64,000 nt of DNA, from positions 10,943,874 through 11,007,873 of the forward strand of contig OZ316894.1 in the NCBI GenBank assembly GCA_973895155.1. The letters run 5' to 3'. The position numbers were made by a program, and so were the translations under genes. Source of the DNA: Marsupella aquatica (lineage: Eukaryota > Plantae > Marchantiophyta). This document shows, one piece after another, positions 1-64,000 of the stretch; positions within the stretch are counted from its first letter, which is position 1; each line of letters opens with the position of its first letter. The notes below the pieces were generated by a model that saw only the letters and a program-made list of their open reading frames with translations, searched no databases and had not been told where the DNA came from.

Positions 1-406
1 CGGGACGAATTGCCAATGCCCTCCCTCCCTAGACGAAGCACGCACTCAACCCCCCAAACAAAACTGCTACGCTACGGCCGCTGCAACGGCGAAAGTTCCA
101 GAGCCTTCTCGGGTGCCGTGTTGCGCTTGACAGGAAATTCAACAGACCGAAAGACTCATCAAAGACTCATCAAAGACTCCAACGTATCCACACTCCGTTC
201 GACATATCGACTCCAGCACCGCAATGCACTAATTGCAGAGCACCGGCCTGACTGCTCGCCTGCCCAGAACAAGGAGACAGAGTGAGGATGGAAGAAGGGG
301 CCCTTGTTCCCTTCATCCCCTTTCTTCCCCTGTCGTCCCCTTTCTTCCGGATGCTTCGCTACGCTCTGCTCCTCCGCGCCTACCCTGCTTCTGCTGCGAG
401 GCTTCT

Positions 407-465
407 TTCTGCCTTCTGGGCTCACTGCTGCCTTCTGGGCTCACGGCTGCCTTCTGGGCTCACTA
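407..465. repeat. ~19-20-bp tandem repeat, 3 copies
   Basis: CTGCCTTCTGGGCTCAC repeated three times. Confidence 0.85.
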
Positions 466-518
466 CCGTTACAGGTTACAGTAGAGACAATCAAGTCCGC
501 TCAAAAACATATTAATTA

Positions 519-1113
519 ACCAATTGGCTTAGGTCAATTGGCTAGGGGATTTGCCTGGAACTGAGAGGTCTCAGGTTCAATACTCCCTCCATGCTGGGTG
601 GGGTGGGTAGTGGATTGGAGTTTTGATTATCTGCTCGGCCCCTGGTTGCCCGCTTTGTGGCCCTGATGTAATACTCTCTCCTTCCTGGTGCGGGTCCATG
701 TCGGATCCGTTGGGGCTCACCCTGGTCTGGGTTCCCTACAGAAAAACTGTCACATTGGGGTGGGGGGAATCTAATTGTATTTCCAGGGGCTCAGGCTCAC
801 CCTGGTCTGGGTTCCCTACAGAAAAACTGTCACATTGGGGTGGGGGGAATCTAATTGTATTTCCTGGGGCTCACCCTGGTCTGGGTTCCCTACAGAAAAA
901 CTGTCACATTGGGGTGGGGGGAGTCTAATTGTATTTCCTGGGGCTCACCCTGGTCTGGGTTCCCTACAGAAAAACTGTCACATTGGGGTGGGGGGAGTCT
1001 AATTGTATTTCCTGGGGCTCACCCTGCTTTGGGTTCCCTACAGAAAAACTGTCACATTGGGGTGGGGGGAGTCTAATTGTATTTCCTCCCCATTTCAGTT
1101 CAAGACAAAAAAA
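519..1113 (+). mobile_element. Candidate tRNA-derived SINE with internal tandem array
   Basis: A-box-like TAGGTCAATTGG (530-541) and B-box-like GGTTCAATAC (574-583) at tRNA spacing; A-rich 3' end (~1101-1113); flanked by a 17-bp direct repeat with one mismatch (CAAAAACATATTAATTA 502-518 / CAAAAACATATAAATTA 1114-1130) read as a TSD. Confidence 0.6.
711..1087. repeat. Tandem repeat, 74-bp unit, ~5 copies
   Basis: Unit GGGGCTCACCCTGGTCTGGGTTCCCTACAGAAAAACTGTCACATTGGGGTGGGGGG(A/G)..CTAATTGTATTTCC repeated head to tail, near-identical, with no spacers. Confidence 0.95.
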
Positions 1114-3994
1114 CAAAAACATATAAATTATTTGGGATGATTGATTGGGGGCACTACACCCCTCATCTGTCCGAATTTATAAATTCTTGTCAAAACTGTA
1201 GGTTATTGGCATGTACATTTTTATGGAGTTCCTTGTTATTCCTTTAGTCTGCTGCCTGAAATAATTTTTGGGGGACAAAAATTACGCATCTGGCAAATAA
1301 TGGAAGCTATCCCTTGTGGGGATATTATAGTCAACCAAATTGGTTGAACCACGTATGCGGGAGACTAAATATCTCATAGAGGGATGAGTGACCGGTCTTA
1401 GCGCTAGGTTCAGGTTGTCAAACATTGATGAAACTTATTTTGCTATGTGTATTGACAGCATCCTGAAACATTAGGCTAGCAGACACTATACTCATGGTAG
1501 TTTTTAATAAAAAAGAATCCAAAGAAAAGTGCTGATATGTTCGAGTATGACTGAACCAAAAACTGAATGAAAGATGAGACTACCTTAACTTACTACAACG
1601 CCTTTCTGGGCAAGGGTTCTAGCCTAAATCCTGCTCCAAGAAGGCTCAGAAAACCTTGCTAATAAAACTTTCCTGCTTGCCTTCTGATGATAGGGTTATA
1701 GGCTAGAAACCCCATACTAGACCTGCATTCTCCTATACTTCTTACATTCTTATATTATGGTGAGCGTAGACCTTACACTCATGTGTCTGTCAGGGTCTTT
1801 TTTAGACATAGGGTGTTGGTTGTGCTTCAGTGGACACATGCATTCACTATTATGCAGAGTGAGGCGATGGGTTTTTAGGGCCTCTACTAAGATTCCCTCG
1901 CTTGACCCTCCTATGCGATTTACACCAGAGCTCTATTGGGCGCTTTAGTTTGCCGATAGGTAGGGACTAAGTTTTTGTGTCCATGGTTGTTCTTGTCTTG
2001 GGCTTCTGCCCCGTTCCTTTGGGTCTTTTGCCCGAGGGATCAGGACTCCCAGTTGAATGCCTTTTGGTTTTGGCATTTTGAAATATAAAACTGATTGTAT
2101 ACAATAATGGCCGTCTGGCCTCGGTTACTAGCCTCTAACTGTGTGAGTAGAAGGTGAGGAAAACCTGAGCAGCCGCAACTAGGAAGCATTTTTGAGCTTT
2201 CAAGGCCCGTTTTAAGGAGCATGGATCATGCTAGAACCTTCCATTGGATACTTGGTGTAGTCGTGAGCATAAAAGTCATGTAAAGCAAGTAATGTCAATT
2301 ACATGTCAGGTTGAGTGACATTTGAGTAGCAAGTTGTACTTGAAACATGGGAGGTGGCAAAAAAATAACTTATAGACCTGTGACATTGGGTAAGTTTCCA
2401 TATAGCCCCTCTAATGTCAAACATTTGTAGCAAATTCTTGCCAACAAGGTTCATTGAATGTGAAAAAAATAAAGAATGGTTCACTTGCAACTAGTGAAGT
2501 ATTTTTGTGAGTTTTAATATTTAATATATTATTTTCTTCACAACCACTACTAAAATAAACATCCCTCAACAAACAATTAGCTTCACTAGTCGCCTTCTAT
2601 TTATTTATTTATTATTATTTTTCAATAAAGCCCAAAACAAAAAGCAACGGTCCCCCAGTGACTGTGATTTGTGGAAAAACCATGTTTGCTCTTATGAAGT
2701 CAACCATGCATGACATTAAATCCTAGATCATGATTGAAATAACAATTTAGTTAATAGAGTAGTGAATATCATAAACATTTTTGGCTATGCTAGTATGTTA
2801 TTGAAGCCTCTTTTCCATATTTGCGGACCAATATACCTCTACAATTGAGCTTTGTATGATTAAACTATTCAAATATCCCCAAGAAAAAATAAAACAAACA
2901 AACCATTCGAAGCTCTACTCAAATTTGTAATGACTTTAATAAATAATAAAAGCAATATTTCATAATAGAGAATAAAAATAATACATTCTCATTCTTCTTG
3001 GTATGACACAACTATATAGACTAAAAGTTTATTAAAAACCATAACAGTGATAGTAAATTAAAATCAAAATGATGTATTAGATGTTGTCGCATGGAAGGCT
3101 TGTCTAGAAGATAAACTCTAATAAAAAATGGATTACAAAGAGGGAAGTTAGTTAGGATGATTTTCTTTCTTGGATTCATGATAACTCACATGTTTCTTTG
3201 CTATTCAGGGCAAAATATGTTTCACCTTACATTCTCAAAAACATTTCACCTTGAAGGTCTTATCTATAATTTATCACTCATCTCTTTGCTCTTTGGGCCA
3301 AAAAACATTCCACTACTATTGTACATAAAGCAAAAGAATTGAGAAAATCTGAAAGAAAGAAATATGAGCGCTTCAATGCGAGAATTATCAAAATGTGAAA
3401 ATGATGAAAGAGTGTCAATCACCACTTTATTTATAGTAAATCCAATAGAGCATAGATCATGTCCAAATATGTGTATCAAAACAAGTGACACACATTCAAT
3501 GTAAAAATATGTATTAGTATTATTGCAAGTAAAACAATTAATGTATGCAAGTAAAATAATAAATGTATGCACTAAGTAGCTTGTAAACTTGTTTGTTTTG
3601 CATGCATGCACAAAAAATAACTAATGCATGCACATAAATCAATTTATGCATGCATATTGTATCTTGCACAATTGTTCGCCTTGTATGCAAAGAAAACAAT
3701 TAAAAACTATTTAGTTATCTTACAACAAAATTTTAACCTAACCCATATTACTTAGTAATAATAATTCTATAATAAAAACCACCCAAGCCAAAAGGAACAT
3801 CAGGCACTGGGCCAGAGGCCACAGACCCAACCCCAAGATGGGGAAAACCTAATGAAGCCATGAGAGCCGGAAGAACCATTGGAGAGTGGCCCTAACCAGA
3901 ACCCACAAAATGTCATTCTCATAGAGCCTACACACATGACCAGAATTCCTAGTGCACCAAGTGTTTGGCATATTGTTAAATCTATCTTAAGACT

Positions 3995-4385
3995 ACCTCG
4001 TTAGCTTAGGAACAATTGGGTTCCCTCGAAAACAATAATGGGCTAACGGATTACTGTAGAGCCAACTGGGTCTGCTTCAAACATAATTAGCCTCCAGTTT
4101 GGGGTGACTAGCTTAGTGACAATTACATCCCCTACAGAAATTATTATCCCTTATGCCTGACTGGGTACTGTAGAGACATTCCAACTAAAGTTACCTCCAA
4201 AATAATCACCCTCCATTATGGGCTGACTGATTGCCATTGCAACAATCAAGTTAAGTTTGCTCAAAAAATAATTAGGCTCTATTGTGGGCTGACTGATAAC
4301 CATAGGGACAGTCAGGTTAGCTCAAAAATAAATAGCCACCATTCTGGGTTGACTTCTAACCTTGGAGACAGGTGTGCTCAAAACA
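3995..4385. repeat. Degenerate ~60-bp tandem repeat
   Basis: Recurring ctcaaaa(a)taattag..c..attgtgggctgactga motif about every 60 bp. Confidence 0.5.
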
Positions 4386-5139
4386 TGATTCAGTACTGAG
4401 AATTAAATCATTATGACAATATTACAGGAAAATTTTGGTGAAAATTGGCAAAAAGAATTCAATATTTTAGGAATATTCTGATTATTATGATGTAGACTTC
4501 TAAGTTTTTTTAGAGCAAATTTACAGAAATAATGTAGGGCATTGCCCTAAAATTTGAAAAGGAACAAATTTGGCTTTTTGTACAGAGTGAAAACCTGATG
4601 GGCCCTTGTCTAGTGTACATTGATTACAAGTAGAGTGCAGTAGTGTCTCTTCTCTACTACAGCAAACTGCAAAATAATAAGTTTTGAAGCAAAGAGGTGT
4701 AGCAAAACTTGAGAAAGCAGGGTGGGACTTGACACAATTTTGTTGTGCTAGCTCATAACCCACATAGTATGATCTCACATGTGCAGAGAATGAGTCCGCT
4801 GCTAAAATTCTTGGCTAAAATGAGCTAAACATGAATCAGATCTAAAATCAGCGGACCATTGCCCACTTATATATTTACACTAGCATTAGTGGAGGAGTGT
4901 ATATGGGACCATTGCTAAAGTTAGCCAAGCATGAGTAAATAGTTAAAATTAGTCAAGCATGCATCCTGTCCAACAATTACAGTAGCTGAATATGAGTCTG
5001 CTACTAAAATTATCTTGGCATGGATCCATTGCATCAGCTGAGCATAATGAGAATAGTGAGTTGTTATTAGTTGTTATTTCAAACCAGATTTTGGTTGCCG
5101 TCTCCTTCTTTTGGTTGAATGATATTATTTCTGTACTTG

Positions 5140-6005
5140 TCAATATCGCTCACTCCTTGAGGCTAACATTCTAATGTTTCCTAGATAGTCTTGAAAGACT
5201 TCCTCTATGTGGCACGATGACACATAAGTTGCTAGGTATCCATGCGAACTTGAACAATAATCACGAGGCATTTTTGGCACACTGCTGCTATAAGTATTTC
5301 TGGAGCCATTTTCCTCATTGTACAGTTTCTTTCGCCTTGTACACAATTGCATTTGAAATGCATTTTTATGAGGCTCGACATGCCCTTTAGAGCCTAGCAC
5401 AAGTGGCATGCTAAGTTCATCTTTGTCATGCCATATAACTCCCACATGGATACCACATAACACCTTGGAATTCAGCGTCACTGCCCCTCCCGAGCTTGCA
5501 GGAAAGCCTCCCATGTAAGTGCCAAGGGCATCCACTTCCATTGGCATTTCACATCCCTCAGGACTAAACATGCACACATTGCCATGCACTTGGGTTGGTG
5601 CAACATCCTCACGAAGTCCATATACCAAATCCACATGCCAAGGAAATGAGAGCATACGAATTTCTCGGCCCTTCACTTCATCCCCTTTTGTAGCTAAACG
5701 GAACCCATCACCTCCAGGGGGACCCTCACAAAGAGCAAGGTCATATTTGTTGGAGACATACAAGACAGTAACCGGTCCTCCAAAGGCAAGTAATTTTTCA
5801 TTAATTGCCCCATTTTCACTGAGTTCCACGCAATGGCGACATGTTAACATGAGCCCAGGGATGAGTGGGGTCTCCACCCTAACCATTGTTCCCACTCCAA
5901 TCCTTCCTTTCCCAGTCTTTTACACAATTCTACTCACTCTAGCATTGTAAGCATCCTCTGTATCGCCCTCCACCAACCAACTATCTGCCCAATTGTAATG
6001 TTTTG
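5140..6005 (-). pseudogene. Trypsin/chymotrypsin-like serine protease domain with an in-frame stop
   Basis: Triad-like motifs LTCRHCV (His), YDLAL (Asp), GFPASSGG (Ser), then LCGIHVG. The upstream ORF 5920-6360 is in the same frame, separated only by a TAA at 5920-5922 (..RVSRIV*KTGKGRIGVGTMV..). 5' boundary uncertain. Confidence 0.55.
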
Positions 6006-8833
6006 TTGCTGCATTTTTAGATTTTACAAATTTAAGTTTAGAAACTTGAATTTTTGTGTGATAGGATAACAAAGAACAATCAAACATACATGTGTGGGTT
6101 TTAAGGACAGTGCAAACTGAATCAAGAAAAAATAGAAATCTAGAAAACTGGAAAACTGGAAATACCTTGCCAACACCCCCGACATGAACTACAGCAGGGT
6201 GCACTTGCAATAGATTGAAATGCGTGAAAAGAGATTTACACCTAATAGCTACACCTTGGAACTCTATGCTGTAGTTGGTGGAGAAGACCTTGGGACCCTG
6301 TTTGACACATTCGTTACAGGTTGTAGAGAGTATTCTACACATGAAGTGTGTCATTCCCATGACATCATAAGATTATGCTCTGCAGTACTATCAATGGGGT
6401 TTCCCCAAGGTGCCTTGTGTAGATAAAACTAAATCTGCAAGGCATTTTAAAACTTGATTTTTGTTTGTGAACATGATTGTTGTATGCATGCCTTGAAACA
6501 AACTGTGTAAACAAGACTTCCTCACCTTTGATGTACTAACTAAGCATAATCAAAGCAAAAGCTCAATAATTTAGCTTTTGTTCTTTTTCATTTTTCATTA
6601 CCTCACTAAATGTGAGGTACAAAAGATCCAGAAAATCTGGATGCCATTCAAACCTTGCACAGTATGAACCCATAAAAAATGACCTCCAAGTACCCTTTTT
6701 TTAACGACTCCAACATAGACTATTGAAGTTTTCTATCAAGCAAATATAAGTGAAGTACTAAGTGGGCATAGTGTGTCACTCGTCTCCTAATGGGAAGCCC
6801 AAGGGTTGAAGGACCAGTAAGAGAAACTTACAACAAGCAAGGTCAGACATTCAGGCCAAATCATTCAGTGTTTGCACTTTACCAATACTACAGAATTTAA
6901 ATGTGGTGCATTTTTGCTGATGAGGTGAGGAAGGCAGTGAGGAAGTAGCCATACTTTTGCATACATGTGCTACCATCCGACAGAAAGATATAATTACTTA
7001 TACCCTCTATTGAAGCAAGCACAAAGTGAGGTGGATAATTATACACCTCCACGACTTGTGGTGCTTCCAGCATTAGCCCTGAAATAGACCTCTTGTTTGT
7101 TTTGGAATTTATCAATGCTCTTCCCAGATGAGAGCCTTGTAAGAGCACGCCAAACTCCTGGTTCTTGTTCATATTGTAAATTGGTGACACCCAGGTTACT
7201 CAATACTTGTGGTACGTCGACCCTACCATCTTTAAGATCAAATTGGAAGTTATTGTTGGGACTTTCATGATGATTGCAGGTGCTCTCCCCATTTCTAATT
7301 GCAAACTTCTCTCTAAAAGCCACCTTTGGATTGAAACTTGTTGGCCTTTGCTTGAACTTGCTATTTGGTCTATCTTTGGATCCTTGTCTGTTAGTTATCT
7401 CAGAAAGTGGATTGTCAGTTTGATAATCAATGCATTTCTTTTGCTGTAGCCTCTTATTGTACCTCTTCCTCTTTTGCTGCCAAGTTTGTTTAATTTTTGG
7501 GTGTTCATCTTTTTGAATTGGTGCCACATCAGCTAATCTGCTTTGTAGTTGGTTCAAATTTCTTCTTTGCCTTTTGGCATACAGCCCTTTCCGTTGCTTC
7601 ACCATGGATGCAAAATATAAATCTACGAAAGTAAAGTCGGATCCTGTCCATAATTCTCCTTTAATGAATGATAGGAAGCTCAAGAATGTTGTGAAGGGAC
7701 ACAACCATTCATTGTTAGGCACACCCACTAACCCCTTCTAAGTTGCCTAATGTTGGTTGACATATGTCAAGTCTTGTTGCTATGACATAGATGGTACCGC
7801 AACGAAACTTCTTGTTGGAGACATGACATTTTGGTTCATTGTCAACCTTCATCAAGAACCTGGCTTAAACTCAAGCGGTATGAATACTGTGGAGGTACAT
7901 GATAAGAACGTGTTCAAAACTCAAAACTCTGTTAATACTTGATCATAAAGTGGCATCCTTCTGATTTTTCTTGGAAACTTGGAATATTATGATGGCCTCG
8001 AGAACCATCTGCCATGCCAATTGTACAGAAGAGGCAAACATGTTCGTGATTTCAAGAGTTTGCAACTGACCATGGGCCATATGCATAATCTGCTCATTGT
8101 GTATGAACTGGCTTAACAAATACACAGGCTTTAGAAAAGTAAAAACTGAGTGATCAAAATTCAAAGCAACTCCACGGAAACAAATGAAAATGGACGCAAT
8201 AGTAAGAGAGGCAAGCCTTCGTTGGAAAGTTTGTTAGGTGCTATGTTAGAGCCAATTGTAATGTCTTACAATATGTTGATCGTTCAACTGCCAGATAATG
8301 CGGAAGCAGTATTGATGGCCCCACCAAGACCATGTTGTATTGGCTGTGATGAGATAGACAAGATGTGTGGATACGTTTACAACCTAATGCTTCTTCAGAA
8401 TTGGTGTTTTGAAAGCGAGCCTTTAAACCATTCGAGTCCTACGAAAAATCATTGCACATGCTTTGTGTGATATCAATCTCCTCCTCAACAACAGTCTCAG
8501 GAAATTGTTTGTCTTCCTGCCAATTTGAATCTCTGTTTGGAGCTGCAATCTTTTGAACTCAAATTTCTTTCCACCTCTGGCTTAAGTCTTTCTGCCAAAT
8601 GCAAAAGTTCCTTCGACTACATTCCTTGCTGTTGCATCAAATTGTATCCCAATCTCTCAACAGAGAAGAGTTCAAATAATGGCCAGCAGACGATATCTTT
8701 CCCCTGGTCGCCTCATCAAATCGTTCCCTAGGCATAAGACATGTTCTATCGTAACATTGTAAGCTCTCCCCCAAAAATGGTCCAGGCAAAAATGAACATA
8801 ATTGGCTCCGTTTTCTGATCAGGTCAATAAACC

Positions 8834-8990
8834 TCTCTTTCGTAAAAGACCATATCTTTCTCGATTCAATTCGTAAAAGATCCTCTCTTTCGTAAAAGAT
8901 TCAATTCGTAAAAGACCATATCTTTCTCGATTCGTAAAAGATTCAATATCTTTCTCGACGAAGATATGGTCTTTCGTAAAATTGAATCTC
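8834..8990. repeat. Patchwork of short direct and inverted repeats
   Basis: Modules TTCGTAAAAGA, CCATATCTTTCTCGA and GATTCAAT shuffled 5-6 times; a final inverted copy AAGATATGGTCTTT. Confidence 0.8.
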
Positions 8991-9550
8991 ACAGACCACT
9001 TTCCTGGGTTAAGGGACAGGATGACTGTCCATCAGCTAAACCGTTAAGAGAAACAACAGACAGGATTCAAAATTCTCAATTCACCGACGCTCAAGGCCAT
9101 CTGCCAGTACCACTTGAGAGACGAAGTCAGAAGCTGCCTTATAGGCGAGAAAGACTGGTTGTCAGTACAGGCACGTACAAGAAAGACGCAAATGGAGATA
9201 GGCGAAAACGTATCATAGTCGTTGGCTGGTTGGGAGGCCATGTCAGTGCATATATAGACAATGGACATCCAGAGAGTCAGGGATTGCATGAAAGTTTTTG
9301 GAAAGTATCCCCTGCCTGTAACTCACAGCAGATGGAGCAGTACCGTAAGTTGTGTGCCCAATTTCGTTTACAAGGTTATCACCCAGTTTGCTGTGGAGTG
9401 AGTCATACACAAATCTCAATTAAATTACGATATTTGAAGACCTCTAATTCTTAAGTTTACCATAAGACTAGACTTCGTGCAATCATTGATGCTAATGAAA
9501 GCTTGGAGACCGGAGATCAGAAAAATGTATCACGCGATCAGAAAAATGTA

Positions 9551-11684
9551 TCACGCACTTTCTGGTGTGTTTTTGCCTCCTAGTTTGCTGGCAGCAGTAG
9601 CCAACCGGCATGGTAAATTGTCTAGGCTCATTGACCATGTATGGCGATAGTTGCCAAGTTCTCCACAACGCCTCCATGCGTGAAACTCTGAATACTTCAC
9701 TGGATCTTGCGCTACTTCTTTTACATAAGCCACCAGTTCCTTTGTGGTGGTGAACTTACTGGCCTGGATGATCGAGTTGGGGGGGACAAGATCCAGCACA
9801 TTTGGAGCTCCAAAGTAAATGGGAACAGTTCCCGCCTCCAGTGCATAGAAGAGTTTTTCTGTCACATAGCTTTCTGTCAGTGTGTTTTCTATGGCTAGCG
9901 CAAACATGTAGTGTGACATGGCACAGTGGATGTGGTCATACCAATGTTTATCAGCCCCACCAGCCTTGCATATAGGGTACATATTAAACAAGGGATCTTG
10001 ATCCGAGCCTGGGTTGCGTCCAACATTGTTTAAGCATTTTCCAAAGGAGTGATGACTGATCAGTGGCAAGAAGCTCGATGCGATCGTTTGCCTCCCAGCC
10101 ACGCAGCGAGATGATGACCAGTAAACGAGAACATCCTGTCAGGTATCCACGGAGACACATTGTCCGAATCATTGAAAGCTTTGAGTGAATATTGCTGTAC
10201 AAAAAATTGTCAATTCATCATTCTGTAAATCACTGATTACATTATATAATATCCGCGTTCATCATATATATCGTTGTGATGAATCCTGATGATATCCGCG
10301 TTGTGGAATCGGTGTTCATCACAAAAGAAAACAGATGAACAAAACGATTCGTGGTCAGTACTACCTCACCTGTCTGGATTTGTTCCTTTTCTGCTTTCTA
10401 GGTTCTAACGACAGCCAATGAGCAAACCTGAGTGACCTTCTGCAACAATTCCCGAAAAACCGGTACTGTAGCTTTGGCGAGCTTAAAGTAGTTTCTCTAT
10501 ACAGTTGTAAACCATCTGTCTTCATATGGACTGTAGATCCTGAGCAACAGTCAGAGTATTATGGCAACTAACCAAGCGTTTCGTGGGCGAGATATAATGA
10601 TTCTTGCCCCCGTTGTCTGCCTTGCTGCTATATGTGGCCTGGACATTAGCTCCGGCGTGGTAGCCCACAAAAAAATCTTCGTGATTTGATCGAGGTCCAT
10701 CAGCCTCCATGTCTATATATGCTCTCAAAGGCTCCCCTTGCTTTCGCTGCACAATGAGTTAAGTAATGAGCTTCTACCAAAATGGAGAAAACAGTGCACC
10801 CAGGTACCAATGTTTACAATCGTTGTCAATTTCCAATCAAACAAATTGAAGTGGAATCTCTGCAACTACAGTACTGAAAGCACTACTGCACACGACAGTG
10901 TCACAGCGATTTCAGCGTTTTGAAGAAACAGGGCCGCGCCAAAGTAAATTCCAGCGATGCCTAGGAAAATCCAGGATGTAAGAGTCACTCTCACATTCGA
11001 CATTCCATCACTTCTGTAGCTTCTCCAGGATCCTTAGAGGTGAGTACGTACCTCCCATGGAGGGTGAGCGCCCTCGTAAAAATGGACGTCCGCATCATCA
11101 GCGAGCACCTCTGATTTCGTCCAAAGGCAGGACAGGCCACAACTACAGGAGTAGAAACCATTCATAGAGTCAGGTATCCATGTCCACGATTTTACGAGCA
11201 CTGTCGCATGCTGCTGCTTTAATTCCGCACATGTTGCAAGGTGCTCTGGCTGTAATGATCTAAACGAGGAGTTTCGATGCTCGTGATCCTGAATTTTCGC
11301 CCGGAACTTTCTGCAACCGACCTTAGAATCCCAAACTCTGTACAATTCTTCCAAAACGTTCGTCTCCTGCTTTTGTGGACTGCTTTCTAAATCATCAACT
11401 TCAGTGACTGATGAGTTTTCGTTGTCGCTGACACTGTCTGCCCTCTTCGCAATAATTGGGGATGACGGGTCCCTCTTCGAACTAACTAGGGATGATAGGT
11501 CGTCCTCGGATTCCGGCTTGCCATCTGTAATTTTCTGCATCAGGGAGCTTTCATCTGATCTGGAGCTCGACGCGGGAATGTCCCTAGTAGCGCGTGTGAC
11601 TGCAACCATGGTGATATTGGCGAAGATAGTCAAAGCGAAGAGAAAGAAAAGAATTCTGCCGCCGAAGTATCCGAAGTCTCCCAT
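9551..11684 (-). CDS. FUT13: Alpha-1,4-fucosyltransferase (glycosyltransferase family 10; Lewis-a type). Exons 11684-11052, 10746-10573, 10135-9551; 463 aa
   Basis: N-terminal TM anchor; motifs WTWIPD, CSCGLSCLWTKSEVLAD, DVLVYWSSSRC, HSFGKCLNNVG, AIENT..ESYVTEKLFYAL..G.VPIYFGA, HAWRRCG match plant FucTC/FUT13. Two phase-0 GT-AG introns give a continuous frame. Confidence 0.93.
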
Positions 11685-13904
11685 CCTGATCTCCTGGAGA
11701 GGACGTCCGCAAAGTCCCGGCCCTCCGCTCGAGCGGGTCTCAAATCCAATCCCTCAGACTCTAAATCTTTCCTTTCTTTCCGGCGGAAAGCATTGATGCT
11801 GCTCTGGAGTTAGGCCAGCCAAATTTCATAGTCAGATCTATTCGGACGCTCCTTTCCATTGCCGACTGCGTCTCTTTTGTAGAGCTCGTCGGTAGCGTAG
11901 TGCTCGCACGAAGCATTCATCAATCTGGCGATTCTGGCATTGTACGGACGTTGGCTCACAAGCTCGACAGCTGAAAAATGACATTCGGAATTAACTGGCA
12001 GACTAACCATGGCCATTGAGGAGTACCAACACTACACTGTATCCTATCTACTGTCCACTGAATATCTCCTAGAATCAGGAGGAGCAAGAGAGAGAAATGG
12101 GCCAGAGAGTTTCCTGCTGTGCGCAATGTAAATCGACACCGACGATTGTCCCATCTCTCCGGCGCATAACCGCAAACAACTATAAGGTTCGAAGTGACTA
12201 CATTTTGAAGGACTACCATACCCTTCGCAGGTTGGAGGGGACAGAGACGCGATCAAACTGCTTGACGATAAGTTGCAAAGGATGTCTATGGGACAAAAAC
12301 TTCTGAAAAAAATCCTGGTCTTCAAACGTAAGTACAGGGAGCATTGCATTGCATTGCATTCAATGCTCACGGGCTTCAATGGAACTATGATCTTCTAGAT
12401 TCAGCATTCAGTAAAATCAGGAGTAAACCTAGAAGTGGGTCACCCCGAGAATTCCTTCGTGAACCTGACAGAACCTCGACGTCTATGAGCAGCAGCATGT
12501 GGACGCGCCCGAGTAGCAACAACGGAGACAGCAGATGAGACACATGACTAGCTTTCACTCTTGAGGACAAGGGAAGGAGAATTCTTTTAGCAATGTGCTT
12601 CACTTCATGAATTGACAGACTTTCTCAAGACCTCTTGGAATTTCCTTCCTGCTCTATTTCATAGCTGATTTTCTGTCAGCACTATGGACTCCGACGTTCA
12701 ATTTAAGGCAGCTCGTGCAATCGTTCCACTCTCTCAATCTCGGAAGTGGCTCCTTTCAATGCGTGTAGTTGGGGAAACTCAATTCATTCGTACAACCTCT
12801 CTCCGGCGATCGCCAGTGTCTAACATGACTAACAACCACTTCATGCATTCGCTCGTCTATACTCACAGTTACCCGTACCTGACAAAGAAAGAAGGCAAGA
12901 AGGTTTACGTCCTTCATTCAAAGCAAGATAGATCCTCCGACGTCCTCAGGAGCTCATCTCCCATCCCACTCCACGGACTGGCATGCTCGCCTGACGACTT
13001 TCTCTCATCCCTTCCATCGATTCACCATCCTACGTCAACACTCTCGCTTGTAACACCACGAATAAACATCGACAACACAGCTCGTCCTCCGGCTCCGACT
13101 ACTTCCGCCCCCCTATCATCCACAACGTCCTCGATCGCCAAGCAGCCTTCGAATGATGCTCGTTACCGCCCTTGCCGTGGTGCATTCCCCAATTGCAACC
13201 GCAACGATCACTTTGTGAACTCCGCAAACGGCGCAACGAACAGACAAACGATCTCCAGTACACAATTCGCCGGCTGGGCCCAAAAGTGGCACTGCCTCGA
13301 TCTACAGGAGCTCGCTTCCACAATCAGCTGAACAATGGCACTCCGCCCGGGGTGTGAGGTCTGCCATTCGGACCGGCTTTCTCGAGCGTCGAAGCAAATG
13401 TCACCTGTACTTCATCGATCTAGATACCATGCTTTCCCAGTGACGCACCCTGCCCCACAATTGCTCCGACACGAATGTTCTCCTCAAACACCGGGTCGAA
13501 CGCCAACAGCTGAGCTTGTCTTGTCTCGGCTCTGTCGCACTCCTCCGGATCTCACGCAAGGCCGCACCTTCACGAGTTCACGCATTGCAAGACGACTCGC
13601 TTTGTGTAATGGTCCAGTAGGGCATCTCAAACTTGCTCGTCCTCTCTCCCGTTTTTGTACTTATACCTAACCAAACCCCAACTTTATGCCTTGGAAAAAT
13701 CATTTTGAATTCACAAGAGCATACAACAGGGTGGCAACACCAAGGGATTCACGGAGAGTAATCCCTGTATACTCATTAAATGTGCCTCGGTATTCTCCCA
13801 TTGCCTACCGGAAACCCTCCCTGTGTTTTAACATTTTTGGCTCAGTCCTTCTCACTTTTTCAGGCTAGAGAATCCTTTTTCTCCGAATGCTGTCGCTGCT
13901 GCGC

Positions 13905-14310
13905 GTGTCCACCTTTCAATAAATTGAATTAATTTTTTTCACATTTCACTTGTACATTTTCATAAGGGCATTTTGAATTTCACTCTCATAGGGGCATTTT
14001 GAATTACACATTCATTGCGTCCCCCCGGAAGAGATTGACTCTAAATTTTCTCTCCTTTTTGCTTGTACATTGCAAAAATTTTTGCAGAAGATTCTGGAAA
14101 TGTCACCTTTCAATTAATTGAATTAACTTTGAACTTTTTTTTTCACATTTCACTTGTACATTTTCACAAGGGTATTTTGAATTTCATTTTCATAGGGGTA
14201 TTTTGAATTACACCTTCATTGTGTCCCCCAAGAACGGGAGTGACTCTAAATTTTCTCTAGTTTTTGCTTGTAGATTGCAGAATTTTTTGCAGAAGATTCT
14301 GGAAATGTCA
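13905..14310. repeat. MULE left subterminal ~200-bp direct duplication
   Basis: Two copies of TGTC(C)ACCTTTCAAT.AATTGAATTAA...GCAGAAGATTCTGGAAATGTCA. Confidence 0.85.
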
Positions 14311-15346
14311 ACATAGTCCTTGTGAACTGTAGCGTATTCTTTGCTTCCTTTGTTGGAAAATTGTCACTGTCATTCTAACACAACCTTTCCTGTCTGAAAT
14401 GTTTATTGGGATGAGCATGCTACAGATTTCAACAAACTCTGGGACCAAGACATGCAAGGGCAAAAGATTGCACAAGAGGGGATAAGATTGAACATTTCTC
14501 TTCAAACACATTACACAGGAAAAATATCCCCACTGAGTTTTTAAATTTTCGTGTAAGGATGTACACTCCTGGACTGCCCTTCATTGAATGACACTACCTC
14601 ATAAAAACTGAACTCTATTTTTTCAAAACTTCAATGAGACATACCATCCACCCTACTCCTTTATGTCTTCTACGTAAGAGGTGGGGAATTGCATAAGCTC
14701 ACTTTCGTGAAAATTGTCAGGGTATACCAAAGGTCCACTGCCAGCATATGAACCTGAGTGGGGCAAATAGGATCCATTTCAACCACAGTTTTCTTCTCTC
14801 CTATAACTTTTTGTCCTACCTGAACTGGGCCTTCTTTTGAACAGATTTAGGAGCTCGTTTGACAAGGGCCTTTTTCTCCCGAACTGGATTCAAATGTGGA
14901 AGTGGCCTGGATTTTTCAACAATGGCCTGTGTTGGACATGGATTTGTATTTTCAATATCAATTTTGCTTCTTCTGACTGCTAACCACTTTTGTAGGTTTC
15001 TTGTACCTGCCCATTGAGGCTGTCAAATGCCAATCGTGCTCCTGATTCAGATCCACGCATGCCAAAGCTGCCTTGTCAAGTTTCTTTTGGTTTGACTCTC
15101 GCACAGTAACAATCTTCACAAAGGGAGCTACAGTGACAGGGGCCTCAGTCAAAGTTGAGCTTCTTGGTGAATTCTTTGACCACCTTCGTCTCTTGCACAT
15201 CTTATCAACAAATGACTCTTTCCTCTTCAAGCTACCATCAGCCCCGGGTACAGTTTGGAATGCTGGTGGATTTGCCACCTTTGACAGTGGAGTTTTCCCA
15301 ATTTGTACAGAGTCATATCTAGCCCCAAGTGAAAACACCTCATCTT

Positions 15347-18300
15347 TGTTGAGCATAGACGACATTCGCAACGGCAAGCCCATGAACCATCCAACGCACA
15401 ATAGTCGACACACAGAGATACGTGGTTCACCTCCACATGAGACTACGTCCACGGGAACACACAAGAGCTTTATTGCACTCTAGGCCGACCGGCCATACCA
15501 AGCATCCACAGCACAAGCTCTCCCTATCTCTTAACTAGCTCCGTAACAATGAGCCTCCGTTCCACCAGGGTCTGGCATCAGCCCTGGCTATATGCACAAC
15601 AGCACTAGCGCTAACATTAGCTAAGTCCTAACCCGAGTTAGACTAACTGTGGTTAGCTCATGAGTCACAAGACTAGAGCAATATCTAACAAACTCCCCCT
15701 TGACTCTTGTCTTGGGGACTGGACTAAATGCTACCATATGGAATCCTCATCGGGAAGTTCTAGACAATCACCAAACCAGGTCTCCCCCTAAAAACCACAA
15801 GGGTTAACTAAGGGTTAACTAGAACTAAGCCGTAGCCTAACAGGAATGAGTAATCCGTATACAAATAGTCACACATTGCTAAATAACTCTACTTGCACTA
15901 CAATTGCAAAACTTGCAAAGTAGCACGGTGTCTTGAGAAACTCTCCAAAGGAATCACTTTGGTAAAAGCATCAGCGGGATTGAGCTTTCCATCAATCTTG
16001 ACTAGCTCAAAAGTTTTATCAAACACTGCTTGCCTGATAAAATGGTACCTGATATCAATGTGCTTCGCCCTTCTATCCATCACCTGGTTAGCAGCCAAGT
16101 GAAGAGCACTCTAACTATCACAGTTTAGAGTCATTTTTCCATGCTCTAAACCCATCTCCGCGATCAACTTATCCAACCAAATTGCTTCCTTTGCTGCTTC
16201 TGCTACTACAACATACTCTGCTTCTGTAGTAGACTGAGATATACACTTCTGCAAGGTAAATTTCCAATTGATACATCCTCCTCCAAGAGTGTATACAAAC
16301 CCAGTTGTAGACCTCCTTGCATCCAAACAGCCTCCATAGTCAGAATCTACATAGCCAACTAACGTTCTATCTGATCTATTATCAAATAGTAATCCATAGT
16401 CCTGTGTTCCCCTCACATACCTGAGAATCCATTTCATAGCTTCCCAATGTACCTTCCCTGGATTTGACATGAATCTGTTGACCTTGCCCATCGCTAGGGC
16501 CAAGTCAGGCCTAGTACAAGTCATCAAATATATCAGACTGCCTACTGCCTTCTCATAAGGAATCTTAGCCATCAGACCTTTCTCCACAGCATCCGTAGGA
16601 GAGAAAGTCGATGATAACTTGAAATGTGAAGCTAAAGGAATACTCACTGGCTTACAGTTCTTCATGTTGAATCGTGCAAGTACTTTCCTCGCATACTGGC
16701 CTTGACTCAAGCACAACTGTTCAGTCTCAGAGTTCCTAAAAATCTCAATCCCTAAGATCCTCTTGGCCTTACCAAGATCCTTCATCCTGAATTCAACACT
16801 CAATTTCGCCTTGAGACTATCAACCTCAGATTGATCTTTAGCCACAATCAGCATGTCATCCACATAGATCACCAGAATGATGAAACCAAATACATCATTC
16901 TTGACTGATTTCGTATACACACAAGGATCATACACCGTCCTTGTAAAACCTTGAGCAAGCATGAAATCATCAAACTGCTTGTTCCACTGTCTGGGAGACT
17001 GCTTCAATCCATACAAGGACTTGAGCAATCTGCAAACTAAGTTCTCTTGGCCCTTCTTCATAAAGCCTAGTGGCTGTCTCATGAAGATCAACTCTTCCAA
17101 GTTGCCATAGAGAAAAGCAGTAACAACATCCATCTGATCCATCACCAGACCAAAAAACACAACAAGCTGACACAAGATCCGAATTGTGGAATACTTAGCC
17201 ACCGGTGAAAAGACCTCATTGTAATTCACTCTTTTCTCCTGAGTGAATCCCTTGGCAACAAGCCTTGCCTTGTAGATCTTGTCTCCACCCTCTCAAGGAC
17301 TATCCTTCAACTTGTAAATCCACTTGCTGTCCACCACTTGCTGACCTCTTGGAAGCTCCACCAGCTCCCATGTCTTGTTGTCACTCAAAGATTGCAACTC
17401 CCTCTGCATTGTTGCATTCCACTCATGCTTCTGCTCTGAAGCACAAGCCTCACTATACGAAGAAGGCTCTCCTTCTTCCAAGATCAAAGCCATATCATCT
17501 TCATAAGGTGCAATGTCAATATCATCTAGCTTAGATGAGTCTGCCCATTGACCATACCTGGTAGGAGCTCTAGTAGAACGACTGGAAGTTCTTCTAGTAG
17601 ATGACTCAGGCTGATCTGTTGCTGCTGCTGGTTGAATTTGAGGTACCCTAGCAACAATCTGCTCCTCTTGTTCCATCACAAGAACCAGCTCCAAGCCCGG
17701 AGCTTCTCCATCTCTCCTGTCATGAACTGCATCATGACTAATCTCCCCCTCAACCCGGTCCGGGATGGGAGATTTCCCCTTGTCAGTATGGGAGTCCTGA
17801 GAACTCTCCCCCTCCTTTGATGATCTGGATTCATTAAAGGACACATCTCTATTGACAATTAGTTTATAGGTTACTGGATCCCATAACCTATAACCCTTCA
17901 CACCTTTCTGATAGCCAAGGAAAATGCACTTCTTCGACTTGGACTCCAGCTTGGATCGAAGCTGGGAAGGTGTAAGCACATAAGCATCACATCCAAAAAT
18001 CCTCAGATGTGAGTAATCTGCTGGACACCCGTACCTCATTTCAAATGGCGTCTTGAATCCAATAGAACTGGATGGAGAAAAATTTACCAAATAAGCTGTA
18101 GTGTTGACAACTTCAGCCCAAAACTCATGTGGTAAGCATGATTGACTCAACATACTCCTCGAGCGGTCCAATAGTGTTCGGTTGAGTCTCTCAAAAACAC
18201 CATTCTACTGAGGAGTATAACTTGTTGTGAGATGGCGGGTAATCCCCTGCTCCTTACAATACGTTCCAAATTCCCCGAAACTGTATTCACCGCCGTTATC

Positions 18301-20674
18301 CGATCGAAGATATCTCACCTTATTACCAGTCTGATTCTCAACTTGGGCTTTCCACTCCTTAAAAGTGGCAAAAACATCAGACTTATTGTGTAGAAAGTAT
18401 ATCCACACATACCTTGAGTAATCGTCTATGAACGTGACATAGTATAACCGTCCAGAATGTGAGGGAGTAGGGGTTGGACCCCACACATCACTATGTACAT
18501 ACTCAAGTACCTCCTTGTTGGTGTGAGTTCCAACTCCGAATGGTTTTCTGTGCTGCTTCCCTAGCACACAGTGCTCACAAAATTCCAACTTACAAGATTG
18601 CAAATTAGAAAGTAATCCTTTCTTCTGAAGAATAACCAAACCTTTTTCACTCATGTGGCCCAAACGGAAGTGCCACAGCCGGGCCGTCTCCTCATGAGAT
18701 AAGGTTACATTGGCTTCATCATAAACTACACTGCCCTCCAAAACGTATAGATTGCAATGTCTCTTTCCCTTCAATACAACTTTAATACCAGTTGAAACTT
18801 GAAGGACACCATTAGCAAAACTCCACTGATGGCCATTTGCCTCTAAAACTCCAAGTGAAATGAGATTTTTCATCATGCTGGGAATATGTCTCACATTCCT
18901 CAATGTTCTCACAGCACCATCAAACATCTGAAATCTTACAGATCCAAGTCCAACAACTTGACATGGGATTCCATTCCCCATCAACACTGACCCATTGGAA
19001 ACCGTGTAAGAACTGAAACAATCTTTTCTAGAGCAAATGTGAAAAGTACATGCACTATCTAGAATCCAGTCATCACTACCTGGATTTGACACTACGTTGA
19101 GAGCATAACCTTGACATCACAATATGTCATCATCATCGAGTAAATCTACCTCATGCGAGCTCGATGTTGCGTTAGCAGAGGCAGTAGGGACCTTTACTCG
19201 ACAATCCCTTTTCATGTGGACTGGCTTGCCACAATTCCAACATGCAAGAGGCTTCCTCTCTTGCGATTTCTCTCTGGATTTAGATCTCCCCCGTGATGTA
19301 GATCTAAACCTGTTCTGTCCATTTTCATCATGGATAGCGCAGCGCTCAAATTTCGGTCGGGGTGGGTAAAACCTTGGGAAACTCCCCCGTTTTGACCACC
19401 TCAGAGAATAACCAAAATACCCAATACAACCCGTTGTCGGAATCGCGATGTGATCGATGTGCCACGTTGCTAACTCCAGTGGCAACGTCCTCATCAAAAA
19501 AGAACCAAAAAAAGTTACCGTTTGGTGGACAGAATCTTTGTTGGACGGCCAAAAAATAGCTCTCTATTTTTCGGGAATATTCCCGCACAGTCTGACAGGT
19601 CTCACAGGGGGCCGTTCCCCCTATCTAAGCGGTTAAAATGGAGGGCGGTAGGTCATCAAATGCCACTGTTTGAAACGAGAAAAGTGAACTCCGCCGACAG
19701 AAAAAGTTGTCGAATTTCACCGGCACAGATTGCTGCTCCAGCAGAGTAAATTATTGCCGCCGCGTCGCCTTCACTCTGCGTCAAGTACCAATCCCGGGCT
19801 CAAAATGATCGCCTCGCCGCGATCAAACCGTTGAGCCGTGACACTTCGTGTTTCTTCCACCGAGTCGGACGTCACGAAGAGAAACCCGGTTCAGATGAGA
19901 ACAAGCTCCATAGCTTGTGAAAAAACCCGAACGCCTCCGTCACTCGTCACGTCACACTCGGTAACACCTCGGCAACAATCCAGCTACCGAAATGACCAGC
20001 TCGCTTCAACCTTCAACTTGAGCTATAATGTGCGATCTCCCAAACACCGCACAACTCGCACCGTTGAAAAACGTGAACTCTGGTCACTCCCCCAAAAACC
20101 CATCGAACACGAATAAAACCTGAACGATGCAAACTTCAATTCCTCCGCACCACGAATACCGATCAGCGAGTTCCAACCACCATTAGAAAGCCCTCTCTCT
20201 AACCTATCCGCTTAGCCACACACATTCGAGTTTCATGCGATGAAACTCCGAATGTCCCATCGACAATGAACGTTGGAAAAATCTATCATGAAAAAACCTC
20301 ATCACCTCCCAGGCATGCTCTGATACCACTTGTTGAGCATAGATGACATTCGCAACGACAAGCCCATGAACCATCCAACGCACAATAGTCAACACACAGA
20401 GATACGTGGTTCACCTCCACATGAGGCTACGTCCACGGGAACACACAAGAGCTTTACTGCACTCTAGGCCGACCGGCCATACCAAGCATCCATAGCACAA
20501 GCTCTCCCTATCTCTCAACTAGCTCCGTAACAATGAGCCTCAGTTCCACCAGGGTCTGGCATCAGCCCTGGCTATATGCACAACAGCACTAGCGCTAACA
20601 TTAGCTAAGTCCTAACCCGAGTTAGACTAACTGTGGTTAGCTCATGAGTCACAAGACTAGAGCAATATCTAACA
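15347..20674 (-). mobile_element. Ty1/copia LTR retrotransposon A (gag-deleted, degenerate)
   Basis: 344-bp LTRs TG..CA at 15347-15690 and 20331-20674 (8 substitutions by eye); PBS TGGTATCAGAGC (tRNA-iMet) at 20317-20328; PPT next to 15691; 5-bp TSD ATCTT/ATCTC; PR-IN-RT-RH domain order. Confidence 0.96.
15898..19340 (-). pseudogene. Copia A gag C-terminus (zinc knuckle) plus pol (protease, integrase, RT, RNase H) with in-frame stops
   Basis: CWNCGKPVHMKRDC; WILDSACTFH; HFRLGH..CEHC; VHSDVWGP, LRSDNGGEY; IYVDDML; YVDSDY, CDS..A. Stops at 19117, 18205, 17293 and 16111 are all in one frame. Confidence 0.95.
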
Positions 20675-23600
20675 ATCTCGTAATTTCAACAAGCCAGTCA
20701 TTCCAATGCTGTTCAAATGCGGAGTGGTCTCAACTTTGCCATAAATCTCCTTTAATACCTTCTCATAGTGGGCATAGCTGAAAGTTGGAGTTGCCTCTTG
20801 TAGTGGCTCACAATCCTCCAGTAGTGGCTCACCATCCTGCATTACAGGTTCATCATCCTCATTTCCCTCAGTTGATCCCGCGTTGGCTGGATCTATGATT
20901 GGCAAAGTCACATTTGCCACCTCTACATCAGGCTCTGGCCACAGTGCTATCTCAAATGCCAAGCCGCCTACCATAGTGCCATAGTGAGTTCCATAGGTTT
21001 GAAGAACTTTGGGCTCGGACAAGCCACTCAAAAGCAGCAACTTTATCTGCACATCAATAGAGAAATGCAATTATGAGACATTGTCATGATAATTAGACTC
21101 ATAATTCATATGAAATCACAGTTGTGGCTATGTAAAATTACCTGATGCTTGCAGGTATTCCCTTGCATACTAGATCCACAAGTGCAGACGCAACTATCAC
21201 CAAGGTATCCTTCAAGAACGTGCCACTCTTGGGTTTTTTTTTGGCTACATACAAATGCAATATTGTTGCCTTCCTCGTACTTAACATCATCAGCAGGAAT
21301 AGTCCTTGCCTTCAAGATGGCTTTCCAGATGATGTCTTCAATTTTCCAATTTCTGACTCACCCTTGCCACTTCATACAAGACATACACCAGTAGTGGTGT
21401 TCAAGGTGGTTAATCAACTGTTCTACCAACCAAACCACCTTTCGGCCTACCTTAGTAGACTTCTCTTCTCGCAGGTACCGCTTCAGAGTTACATGCCATC
21501 TCTCAATCGCCCCATTAGTGTTCTGATTGGCATGCTTGAAGGTCCTAAAGTTAATCACCCACTTACTGATCTTACAATGCCAGTACGTTTTGTAATACTC
21601 CACAAACAATGGCTGCTCATCTTTCCACGTTGCCATGAACCGAAGGGACTCTTTGACTGGGTCTGTAAAAGAAAACAGTGATTACATTAAATAGCAAACA
21701 TCAATAGTTGTAGAGGGTTAGCCCAAAGACTAGACACAAACTAAGATAAATACATTATGGGGACAAACTAGGGACAGAATTTACCTTTGTTCTTCTCATA
21801 TATGAGATCTCCAAGTTCTCTATTCAATTTTGCACGGGAATGTGGATCTCTAACTTTTTTCAATATGTTTTTAGTCCAGGCTCTCCTCACATGCCAGGCA
21901 CATAAAGTGATCGGAACACCTGGCCAAACCTCACTGCCAAAGAAAATACAGTTAGATGATATAATATTCAGACAAGATTGTTTCAATACACAAATTGTTG
22001 AGCAACAGTGTTAGTGTCAAATTACCTCAACACATTCTGTTCTTCGGCTGCACAGTCCACTATAAAGCAAGTTGGAGCCCATGCCTCGTCTAGGCGTAGG
22101 TCACACTGTCTGGTTCTTTCCATGGCTACCTTGACTGCTGTGAGAACTTGCCATAAATCTTGCTCTTTGTGGGTCTCCATTAGAGCCCAACATGTGGGAA
22201 TTCCATTCTGGAAGTCATCAAAACAAAGGAGAGTGTACAAAGAGTACTGCAAAACATTATAGAGCCAAGCTTAGGTCAGATTTATGAAGATATAGACACT
22301 AATGTACCAACTACATTGAAAAATACATTATACAACGAGCATGAGATTATTGCAACTCTCAAACAATAAAATGTGGTAAAATATCATGTACAGAATACAC
22401 CAAAAACATTATAAAAGGTCATAATACTAAAACTTTATGATAATAACATATGGTACAACAAAACATCTATAGAAAAAGTACTGTATAGCATTTTGGAGCC
22501 AACGTCAGGTTTCTGAAACCAATACAAACCACTACATGATAGTATTTAACTAAAGCATTCTGGAGCCAACATCAGAAACATGGCAAAGTATTTAACTAAT
22601 AGAGTGAACATTGCACAACCAAGGTCAGAGCATGTAACAGATACTCAATTTTAATCGGAATTAGACTAACCTCATACTCATTGACACCAAAAGTGGCATC
22701 CATGGACACAGCACTACCATGCCCAAGAGTGGCCATTTTTTTGAGTTGCCACTCTGTTGCAAACACCAACAGAAATGGAGCTTGTGTCTTCTCATCCCTC
22801 TCTTGATACAGCAACACTTGACAATCATTAGCCTCAACCCACAATTTGCATCCAACAGCATCATCACTCGCCCAGTGACTCTTCCGATTATTAATGGCCT
22901 TCTTGACATTTTGAATGTCCTTCAAGTCCAGTCCCATATCCCTTGTCCAGACTACATTGGCTCTGTCATCAACAAATTTCTTTCTATGCTCACGTAGCTC
23001 TGCCCTTTGGGCCTTAAGAACTCCCAATTCAGTCACTCCTGTTCGCAAGAGCCTCTCAATGCTTTCACGTAAGTCAATTGAAATTCGGGGGGCAATGTGA
23101 GCCCCCACATCCCATGCAGACCTGTCCTCCCAACCATGACAAAAATTCCCTGTATTGTCGACATGTCGGAATTCTGTAAATCAACAAGCAAGCATTTGGC
23201 CTCTCCACCTCCTTAAAATTCGCTGTAAAACTGAATCTAACCTCTCCTAAAAGACGCTCCAGTTTTTGTAGTCTGTCGAAGTGGCTTCTCTCCATTTTGA
23301 AGAACTCTATTTTCTGGCAGATCCTCACGTAAGTCTCCCCTGGCATCTTGGGGTCCATAACAACAGAGGTATCGAATGGTCACCCAACCCCGCTCTTTGT
23401 TTCTTACAATTGTTTCTTTTATTTTCAGACAGGTGTTGAATTTTTCATGACATTCCTCCCCCTTCAGCAAATCTTTGAGCCTGGATTTTGGTATCCAAGC
23501 TTGTTTCTGAAACCAAGTCAAATCATCAGAGGGAAATCTCCCTGGTGCTGGAATCTGGATTTGGTCACATTGCAGTGCACCATATTTATATCTTGATTCC

Positions 23601-23899
23601 ATGACGTTTGGGGCATTCCCATGTGACATCTGACAACCAAAAGTAAAAGTTGAATGATTAATTTTTGAAATCTAAAGAAAGGAAGTATTCCTATTCAGTA
23701 AGTATTTGATAATTATTCTATACAGTCAATCTCATTAAGTATACCCAGTTGGCTCTTTTATTTACTAACATCCAAACATTCTCAATGTGTATGCATAGTT
23801 ACTCTTCTCAGTCAGAACACACAGAGCAGGGTTTTTCAGTCAGTCGTATCAATTTATGTGGAGCCATTGTCTAAGGTCTTTCACAAACATTTAGACACT

Positions 23900-23954
23900 A
23901 AGTCATTCTCATTCAGAAAGTCATTCTCATTCAGAAAGTCATTCTCATTCAGAA
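23900..23954. repeat. 18-bp tandem repeat x3
   Basis: AAGTCATTCTCATTCAGA x3. Confidence 0.85.
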
Positions 23955-24342
23955 CACAGGAATACACTTCTGACTCCAATTATCAATCCTTCTTATCTAG
24001 TGCACACAATTCTCATTTACACAGAGTTATGGTTCTCATTTGCTTCTTCTCAAATATTGAATCATTTTTATTACTGCACATGCACAGTTATTGTTTTTCT
24101 TGCATTACATCTCCTTCCACATGTTCAATCATTCTTATTGGTCCACACAATTCTCATTTACGCAGAGTTACTATTCATGTTGTGGTCACATCTCATTGCC
24201 TCGATCTGTAAAGTTAATAAAAAACCCTAACAGTTGTGAAGAAAATTAATATGATGAGTGTGAATGAGTAACTTACCTTGTACTTGTCGCTGTACAATGC
24301 ATGTGCTATGACATGAATTGTTCTTGAGAATCACCTGGACTG

Positions 24343-24860
24343 TTGATGCCATGCCCTCCCAAGAAATGATGCCCCCAAAAAGGATGCCTTTTATCTGTCA
24401 ACTATTCACATCTCTCCTGGATCCTAGATTCGAGGCACTTTCCAAAAACAAAATCCACTGACGCAACTCTACTGACGCGACCACTTTTGATTGATGCAGG
24501 GGGGCAATGGAGCATAGAGAGTACTTTCTTGTGCAACGAGTCGATGCCATGCCCTCCCAAGAAATGATGCCCCCAAAAATGATGCCCTATATGTATCAAC
24601 TATTCACATTTCTCCTGGATTGTAGATTCGAGGCACTGGCAAGTGCCAGAAACAACGCAAATCTATTGACGCAAATCTACTGACGCAAATCTACTGACGC
24701 AAATCTACTGACGCGCAGGGGAAATGGAGGAGGGTCGATACCTTGCCCTCCCAAAAAATGATGCCCCCAAAAATGATGCCCTTTATGTGTCAACTATTCA
24801 CATTGCTCTTGGATCCTAGCTTCGAGGCACTGCCAGAAACAAAACCTACTGACTGGACCA
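24343..24860. repeat. MULE right subterminal ~195-bp repeat x3 with a nested ~14-bp tandem
   Basis: GATGCCATGCCCTCCCAAGAAATGATGCCCCCAAAAA... at ~24345, ~24543 and ~24738; ACGCAAATCTACTG repeated about 4 times at ~24655-24714. Confidence 0.85.
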
Positions 24861-25309
24861 TTGTTGCAGCAATGGGCAATGGGGCGTAGAGTCCTTTTTT
24901 TGTGTGCAGAGTACTTTGAGAACATGAGACCTTCAGTTTCACGCGGGCATTGCACAGGGCACCCTAGAATCGAGAGATTAGGTTAGGATGTCCTAAAAGT
25001 ACATTTAATATTAGACAAATTTTAATAATGGATAATCTGGGCCCGGGCAGCATTCAAGTGTGTGAAAGTAAACTGGCCTGAAAAAGTGACAAGGACTCAC
25101 CCAAAAATGTTGAAACGCAGGGGAAGGTTTCCGGTGGGAAGTGGGGGAATACCAACGCACATTTAATGAGTATCCAGGGATTACTCTTCGTGAATACCAA
25201 GGGGGACCCGAGGTCAGAAGTGCAAAACTAAAAGGAGGGGCGGGATTGGCCGCACCAAGACCAATGACAGGCCTTCCAAAGGGATGAGAGCAAAACAAGA
25301 AATTTAACT

Positions 25310-26758
25310 ACTACAGTGGTAGGAGAAGCGTAGTCCACATGAATGGCCAATGCTCATGTACTGGCAGGGAACCATTCAGTGTTTCCGTGATAGAGCTACA
25401 TTACTATCTATCAGGGCTACAGTGAGACATCTGATCCTATGGCACAAGTTGAGTTCATGGCGGGCAGGGTGGGACAGGTGGTACCTGCAATCTGTCCGCA
25501 TGAACTGCACAAAACCTGAATAAGCACTGTAATCAAAACACATATTTAGGTAGATCTTTGTTGTTGTTGATTTCCCAACCTGGATCTTAGCATGATGTTC
25601 GGCTCAATCCTTTCTAAGACAAACTATTCTAAATAACACTATGAAGAATGGACCTAGTGTGCTGAGCTATGGTCCTTCTAAATATTCCAGCAAACAATTG
25701 TTTGTAGGGTATGCCATAGTTTCCCAGGGACATCTCATTGCTCAGGTAGGGGTTAAGCAATAAAAATGTGAGTTGGTTGAAGGCGCAGAGTAGCAGGACG
25801 AGTTGGTGATGCCAGACAGAGGGTGTACTAGACCAGCTAAGAGACTAGGTTGCTCCAAATGTAGTGTAAGATGTCCTCCTATTCTTGCAAATTGCACCTA
25901 GTACACCAAGATGATTTGTCGTACAGACTCAGGTAGTTGGGGGTTTCTCCATTGCTGTGTAGCCGGGATTCTGTAGATCAGTTGCCAAAGGTAGCAATTT
26001 TCAGTTGCCGCCCTAAACAGAAGCCAAGTATTCTAGCCCATTTGGATATGGCCTTGTGAGTAGCAGTACGTCCTGGCTTGCCCCTGGGCACAGATGTGCA
26101 GTGTTGGTGTCAAGGAAAGATCTTCCATCTCTCCAGTTATACTGAGTGATAATGGCCAGGTCCCCAATGGGATTACCAATATGCTGACTGACCGTAGGTG
26201 TGGATGTGAACATTATGATCAACACACAGTTGAGTAAGGAGCTCACCGGAGGAGCATGGATAGCAGTAGGGTACAGAAAACCATTGGTCACAATGAACAA
26301 ATTAACCGGCTTGGAGTGGCCATGGGATCGTTGCCATTGTGAGGTGATGTGTTTGTGTGGTACCTTGAATTCCCAAATCAGGTGAGATTTATTGGGGAAG
26401 ATAGCGTCCATCAACAATGGCTCCTCCAACTCTCTATCAGAGTCCAACTCAGGTACAATCTTGAGATTGGCCAACAGATTTCAATAGGCAATTGCACAGT
26501 TCCTAGGTAAAAGTCAGGATCATCCTCCCAAGACAAGAGTTGCCCATCCGATGAAAGGACATCCTTCATAGTCACAAAATCAACATGATAGATTCTGGGT
26601 TGTGGATTAGACAAGCCCTTGACTTGGTTGCTACGTATGTGGTTGAGGTGTGGCCTCTAGAGCAGCAGATTGCGCCAGCCTTCCAAGTGACTAGGTGGAG
26701 AGGGGCGTAGCTGCTTCTTGATGACATTCTACCCGATGTGGATGTTGGTCCATACCTT
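25310..26758 (-). mobile_element. L1-type LINE, 3' segment (post-RT region and zf-RVT), degenerate
   Basis: CYLWQLIYRIPATQQW...WCTRCNLQE*EDILHYIW zinc-binding motif at ~25830-26000. The frame joins the 43638 segment across the CACTA TSD (PFGGC-K-VWTNIHIG*NVIKKQL). 3' end approximate. Confidence 0.8.
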
Positions 26759-29700
26759 CACTAGAAGAAAACCACCCATTCTGAGACCCTCCCCTATGTG
26801 ACTTGTGCGAGACCTTCATAAATATGCGACTCCAAGTTTGTGGGTGTCATGTTAGTTACATCATACCAACTAAGTTTTGGTGAGGTTGTGGGAAGTCATG
26901 CTTACAACTTTATCCAATGTCGCTATTGTAACACTGGTAAGTAAGAAATAGGTAAGTTATGTTAGTTACTCCACAATAGTGCAATATGAATTGGACATCA
27001 TTTTTTAAAATTCCGTCAGCATGCATACCCCATTAGCCAATTTCGGATGCCAATCCCTAATATGCAACTCCCGGTGCAACTACATATTGCACACTCATGG
27101 TTGGCGAGGTCCAAATATAATGGGTATAAATATGGGGGTTTTCATCAGAATGGTGGGTACTTTCACTTATAATGTGGATTCATACCTGACTATATTTGGC
27201 CTTGTTCTTGACCAAAGTGCACTCTCCCCACATTGAACTTTTTGCTAAGTCATTTGCATTGGTTCTTTTATGTCCAAACCAACCTGTTTGCTAAGTCACT
27301 CGATGGCTGCCCACATGTGAGGGGTACTACTTTCCCTCAGGGTCAATGTACCTTGGAGGTTGGTTTTGCGAGAGATTTTGGGGGTACTACTTGCCCTAAG
27401 TGTTCAGGGTCAGTGTGCCGTAGAGGTTGGTTTTGCGAGGGAAATTGGGATTCGACGACCTTCATTCCAGCTGCACTCTTCGCGAACTTCCTGCAGGGTC
27501 GTTTGAAAGTGTTTGAGCGAGACTGGACTTTAGGGTGCAAATGTGTTTAGGATTGGGCCTGCTACGAGCGTCAGTGTGGAGGTCTGCCAATCAGTTTTGA
27601 GGGGAGTCCATTGTCGCTTTTCAACCTGCTGGTGAGCTAAGCTGCTATTGAGTTTCAAGTGAGAGCTGCCGACTTGGAGTTGAGCTCTACGAGGTGGTGC
27701 CTGAGTGTACATCTGCTCGACATACTTTTGGGAGCTCGTAGTTGGTAGGAGGGCCAAGTCGTTGCACAAAAAGTTGCAGCCGTGACAGTGCAAACTAGCT
27801 AGGTGGAGGCTGGTTACTACAAGCAAGGCGAAGGATCACTGCGAGCTAGGTGGAGGAATGTTGCGCTGCTTCACATTGTCAAGAGACATGCTGCATCAGC
27901 CCAAGTAAGGTTGCATTGACCTATCTATCTCTATGTCTATAAGGTCCTAACCGATAGTCTGCTTAGTGAGGTCCTGCTTTAAGCTACATTTGTGCGATTG
28001 ATTGTGTCCTGAGAAGCTTAACCATCACATGGGGGAACGGTAGCAAGAAAGGAGGGGTGGAGCCTGATGGTCGCCAAATATTCAAACAGGGTCGCCTTTT
28101 AGGGTTTAAGAACAACTCATATCCTAAGTCCCGGTGTTGCAGTGGTGTCCCCGACCCTAAGATGCCACCCGAAATCATCTTTCTTGTTTCCTGCTGTTGC
28201 TGATCATGTATGTATGTTCTCCCCTATTTTTGCTTACTGATTGGTCTCTCCACACTTCTTGCTTGACATGACTGTTTTGCTCCTCCCTGTATCAGAACAT
28301 GCCTTGTGCCCCGTGCTCTGGCAATGGGGTGGGGGGGTGAACAGACGGCCTTAAGGTCCACTAAATTTATAGGAACCGTGCAATCGTTCAGCTGATTTTA
28401 GCAGCAAGTTCCCTTGCTTTCCCCTGTTTTTGCTAGGATCCCTCCCCACTAATCACATGCATCCTTTACTTTTCTCGGTGGCCCGTGCACCTGCCTTCCT
28501 ACTTTCGTTCTTATGGACTTTCCTTAGGTTTTCTTTCACCTGATTTTGGACTTTTTGCTCCGGTGCAATCTGTCTTGACAACTTGTGTTTGTTCTAATTG
28601 TTAATATCTCAAGAGGGTCGTCAACTAAGCTCACAGGAGTCAAAGCTAACTACAAGCTAGCAAATAGGGAGAATGCTCCCAAGTCGAGTCAGGAGGAAGT
28701 TACTAAAACTAGACCTTCAGAACTCTCAAAACTGGAAAGTGAAATTCAGCTTGAGACACGCAGCTGAAGGCCACAAGGATAACTATATGGCCACGCTGTC
28801 CCTCATTCAAGTCCAAAGTCCTCTTCAGATTGTCTGAACTCCTATCTGAACTCCTGAACTGGATGAAGTCCTGTCTGAATGTGAAGTTCAGATTGGCAAT
28901 CTCAAATGGCAAGTTCTGAACTCTTGTCTGAACTTCATCCACCCTTCTAAACTGGGATTTGTGCTACGTGTATAGACTCCACATTGTTGCTTCTCCCTTT
29001 CGGGCCAGCCCTCCTTGTGAAACGTAGGAGCACGATCATGGCACTTACACATAGTCTGACATTCAAAAAATGCTACTTCTCAGCAGCATGTTTCGAGTAG
29101 TTTGCCTGTGTGTTGAGCCCGGGGTTGAGCCTAATTATTTGTTTATTGCTTTAGTAACATGCATGGCCAATTGGTTTCTCTTCATGTAAAGGCAAGTTTT
29201 TGAAACTTACTACTTGAATTGGTGGTTTGAATTTAGTTAAGTGTTGAGAAATTAGCATTCACACTAACTATTTTTCTTTTGTGATTGAGTTCTCTTTGCT
29301 ATTGAATGTATTGAATAATTATTTCATCACAGAAATTTTCAGAACAAACACGGAAGCACCAGGGGGCTGAGGATTGGATATTGAGGCTGAAGACATTGAG
29401 GTAATAAACTGGGTGTGGTTCGGGTGACAATGTTAGCAACTGGTGCTTCTTCAGGGGAACTTCCCATGTGCAATTTATCCACACATGATTGACTTTGGTT
29501 CTTGCTGTTTTTCTTTTGGTGTACTCTTCAGTTTGGTGTCACTCTATCCTTTCCTGTAGCCTCGAAATAGGAACACACCTGCTTAGTGGTCCCCAATTGC
29601 CCAATGATTTATAATGACTGTGTCTAGGCGATGTATGCATTGCATGTTCATTCCAGAAGAATGAATATGTACACTTTGCACAAACCTGGACAGATTTTGA

Positions 29701-30105
29701 ATGTTATTTATCTGAGTTTCTGTTGTGAGCTCTGACTTGGAGCCTTAACATTTGTGTTTCTGTGGGGCTGAGCAGAGTTTGTTCCGTCCAGAAGCTGCTG
29801 TACTGAAGTGATCGGCCTCCGGCTTGGAGGTGAATCTTCAATTTTTTGTGGATCCAAGTGACTTCTGTCCAGCTGAGTTTTGCTTTGTCGGGACGATTGT
29901 GTTTGGCTAAGATGCTAGATTGTGGCTTGTCTTCTTGCTTCCAGCTTGTGTATATTCAATTAATAGAAGTTGGGAACGAAGTGATAATTGAATTTCCTTA
30001 TATTAAGCATCTTGACCTAGAAACTCAATACATAAACTCCTGGAGTCCCTCGGGACATAAAATGAGCCAAATTGTTTCAAAATTGGGAACCTGCACCCGC
30101 ACTAC

Positions 30106-30445
30106 TCAAACAAATGTGTTGGGCTTGGTGGCCTTGTAAGTCGTCTTTAGCTTTCGCGATGGAGGTTGAATCTTGCGGTACATCAAGGGGAACTTGATCT
30201 TTGAATCATGGAACTGCTTGGTACTTTCTCGCTTGCACAGAGAGACAGGGACTGTCATAGTCTTGATGATCTGGATGCAAGGGAACCGAACTCTATGACA
30301 AGAAGCCATCTCATCATACATCTGCTGTGTGGTTGTTTAATGTGGTATCACGATATTTCTTGTACATGTTGGGATAACCTGTACAACTCTGATACCTCAC
30401 CCAGATACCAAAGTTCTTAATTGTGGTGGGCTTCTTTTCGAAGAT
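30106..30445 (-). pseudogene. RPL18A: Captured terminal exon of 60S ribosomal protein L18a (eL20)
   Basis: After acceptor ctaccag: [37 protein letters not shown] [frameshift] [22 protein letters not shown]...[40 protein letters not shown], clearly plant RPL18a. Confidence 0.93.
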
Positions 30446-31452
30446 CTGGTAGACACATTATTCAGCATTTGCTAACTTCGAAACTAGAAGGGTAACACAT
30501 TAAACAACAGAGAAACTCACAACATCCTCCTTTGGTCCTTCAGAGTCTGTACTTTGATTATGAAGTTTGACTGAGTTTCTGTTTACTGAAAGAATGTGAC
30601 TGTGTAAGAGTTCCGTTTGGCAGTGGATTGGTTGAAGCACTTCATGCTAGTGTGTTGTCCACAGCTCTTCAACCAGCTTTCGTCTTCCTTGTCTTTCACC
30701 ACTTACGATGACATCAATTCAGCTAAGACCATAGAAGGTTCCAAAGCATCTAACTTGTAAAATCGCATTCTGTTACATCAAGGACTAAGGTGTTGGGTGC
30801 CAAAGGAGACAGCACAACAAACACGCTGAAAGACTTCAGGACTGGGTTCAACAAGGTAGTGAAGGTGCTTAGAGCCATAGTAAGTATGCATTCTGTATCT
30901 TTCTCTGTTGATGTGAGCTTGTGCATAATGGGAGTTGTAGTTGGCAAGAGTTCCAAATATGAATAGATCCAGAAGTATGTGATCATGTACTTGCTCTATA
31001 AAGTTCTGAAGATATAAGCATTTTCTGTTAGACCAGGCAACTTGGGAGTTGGTAAGTGTCACCTGCATCTGAGGGGCTACACCGGGGCATCAGTGGAGGT
31101 TCACTTGCACAACACGACAACCAGTGAATTTTCTCTCTGCTGCAACCTGCAAGGTGAGACTTTCGGTCTTTCTGGATGAAAAAACAGGAGTTTAATATGA
31201 TTGATATACATGTTCGTCGAGAATATGGGTTTATCACCAAGCTCTTTGTCTTAGGAAACTCATAAACTCAGAATCAAATATGTACTATGCACGTTTCATG
31301 CTATGTGTATACTATGACCTGTAGTTGGAACCAAGACAATGAGTGGGAACTGATTAGTTTAGGTGGTTGCTGTTGGCGAGGCAAGTCGACCTCCTGCTCA
31401 CCTTGCTCATCAAAGGACGTGAACAGAGGACATCACAACGAAAGCAACACTT

Positions 31453-31902
31453 ATGGTGAGGACCCGCAACGCTGAACATGTGCGACTTGCACGCAAGGCA
31501 GAGATGTTGCGCCTTGAGTATGTCAGACTTGGGATCCTTCCAGCCCAGTCTGCATGGTACTTTGAGTACCCTGTTGTTTCCAGGAACAACTACAGCCGGC
31601 CTCTACCTGCTTCAGTACCCTTCCCGACATCCTTGGTATTTGTGTCTCTTGTACATGACCCGCCACAAATTAGGTGCCAAGGGTGTGTACACAGTTGCCA
31701 ATATGACTGTCCTGCCTGTAGGGCTTCTGGCCCAGAATTGGATGACCGTTCTCTTGGATGCCGATTTTTGCACAGAGCACAATGTATCATCTGGAACCAC
31801 TCGCCATCCTGCAGTGTGCCTGGTGATGTCACTTGTCCTGCCCTCCCAGACCCCACCACCGGTGACTTTGGTGTCTACACATGTTTGGATCACATGCTCT
31901 AG
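31453..31902 (+). CDS. CACTA accessory ORF1, Cys/His-rich putative zinc finger (PHD-like), 149 aa
   Basis: Open from ATG to TAG; CQGC..CPAC..CRFLH...C..CLDH pattern; basic N-terminus MVRTR. Family not recognised with certainty. Confidence 0.5.
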   Translation: MVRTRNAEHVRLARKAEMLRLEYVRLGILPAQSAWYFEYPVVSRNNYSRPLPASVPFPTSLVFVSLVHDPPQIRCQGCVHSCQYDCPACRASGPELDDRSLGCRFLHRAQCIIWNHSPSCSVPGDVTCPALPDPTTGDFGVYTCLDHML

Positions 31903-32602
31903 AGGACCACTTGTCACACCGCATGCACAGACCAGATACCATTGACCTATAGCTTAACACTCTGACTTCAACATAGAGGATATTTACTTAAAATTTTGAT
32001 GTATGAGCAATTTTGGGTCCAGGGTTTAGGGTCAACAGTACATAACTTATATCCTATTATGCCTGCACTAAGCAAAATATCCTAATTTAAGAGGCTAGCA
32101 AACTCGCATAAAAGTCTCTATTGAAAGACTGCTTTCATGACTGCTTTAACCTGGTGAACATTGCAACGTTGAATGAATTAATGGGCCATGTGATAATATG
32201 CAAAATGTGATTTATGCCTCACTTATTTGTCTCAGCCACTATCATAACCTATTTAGGATGTATAAATTTCAACCCTTATGACACTGCTTCATACCAATCC
32301 TCTTCGAAGAATGCCTGTTTTACATGTCACGACTATTGTATGTGATTCAAATGCATGAAATGTTGTTGCAGATCTCCTTTGGTGAATCATAGCCACAATT
32401 AAAATTGAGGTGTTGGTGGAGAAATTGTATTAGGGGATCAGTTTTGCGTGTGGGCTCAACATACCAAAAGTATGTGTGCTTCGCATCCTTGTGTGGCCAT
32501 TCCAATTCATTGCAGTAGCAAATGCCTTTGTACCTTAAATGCTAAATATATTTTACTTTCTGTGTAGTCTGCTAAATTGTAGAGTCTATCTCATGCGCAG
32601 GC

Positions 32603-33285
32603 ATGGCACGGCCTAAAATTCAAGCCAAAAAGCGTGTGACAGAGGTGAGAAACACAGGTGTACTTGGGGCAGATGCTACTAACTTCTCTGCAAGTCAGAT
32701 TTTCCAGAAGGCAGCTCATTGTTGTGCCATTTGTGACGATGGTGGGGGCCTGGTCATTTGTGAGGGCCCTTGCATGAGGCATTTCCACCTCAACCCGGAG
32801 TCTGACCTTGCTGCAGAAAACAACTGTCCAGGGGTGGGCCTCCCGTCAACACACCAGGGAGATTGGATGTGCACTGATTGTTTGGAGAAGCAGGCTAAGT
32901 GTGCACAATGTGGGAGTTGTTGGGGTCCTATGAGGGCTCTATTGATGCTGCAGCAAATGTTAGGAAATATCCAGACCGTTTTTGTGTGAGATTTTTCTAT
33001 TTTGAGTGTTTGCCTGCTCATGCCACAGCTTGCCCACTTCATAGGTGCAAGGCATGTGGTGAGCATGATGATGACTACTGGACTGACATAGTCCACTGTG
33101 CTAGGTGTCCCACTATGTGGCACTATCATTGCCTGAAAGATCATCAAGCAGAGGGTTATGCTTGTGACAGAGAAATCTATGATCACTCTGCACATGGTGT
33201 TGATCGATGGATATTTTATTGTCATCGCCATGCCATTGATCCTACCTCGCGCACTCCTGTGAGAGATCACATATCTTGGCTGTGA
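32603..33285 (+). pseudogene. CACTA accessory ORF2, stand-alone EDM2-type composite PHD cassette (one frameshift near 32912)
   Basis: CAICDDGGGLVICEGPCMRHFH...C...W.CTDC...KCAQCG | LGS...C.RFF..EC...CPLHRCKAC...CARCPTMWHYHCL...IFYCHRHAIDPTSRTPVRDHISW parallels the EDM2 PHD region as I recall it (CAICDNGG..CCEG.C.RSFH ... CPLHKC..C ... CRRCPKSYH ... IYC..H.ID....TPVRDH). Confidence 0.85.
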
Positions 33286-33877
33286 AGCTAAACATTGTAC
33301 ATGCACAGTGCACCTGATGTGGATGTACTATTTTTTGAGATTGCAGAGATTCCAATTTTGAAAAGGAGTTGGGTAGGTGAGTTTATATAGGCAGCACTTA
33401 TCTTGTGCTCTGGCGTCAGTGGCTGGGTACATGCCTATACAAACTTATCCTTACAAGCCTTCTTGGAAGTATTTAGGCTGAGTGGTCATTTTCATAAACA
33501 CTTTCATCAGACTGCTAAATTAAAACAGGACTTCTAAGTTGTAAGCGTATAAATTATCAGGCATGCAATTAATCAAATTGCCCTATAAGTTTATCATTGA
33601 ATGTATCCTCCTTTACAACAAAATATGTATGTGCCATGACAAGTTGGTTGCACTTCATTTCACCACGGATATGGATTTTGTAGTATATATTCAAACAATG
33701 TCCTGCATCCGTGCAGGTGCCTAGTACGTATTGTTCACATATCCCTTGTACCTATCAAAATCGGACCTGAGCACCAGTGGGCCAGATCAACTCAAAAGGC
33801 AGGAATTTTGTTGTCCTTGTATTGTCAGGTGAACCCATTCTTCCAAAATTCACTGTCATCACGTAGGGTGTGTGTAC

Positions 33878-34750
33878 ATGGAGCCTGGTAAACGTAGAAA
33901 GTGTGACCACCCAGCAGTGTTTACAGGGGTCAGAGCGATTTTGGTCCATGGCCAGCATGGGTTGACCAAAGTGCATTGGCCAACTGTACAGAAATGATTC
34001 TCTGAGCTCCATGGCACTGTAGTTCAGGACATCACTCCAGAGACTACACATGTTGTTGCAGGGACATGGCTATCAGTGATAAAGAAGTGGTCATGGTCCT
34101 ACATGAATTCTGCAATTACTAAGCAAGGCCTAAAAGTAGTTGAGGCCTCTTGGATCACAGATTCCATAGCACATAAGATTGTACAGGATACTGAGCAATA
34201 TGAGTTGTGGGAGGATGAAGAAGCTACTGCATCAGCTTGGGCTGAACAAGAAGTCTGGGAAGCAAAGGCACGGCTTGCTGATCTCCAATATGGACCTGTA
34301 CTCAACAAAGGACAGAGCTCTACAAGGCTGAAGAGTATGTTGGCTGAGGAGACGAAGCAACCAACCCCCATTCTGAAAGGGCTGAGCATGGTATTTGTGG
34401 AGGCGGGAATTGGAGAGGTTAAGTGCAAAGTGTACAAGTCCACAGTGCTTGACCTAGGTGGGACAGTGGAGGAGAATATAACAGAGGACACCACTCATGT
34501 CATTACTAAGTCATATCCCAAAGCCTGCCGCAAGTTTGGGAAGGGAGACATTCGCTTTTATGTCATGTCCCATAATGTGTTTGTGGTTTCATATGCTTGG
34601 CTTGTGGAATCAGTAGCAGCTGGGAAGCGTCAAAACCCAATGGACTATGATCTTTTTGAGGCCTGGCCATGGAAGGGTCAGGATCCTTACAGAGAGGACT
34701 ATGAGACAACAAGTGAGGAATGGGTCATTAGCGATTCTGAATCAGAGTGA
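33878..34750 (+). pseudogene. CACTA accessory ORF3, tandem BRCT protein (Pol lambda-like BRCT), 290 codons with one in-frame TGA at 33995
   Basis: MEPGKRRK..VFTGVRAILV...*FSELHGTVVQDITPETTHVV...VVEASWITDSI (BRCT1) and ILKGLSMVFVEAG...LGGTVEENITEDTTHVI...KFGK...SYAWLVESVAAGKRQNPMDYDL (BRCT2); acidic tail. Confidence 0.82.
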
Positions 34751-35324
34751 GGAGTAGTAGCATCAGTTTGGACACAAGTTTTTTTGTATAAATCAGATCA
34801 TTGAAATAAATGTGATCTTTGAACTAATGTACCTTGTTATGGTTGGTGGCAGTTGGGCTTATTTTACTGTTGGCGGATTGTTGTTTCCTGCTGCCTGGGG
34901 GTGTCACTGTAAACGTACATGCAGAGGCGGTACATTTGAGGACAGCGGAGGAGGTGGTGACACCCTCCAACATTTAGGAATTTTGTGTCATTCACTTGAC
35001 AATAGGTACACTACTTGCGAACCTGTTTTTTTCTTTTGGGGTGGTTTAGGGTTTGTGAGAATTTAGTACACGTTATGTTAACTCTTTTGGCAGATACAAT
35101 CAGGGATATATGGAACACAAATACCACCATTAGGCATCCTTGTTCACTGCTGTCCATGACTGCAGAGCTCCCAGCCTGTTACAATGCACCCTGGTCACCA
35201 CCCTCCCCAGACCCAGCCCAGGGCACAGGCACTGCCTTTGCATCATCCCACAAGGATATCACGCCATGATAATAAGCTTTGGCAGCGTGAAAGGTTACGA
35301 ACCAGACTTTCAGGAGCCAGTAGG

Positions 35325-38300
35325 ATGAGATGTCCTTGTGCAATCTGCCAAGGATCCCGTACCAGGGGTCTGAATGAGGTTTGGCGGCATATCGCGGTTC
35401 ATGGAAGAGATCCACGACATCGAGTTTGGAATGATCCTGCAGAGGAAGATTCTTCCGACGAGAAGTGGAGGTTAGAATTTGATGCTGCCAATGCTGCAAG
35501 ACGAGCAAGTGAGGTTCTGCCTGGTGCATTTGAAAATGTTGTAGCTGGTCTCTGTACGTGGGTTGTCAGCTCTCCAACGGGATGGTGCTCAGGCAGCACC
35601 ACGTGACGAAGGAATTCATGTGGAAGAGATGGTGAGAGACATCTTCCAAGACTTGGATGCATTTCATGATGGGCTGGACAACAAAGAGGATACGGCTGCA
35701 GATGCAAGTGTGCCCCCTGTCGAAGAGCCTCTTGATGAGTTTGAGATAGGGCAGGAAACCCCTGGGCATGATGGGATGTTTGGCTCTCCCCTGCAAATAC
35801 AGGAAGGCAGGAAGTCTTTGTACCCCGGTAGCAAATGTTCTAAACTGGGATTTGTCATCATGTTCCTGAACATTTGCGGCAACCACAATGTCCCCAACAT
35901 TTTGGTTTATGAGTTGTTGGCATTCTTGCGAACAACTGTGCTACCAGATGGTAATATTTTGCCCAAGAACATGTACGAAGCAAAAAGATGCATATCTAAT
36001 CTTGGATTGAACTATGATTCAATCCATGCCTGTCCTGATGGGCATGTTCTTTTCAGAAAGGAGTATAAAGAATCGTTGATATGCCCTAAGTGTGGGAAGC
36101 ACAGGTATCGGAACTCAGGAAAGTCTATGGTTCCCGCCAAGGTACTTCGTCATTTTCCACTCATTCCCAGACTTCAGCGGATGTTCAGAAGCCGTGCCAT
36201 CTCGGAGATGATGACTTGGGCAACTGACAAGAAAAGTGATGATGGGCTACAACGACATGCTGCAGATTCAAGGCAATGGAAACTCATAGATGAGATGTAT
36301 CCCGAATTTGCTGCTGAGCCAAGGAATGTCAGACTTGGGCTGTCATTGGATGGGGTAAACCCATTTGGAGACAAGAACAACAAATTTTCGTGCTGTCCTG
36401 TAACTATTTTGAATTATAACCTTCCTCCTTGGATGACTACAAAGCGATTTTTTATTCTGATGGTCCTACTGATACCAGGGCCAGACAGTGCTGTATCTGC
36501 CAACATAGATGTGTTTCTGGCTCCCCTAGTGGAGGAATTGAGAAAGCTTTGGGAGGAAGGAGTTCTCACATATGATGTCCTACAGAGGCTTGGGAGGTTA
36601 AACCCATTCATCCTTAGAGCCATTGTCATTCTGACTATAGCTGACTACCCAGCCCATGGGATGATATCAGGCCAAACAACAAAAGGATATTGTGCTTGTA
36701 CTATCTGTGGGCGCAATGTCACCAGTGAGTACTCCAGAGCCCTGCAGAAAGTGATATACATGGGCCATCGTCGTTGTCTGAAGGCAGATCACCCTTACAG
36801 AGAAAGACAGGCACTGATTGCACACTTTGGCAATGAGATTGAGCAACGTGGACCCCCGGCACGAGTGACCAAAGAGGAGATCAGGCAGTGGGGAGCACTG
36901 AGGGATGACTATATCAAACGAGGGGGCAGGGAAGATGGAGTGAGTGATCCAATAAAGCGATATGGTGTAAAAAGACTGAGCATATTGGACTTGGAGCTCA
37001 AGTACTGGAGGGTAAGCCTCTTGGAGTTGATGCTAATTGGGATACATGTTTTGGTTCAGAGCATGTGCATTCATTTCGAAGAGAGAGACTAAACTTGAGG
37101 CATTTCCTGACGCTTTTGCATTGCAACGATGCAGGAGTTTGGGCCAAGCAAACATAACATTGATGTTATGCACATTGAAAAGAATATTTGTGAGAGTCTA
37201 CTCAGATTCTTGTGTGGAGAGAAAGACACTGGTTCAGTGAGATTGGATCTTGAACAGAGGAGAATGAAACCCCATCTTTGGTTGAGGCCACATGCCCACA
37301 GAGCTGATGTGCTCTTGAAGTACCAAGCGCCCTATGTTCTGACAGACACAGAGTGGGAACTATTTGTGCAGAGGTTGAGTTCTTTGAAGGTTTCTTCAAA
37401 CTATGGCAGTGCTTTCAAGAAGCATATCATGACTAGAAAGCTTGGTAGTATGAAAAGCCATGACTACCATATGTTGATGCAACAGGTGTTGCCTTTATGC
37501 CTGAGGGGCCTGTTGCAGAAGCCTGTTCGTACTGTGATCATGCGACTCAGTGATGTGTTTCGTCGTATTTGTGTGAAGGTTTGGGATGAAACACACTTCC
37601 CACAACTGACAGAAGATGTCGCTTAGGTGCTGTGTGACCTGGAGATTTATTTTCCTCCCGCATTTTTTGATGTCATGACCCACCTACTTGTCCATGTTGT
37701 GGAAGAGCTACACCAATTTGGGCCTGTGAGTGCTCGTTGGTTGTACCCTTTGGAACGGTACATGAAGCTACTCAAAGGTCACGTGAGAACATATTACAAA
37801 CCTGAAGCAAGCATGGCTAAAGGTTACATCAAGGATGAGACTCTGGGATTTCTGACCGAATACATAGCACAATATGAGCATGTGAAGACCAGGGTGTGGA
37901 ATTCTGATGAGGAGGAAGGGGTGATAGGTGAAGTACTGGAAGGGGCTGTAACCACAAAGAACCTGACCATATCTATGAGAGACTTGGCACATGACTTTGT
38001 ATTGCACAACACTGTGGTGATGGAACCCTGGATACAGTGAGTGCATACATGTGCTATAATCCAGTTCATGAGCTTAAATGTTGTGTTCGTGTGGTTTTCT
38101 CCTTCAGCCTGTTCATGTTTACCCAAGCTAATGCTGTGTGGTTGTTCGTTCAGGGAGTATGAGTCATTGAAGGCGGCCCATCCCACTGCAGGAACAACTT
38201 TTCCAGGTTTCATGGAGTGGATCAGAGTGGCAATTAGAGAGCATCACGAGACCCACCCAGACATGGATGCAGATGTTTACCTACTGTCTAATGCCCCTAG

Positions 38301-38919
38301 CCTGAAAGTGAAGACTTACAAACGGATGAGAGCATATGGGAATCACTTCCGAGTGAAGGATGGTGACAGTGCCTACAGGGTGACGAATGACTGCGGGCTC
38401 ATCACTGTATTTGAGCAACAGAGCCACAATCACGACAGGGCCTGGATGGAGATGGGATATGTGGGAGAATTAGTTGACATATGGGCTCTAGACTATGGGG
38501 CGGTGTCCAGTCCTGTGATTCTTATGAAAGGTTCATGGGTGCGGCAGGATTGGCTTGGTAACAGGGCTACCATGAAGAGAGACAACGACGGTTTCTTGCT
38601 GGCCAATTTCAGAGGGAAATTGCCCGAATGGTCTGAGCCATTTGTGTTTCCTAGTCAGGTGGAGCAAGCTTTCTTCCTGGATGTGGAAGACTCCCCAGGT
38701 TGGCGTGTAGTGTGTCATAAACAGGCCAGGCAACGTCGGATGGAAGGATCAAACCTTGAGTTTCATTTACACTCTCATAGTGCCTTTGATCGTCGGCGTT
38801 CAGACCAAGTGCCTGTAGTTCATGATAGCGGGGACTTCATTCCTGTGACAAGGGTAGATGCATTTGCTGAAGGAGGCGAATTCAGAGATGCAGATGCCAA
38901 CAGTGTGCCTGTGCCATGA
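35325..38919 (+). pseudogene. CACTA transposase (TnpD/Tnp2), multi-exon, one premature TAG at 37624
   Basis: CPC..C N-terminal motif; IHACPDG, CPKCG..RY, HFPLIPRLQRMF, RNVRLGLSLDGVNPF, YNLPPW, DYPA, HNIDVMHIEKN, MKSHDYH, PPAFFDVMTHLLVH, YPLERYM..LK, EPFVFPSQVEQ.F. Introns at about 35508-35569, 37012-37134 and 38037-38153. Confidence 0.93.
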
Positions 38920-39075
38920 GTAATGTGAATTGTTTGCATGGACATTAGTGAGGGGAAGGATGTGTAATAAAGTAATTCTGAAGCAACACAGATGTATGGA
39001 TGGATGCCTGGTGATTGTGGTTGCATTGTGTTATACGGGGTGACCATAGATGACATGTTTTTGTGGTCCAGTAGG

Positions 39076-42000
39076 ATGGAACAGAGTGACACAGAGATGT
39101 GTGAGTATGAAAGGAAAGCTATGGAACAACGAGCATACGTGAAAGCCAAAATCGCAGAACTGGATCTGGAAAAGGATGTGGCTGAATTGTAAGGGAACGA
39201 TTCTCAACTACACCCCTCCGCTGAGTTTGTGTGACATGAATAGTTCAATGTGGCACTGAAATTGTGACTGTATTCTCATATTGGAATGTCGCAGAGCCAC
39301 AACATTTTCAAAGAAACAAAAGGAGTACGCAAGAAGGGTGACCAGCACTATCTCTGGGCTTGTGCGTCGGAGTGATAGGTTGAGCAAGAAGGTCGTACCT
39401 ACAATGGCAGAATGTGGAGATGACATTGATGCTGCACAGGTGGGTGCAGACACTAGACAAGAAGATGCAGATGATGAGTATTTTCCAGAGGAAATGGATG
39501 AGGATGGGGGTTATGAAGATGAATACATTGCAGAGCAGCCCCAAAAGAAACATGTAAGGAGTTTTCCCAACAAGGTTTTGAGTTAAAAACTCTTGTTTAG
39601 AGGTTTCATATGTTCAGTACTACACATATGTACCTTGCTTAGTTCCTGACATTGTAGTTGGTGATGTGATGCAGCGTCCTGCCAGTTCTATTTTGCCTTC
39701 GAAGCCTGTGCATGCACCATACCAGCAGGGGGGGCTGACCTCTGATCAAGGTTGGCGAGGTGGTAGTAGTGGTAGATCCCAGGCTGGTGCCCAATACTAT
39801 GGCAGGGGGCAAGCTCTAGGTTATGCCCGTGGTAGAGGCAGAGCAGGTCCAAACCCACAATCTCGTGGGTATGGACGTCCACCTTAACCATGGGGATGTG
39901 AGTATATATCTATATGCCAGTTCTTTGTGAAGGCATGGCACTCCTGAATTTCAGACTGCATATCAATTTTTGACATTGTTTGGGATGTATTGGATTCAGA
40001 CAACATGAAATTCTGTCCACCTGCCATTGCATGCAGATTCTGCCCAACCTGATTGGGCAAATGCTAGTAATGATCAGTTCCAATGTCCACAAGGACAGAC
40101 ATGGGTTGAACCAGGTTGGGAGGATGGTGGTGGGTCGTGGAATGAACAAGGTTGGGAAGGTGGTGAAGGTAATTGGCAGGGATATCAAAATTCAGTACCT
40201 ACAAACGTTGGAAGAGGAGCAGGTAATGTCTGATCTTGTCAGCAATGGAAGAACTCATTATATGTGGAGTCCATTCACGTGGGGGGGACTCTGCACATGT
40301 ATAATGATAGAAAATGTATGTGTGCAGGTTGGACAGTCGAACCATCGACTCAAGTATTCACTAATGCCCCTATGCAGATGCAGCACGGAAGGGGGACAGG
40401 TATGTCGGTGAATGTTCAGTTGTTTTCCTACAGTTTGTACTTAGTTTTCAGTACATATGTTTGCACACACATACCTAGAAAGTGACATCATCCGGCCCCT
40501 GTACTAGGCTGGACAGGTGGTCCAGGGTCGCAACAATTTTAGAGTGCAGTCCCTGCACAGGCATCTACAGGCAGAGCTACAAGTATGTACGTTTGAAGAA
40601 TTTTTCTTGAAGTGAAGCATTGAATGTTGCCGTCATCCATTCTGCTATATGTAGTTCTCAAGCATGAATGGCATTGTATTTTCCCAGGTGGCTTCAGAAC
40701 CCCAGGTAGGGTGAATGAAGGGGTGGCCAATACAACGCCCAGTACTACCGAGAGCAGTGCACGAGGGGAGGTGACAAAGAAAGGGAACGTAAAGTTGAAT
40801 GAGAGACAATGGGTGGATGCTGAGTGTCCTCGCAAGAACCGATGGCATGCTGATTTGAAAGCTGAAGTATTGCGTTGGTTAGATGTGAGTGTTATTAATT
40901 TTAAAAAACAGCATCCAAAAGATTGGAAGACTGTATGTGAAAATGTTGTTGCCAAATGGAATTATGTGGGCAGTGATGATGGCATGGACATAGGTTGCCT
41001 AGAGAGTACAGCAGGTAAAATTATCAAGCAAGAGAGGTGGAGAATGCATAAGGCTTGGAAGGAAGGTGGGGAGAAGCCAGATATGCCTCCACCAGCCAGT
41101 TGTGATGATAAAGTGTGGGCAAGGTTAGTAGCTTATTTTGTAACAGATGCTTCAAAAAAGAAGAGTTCACAGATGACCGAGGCCAGGTTGAGTGTTCAGA
41201 ACCCTAATCTGACAGGAAGGACCGGCACTGCACCGATAGCTAAACGTTTGGTAAGAATGAATGGCCTAGCTATGTAATTTATGCTACGCTATGTACTGTT
41301 TTTTAGTGTAAAGCCATATATGTAAACTTTGTTTTTTAGTGTACGTTCCCTGAATATTGATCGATAACTTGTGTTTGTCATGCATGTGCAGAAAGCCCAA
41401 TTGGGGCAAAGCCCTTCAAAAGAAGAGTTGAGGGCTGAAATTGTGAACACCCGGGCTCAAGAGGGTGCATCTGAATCCTCCAAGCATGTAAGTTATATGA
41501 GTTCTGATTGGTAATTGAATGACCTGCGTTGAATTTCAGGTGTACACTGTATATAACATTGATTGTGCATATATTGCCCAACATTTCATATGGAGTGATT
41601 GAACCTATACCCCTGTGTCATGTAGGGAGGTGGATCTTCACTTACAGAGATAAGTGGTCGTTTGAAGGCTGTCAAAACATGTCTTCCAGAGATCAATGAA
41701 CGTTTGAATTCATTGACTGACTTGTTCCATGTGAACTTCAAGACATTAATGGAAGCTGTTGTGTCGGTGAGAGATAAAATTGATTCCAATTCTGCAAGAG
41801 TTCCACCATCACCACTTGAGGTGGCAAAGTCGATGCACTCTTCTGGCATGCCAACGACATGTAGGCTTGAAGGTAAGGCCTTTACAACTGTGTGGGATAT
41901 GATTATTAAATGTATAGTTTGAATTGACATTGTTTGTTGAATGTGTTATTTTCAGTAACATATATTGTGGTTGTTGTGTCCATAGAGAATAAGACAGGTG

Positions 42001-42782
42001 CTACAGAGAAGAAGTATGAGAACCTGGAAAATACTCGCTGTAATTTAGAGGCAACAAAGTTGCAGTCTGTACAAGCAACTTGTTTGACAGAGGGCAGTCA
42101 ACCATGTTTGGATGAGGATGACATTGGCAAGGGAGTGGATGATATCAATGTTGGGGCAAATGAGGATATCAGCAAGCATGACAATGATACCATTGAGCCA
42201 GATTCATGCTATGTAGATCTTGACTCCATTGCAGAGATAAATGATTTGCAGAATGTATCATTCTCAATGACAGGTGTGCCTCTTGTTGAGATAAATCCAA
42301 CCAAAGAGTTAGTTGGTATGACACTCCCAGGTGATGAACCTGCTACTGTGACAGTCCTAACAGAGGAACCTATTGAGCCTAGCTTCACTACTGTGAAGAG
42401 AGGAAGCATGCGCACACGAAGCAAGTCTGCTGGTGGGAGCAAAGCCACGTCAAAGGTTTTATACAAACCTCCAAGAACAGTGCTGACAGAAAGATCTAAG
42501 GTGGAAGTGGGGAAAGCACCTAATGCTGAGGGACAAAGTGGCTTGTTAGCTGTTGATGAGAGTGGAACACGAGTAGGATTTGCCAGAGTGCAGGTTGGTT
42601 CCACAACGTTCCATGGCAAGAGGATTCCCCCAGGTTATTCAGTAGTGTTAGTCACATTACTAGTGAAACCTAAAGCTGTCCTTCCCATTCCAAACACAAA
42701 TGATGATCCTCCTCAAAAGACACTTGGAGATGCTGCAGGTTCTTTGGTATTATGGCCAAGCAAGTTCATAGAGGATCCATAA
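39076..42782 (+). CDS. CACTA ORF2 (TnpA-like), multi-exon; exon structure only partly resolved
   Basis: Ptta/En/Spm-like segment W..LV.YF...S.....AR....P...GR.G.A (41100-41250); C-terminal FHGKRIPPGYSVV.V...A.LPIP...TLGDA.G..VLWP motif typical of CACTA ORF2; low-complexity RG/G/Q exons in between. Confidence 0.72.
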
Positions 42783-43637
42783 CAATGTCATGCCATTATT
42801 TGTTTGTAGTGTGAGTCATGTTATGTAGATTTTAGATGTCAAGAAGCAGTACAAGAATCATGTCCTCTTGGAGATTCATAGTATCATGCATGTGCTTTCA
42901 GTTATCTCATCCTACAGTCATCAATTATGAGTTCCTTGTTTGTCTAAATTACATTGATCACATTGTAAACTATTCCATTGGAATTCAAATGATCTTCATT
43001 TTTTAGCAAGATTGTGATTGTGTTTAATTCTTATGAATGTTTTATGTAGGATCTGCTTATATGATGCTTTGTTTCGTGTGGATGTCATTCATGCTATGTT
43101 CATTTCTTGTATTCAATGTGTTATATTTCTAAAGTTAGAACATCAGGTTTCTATGTATTGTAATGTCGAGTGCTCTCTCTCCTTATGAACTGTCCCTTTG
43201 TGTTCATTAGTCATGGTTATAACTTGCATGTGAACCTTATTAGTTATAAACATGAGTATATAGAGTCCCAAATGGTCCTGTTGTGTGACGCGGGCCAGGG
43301 TCTCCATTGGTCTCTCCTGTGACACTAAATAGTCACACGCTAGTCGTTGTTGAATGCGAGTAAGTCATGTATGTGACTTACGATGTGACTCGCTGAAGTC
43401 ATATTGCAGTCACGTCGAAACAAGGCTAGACTCCACAATAAAGTCACAGATCAGTCACAAATGGGTATCAAGCAAGTTGCAAAGCCCAGTATCAATAGTG
43501 ACTTCCATTGTTTGGTCTCAACTTTTGCAACTCCAAGGGTCACAGCGTGGGTCAAGTCACGTTGAGTCACAATGAAGTCACATGAGCCAAAATGAGTCAT
43601 ATATTGCGGTCTCAGTTCACCTCGGATTCTTCTAGTG

Positions 43638-45900
43638 CTTACAACCACCAAATGGTACAGTGAAGCATGGTGTAAACACCCATGTGAAGTCAATCACCCC
43701 CCAATTCTTCGTACTAGAAAGTTACCGCATGTATAACTACAAGATCCTCCTGAGTGGGTGATCAGCCTCTGCCAAGGTCCAAACAATGAAACGTCTTGCC
43801 AAGGCCCCGAATTGTGCTAGAATAGAGATAGGCCAAGTCCTCCGTGGCTCCTAGGTCTGGTAATTGTGGCTAAGTCTACCCGAGACTGAGCCTTCTCGTT
43901 AGGACTTGCCCAGACATTGTAGTGATTTTCCTTGCAATTCATCCAATAATGTCTTTTGGTTGTCGGCCCATATTGTGAGAAAATACCAGATGGTGCTCAT
44001 AATGAGATGGTTGACCACTGTGACTCTAGCAATGAGAGACCCAGACCTCTTACATATTTGGACCAGCCTAGCTTCCAAACAATCGGACACCATTTTTTAC
44101 CAATTGTTGTTCAGAAATGTGTTGTGCAATGGGAATGCCCCAAAGTTTGGAGGATCAAAGTCATCTTCCCATCTCCATGGTAGACGACGGAACTCAATTG
44201 GGATACAGCCCGGAGGGATGTATGCTGCTTTGGTTTGTTCTTAGATACAAAAATCCCAGATGCCATTCCAAAAAGATCCAAGTGATTGCAGTAGGACCCA
44301 ACAATGCCCATTTATGTTCTAATCAGCAATGATACATCATTAGCAAAAAAACCATCCACATTGTACCCACCAATGGACATGATGTTGACTCCTACAATGG
44401 CTCCACGATCCATAGCCCGTTGTATAATTTTACTCAGGGCATAAATTGCAATAATGAAGAGGAGTGTTGAAAGAGGACAGCCCTGTCGTACGGAGCGCTC
44501 CAACAAGAATGATGGGGCCATTATCCCATTCAGCAACATTGCAGAGGTGGCCGACCCAAAGTTTGCCCTCAGAATTTGCATATGGAACTTATCAAAACCA
44601 ACCTTCTCCATCAGAGTAAGAAGGAAATGTCACTCCATGTCAACTTATCGAAAGCCTTGGCCACGTCCAGTTTCATAAGAATGTAGTGCAGTCTAGATCA
44701 GTCAACATGATGAAGGAGCTTGTTGAGTAAGAGTAGAGAGTGATGGATGTCGTGTCCCGACATAAAGGCAAATTGTTGAGGTGAGATGGAGCGTTGGAGA
44801 ATAGGAATGAGCCTCAGCTGAAATGCCTTGGCCCCAATTTTGTACAACACATTCAGGTGAGTGATGGGTCTCTTGTTGGAAAGCAGACACTGATCATTCT
44901 TCTTGCACAGCAAGACAATAAACCCTCTAGTGAATTCAGAGCTGAAAGTCTTCTCTCTCAGACCATGTATAATGGCCTTGAGGAGAGACGGCCCGGCTGT
45001 CTTCCAATTTGCCACAAAGAATTCAAAGGGACCCCATCCGGCTTTGGACATTTGTTAGAGGCAAGAGCTCTGACATCTTTCTCCAATTCCTCAAGAGTCA
45101 AAGGCAAGCCCAAGGGCAAGTTCAAGCAACACGATCAGCATCAATAATCATATCAGTCTGCAAAGTAATCACTTGAGCAAGTTGATCAGGGTAGATGCCC
45201 TCTGATTTTCCCAAAAGATCCTTGAAGAAATCAGTGGCAACTTTAGCCATCTCGCTCCATTCAGACACCAGTTGCCCATCCTTACGGAAAAGACAGGAGA
45301 TTTTGTTGCTTATCGTTGATAAAGCTTGGAAAATTTATCACCATCCTCAATCCATCTTGATTGAAAAATAAAGTCCATCCATTGGGCACGCTCACCATCA
45401 AATTCATGGATTAACCCCTCAACCTCCTTAACAATGACATGTGCATAAAGATCTTGTGGGGTCCAACTCAAGACGCAACTATGCTTGTGCCAAGTTCCCT
45501 CGTAGAATCAACTCCCATAGATGTCACTCTGCAGCCCTCCGCTTGCCCCAACACCTGTCCACCTTCCTAGCAATCATAAGACAATGAGATATCGTGGCAT
45601 TGGGTGTCAGCTCCTTCTGCTCACAAACCAACCTACATTTGTGCAATTTCTTCTATCTTGATATGCTGTCTATAATTGATGTGCAGTATTCATCTTGTGT
45701 TGAGATATATGTTGGTGGTATTGAGTGGACCAATTGTTGCATAGACAGTGGCATGGTCAGACAAAGAGATCCCTAGCAAGAGAGTGGACGTAATGAAGAA
45801 TTTACAATTCAACTCCTTTGGTAGAGAGTATATCCTCTCAATTCTCCTGATAATCCAACCCCCTAGGGCCAGCCTGAGTCCGAGGGACCAAAACCCAACT
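43638..45900 (-). mobile_element. L1-type LINE, 5' segment (endonuclease C-terminus and reverse transcriptase), degenerate, 5'-truncated
   Basis: RRIERIY...LSDH (APE end, ~45735-45860); NKRPITHLNVLYKI.AK, ISPQQFAF, SVRQGCPLS.LLF, FFANDV (decayed YADD); many stops and frameshifts. Confidence 0.88.
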
Positions 45901-46881
45901 TTTGGGTCAACTTAATTCACAAGGTTTCCGGTTTGAGATGGGTTTCAACACTCTTTGACAAGCGAGGTGGGCACCTGCAATTTTAGAATGGTTGTTGACA
46001 ATTCTCAAAAACTGCAAACTATTCTTGAAGGGTGCTGACAGTGGTGCACTGACAGCCCGGGTTACTGACGGACACCTTTTGCGAGAACAACATTTTTTTC
46101 CATGACCCGGCCTATAACATTTCAGTCGCAGAAAACTACTGTAGAGTTTGGAATGAGTTGGTTTGAGATGCCCCTAGTAGTGCACTACTGTAGAGCTTGA
46201 GTGCACTACTGACCACCGCAAATGGCCACCTTTTCGCCATTTCTCAAGTGTGAGTGCAGGTTAAACTTGGAAATTTGAAGTCCCCATGGACCACAAGGTT
46301 GGTCTTTGAAACCTTGATGGACCACATTTGCTAAACTTGGAGTTGAATTGGAATAGCTTGATAATCATATATTCAAGTATTTTTTAGTTTTAGGGACATG
46401 CTAGAGGAGTACTTAAACTACAATTTTATTAGAGTGGAAGTGAATTTTGGCTATCATAGTTGGGTTTTTCATCATCAAATGTGGAGGGGAAAATTCCAGT
46501 ATTATAAGTTTCATTGTTAATATGTGATATATGGGCTTATGTTATTGTAAGTCTCCCTTTTCTCTAGTTGCCTTGCAGGTGTGTAAAACTAAAAACTAAA
46601 AAACTTCTATAGACCACCAAAATGTGGTCCATGGGAGCACTATGTCTAACATGGTGGTCCATCCTAGCTTCAGTTTCAGATTTTGGCAGAGGCCAATTAA
46701 ATGACTAATTTTCTGAGTCCTCGTCTAAGTCTATGCAGGGTAAGAGCATCAAGGGCACGGTGGCAAGGAAAATCCTCACTTGGACCAAGGCAAGTCCAAC
46801 AGTCACTGATTGGTCCTGCCAAAACTAGTTTGTAAATGGACAAAGACCACAAAAAATGCGACATCAGGTATTATAGTGTTA

Positions 46882-47193
46882 CTAGCCCAATGCCCGTGCG
46901 TTGCACAAAAGATGTGGAGGTGAGAAAAAGATGTTGAGGAAAGAAAAAGATTTCAAGGTTTGAAAAAGATGTCAAGGTGGGAAAAATATGTCAAGGAGAG
47001 AAAAAAAATTGAAGTGAGGAAAGAAAAAGATGTCAAGGCAAGGCAAAGATATTGGTTGGCCCCTGATCATCACATATTTTTCACGATTATTGGAACTTGA
47101 AGGAAACAATCGAGTCACACTACCTTTGCGGTAATTTAAGCATTAAGCCGAGCTTAAGTCGGACCGAAAGACTGTGGAGAAAATATATATAGA
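46882..47193 (-). mobile_element. Non-autonomous Helitron (possibly part of a larger composite extending rightwards)
   Basis: Minus strand ends GTGCAACGCACGGGCATTGGGCTAG|T (hairpin plus CTAG); candidate 5' end A|TCTATATATAT at 47193; AAAAGATGTCAAGG-type repeats inside and continuing to ~47540. Confidence 0.6.
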
Positions 47194-50100
47194 TATTTCT
47201 GGCCTTGTGAAATTGTAAATGGTTATGCAAGAGTGGCCCACTCCAGTATCCGCTTTGAAAGATCTTCAAGCGAGAAAATATGTTCGGGCCAGAAAAATAT
47301 AAAGGCGGGCAAAGACATTGAGTTGAAAAAAGATATCGAGGCAAGAAAAGATGTCAAGACACAAATAGATGTCGAGGCAAGGGCAAAGATGTCAAGGTGA
47401 AGCAAGAAAATATAAGTTCTGCCGAGAGTTCTGCGAGGTAGACATTGAGGCATGATATGTGTCATTGCAACCTTATAGCTGTTGTAGCCATGTCAAGGCA
47501 AGGCAAAGATGTTGAGGTGAGGCAAAGAAACGCAAGTGAAGCAAGAAAATTGTTTGGACATCTCAAATGTTGTTGCGACCATGTTGTCATTATGGCGAAT
47601 GATGCAATCAGTCCAGTCATGAGGGTGTTCAGGCTATGCAGTTATTGCGCCCATGTTGTTGCCAAGCCCAATACCAAAGCATTACATAGAAACATTAAGG
47701 TAAGGTGAAGAAAGTGTTGATTGAAAGCTGGGGTTTTTAGGTGAATCAAACTAAATATATTGGATTTGCCATGATTCTTTCTTGCTCATTTCATGTGAAA
47801 GTTTTTGTCAATATTGTTTAGATCTTGTTCAAAATAGCACATGAAATTATGCAATTCAAGTCAACACAAAAATATGGGATATGGCTCAAATGGGTACTGA
47901 GAATACATGGATAAGAGTCGAGCAAGAAATCTTATTGTTGATGATACAAAAGATGGAACAAAAGTGGGGGAAAAAAAGGCAGATGGGGGCAAAGAGCTGG
48001 GCTCCCGATTGGGGAAAGAATTAGAGCACAAGCAAGACTAATAGGGATGACGGGACATGTCAAGCAAGGCGGGTCTTGTGGAGAAAGTTTTTAGGGAGCT
48101 TGATCTTATTGGCCTTCATTAAAGGAGCATCATTTGAAAAGTTTTTAAAAAAGAATGTTGGAGGGTTAGAAGGAATAACAAAATTTGTGACCACTTTTGT
48201 GTTTTTATTTTATTTTGGAAAACCATGTTGTTATTGTTGTGAAAGCTATGTTGTTATGTTGTTGAGGAGAGCAAGGATGTGGGAGGGTGAGAGGGAGTGC
48301 AAGAGAGGTGATGCCCCCTCAGGGCTTTGTGGGGTCAAGGTGTGGTTGAACAATGCTATTGGGAGGGGAACATTTTTCTCCGCGTGGGCTTTTAGATTGA
48401 TTGTTATGGGTGTGCTACTTCCCGTAGTGTTTCTTTACGTTGCTATCTTCTCGAAGATGCTGCCTCCTTCCGGAATCTTTGCACTCAATGTTTTGCGAAA
48501 TGACTGGTAAGTTTCTTGTCAAACAATTGCCAATCTCCCGCTTTCTTTTGCAATTTTACTCACCTTTTTAGCCCTCCTGACTGGAGGAGTTAGTAATTCT
48601 TATCATTATCTTCCATTGACATCATGGGTCCAGTCATTGTGTCAATTTCTTCCTTTTGTAGCCCTATGATGACAAGAGTGTGCCCAGGAATGTGTAATTC
48701 TAGCCGAAGTCAACTTTCAAGTTAGAATTCCGGGTCCACTCGCATTCTGCGGGATGCAATCCGTTCCATTCTGTTGTTTGGTTTGGCTTGTGGCTCTTTC
48801 CGATGATCCAGCTCTGGGGCAATGTGTAGTGCGGTGTAGTCAAGAGGAACTCTTTTCTCGTTTCGAGTGTTATAGTTATTTTGTCTTATGGACACGATCT
48901 TTGCCTGTGAATGTGAACACCAAAGGAGAGTGTGAAGGACCTGGGTCTCATACTTGTCTACAAGAAGTGAATATTTTTCAAAATCAACTGTTCTGCTCGT
49001 CACTGTTGGATCCAATGCTTTGGAGATCGTCTGGGGAAACCAAGCGGAAGATGTCCAATCATGTCTCTTAGATAGTTGCGTGGATTGAGTGCTCTTTCCA
49101 GCGTGCAGATGAAATTTGATTGTTTAGTGTTGGGTCTCATGCGCAGGTACTACAACTTACTCATAGTCGTAGCTGTTTATGTCCATTGGCTTAGTATGAA
49201 ACTCTTCGAGCACGCATGAGCACCATCCAGCACGTAGTAGAGGAGACTTTGAATTGTACAAGAAGCCAGCTCATCGGAACCGACAAATGCCAAGACTCAT
49301 CTGGTCACTACCCAACAGGATATTTCAAATTATCCCATGAATTCAATCAGCAACACTGTCGGACCCAGTCTTGCAATTGTGGTGTGCTGGAGCAGGGCAA
49401 GTCAGTACTGCAAACAACGACACCCAGTCGTAGTTGAACTATGCGTGTATTCTTTGGATTTGAACACTTTCCAACTTTGGCTGGTCACGAGCTGAGCACA
49501 TTTTATAACCGGAACAACTCACCCGCTCGGCTGCAATATGAAGACATGGCTCAAGTGTTTCCTTAGCCAACGCCTTTCCTGGCTACCACAAATGACTACC
49601 CACTTTTGTTAACTTACGGGACTTAGGAAGGAACGGGGTTCCTGTTACTCTCTAGGTTGCTAATACCCCTGTTTTGCAGGATCGATCGCAGCACCCTCGG
49701 GACTTCCTTGATTGGGCGTAACGGAGGGATCTCGGAACATGATGGTCATGGCAAAGGCTTCCACAGAAGGATCGCAGCATATGTCATGGCAGAGAGCAAT
49801 TTCTTTCGTATTTAGATCGTCTCCAGAGAACTCTTTTTGGAGATGCTAGGTCCTTCAAAACACCATAAAGATGAAAGCCCTTTGCACAACATGCCAAAAT
49901 ATGGGCCTCGACAGGCCACCAGATGTGCAGCAAAATCTCCGACGGTTTAGTACAGTGGTGTTAACAAATTTAGGTTTTCGGAATCCTTCTGAAGGAACTC
50001 AAATCCCGAACGTTAGCACACAACTCCCAAAATAGCTTTCTGTATGTCTCCTCGACGCTGAATCAGAATTCTTGCCACGTAGAGACCCCAATCTAGCTTT

Positions 50101-50290
50101 TGAAGTAGAGAATGTGAAGAATCTTTCACTGTTCACGGCATTCAGCATGCGTCTTTTCTTGCTTCACTCCCCTCACAACAGATTGAGGAGAGGCCAATGA
50201 CAATATAAACGAACACTTGAACACAAATCTAGTGCCTTCTTATCAAGTGCTAGCCAATGAAAGGAATGCCCCTTGAAGGAAGCAAACAAG

Positions 50291-53200
50291 TCAATAGTAG
50301 ACTGTCAATGTGTGATGGAATGATGAGGCTTCTATAGATTCTATTCCAGATGACCAGAGCCACCAATCCACCTGTACACTTGTTACCTGCAACAACCGCC
50401 ACTTAGTCAGTAGAACTCACCAGCGAGTGTACTAGACCAATTACGGTAAGGAGGGTATAGTGCCCGATTGATCAGTGCGTCAAATTTGGGCAAATCGCAT
50501 ATTATCTAGTTGAAATGACAAACTCCCGCAAGGGTAAATTTTATTCACATGTTTTACAATTGGATTCCTTTGAATACTCAAATGTTTTAGAGGTGTAGTT
50601 AAGGTAGACTCCTGTGATCCTATTCTTCTTCAAGGAAATGTTTTTCGACTCCAGTGTCCCTAGATTGTTTTTATCTTATGTTCATGCTTACCTGATAATG
50701 GATTGTGTTGTAGGCTGTGAGAGAGGTAGACAAACCTCCTTTCCTAATCGTTTGCAAAGAGTTTCTCGAAGACGCTCAACTGCTGTTATGGTGCAGGCCC
50801 TTATCTCTACCTCCTCCTCCGAACCAGGAGCTATCTTTTTCTGACCATCGACGGCAGCAGCTAAAGTTGAGCTGTACTCTAAAATGCCCCAATGGCGCAA
50901 CACTGCTGGGACGACATAATCAGCAAACATTGTGATGCGATTAATATCCTCGAACGCTCCTAGTCCTTGTCCTTGAAATGCACCCCAGACATCGGCAACA
51001 AATATTTGAGCTCTTTTGTAGATAAACACCTGATGGCTTTTGTAGACAGCATGATCCCGAAAACCTGAGAAGCACATGACGACAACAATCAACAAGAAGG
51101 ATGTCAAGGACTTCTAAATTGGATACCAATTGCAAGGAATGGAAGTATGGAGCAGCTAGATTTACTGACTCCGCTTCAAAGTTGTCCGTAGAACGAGGAC
51201 TTGAATTTTAATATAGTGGAGAATGCATCTTCATCGCCCTAGACTTAGGCAACTTTTGTTCATCGTTTGACTGCCTCCAACTGCCCTGATTTTCCAGTAG
51301 ATATCCTATAGTTCAAAGCCAAGGCCCCAAGTCAGCCAGAGGATTGAAGTTAAGTTGATCTCACCTGGAAAGTGACATGCTACCAGTTCCACGAGCGTGA
51401 CAGCAGAGCAGTCAGATGCTGCAATTAAATTTGAAGCACGACCCTCAAAGTGCTTTTCCAGTACGAAACCCACCTAGCAGGATATATAAATAAATGTCTT
51501 AGACAACCCACCCATCAAAGCCCACGTACAATAATCCATTGCCATCGTCTGATATTCAAAATGCCCTACTAGCAAAATCCTAGCCGGAGAATCAACTATA
51601 AAATAATAGTTCATGTGATCAACATACTTCACATGGCAAAGTGGAAGACAAAAGCACAAGCAAATTTCCAGACCGGCAAGTCATTACAGGAAAGCTTCAG
51701 AGTTCAAAGCCAACACAATTTTCCTTTTAGCCTAGTCTGTCAAAAATCAAATGGGTTGTGGTCGGGGACTAAATCTAAGAGGGGCAGAAGCAGGACAGTC
51801 TGATTGATCTTCTAGCTATACCTCACGAATTAATCGGGCGCGCTCTTCCTCCAAAGGAAGCTTTCGTGGCCACTGAAGAAGCTGCCGCAAAAGGGGGCCT
51901 GCAAAAGACCACATGAAGAAAACATGGAAATTTGAGGCTGCCACTTGACAGAGAACTGAAATGACTGACATAAAGCTACATGATCTCTTTCCTAAACAAC
52001 CATGAGCAAATGAAACTCTATTTTCCGACAAGAGTTCAAACCTGTGTACGTTTGTAAGCGGCTGGCATCAAAAGCTGTGTTATCAACTTCTAAAGCTCTT
52101 TTCAGGCCCCTAGCCAAATGTTCATAATGGAGCTCCTCGTCTACAATCAATGTGATAACGTCAATCCAAGCTGTCCAGGAGCAAAATCATACTTAGCGAA
52201 ACCGTTGCAATGGACGTGTCTACTCGTATGGGCTTCTTATAAGATCCAGGCAAGCTTAAAAGACGTATTCGGCCAAATTAAATAAGAAAGCCGTAGTCAT
52301 CTACACCAGAACAACAAAAATTGAATAGAATACCAAGAAAGCCTCTAGTAAGACTTAATATTGACACATAGGAAGGTAATGTTACACCTCAAGGGTTCCA
52401 AACCTCTTTGTGCATGATTTAGAGCATTGCCCAAGATAAACAAGAACAGTCTTCCCGAAGCTTCCCACCAAGTTTCCCGTACAGATCAACAGACTACTCA
52501 CATTTACATCTTGCAAAAACGCACAAAATATGCATCCTTACCCGGTGCATTTAAGCATGAGCTATTTGTAACGACCACATTGTTGTGACAGCTATGAGAG
52601 CTGGACTTTCTACCCCAGGAGAAACATGTCTTATTTGGGGCGTGGCAAACAGCAATGATTCAAACCACAAGCTCTCGGTCCAAGTCCAAGCTTATGAATG
52701 GTTCTACATTCTGTATTTGAACCATCCTTACTACATATCGATGTTTTCCTACCTTTTGCTGTCAAATCCTCCAGGCCAACTATATTTCCAAGCGCCAATG
52801 CAGACGCCCTTTTAAGAGATCAAATTTTTCCAGAAGTTGTGCCTTGGGGTGCAGCTCCAATCCCACCCATTCCATACCCCAGCATGACCACCCCTCCTTT
52901 CCAGCTCCGACTGAGTGAGAAGCAGATTCAGGCATATAGCATCATCATCTGATCTTATTCTAGTTCCTTCTAAGTTTCTGAAACATCGATTTCCTAGAAT
53001 ACATTCTGCTACACTTTCACTACTACAGTATCAAACAAATTTCATAAAAAAAAAGTCCATACCAACCGAACCGCAAAGTAAAATTCTCACAGAACACAAT
53101 GACTTAACTCAGGTGACAAGAACATTGTTGCCAGATAGTAGACAAAACAAACAAGAAAGAAACGCCGAGCATGGGTGGGGTGAGGCTTAGCACCAGGCCA

Positions 53201-53674
53201 AAAGCAGAAATTGAGGGCATCGAGGACCAGTAAGTATTGTGCAGTGAGTGGTCCATTGTCGAAGAAATGAATACCCTCGAAATCCCACTTCACATCAGGG
53301 ATATTTCCGTTGATTTCTTCTGCGACTTTCTCGATACCTGCGTATCCATCCAAGCACATGAAGTCCTCAACCAAGCAGAGACCCAAATGCAAATCCTCCC
53401 CATAATAACAGACCTTCCTGGCTGATGACTTAATAACAATAATCTAGGGCAATCCAACTTATTCTTTCACAGGGAGACCTCGATAAACATACTGGAGACT
53501 ATGCGGAAAACACCTTATTACGAGGTTTAAAACTCCCTGAAAAGCTGTCTTTCAAATACACAAAAGAAACGCAAGACCAATTCCCCATCCTGTCCCGAGC
53601 CACTTACCCTTGCTGTTGATGCTTACGTGAGAGGCATGCTCGGCTACCCAGTGACATGTTGCTCGTACTTCCAT
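50291..53674 (-). CDS. QNG1: Queuosine 5'-phosphate N-glycosylase/hydrolase (queuosine salvage, DUF2419). Exons 53674-53608, 53337-53194, 52140-52042, 51898-51822, 51473-51365, 51064-50736, 50386-50291; 306 aa
   Basis: LDALNFCFWP, FPGFRDH, YKRAQI.VAD.W, ITMFADY.VP.VL, EEEVEIRA, VDWWLW, HHTLTVYY* motifs. Seven exons with GT-AG boundaries sum to 921 nt in frame. Confidence 0.95.
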
Positions 53675-55033
53675 GACTACCCAGATTCAGAACACAACAG
53701 CAGGAACGGCTACTGCCTAAAATGGAAGAGCTGGTGCCCCTAATGTAGTGTCCGCATTAACACCTGCCCGAACAAACAGAGCGACCGCATTCCAAACAGC
53801 AACCTTAGTCATCGAAACGAGGTTCACTCTCGTATATTGCTCTGGAAGGAGAATGCCAAATAGAGAGTGGCGAAAATGTCACCCGGAAACTAATTGACAG
53901 ATTATCATCTGGACGAAAACAGCGCCCACAAAGCAGCCTTAATGGCCAACGAGGACAAACAACACTACGGGTGACAAATGAAAGCATATTTTCTGGGGCC
54001 ACGAGTGAAACGCTCGTTCATGGAGGAAGGAGTGAGCGTACTTCATACTACGGTGCAGCCATCTGTGACTCGTCAGCAACAGAACTGTTCAGAAATGTTC
54101 GTTTCTCCAAATCGAAAGTGCTCGTCTTGCTCCGCCTGCCATCCGCTGCGGCACGTACATCTTCTTCACCTCCTCTGCTCGAAAGCCCTTCGTTCACTGT
54201 AGAAAGCGAATGCCTAGGCAACTTTGGGACCTTGGATCGCAAGGCATGAATGGCTTACAACCCCTCCAATTCACCACTCATATGTTGCCACGTATAATTA
54301 CCCTTGGCCTAGACTTCCTTGCCCGGCCCGAGGGATATGCTTGGTGGACCCGAAACAGAAAAAAAAAAACCTTTGCTTGATCTGCCCCCTCTTGCTACTT
54401 TTTTTCCCCTTGATAAGAACCCCCTCTCAATGAGCTTTACAAGATGTTCTCCTAAATAGAGATTCAGGTATAGTAAGACCACACTAGCTTGGTCAATAGT
54501 GACTACAGGCTTGGACTATAAGCTTTGCTCAGTTTTAATTTGGACTATAAGTTTTGCCCAGTTTTGATGTGACTGCACAAAGGTCAAAACTACAGGCTTT
54601 GAATGGGGCTGGTCATCGTAGTCATTCTTGGGACAAGCACCTCATTTCCACGCCGTCCGAAATACAAAATTAGTGAAGACTTTAGGGTTTCATGGACTTC
54701 AATCCTTGTTTTGACAATTCCCCCAACTAGGTCTTTTTGAGGTCCCTTTTTGCAAAAACTATGTGTGACCTAAATGTTGAGCATAGACGACGATCGCAAC
54801 GGCAAGCCCATGAACCATCCAACGCACAATAGTCGACACAAGAGATACGTGGTTCACCTCCTTGAGGCTACGTCCACGGGAATACACAAGAGAGCTTTAC
54901 TGAACTCTAAGCCCGTCGGCTATACCGAGTCTCCACAGTGTAAGCTCTCCCTATCTCTCAAGTGGCTCCATAACAATGAGCCTTGGTTCTACCTCTCCAA
55001 GCACACATGCCTCTTATGATATAGTGTGCAACT

Positions 55034-55158
55034 TAGTTGTACCTAACCACATAGTTGTACCTAATCACATAGTTGTACCTAATCACGTAGTTGTACCTAA
55101 TCACGTAGTTGTACCTAACCACGTAGTTGTACCAACCCACGTTGTTGTACCAACCACG
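55034..55158. repeat. 18-bp tandem array in copia B 3' LTR U3 (7 units)
   Basis: TAGTTGTACCTAA(C/T)CAC(A/G) units. Confidence 0.92.
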
Positions 55159-55386
55159 TCATACCTAACCTAGACGTAAGAGTAAATACCCAACAATCTT
55201 CCCCTTGACTCTGGTCTAGGGGAGAGTAATACTGCCAATGTATATGATCCCTTAGCGGGAAGTTCTGGACAGAAACCAAACCGGTTTCCCTCTCTAACTA
55301 GAGCAAACCAGAACTAAGCCGTAGCCTAATACATAGGAACGAGGAAGAGCATATATCAGTAATTATAATGAATGTTTAAGAAAACT

Positions 55387-58300
55387 CTACTTGTGATGCA
55401 ATTGCAAAACCTGCAATACGTCACGGTGTCTAGAGAAACTCTCCAAAGGAATCACTTTGGTAAATGCGTCAGCCGGGTTGAGTTTACCATCAATCTTGAC
55501 TAGCTCAAACAAATTATCAGACACAGCCTGCCTGATAAAATGGTACCTGACGTCAATGTGCTTCACTCTGCTGTCCATCACCTGGTTCACAGCAAGGTGG
55601 AGCGCACTTTGACTATCACAATGGAGCTTCACATTCCCCTGTGGCAATCCCATTTCAGTGATAAGTCTATCCAACCAAATCGCTTCCTTTGCTGCTTCCG
55701 CAGCTGCAACATACTCCGCTTCTGTAGTAGACTGAGCAATACACTTCTGCAAAGTAGACCTCCAACTTATGCATCCACCGCCAAGTGTGAACACGTATCC
55801 TGTTGTTGATCTCCTTCGGTCCAAATCTTGTCCATAGTCAGAATCTACATAGCCAATCAATGATCTAGCATTCTTTGCATTCGCATCAAATAAAAGACCA
55901 TGATCCACGGTACCCTTCAAGTACCTGATAATCCACTTCACTGCTTCCCAGTGTACCTTCCCTGGATTCGACATGTACCTGCTCACCTTGCCCATAGCCA
56001 TGGCAAGATCAGGTCTAGTGCAAGTCATCAAATACATGAGACTCCCCACTGCCTTGTCATATGGAACCTTTGACATCAACCCCTTCTCTGTGTCATCCGT
56101 AGGACAGAACGCTGATGATAACTTGAAGTATGGAGCCAACGGGGTACTTACTGGCTTGCTATTCTCCATGTTGAACCTTGCAATTACCTTCCTCGCATAA
56201 CTGCTCTGCGTCAACCATAGCTTGCCAGCCTCCAAGTCCCTAGTGATCTCCATACCCAAAATCCTCTTAGCTGGCCCTAAGTCCTTCATCTTAAACTCTG
56301 CACTAAGCAGTGCCTTGAGCTTAACAATCTCAGACCTATCCTTGGCTGCAATTAGCATGTCATCCACATAAAGTACTAAAACAATGAACCCAAAGACAAC
56401 ATTCTTCACCGGTTTCAAATACACACAAGGGTCAAATACACTTCTGTGAAAACCTTGTGACCGAATCCAATCGTCAAACCGCTTGTTCCAACTGTCTTGG
56501 TGACTGCTTCAACCCATACAAGGATTTCAGCAATCTGCAAACCAATTCCTCCTGTCTTCTCTTCACAAAACCTAGCGGTTGTCTCATGAAGATCACCTCT
56601 TCCAATGTGCCATAGAGGAAAGCTGTGACAACATCCATCTGATCTAGGAGCAGACCAAACATTACAACAAGTACACACAATAGTCGTATTGTAGAGTACT
56701 TAGCAACTGGTGAGAAGACCTCATTGTAATCCACACCTTTCTCTTGTGTGAATCCCTTTGCTACCAATCTAGCCTTGTAGACCTTCGATCCACCTCCTAT
56801 GGAATTATCCTTCAGCTTGTAAATCCACTTGCTGTCCACCACTTGCTGACCCTTAGGCAGCTTAACAAGCTCCCAAGTTTTGTTGTCCTTTAGTGACTGC
56901 ATCTCCGTTTGCATTGCTGCAGTCCACTTCTGCTTCTCCTTTGAAGCACTTGCCTCATGAAATGAAGAAGGTTCTCCTTCTTCCAAAATTAACGCATCAC
57001 CCTCATCATCAGCTGTAAAATCATCCTCTTGCAGTTGAGATGAATCAACCCACTGTCCATACCTTGATGGAGCGCGTACAGTGCGACCAGATGTTCTTCT
57101 AGCCGATGACTCCGGTTGATCTGCGTGTGCTGGTACAATTTGAAGCTCAACAGCATCCACTTGCTGCTCACCAGCATCAACAAACTCCTCTGGTTCCTCT
57201 GGCACAGGAACCAGCTCCATAATTGGAGCAACTCCTTCTCTCCGGTCATGCACCTCATAACCAATCTCCCCCTCAACGAGATCCGGGATAGGAGATTTTC
57301 CTTTGTCAGTACGGGAGACCTGAGTATTCTCCCCCTCCTTCAATAATCTGGATTCATTGAAGGAAACATCCCTACTGACAACGAGCTTACAGGCAATAGG
57401 ATCCCATAGCCTATAGGCTTTCACACCACTCTGGTACCCAAGAAAAACACATTTCCTGGAGGTAGGATCCAACTTGGTCCTATTCTGCTTTGGTGTGAGA
57501 GCATATGCATCACTTCCAAAAATTACCAAGCCATGATAGTCTGCTTGCCGCTTATAGCGCATCTCAAACGGCGTTTTGAAATTGATAGCACTAGAAGGAG
57601 AAAGATTTACCAAATAAGCTGCGGTATTGACAGCTTCTGCCCAAAATTCTTGTGGTAAACCTGATTGGCTCAACATACTCCGTGACCGCTCCAACAGTGT
57701 CCGATTGAGCCTCTCAGCGACACCATTCTGCTGCGGAGTATAAACTGTGGTGAGATGGCGAGTTATCCCCTGTTCTGAACAGTACTCTTCAAATTCCATT
57801 GAAGTGTACTCCCCGCCGTTGTCTGACCTCAGACTCTTCACCCTTGTATCCAAACACTTGATCGTGTTTCCAGTCTGATTCTCCACCTGGGCCTTCCACT
57901 TCTTAAAAATGGACAAGACATCAGACTTATGCGTCATGAAATAAATCCACACAAATCTTGAGTAATCATCAATAAATGATACATAGTACAACTTTCCAAA
58001 GTGTGAGGGAGTCGGGGATGGACCCCACACGTCACTATGTATGTACTCAAGAGCCGCTTTGGAACGATGAGTTCCAACACCAAAAGCACGACGATGCTGC
58101 TTTCCAAGAATGCAATGCTCACAAAACTCTAATTTACAAGATTGCAAATCAGAAATGAGTCCATTCTTCCGTAAGATAGCCAAACCCTTCTCACTCATGT
58201 GGCCTAGCCGTGAATGCCACAGTTGAGTCATCTCCTCGTGAGACTTGGTTACATTGGCCTCTCCACATACAGTATTGCCCTGTAACACATACAAATTCTT

Positions 58301-59695
58301 TTGTCTACTCCCCTTCAAAATCACTGTCTCTCCCGACCTGACTTGAAGTTCACCATCAATAACGCTCCATTGATGACCATTTGAATCCAACACACCGAGT
58401 GAAATCAGATTCTTACGCATGCCAGGTACATACCTGACTCCGGACACTGTGCGCACAGCGCCATCAAACATTTGAATCTTCACAGACCCAATTCCCTCAA
58501 TTTGACAGGAGTGATCATTTCCCATCAGAACTAAACCGTTTGAAATAGAGTAAGAACTGAAAAACTCACGAATGTAACAAATATGAAAAGAGCAAGCACA
58601 ATCAAGAATCCACACATCATCTGCTCTCCTAGATGACGTGCACAGGGCATACCCCCGGCTTCATAAAACATACTCATCATTGAGTAAATCAGCTTCTCCA
58701 TCAGCCCTAGCCACATTTGCCGATGAAGTTTCCGCTGCCTTTCCCTTACAGTCTCGCTTGAAGTGTCCAACTTGGTTGCACTTCCAACATGTCACCTGCC
58801 TCCTCTGAGGGGATTTACCCTTGGACTTAGATCTGGATTTAGATCTAAACTGGGTTCTACGGTCCCCAGTTGGTCGCTGCATACTCCTCCCACGGTTAAC
58901 ATTGAGGGCAACACCAGATGATGAAGGCTGTGACATGATGTGCATCTTCTGCTGAAGATCATCACTAAGCAGAGAACTTACCACGTCATTGTATGAAATG
59001 GTATCCCTATCACGATGCAACAACACTCGTGATAGGGACTGGTAAGATGGAGGCAATGAACTAAGAAGCTGCAGAGCCTTCGTCTCATCATTCAAAGTCT
59101 CCCCAAGGTTTTCCAAGTCAACGACCATGTCGTTGAAAGCATCCACATGGTCTTGCAACTTCGTACCAGATTCCTTCATCCTGAAACTCATCAGTTTGTA
59201 GGAAGTGTAGAGCCGGTTCGACAACTCCTTGCGGTGATACTTGCTCTGCAATTCCGCAAATAAGGACATGCAATCCTTATGTGCACCCAACTGCTTGATG
59301 ATGGGAGGCATGAGATAGAGTGTAACACACCACACTCCCTGCTCCTGCATGCGGTCCCATTGTTTCTCATCAACATCGTCTTCACGAGGGCTCAGCAGTT
59401 GGCCCATCCCTGACGCATAAAGCACTCCCTTCACCTACTTCTCCCATAGCAAGTAGTCAGAGCGCCCATCATACTTTGTCACTTCATACTTGGGTCCCCC
59501 AAGCTTGAAAGTCCCCATCTTCTTCTTTACCGTGAGCTCCGGTAGTAGTACTGCTTCCTCCACCACACGCCGCACCGGTGATGGTATCGGTGTCACGTGC
59601 TCTTCCTCCTGCTCCTCTCTCTGCCCCTGAAACCTCCGCGGTGACCCTCGTGCTTCAAGTTCCACGTCTTTGAAAAACTCCTCCGAATCACTCAT
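55387..59695 (-). pseudogene. Copia B gag-pol; TAG at 59435 in gag, TGA at 58661 at the gag/pol junction, +1 frameshift near 56490 in RT
   Basis: YDGRSDYLLW, LLSSLPPSY, CWKCNQVGHFKRDC, WILDCACSFH, integrase DDE (HSDVWGP, SDNGGEY, QNGVAER), LYVDDML, RNase H; CAG-T-TGG single-base insertion in SPRQWNK. Confidence 0.95.
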
Positions 59696-61108
59696 ATGAG
59701 AAAGTCACAAAAAATGTTGTTTTTCACAACTTCTCAAAAAACTCGAAACTCAACACCGCCGCGTAGCCCACAAAGCTAGGAGTCCAATACTGAAAACCGA
59801 AATCAAAATCGAAATTTGACGGAAAAGTTATTCAAATTTCGGTCGAGGTGGGTAAAACCTTGGGAAACTCCCCCGTTTTGACCACCTCAGGGAATAACCG
59901 AAATACCAAGTACAACCCGTTGTCGGAATTGCGATGTGATTGGTGCGCTGCATTGCCAACTTCAATGGCTACGACCTCGCCGAAAAATAACCAAAAAAGT
60001 TACCGTTCGGTGGATGAAATCTTTGTCGGACGGTCAAAAAATAGCTCTCTGGTTTTTTGGAATATTCTATGACCCTTGTACAGGCCCTGTGGGAATTTTG
60101 GAAGAACAATCGAGGGGCTGACATGTGTCCTCGAACCCCCAAAACCCCCTACCACCCTTCGTCGTCGAAATCTGGTCGCGCGCGCAGAAAATACACACGG
60201 CAGAATGTACCCCTCGACACCAAACGCAAGATATCTCACTCGGGTTTTGACTAAATCAAGATCCGATTTCAGATTTGGAAACTAGACTCCGAGGCGATGA
60301 AGATCGATATAAGAAGCACCCAAAACGAGGAAAGAACGAGGGAGAAAAAAATTGGTAAAGATGACAGATTTCTCTCAATTGCCATAGCCAATTTCGAATC
60401 AGTTTTTCAAAGAGAAAAAAATGGTACCTTGTCAACAACGAATGTTGATCAATTGCACTTGGTGCCGTCACCAAGTCCAACAAGGTAATTGATTTTGCTT
60501 AGCCTTCCTCTTTGCATCAAAGAGCCAATCCCGGACTCAAAAACAATCGTCTTGCCTCAATCTCTCCGTTGAGTCAAAACACTTGACGCTTCTCCCTCCG
60601 AGTCGATTGCCAACTTTCTTCACAAAATCCAGAACGACGAAAACTTAGATCTCTCTGCACCACGAGCTCCGTTCAACGATTTCTTCACACCGTTAGAAAG
60701 CTCTTGCCCTGATCTATCCGTTGAGCCCATAAACTCCAAGTTCCATGCGATGGAACTCTGGAAAATCCACCAACACTCAACGCTGGAAAAACCGTCATGA
60801 AATCCCATCACGAACACACGTCACCTCCCAAGCATGCTCTGATACCAATTGTTGAGCATAGACGACGATCGCAACGGCAAGCCCATGAACCATCCAACGC
60901 ACAATAGTCGACACAAGAGATACGTGGTTCACCTCCTTGAGGCTACGTCCACGGGAATACACAAGAGAGCTTTACTGAACTCTAAGCCCGTCGGCTATAC
61001 CGAGTCTCCACAGTGTAAGCTCTCCCTATCTCTCAAGTGGCTCCATAACAATGAGCCTTGGTTCTACCTCTCCAAGCACACATGCCTCTTATGATATAGT
61101 GTGCAACT

Positions 61109-61251
61109 TAGTTGTACCTAACCACATAGTTGTACCTAACCACATAGTTGTACCTAATCACGTAGTTGTACCTAACCACATAGTTGTACCTAATCACGTA
61201 GTTGTACCTAACCACGTAGTTGTACCAACCCACGTTGTTGTACCAACCACG
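61109..61251. repeat. 18-bp tandem array in copia B 5' LTR U3 (8 units)
   Basis: Same unit, one more copy than in the other LTR. Confidence 0.92.
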
Positions 61252-61292
61252 TCATACCTAACCTAGACGTAAGAGTAAATACCCAACACTAA

Positions 61293-61605
61293 AGACAATG
61301 TTCACAATATTTTCCAAACCCATGAGTGATTCACCTGTGGCCTGCCCAAATGGCATGGGTGAGCAAAAGCTACCCTTGCTGAAAAAATTGATAAGTGTCA
61401 TCTGAAGATGATGTTCACAATGTTTAAAAAAACCACCAGTGCTGACCAGTTACCCCTGCCCTAACGACATGGGTTAGCAGACAATACTCTTGCTAGGTGT
61501 TATCTGAAGACAATCTCTACAATGTCTTTGAAAACCACCAGTCTCGGCCATTCACCCCCGCCTGCACGGCATGGGCAGGCGAAAACACCCTTGCTGAAAA
61601 AAAAA
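61293..61605. repeat. Degenerate ~105-115-bp tandem repeat x3 (target of the copia B insertion)
   Basis: Recurring gaagacaatgttcacaat...aaaccaccag...cctgcc...gcatggg...acccttgctgaaaaa. Confidence 0.65.
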
Positions 61606-64000
61606 CCAATGAAAACAATGTATTGTCTTGCGGCACTATGTTAGGGTATATTTAACCCTGAACCCATAAATCCTTGTCTTTTGCTTGCAATTTACTGATC
61701 CTACATGTCAATCAGTGGGTCCTTAAATTGGTGAATGGAGTGGAGCCTAGGGTTCCCAAATTGAAGGTTTTTATGTATGCAAATTGCATTTAATAAGAGA
61801 GAATGTCCCTAATAAGTGTCCCTAATAAACATTCGACCGGCTGGTTTTGTAATACAAGAGGTGGGTATGGGTGGTCTTTGGGCTTTGGACAAAATGCAAA
61901 TAGCACTAGCCATTACTTTTAATTACATGGAGACACTTGTACCTTACACCTTGATAATCCTAGTTTTTTTCTTTCAATCAATGAATGCAGCCACATTTTG
62001 ATGTGTGATTACCAGCAGGGCCTTGATATCAACTGACATGAGGTTTGTTATTTGTTCATATCTTAATTACTCTTTGGCGCTTTCCCTTTCATTGACTTTT
62101 GTAAGTAGTTGATAGCCCTGGTTCTGATCATATTTAAAGATAATGACATGCGTGTGGTAATAAACACTACCAATTTAATTACGGACCCCCATGGAAAGTT
62201 ACTTCCAAATTCCTGGATGCACGTGCAGCCACATAAGCATGATTTGTCACAAACAATAACCATTAGAATGCAAGTAGAGCCAAAATTGACTATTTGTGTT
62301 TGAGGCAAGGCAATGAAAAATAGTTAGACCCTGGAACTGTAAAAACAATCAAAAACTAAAAAGGATCATTTCAACTAAACAAAGAAAAGGTTTGAACAGG
62401 GGTAAAATATAATAATCTTTGGATGAATTGTGATTGATATATCAGTGTTTTCTGGTAAACTGTTTCAATTTTCTATTTAATTTACTCATTTTTGAAATAA
62501 TGACAAGTAGAAAAAAACTTGTCAACTACTCTAATATTTACCAAGGTAACATAAGAAACCCAAGAAACTTTCCAACTCTCTAACATCTACAAGGTAACTT
62601 AAAAAACACTTTGGCTACTATGGATAGAGTTCAAGCAAAGGTAAGAAACACCATAACTACTACGGGTAGAGGAATACCAAGGGACTCTAAGACCTTTCAA
62701 CTACTAAGGAAAAAATAATATTTTGCTGGAACTTGCTATATATAATGTTACAAGTGTATAGACATAGATATACTAAGGGAAACATTCTGTATAGAGTATT
62801 ACCCTTGGCATTACCATGAATGTACTCCAACTTGTGTTCAATGAAATTATCCTAACTGCCTTTAAAATTCACTTCATTTAGAATCCTTCATTTAATCTTT
62901 GTCCTCTCATTTATCTATTCCAATGTGCAACTCTTCATGACTCCAAATAGTTCAATAACAACAAACTTACATAACCAAGGGGTCCTCGAACTATACTCAG
63001 TTCATTTGATTCCAAACCATAAACTCTAAACCTTAAACCCCTTACATACTCCGGCCCTTTTGGTTATTGTGGCCCAGGGATAGCATGGTTATCAAGAACT
63101 ATAATACAAGGTTGCGCCAAAAAATGAAGTGGTCGTCATTCAAATATGTAGGGCACAAAAATTTAAAAGTTTGGTCAAAGATAAGTAATAAAGCCAAAGT
63201 GTGACTTGGGTTACCGTGACTCACACGAGACACCAACTAAAATAAGTGAAAAACTTTAACAATGCACGAGATCAAGGAGGATCCTCTACATGATACATGC
63301 AAGGAAGTATCATATATATTTAATATTGTGATGGAATATATTTTTGTTAGTTTTGTGTAATAGTGTAAGAAAAGTTTAATTAGTAACAGTATTTTAGTCA
63401 ATAGAGTAATTTCATACACTAATCAATAAAAAACTTTTCTCCCTATATTTGTGGTGATTTTTACACTCACTTGCACTGTCATTTTCAATGCCAAAAAACA
63501 AAAGCAATAAGACCCAAAGACATAGTGAAGCGCATGGCACAGGCGTTGAGGGGCACACTCGCAATATAGGGCAGCCCCTCACCCAGTATAGAGTGGTCGT
63601 CATTCAAATAGGCACCAATTTATAGAGTGGTCGTCATTCAAATGCAGGGACATTGTGGGTAAAAACACAAAACAAAATAGTTTGACTATTACAAAGACAA
63701 AGGAATAGGACCAAAAACACCATGCCACCCCTTGGATGCTGGCCATGACGATAGCATTGAGCCCGGGATCAAGCCGTGACAACCCTGACTCTTGGTCAAC
63801 TCGCTCCTTCCCTCCTTGAATTTTTAGTTCACAACATCTTTCCCATAACAACAGCTTCCAGGGTGAAACAATACTTATAACATCTTTTACTTCACAATAT
63901 CTTTGGCAAAATAACAGCTTTTTCTTAATGACATCTTTCACATAATGGCGTATTTGGAAAAATGACTTCTTTTTTTAATGACATCTTTTTATTTCATGAC

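Follow-up and report, generated by a model that had tools for sequence, protein, structure and literature searches.

The window analysed here, a 64,000-nucleotide stretch of Marsupella aquatica contig OZ316894.1, contains a CACTA element of 16,879 bp. The element is bounded by a perfect 11-bp terminal inverted repeat (TIR), CACTAGAAGAA, at 26759 on the plus strand and at 43627–43637 on the minus strand, and these are the only two exact matches to the repeat within the window. A 3-bp target-site duplication, CTT, flanks both sides; by exact sequence match, the left duplication (26756–26758) and TIR span 26756–26769 on the plus strand, and the right TIR and duplication (43638–43640) span 43627–43640 on the minus strand. 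This copy is inserted within a decayed LINE, whose interrupted frame reads continuously across the reconstructed empty site. The TIR pair, the duplication and the restored LINE frame together bear out the CACTA ends proposed in the initial annotation. Short AGTCAC-type repeats form a subterminal cluster at 43238–43626 (no strand assigned), with 11 copies of AGTCAC in the terminal 400 bp of both ends combined and six in the 16-kb interior. From known CACTA anatomy, these repeats are likely to be TnpA-binding sites.

The transposase gene, TnpD, lies on the plus strand at 35184–38921 (start approximate) and has two predicted introns. Its product matches Transpos_assoc, Transposase_21, DUF4218 and DUF4216 in Pfam (E 1.3e-67, 1.9e-26 and 1.1e-4 for the last three), and in this copy the gene is broken by a frame change near 35604 and a TAG at 37624–37626. 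A separate, multi-exon TnpA-like gene occupies 39076–42782 of the same strand (limits approximate), recognized from splice-like sites and a below-cut-off match to Transposase_24 (E 3.4e-5). The 5'-CACTA...TAGTG-3' termini, 3-bp duplication, TnpD, TnpA-like gene and subterminal repeats all place the element in CACTA/En-Spm. CACTA ends, a 3-bp duplication, subterminal repeats and a TnpA-like gene arranged head-to-tail after TnpD are likewise described for Arabidopsis EN/SPM2, 5, 6 and 9 in the available portion of PMC13547354, whereas the element described here adds three conserved genes upstream of TnpD; PHD and BRCT are mentioned nowhere in the main text of that paper.

The three additional frames share one strand and start at 31453, 32603 and 33878, all upstream of TnpD, and acceptor-like sites lie ahead of their start codons. 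Their positions and starts agree with the original description of three ORFs in the transposase orientation, but ORF1 alone is unbroken in this copy, ORF2 and ORF3 each carrying a lesion. The CG observed/expected ratio is 0.19–0.39 in these ORFs and 0.35 in TnpD, against 0.50–0.92 in host exons. Elsewhere in the 5' region, a comparison of 37 open stretches with Pfam gave no credible match except RPL18a. The captured and frameshifted 3' part of this gene lies at 30109–30457 on the minus strand (PF01775, E 1.7e-5), confirming the near-host Pack-type scrap noted at the outset.

ORF1 (31453–31902, plus strand), defined by its reading frame and its relatives, is an open frame for a Cys/His-rich protein of 149 amino acids that is predicted to bind zinc. 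The composition that had been read as a Cys/His finger is thus present, but Pfam gives no family for it. Searches of Atlas and PDB sequences returned no match, and a viral scan found no relative. The fold search was also without a match (best Z 4.1), although with a model pLDDT of 59 a new fold is not implied. Full-length relatives at 56 and 55% identity mark ORF1 as a conserved protein family for which the search found no matching fold.

ORF3 (33878–34750, plus strand, 290 codons), assigned from Pfam and relatives, encodes two BRCT domains and an acidic tail, and is interrupted in this copy by a premature TGA at 33995–33997 (codon 40). Pfam recognizes two BRCT stretches (E 1.5e-13) and a BRCT_2 match (E 1.7e-11), in keeping with the tandem BRCT first reported; the pair arose by internal duplication, and full-length relatives are found at 60 and 54% identity. 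BRCA1-type tandem BRCTs form a close-packed pair with a short linker and a pocket of Ser/Thr-Gly plus Lys. In ORF3 the linker between the BRCTs is about 50 residues long, and Ser-Gly follows the first strand in one of three rows (model pLDDT 36.5). The suggested origin from Pol lambda is not confirmed: human Pol lambda BRCT ranked last of 38 PDB matches (E 1.1), in a comparison that included no plant Pol lambda. The ORF3 BRCT may resemble that of plant Pol lambda. A metagenome scan with the BRCT alignment yielded 598 pattern matches and no confirmed relative. The top Foldseek matches of the ORF3 model are to DNA ligase IV, and at the pLDDT of this model they were left out of the argument.

ORF2 (32603–33285, plus strand) is a stand-alone PHD array of EDM2/NSD type, assigned from below-cut-off Pfam models, relatives and tree. 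The Pfam models are of NSD-type PHDs, every one below cut-off, and in the scan of P0006 three such models fall in order, again below cut-off. The frame of this copy changes near 32916. We rejected an intron as the cause, since the relatives are colinear, each a single frame of 220–226 amino acids; over all relatives the range is 220–245 (typically 226), and they comprise the PHD array only. Since relatives of all three ORFs are single frames of equal length, the term intronless used at first fits the coding parts. Relatives of the N-terminal part are 75 and 71% identical to ORF2. In PHD2, ORF2 has a Cys where 128 of 135 other matches have His, a pattern shared by 10 of 19 family rows, many of the remaining rows being truncated. 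After the stand-alone clade the next matches are EDM2-like proteins, which upholds the label EDM2-type. ORF2 shares the type of PHD array with EDM2 of the ASI1–AIPP1–EDM2 complex, but not the large multi-domain build with N-terminal RFD-like and C-terminal regions: at 226 amino acids, against 700–1800 for EDM2-like proteins, it lacks the DNMT1-RFD region and everything else of EDM2 outside the array.

Nine stand-alone PHD proteins group together on their own side of a branch supported at 100/100 in two trees. The larger tree holds 49 rows (nine stand-alone, 10 other short and 30 long; truncated family rows omitted), and the smaller holds 24, with the long-branch P0149 and P0029 and other short rows omitted. 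Both trees were built without an outgroup, and we therefore claim no donor or order of events. Local identity between the clade and the nearest long host EDM2-like proteins is 30–46%, which excludes recent capture; the statement that the ORFs are far from host sequences was checked for the PHD protein alone, and for it no close host paralogue was found. Judged from its sequence, ORF2 descends from an EDM2-like PHD array. A metagenome scan with the PHD alignment gave 139 pattern matches and no confirmed relative, with patterns that miss the protein of the window as well.

The genes could conceivably be kept by host selection, as a lineage-specific family or as domesticated copies, with the CACTA family having picked up the block and amplified it. 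The capture of RPL18a demonstrates that the element does take up host DNA, a liverwort group of shorter EDM2-like proteins (P0020) ends just past the PHD array as ORF2 does, and the CACTA context of the diverged relatives, which sit on contigs of 0.9–13 kb, is an assumption. However, annotated genomes are the source of EDM2-like proteins (Marchantia, Riccia, Calypogeia and Ceratopteris) but of none of the 13 stand-alone PHD clusters examined, and roughly 10 of 15 family representatives end early or run out of frame at the tail, resembling decayed repeats. With three single-exon genes arranged head-to-tail, a CG depletion like that of TnpD, and indels that avoid the ORFs among sister copies, as described below, we consider this origin unlikely.

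Sister copies were surveyed in public contigs (runs X3, X2, X5 and X6) over the stretch ending at 35000. The aligned contigs number 1821 in X3, 4297 in X2, 223 in X5 and 60 in X6, in identity bands down to below 90%; they cover 30 of 30 bins in X3, X2 and X5, and the share running on into unlike sequence is 0, 0, 0.07 and 0.06, respectively. By depth, a sense codon is present at 33995 in 43285 of 46874 (X3), 22890 of 26855 (X2) and 86.9 of 86.9 (X5). Two letters are missing at 32916 in 1826 of 1826 (X3) and 6607 of 7686 (X2), where depth is a small fraction of bin depth; summed depth was left out of gene ranking and copy counting. The lesions of ORF2 and ORF3 are thus absent from most covering contigs, which come from three organisms, and the ORFs, far from being confined to this copy, are multi-copy with open frames. 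Within the stretch no single contig spans the whole cassette or joins it to TnpD or a TIR, and the linkage of cassette and TnpD is seen in this copy alone. The ORFs make up 54% of the stretch and contain one of the 12 listed indels (of 33), namely the frame-opening one (p 0.0013), and 12 of the 40 listed substitutions (of 335; p 0.0017).

Constraint is strong for the BRCT and PHD proteins and weak for ORF1. Changes in ORF3 are more conservative than in 1000 of 1000 neutral runs for both relatives, while its Cys and Trp are not over-conserved (372 and 443 of 1000 runs). ORF2 retains 25 of 25 Cys and Trp against both relatives. For ORF1 the corresponding counts are 15 and 445 of 1000 for conservative change and 173 and 52 of 1000 for Cys and Trp. 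These results bear on the possibility that the frames are neutral Pack-type captures hitchhiking in a high-copy family, the open relatives being rare survivors found by gene callers. Two of the three ORFs are broken here, protein databases list open frames only, and the weak constraint on ORF1 would also fit. Yet neutral runs without indels seldom stay open for ORF3 (1 of 5000) or ORF1 (191 of 5000); the two halves of ORF2 each do so in about 30%. Although conditioned on openness, the tests of conservative change and of Cys still reject neutrality for ORF3 and ORF2, and nine PHD rows at 42–79% identity share 30 invariant columns, the majority of them zinc ligands and core positions. Neutral capture is accordingly very unlikely. 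The open copies, diverged relatives, constraint and separate PHD clade support the original view of long-maintained genes over random Pack-type captures, and we regard it as highly probable that the three frames are selected accessory genes of the CACTA element.

The N-terminus of ORF2 carries a leader, ARPKIQAKK (32606–32632, plus strand), that follows the register of the histone H3 N-terminus and is a candidate mimic on the basis of motif counts and a profile. The motif [AST]-R-x-K, defined post hoc, occurs in 16 of the 20 rows of the family, where shuffling predicts 1.6, and in six of 124 other matches; the family rows are related and include several near-copies or fragments, and in only eight of the 16 does the motif directly follow Met. 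A leader profile built on seven chosen rows had a sole PDB match, residues 1–11 of histone H3, which is weak and not significant (E 1.1). When the leader was modelled in complex with the PHD array of the same protein, the score was 0.25, below the mark of 0.34. A nuclear localization signal would likewise be basic, as the leader is. An acidic patch before PHD1 contributes to H3 binding in AIRE-type PHDs. One or more acidic residues occupy the eight positions before the first Cys of PHD1 in 102 of 102 host-type matches, but 19 of 20 family rows have none there. The stand-alone PHD clade has therefore lost the acidic patch and carries an H3-like leader, a combination that is new. This weakens the designation chromatin reader given earlier; on these sequence features, the role of ORF2 may be that of a histone decoy instead of a reader.

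The same conservation (open sister copies, constraint and clade) would be expected if the genes were selected for targeting and integration, with the PHD array reading chromatin state and directing the transposase towards safe sites, gap repair at insertion being recruited by the BRCT protein, and the leader serving only as a nuclear localization signal. In alignment, the PHD1 core matches AIRE PHD1 (E 3.8e-4) with zinc ligands kept, this copy sits in a decayed LINE, and T-DNA integration falls on loss of AtPol lambda, according to passages of PMC4444747. Against such a role, the acidic patch is gone, and the leader Arg and Lys hold the H3 register across rows only 42–53% identical, which we infer to be more exact than an import signal needs; we judge targeting rather unlikely. 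It is also possible that ORF2 acts like host EDM2, binding H3K9me2 on the element body and recruiting ASI1/AIPP1 for full-length transcription. In the host, EDM2 associates with regions marked by H3K9me2 and represses proximal polyadenylation (portions of PMC7529245 and PMC7472560), and H3K9me persists on TnpA-activated Spm elements (part of bioRxiv 10.64898/2026.08.24.746577), so that such help would be useful. The absence of everything beyond the PHD array, the lost acidic patch and the PHD2 Cys make this role quite unlikely.

Because one chromatin-type protein of the set starts like a histone tail, the set likely aids silencing evasion and the handling of DNA breaks. We propose that the cassette proteins would be non-catalytic decoys or adaptors that act against host chromatin silencing and steer the repair of transposition breaks. 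With the acidic patch gone and an H3-like leader in place, ORF2 likely presents a false H3 tail, which on its preserved zinc scaffold would soak up or redirect host writers, erasers and readers of H3K4/H3K9. The enzyme-free BRCTs of ORF3 would probably dock onto end-joining factors, or compete for them, where excision and insertion take place, and ORF1, a predicted zinc protein that is likely nucleic-acid binding, may supply sequence specificity. Viral H3 mimics compete with histones (PMC6028506, in part), and AtPol lambda BRCT binds LIG4 and XRCC4 and is linked to excision-site repair (PMC4444747, in part). Against the proposal, CACTA elements already own an anti-silencing factor, TnpA (bioRxiv 10.64898/2026.08.24.746577, in part). 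We place the decoy and adaptor mechanism as a whole slightly below an even chance. Its fullest form is doubtful: an old CACTA lineage, probably of liverworts, would have assembled a virus-style decoy kit against H3K4/H3K9-directed silencing that also influences how breaks are repaired. The kit would combine an H3-tail mimic on a rewired EDM2-derived PHD scaffold with a BRCT adaptor that has undergone duplication and with a zinc protein of a new family, and would be the first case in our literature search of a transposon protein mimicking a histone.

The counter-silencing factors known from transposons fall into two types, DNA binders with sequence specificity (VANC, TnpA) and demethylases (fungal TET/JBP). 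VANC of VANDAL MULEs and the KIU/Ulp1 captures, as presented in parts of PMC13317346 and PMC13547354, are similar in that a chromatin domain of host origin is retained by a DNA transposon as a dedicated accessory gene. They belong to another superfamily with other domains (MAIN-like, Ulp1), the function of VANC is shown whereas that of the cassette is inferred, and none of the three ORFs has a VANC-type Pfam match. Fungal EnSpm, Plavaka and other DNA transposons with TET/JBP dioxygenases likewise carry an additional gene, whose proposed role is to oppose silencing by methylation (sections of PMC12730594, with no occurrence of PHD or BRCT in its main text), but TET/JBP is an enzyme and the genes here are predicted to be binding modules only. 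Influenza H3N2 NS1, with its ARSK motif, also bears a short H3K4-like motif on the protein of a genetic parasite (part of PMC6028506, whose main text does not contain the word transposon); unlike it, the candidate motif of ORF2 lies at the N-terminus of a transposon PHD protein. If the proposal is right, a binding-only cassette derived from a heterochromatin reader of the host and from a repair adaptor would add a further anti-host route, and a transposon-borne H3 mimic would tie transposon biology to viral histone mimicry. With small single-exon genes of this kind, two questions become testable: by what route DNA transposons attain high copy numbers in plant genomes that silence them, and whether repair at their own excision sites is under their control. 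Our literature search returned no published account of such a cassette; Repbase, subscription papers and the supplements of a bioRxiv survey (962 Spm proteins) may list such ORFs. The RPL18a scrap, near-host and unconstrained, fits Pack-CACTA gene-fragment capture exactly as outlined in part of PMC13317346. The three ORFs differ from such captures in being whole, on the same strand, constrained and far from hosts, a distinction that is clear for ORF2 and ORF3 and weakly tested for ORF1.

The motif CACTAGAAGAA has exactly two perfect matches in the window, at 26759 (plus strand) and 43627–43637 (minus strand). The terminal inverted repeat is perfect over 11 bases and CTT borders each end of the 16,879 bp element, in agreement with the TIR- and TSD-defined CACTA ends of the initial annotation. 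The insertion site is a decayed minus-strand LINE with RVT_1 matches in the flanks, and the LINE frame is continuous across the reconstructed empty site. The element contains a TnpD gene (Transposase_21, E 1.3e-67, with DUF4218, DUF4216 and Transpos_assoc), a separate TnpA-like gene at 39076–42782 (Transposase_24, below the Pfam cut-off), an AGTCAC-type subterminal repeat cluster and the previously reported RPL18a scrap, which is frameshifted and lies on the strand opposite to the ORFs. The overall layout is ordinary CACTA anatomy, and the tandem TnpD/TnpA-like order is common to this element and the Arabidopsis elements described in the available portion of PMC13547354. TnpA-like proteins are said there, and in the available portion of bioRxiv 10.64898/2026.08.24.746577, to be restricted to flowering plants; the present gene is in a plant that, from its presumed lineage, is probably non-flowering.

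A 67-bp two-copy repeat lies close to the left end of the element (27321–27449), and two exon-like stretches with donor- and acceptor-like borders are seen upstream of ORF1 (30754–30880 and 31032–31155); a Pfam search of these regions returned no match. Acceptor-like sites at 32567 and 32600 (ORF2), 33828 (ORF3), 35093 (TnpD) and 39071 (TnpA-like), each shortly 5' of the start codon, rank 20 and 38, 5, 11 and 49, respectively, among 1182 AG sites on an ad hoc score, and the ORF1 site ranks 102. Introns may be present in the 5' UTRs of the element's genes, or the genes may have one spliced leader in common.

The three cassette frames lie where they had been placed, upstream of TnpD. ORF1, a Cys/His-rich predicted zinc protein (31453–31902; 149 aa, no Pfam family), is open as claimed, but ORF2 and ORF3 carry lesions that the initial annotation did not report. 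The PHD array of ORF2 (32603–33285) has a frame change near 32916, with each half matching NSD-type PHD models below cut-off, and ORF3 (33878–34750), with two BRCT stretches, has a TGA at codon 40. As TnpD also carries two breaks, this copy is dead.

The ORFs are nonetheless not confined to this copy, and belong to a multi-contig family in public sequencing runs, being open in most covering contigs. Part or all of the cassette stretch is contained in 10 runs and at least half of its words in five, none recorded as RNA. Contigs from four runs (1821, 4297, 223 and 60) were aligned to the stretch, at identities binned from 99+ to below 90%; the best-matching run may be where the window sequence itself came from. 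Coverage extends to all 30 bins for X3, X2 and X5, from organisms A, B and C, and to 27 for X6, no single contig from the four runs crosses the whole stretch, and 0 to 7% of contigs continue into dissimilar sequence. At 33995, the ORF3 stop position, 85–100% of the overlying depth in X3, X2 and X5 has a sense codon, contig depth not being a measure of copy number. At 32916 the depth is small, and 100% (X3) and 86% (X2) of it lacks the two surplus letters; two ORF2 Tyr codons of this copy are Cys in the entire covering depth. Among the variants listed (12 of 33 indels and 40 of 335 substitutions), both kinds are under-represented in the ORFs, which hold 1 of the 12 indels and 12 of the 40 substitutions versus 54% coding.

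Two full-length relatives of each ORF, with corresponding start and end positions, come from Logan contigs, at identities of 56 and 55% (ORF1), 75 and 71% over the N-terminal part (ORF2; 226 and 220 aa) and 60 and 54% (ORF3). On neutral substitution to the relatives' identity, the numbers of runs, out of 5000, in which the frame was still open were 1 for ORF3, 191 for ORF1 and about 1500 for either half of ORF2. In tests conditioned on frame openness, the ORF3 changes exceed 1000 of 1000 neutral runs in conservativeness versus either relative. ORF2 retains 25 of 25 Cys and Trp residues versus either relative (equalled, per half, by 14–101 of 1000 neutral runs), and in the conservative-change test it gives counts of 194, 40, 34 and 0 of 1000. 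The three-gene cassette is real and selected, viewed here through a dead copy; the earlier proposal of long-maintained transposon genes stands on openness and constraint, although ORF1 is weakly constrained (15 and 445 of 1000 neutral runs). The ORFs are very probably selected accessory genes, their linkage to TnpD being known from this copy alone. Neutral capture is highly improbable. Maintenance of the genes by the host is quite unlikely; CG depletion of the three ORFs is like that of TnpD and unlike that of host exons.

The ancestry of ORF2 was examined by scanning 1.84 billion representatives in full with its relative P0006, giving 248 matches. Short stand-alone PHD-array proteins (43–64%) take the first seven places among the 150 matches listed, ahead of long EDM2-like proteins (about 31–50%); named long matches include Calypogeia, Marchantia, Riccia, Ceratopteris and Neltuma (an annotated EDM2). 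By sequence comparison ORF2 has EDM2-like ancestry, as its initial assignment to an EDM2-type array implied. Of 13 stand-alone clusters whose origin was checked, none traces to an annotated genome. In the trees, a long branch sets nine stand-alone rows apart together (SH-aLRT 100 in one tree, 100/100 in a second). Their attachment beside a group of shorter liverwort EDM2-like proteins suggests a liverwort-type donor and host, the tree being unrooted with long branches. The Calypogeia protein P0020 has the same pre-PHD1 motif and ends shortly past the PHD array. No close host paralogue of ORF2 was found among the long proteins, and recent capture is excluded because best local identity to any of them is only 30–46%. 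An EDM2-like transcript role for ORF2 (EDM2 biology is covered in the available portions of PMC7529245 and PMC7472560), is very unlikely. P0020, P0023, P0025 and P0164 form a second, shorter liverwort EDM2-like group with a C-terminal PHD array. Another long-branch set of short PHD-only proteins (P0046, P0048 and P0083), separate from the ORF2 family, may be an independent capture.

In AIRE-type PHDs an acidic stretch aids H3-tail binding. Twenty family rows were compared, comprising the window ORF2, its relatives P0006 and P0007, 15 representatives picked by pre-PHD1 signature or by eye, and two cluster members. Acidic residues are absent from the eight positions before the first PHD1 Cys in 19 of the 20, and 19 have His two positions before it; the other matches carry one to four acidic residues before PHD1 in all 102 that were pattern-matched, of 135. 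The N-terminal leader motif [AST]-R-x-K, defined post hoc from the same data, occurs 28–48 residues ahead of PHD1 in 16 of the 20 rows, which share kinship, versus 1.6 expected by shuffling and 6 of 124 other matches. A longer register is found in 14 rows (0.1 expected), and in eight the motif immediately follows Met. A profile of seven chosen leaders, searched against 177,635 PDB chains, gave histone H3 residues 1–11 as sole match, a weak one (E 1.1). Since an H3-like tail appears gained and the acidic patch lost, a decoy would be a closer fit than a simple reader; for the same ARPKIQAKK-type segment, function as a nuclear localisation signal is a serious alternative. The ORF1 start (31453–31470) is also basic, with MVRTR kept in 3 of 3 rows, and is loosely H3-start-like.

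The BRCT units of ORF3 are alike (score 77–106 versus about 29 for shuffles), which points to internal duplication. Against the PDB, ORF3 gives weak, generic matches (Rtt107, BRCA1, ligase IV), with Pol lambda last of 38; the second unit may resemble plant Pol lambda. Such a resemblance, if true, would be important, since the BRCT of AtPol lambda mediates its binding to LIG4 and XRCC4 and the enzyme is linked to excision-site repair (PMC4444747, available portion). An acidic C-terminal tail (34664–34747) is conserved in the ORF3 relatives P0002 and P0003, with 8–10 Asp/Glu among the final 28 residues and Thr/Ser ahead of the acids, and is possibly a kinase site or a histone/DNA-mimic patch. 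ORF1 keeps nine Cys/His positions across three rows; sequence and fold searches with it returned no match.

A decoy/adaptor mechanism is put forward tentatively, at a little under an even chance. The cassette genes would be expressed when the element is active, the ORF2 leader would act as a decoy on H3-directed silencing machinery, the ORF3 BRCT would dock at transposition breaks, ORF1 would supply specificity, and the three proteins would act jointly. A role in targeting and integration is rather doubtful. For the decoy, viral histone mimicry is treated in PMC6028506 (available portion). Transposon anti-silencing genes are known as a kind, from the available portions of reports on VANC (PMC13317346; PMC13547354), TnpA (bioRxiv 10.64898/2026.08.24.746577) and fungal EnSpm with TET/JBP (PMC12730594), and the present cassette is a different gene set. 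Literature searches found no CACTA elements with BRCT and no DNA transposons whose accessory proteins include a captured BRCT, and others, judged by title or abstract start, no such cassette; within that scope the set appears undescribed, as first supposed.

Elsewhere in the window, two host genes lie on the minus strand, encoding a GT10 fucosyltransferase (9554–11753) and a queuosine salvage protein (50691–53443). A 259-codon open stretch (5143–5919, minus strand) gives a weak trypsin-like peptidase match (Trypsin_2, E 6.9e-5), with no obvious host gene nearby. Broken minus-strand frames at 21136–23671, without a Pfam match at E 0.01, presumably resemble a MULE-type transposase, judging by eye. 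Copia-type retrotransposon coding regions were recognized by eye at 16114–19563 and 55390–59434 (both minus strand), the second with long open frames.

Follow-up and report, generated by a model that had tools for sequence, protein, structure and literature searches.

A stand-alone EDM2/NSD-type triple-PHD gene in a decayed CACTA transposon of Marsupella aquatica

Why would a plant DNA transposon carry a free-standing gene for an array of PHD fingers like that of the host protein EDM2? EDM2 is reported to bind H3K9me2 (PMC9910501), and together with ASI1 and AIPP1 it supports full-length transcripts through heterochromatic introns (PMC9910501, PMC7529245, PMC10241880). The EDM2 complex also suppresses early polyadenylation in heterochromatic transposons (PMC9910501; PMC10241880). 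The gene in question lies on the forward strand at positions 32603 to 33285 of a 64,000-nucleotide stretch of Marsupella aquatica DNA (the window) and is a stand-alone EDM2/NSD-type triple-PHD gene, frameshifted in this copy near 32916-32918 and with tyrosine in place of two of its cysteine ligands. It raises the questions of whether the protein is real, what carries it, how far it departs from EDM2 and what an element could gain from it.

The carrier element

The gene resides in a 16,879-bp CACTA (En/Spm) DNA transposon (26759 to 43637, forward strand), a decayed copy of a multicopy family. The ends of the element are 11-bp perfect terminal inverted repeats that begin with CACTA at 26759 and 43637, flanked on both sides by the 3-bp target duplication CTT. 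The left CTT and left terminal inverted repeat CACTAGAAGAA span 26756 to 26769 (+), while the 3' subterminal region, the right repeat (43627 to 43637) and the right CTT together occupy 43137 to 43640 (+). In 200 shuffles of the window sequence, a comparable repeat pair with its 3-bp duplication turned up 5 times. The element is skipped altogether by two contigs of run X2, which join 26757/26758 to 43659/43660. Transposase domains are recognized by Pfam as Transposase_21 (E 1e-67) and DUF4218 (E 2e-26), with weaker matches to DUF4216, Transpos_assoc and Transposase_24. The preliminary description had called the gene transposon-borne, and the inverted repeats, the CTT duplication and the transposase genes bear this out: the carrier is confirmed as a CACTA/En-Spm transposon. 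The 3' subterminal 500 bp contain GTCAC 8 times and AGTCA 11 times, against window means of 0.5 and 0.7 per 500 bp; both motifs are sparse at the 5' end. The CpG observed/expected ratio is 0.35 for the element and 0.25 for the PHD gene, a depletion expected of long-methylated DNA.

All genes of the element are on the forward strand, in the order Cys-rich ORF, PHD, two-BRCT, TnpD and TnpA-like. Directly upstream of the PHD gene is the Cys/His-rich ORF (31423 to 31902; 159 codons between stops, with an ATG at 31452), which may be a third accessory gene and has no Pfam match and no usable ESM Atlas match. None of the element ORFs that were scanned gave an F-box match. Downstream, a stand-alone two-BRCT gene of 290 codons (33878 to 34750) is interrupted in this copy by an in-frame TGA at 33995-33997; its intact relatives of 294-295 aa, at 54-60% identity, were found only in Logan contigs, and its best structural-sequence match is a weak one to the BRCA1 BRCT (E 0.009). 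The TnpD-type transposase gene (35160 to 38919; Transpos_assoc, Transposase_21, DUF4218, DUF4216) is broken here by a 4-base gain near 35554 and by a TAG stop at 37624, lesions that are absent from most or all contig depth in runs X1 and X2. The last gene is TnpA-like and multi-exon (39260 to 42782, its 5' limit approximate), with Transposase_24 at 40624-41274. A YAG lies 2-27 bases 5' of the ATG in four ORFs (PHD, BRCT, TnpD and Cys-rich), a placement compatible with splicing from a shared leader; YAG sites are also common by chance.

When the element is divided into 30 bins, contigs from the public sequencing runs X1, X2 and X5 reach every bin and those from X6 reach 29, with about a thousand variant rows. 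These runs represent four organisms and studies, one of which may be the source of the window itself. The coverage fits a multicopy family, contig depth not being a copy number. Relative to most of the element, depth roughly doubles over 31148-33471 (in X1, X2 and the non-transposase bins of X5), and the Cys-rich ORF and PHD gene may therefore be common to further subfamilies. Some contigs matching the PHD coding region diverge from this copy at 32694-32704 and at 33293 into 129-255 bases of unrelated sequence, which suggests diverged subfamilies or other carrier elements.

The site of insertion is a decayed RVT_1 element, probably a LINE, at 44312-45054 (-) and 25200-26758. Elsewhere in the window are two related Ty1/copia retrotransposons on the reverse strand (about 15.0-20.6 kb and 54.8-61.3 kb), whose pol regions are 71-81% identical and whose terminal repeats are 97% and 99% identical, those of the second element holding 18-bp tandem arrays. 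One copia element is enclosed by inverted arms of about 125 bp (13744-13868 and 25073-25198), 87% complementary and 11 kb apart, for which no clear target duplication was found. Host-type gene pieces, all on the reverse strand, match a trypsin-like peptidase (5140-5919), a fucosyltransferase (Glyco_transf_10; 9551-10138), a PRP1 N-terminus (weakly; 11034-11753) and a queuosine salvage protein (50688-51113).

A damaged gene with intact relatives

In this copy the PHD gene is divided between two overlapping forward-strand open frames, 32576-32989 and 32899-33285. The first has its ATG at 32603 and stops at TGA 32987-32989, yielding 128 residues when translated from the ATG; the second ends ...DHISWL, followed by TGA 33283-33285. 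The first half matches Pfam PHD-1st_NSD (E 1.5e-5) and the second PHDvar_NSD (E 5.3e-5), both below the curated cut-off. Of the 1616 six-frame ORFs of the window, a profile of relatives matched the two halves alone (E 1e-36 and 1e-54). With the first half as query, two proteins were matched among 63 candidates, one of 226 aa (75% identity) and one of 220 aa (70%), both carrying the two halves in one frame and ending at an identical residue. Because these intact relatives span both halves, the stand-alone protein is real, as the preliminary description had claimed, although its length is 226 aa rather than 227. That description had also explained the frame break by one missing G, whereas public contigs bridging 32916-32918 in runs X1, X2 and X3 have a net two bases fewer than this copy, and loose contig ends in X1 and X5 fit the same difference. 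The break is a 2-base gain in this copy.

An intron at this point was rejected, since the relatives read through it without extra sequence. Fusion of the PHD region to the BRCT protein or the transposase was likewise rejected for the close relatives, all of which stop at the identical residue; one search among longer proteins, which is weak evidence, returned only the 226- and 220-aa forms. At 32909-32922 this copy has a tandem TTG where other copies have a single TTG, and the duplication of 3 bases together with a small loss is, speculatively, like the footprint left by CACTA excision.

Two further lesions affect zinc ligands. Numbered according to the intact relative P0001, codons 122 (32968-32970) and 132 (32998-33000) encode Tyr here, while positions 32969 and 32999 are G, giving Cys, in all contig depth of 4 of 4 runs. 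The decayed copy nevertheless keeps 22 of the 24 ligands of the module. Decay is preferred to assembly error as the origin of the frameshift because the BRCT and TnpD genes are broken as well and the Cys-to-Tyr changes are substitutions. The PHD copy in this window is dead, and being frameshifted it could not perform any of the functions proposed below. Since PHD, BRCT and TnpD are all broken here and intact in other contigs or relatives, it is this copy of the element that has decayed throughout; most of the family remains intact.

How far does the stand-alone form extend beyond this element? A HMMER search with the second half against 1.84 billion representatives gave 45 matches at E up to 0.001, of which the first five, along with three others, are stand-alone-type proteins of only 143-245 aa and the remainder are mostly long EDM2-type proteins. 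The names of 30 matched proteins were looked up, and they include rice and mango EDM2, Physcomitrium EDM2 and proteins of Marchantia, Calypogeia, Sphagnum, Diphasiastrum, Ceratopteris, Chlorella and Tetraselmis. Two scans of metagenome contigs revealed no genomic surroundings for the PHD and BRCT relatives; the transposon context is that seen for the window element, and the distant relatives P0003-P0008, P0049 and P0050 are candidate transposon genes.

A tree of 40 cassettes, made by a quick method after leaving out 10 partial and 17 near-duplicate or irregular rows, separates the 10 stand-alone rows from all others by a long branch (SH-aLRT 100), and a quick tree of 28 rows agrees on this grouping. 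The donor is less clear. The best-scoring host relatives are liverwort proteins, and the stand-alone group joins liverwort paralogues with a support of 39; grouping with vascular EDM2 (p-AU 0.48) or with chlorophyte proteins (p-AU 0.60) was not rejected. Liverworts and mosses also have EDM2-like paralogues with the PHD module at or near the C-terminus (P0009, P0012, P0013, P0018, P0047, P0022, P0046). Stand-alone members share 37-94% pairwise identity, and 31-39% with their best host match.

The zinc-ligand positions are conserved throughout this group: all 9 relatives agree at 21 of the 24, and 8 of the 9 agree at each of the remaining three. Among coding variants of the PHD gene 18 of 37 are synonymous, compared with 21-27% expected (pN/pS 0.28-0.39, p 0.0002-0.004), in a test limited by its choice of rows, the 40 best-supported of 103, with 3 dropped (two outside the ORF and one beside the break). 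A single clade at about 40% identity, near-invariant ligands, an excess of synonymous change and a confidently predicted fold indicate that the PHD gene is a selected accessory gene and not a decaying captured fragment.

Fingers, fold and the contrast with host EDM2

The N-terminal 40 codons (32603 to 32722, +) are basic and likely serve as a nuclear localization signal; none of the 6 residues preceding the first Cys is acidic. PHD1 follows (32723 to 32881, +; ligands C41, C44, C53, C57, H62, C75, C90 and C93), then the second finger (32900 to 33042, +; C100, C103, C122, C127, C132, C135, C143 and H146), within which the frameshift and both Cys-to-Tyr changes are located. The third finger is a variant PHD (33046 to 33231, +; C148, C151, C165, C168, H173, C176, C206 and H209) and leads into a conserved TPxRDH tail. 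An AlphaFold2 model of P0001 built from 34 sequences has a pLDDT of 85.6 and a pTM of 0.79, with residues 1-24 disordered, and replaces an earlier 12-sequence model (pLDDT 66.5). Among solved structures, those closest in sequence are the central PHD cluster of NSD2/NSD3 (NSD2 650-794, E 5e-11) and AIRE PHD1. The nearest folds are H3-binding PHD arrays, namely PZP and NSD PHD-C5HCH modules, and the best fold match superposes fingers 2 and 3 on NSD2 PHDvC5HCH (Z 5.5, rmsd 2.6 over 75 residues), which is modest to weak as a whole-chain score. In the ESM Atlas the top-ranked match, with a score of 0.93, is an NSD-like PHD cluster from a streptophyte. No solved plant example of the EDM2 module was returned by the structure searches.

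The likeness to host proteins covers the whole module. EDM2 and its like (Arabidopsis EDM2/ELP1, rice EDM2 XP_025875760.1, Physcomitrium XP_073391891.1, Marchantia MARPO_0005s0286 and the 280-aa MARPO_0172s0021, Calypogeia CAM6087769.1) share the composite module with the stand-alone form, including the 24 aligned ligand positions and the TPxRDH tail. Unlike EDM2, the PHD gene is transposon-borne and a single ORF of 217-245 aa. EDM2 has an N-terminal RFD region and a C-terminal methyltransferase-like ELP domain (PMC7529245); the stand-alone protein has neither, the 226-aa ORF ending after the PHD tail. Short length is not unique to the transposon form, since MARPO_0172s0021 is a near-stand-alone, almost PHD-only host protein that keeps host features. 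The animal methyltransferases NSD2 and NSD3, whose PHD cluster matches in profile and in superposition, differ in turn from this plant transposon protein, which is without a SET or PWWP domain. These comparisons make the protein a member of the EDM2/NSD composite-PHD module family rather than an EDM2 orthologue.

Three differences set the stand-alone family apart within that module. Acidic residues occupy the six positions before the first PHD1 Cys in 30 of 30 hosts and in none of 10 stand-alone proteins, and they are likewise missing in 3 further partial stand-alone relatives. Ligand 132 is Cys in 9 of 9 stand-alone relatives and His in 29 of 30 hosts. Finally, an insert of about 30 residues in the second finger of land-plant EDM2 is missing. 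PHD fingers that bind the unmodified H3 tail are described as using an acidic cluster before the first Cys to contact Lys4, and sometimes Arg8 and Lys9 (PMC3241642). By analogy, the acidic patch of host EDM2-type proteins is predicted to grip the histone tail; its loss suggests an altered specificity or an altered partner, and PHD1 of the stand-alone family may lack the usual mode of H3-tail binding. The EDM2-like identity first proposed has held up in HMM and sequence searches, where the nearest named relatives are EDM2-type and the solved ones NSD2/NSD3, and the zinc ligands and a confident fold are indeed present. The loss of the acidic patch, however, speaks against the cassette simply copying the EDM2 reading mode.

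What the protein could do for the element

We tentatively propose, with less than even confidence, that the intact product is a nuclear chromatin-binding accessory factor that favours expression of the element, by shielding it or by aiding read-through. The module would have been captured long ago from an EDM2-type host gene, with the other EDM2 domains dropped. The protein would enter the nucleus by means of its basic N-terminus and bind nucleosomes on methylated, silenced copies of the element, with a specificity that would differ from that of EDM2 because the PHD1 acidic patch is gone. Its occupancy of chromatin could then shield the element from host readers or let transcription reach the downstream BRCT, TnpD and TnpA genes, much as the EDM2 complex supports host genes with transposon-filled introns. 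Intact copies would be the source, and the protein would act in trans. An expression-support role is favoured because a CpG-depleted element of 17 kb, with four or five genes in a row, would face the problem that EDM2 solves. The fall of COPIA4 transcripts in edm2 mutants is in favour of the proposal (PMC3632883); the derepression of Mu1 in these mutants counts against it, EDM2 being a repressor of some transposons (PMC3632883). Lacking the other domains of EDM2, the stand-alone protein may also fail to recruit ASI1/AIPP1. The mark found preferentially on land-plant DNA transposons is H3K27me3 and not H3K9me2 (PMC11982613), which leaves the mark that the protein would bind uncertain.

Could the protein instead steer the element to its targets? 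In this alternative, which we consider unlikely, it reads a chromatin state, tethers the TnpD/TnpA complex and directs new insertions into repeat-rich chromatin. The chromodomains of chromoviruses are a precedent, and the same has been proposed for the methyl-CpG-binding domain of CopiaMBD (PMC6673714). This copy did insert in a decayed reverse-transcriptase element (RVT_1 at 44312-45054, with the joints of the empty site), and the adjoining BRCT gene fits a cassette acting at the DNA-break step; however, one site is uninformative on preference, host genes are also present in the window, and known targeting readers are fused to integrase, whereas the PHD gene stands apart as its own ORF and shows no obvious region for binding a transposase. 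No more and no less unlikely in our estimate is that the module reads no mark at all and is an adaptor or decoy, binding a host partner of EDM2-type factors, nucleic acid or the BRCT protein of the element, with the effect of interfering with silencing or repair. The clade-wide loss of the acidic patch and the His-to-Cys ligand change in a fold that is kept would suit this, as would the long stem branch of the stand-alone clade, and some PHD fingers are reported to bind non-histone proteins (PMC3241642). Yet the closest members keep the PHD1 motif DDGG-x-L-x-x-CDG common to the H3-binding fingers of AIRE, SP140 and CHD4, and fingers 2 and 3 resemble NSD PHD-C5HCH modules that were solved with H3 peptides.

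A faithful EDM2-like reader that simply masks H3K9me2 is less probable still. Homology spans the full module through which EDM2 binds H3K9me2, with all ligands kept, but the acidic patch is lost throughout the clade, identity to the best host match is only 31-39%, and H3K27me3 is the commoner mark on land-plant DNA transposons (PMC11982613). The most improbable reading is that of a neutral host fragment hitch-hiking as Pack-CACTA cargo, without function for the element. Gene capture by CACTA elements is common (PMC13317346), and this copy is broken; its transposase is broken too, however, so the decay is copy-wide, and intact ORFs of similar length and about 40% identity with common start and end points, together with near-invariant ligands and a synonymous excess, would be hard to reconcile with neutral cargo. 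On this comparative evidence the neutral-cargo reading appears largely refuted.

The proposed role as a chromatin-binding accessory factor has partial parallels in other transposons. Red algal Plavaka elements of the EnSpm/CACTA superfamily are 17-19 kb long and carry separate chromatin-related accessory genes, PAG1-3, which, like the proposed PHD cassette, move between transposon families (bioRxiv 10.1101/2025.02.11.637652). PAG2 and PAG3 are predicted enzymes (SET, adenine methylase, 2OG oxygenase), in contrast to the reader-type PHD array and tandem BRCT described here, and the term PHD does not occur in the main text of that paper (bioRxiv 10.1101/2025.02.11.637652). Proven counter-silencing by plant transposons is mainly the work of VANC proteins. 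VANC, an accessory protein of the Mutator-like VANDAL elements that probably derives from a captured host chromatin regulator, is restricted to eudicots and has no sequence relationship to the PHD protein (PMC13547354; PMC10398659). It binds DNA motifs and causes hypomethylation, as experimentally proven, whereas the role of the PHD protein is predicted. Retrotransposons also carry host-derived epigenome readers, such as the chromodomains of chromoviruses, CopiaMBD and PHD fingers, which sit inside the polyprotein or ORF1, in contrast to the free-standing triple-finger gene of a DNA transposon (PMC6673714). A literature search covering titles and abstract openings, with subscription papers and Repbase outside it, found no transposon-encoded EDM2-type PHD gene.

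A broader scenario is possible, if doubtful: plant DNA transposons may anciently have taken the EDM2 reader module, retooled its specificity and passed it among families in free-standing form, accompanied in CACTA elements by a BRCT gene, as a histone-level anti-silencing factor. If true, such a factor would stand beside VANC, the sole proven plant example, which works through DNA motifs. The loss of the patch, the ligand swap and the deletion of the insert together offer a natural structure-function contrast for the EDM2 module, in a protein predicted to be small, soluble and confidently folded. A selected reader-type protein in a successful CACTA family would make it possible to test directly whether transposons oppose silencing, or exploit it, through histone marks.
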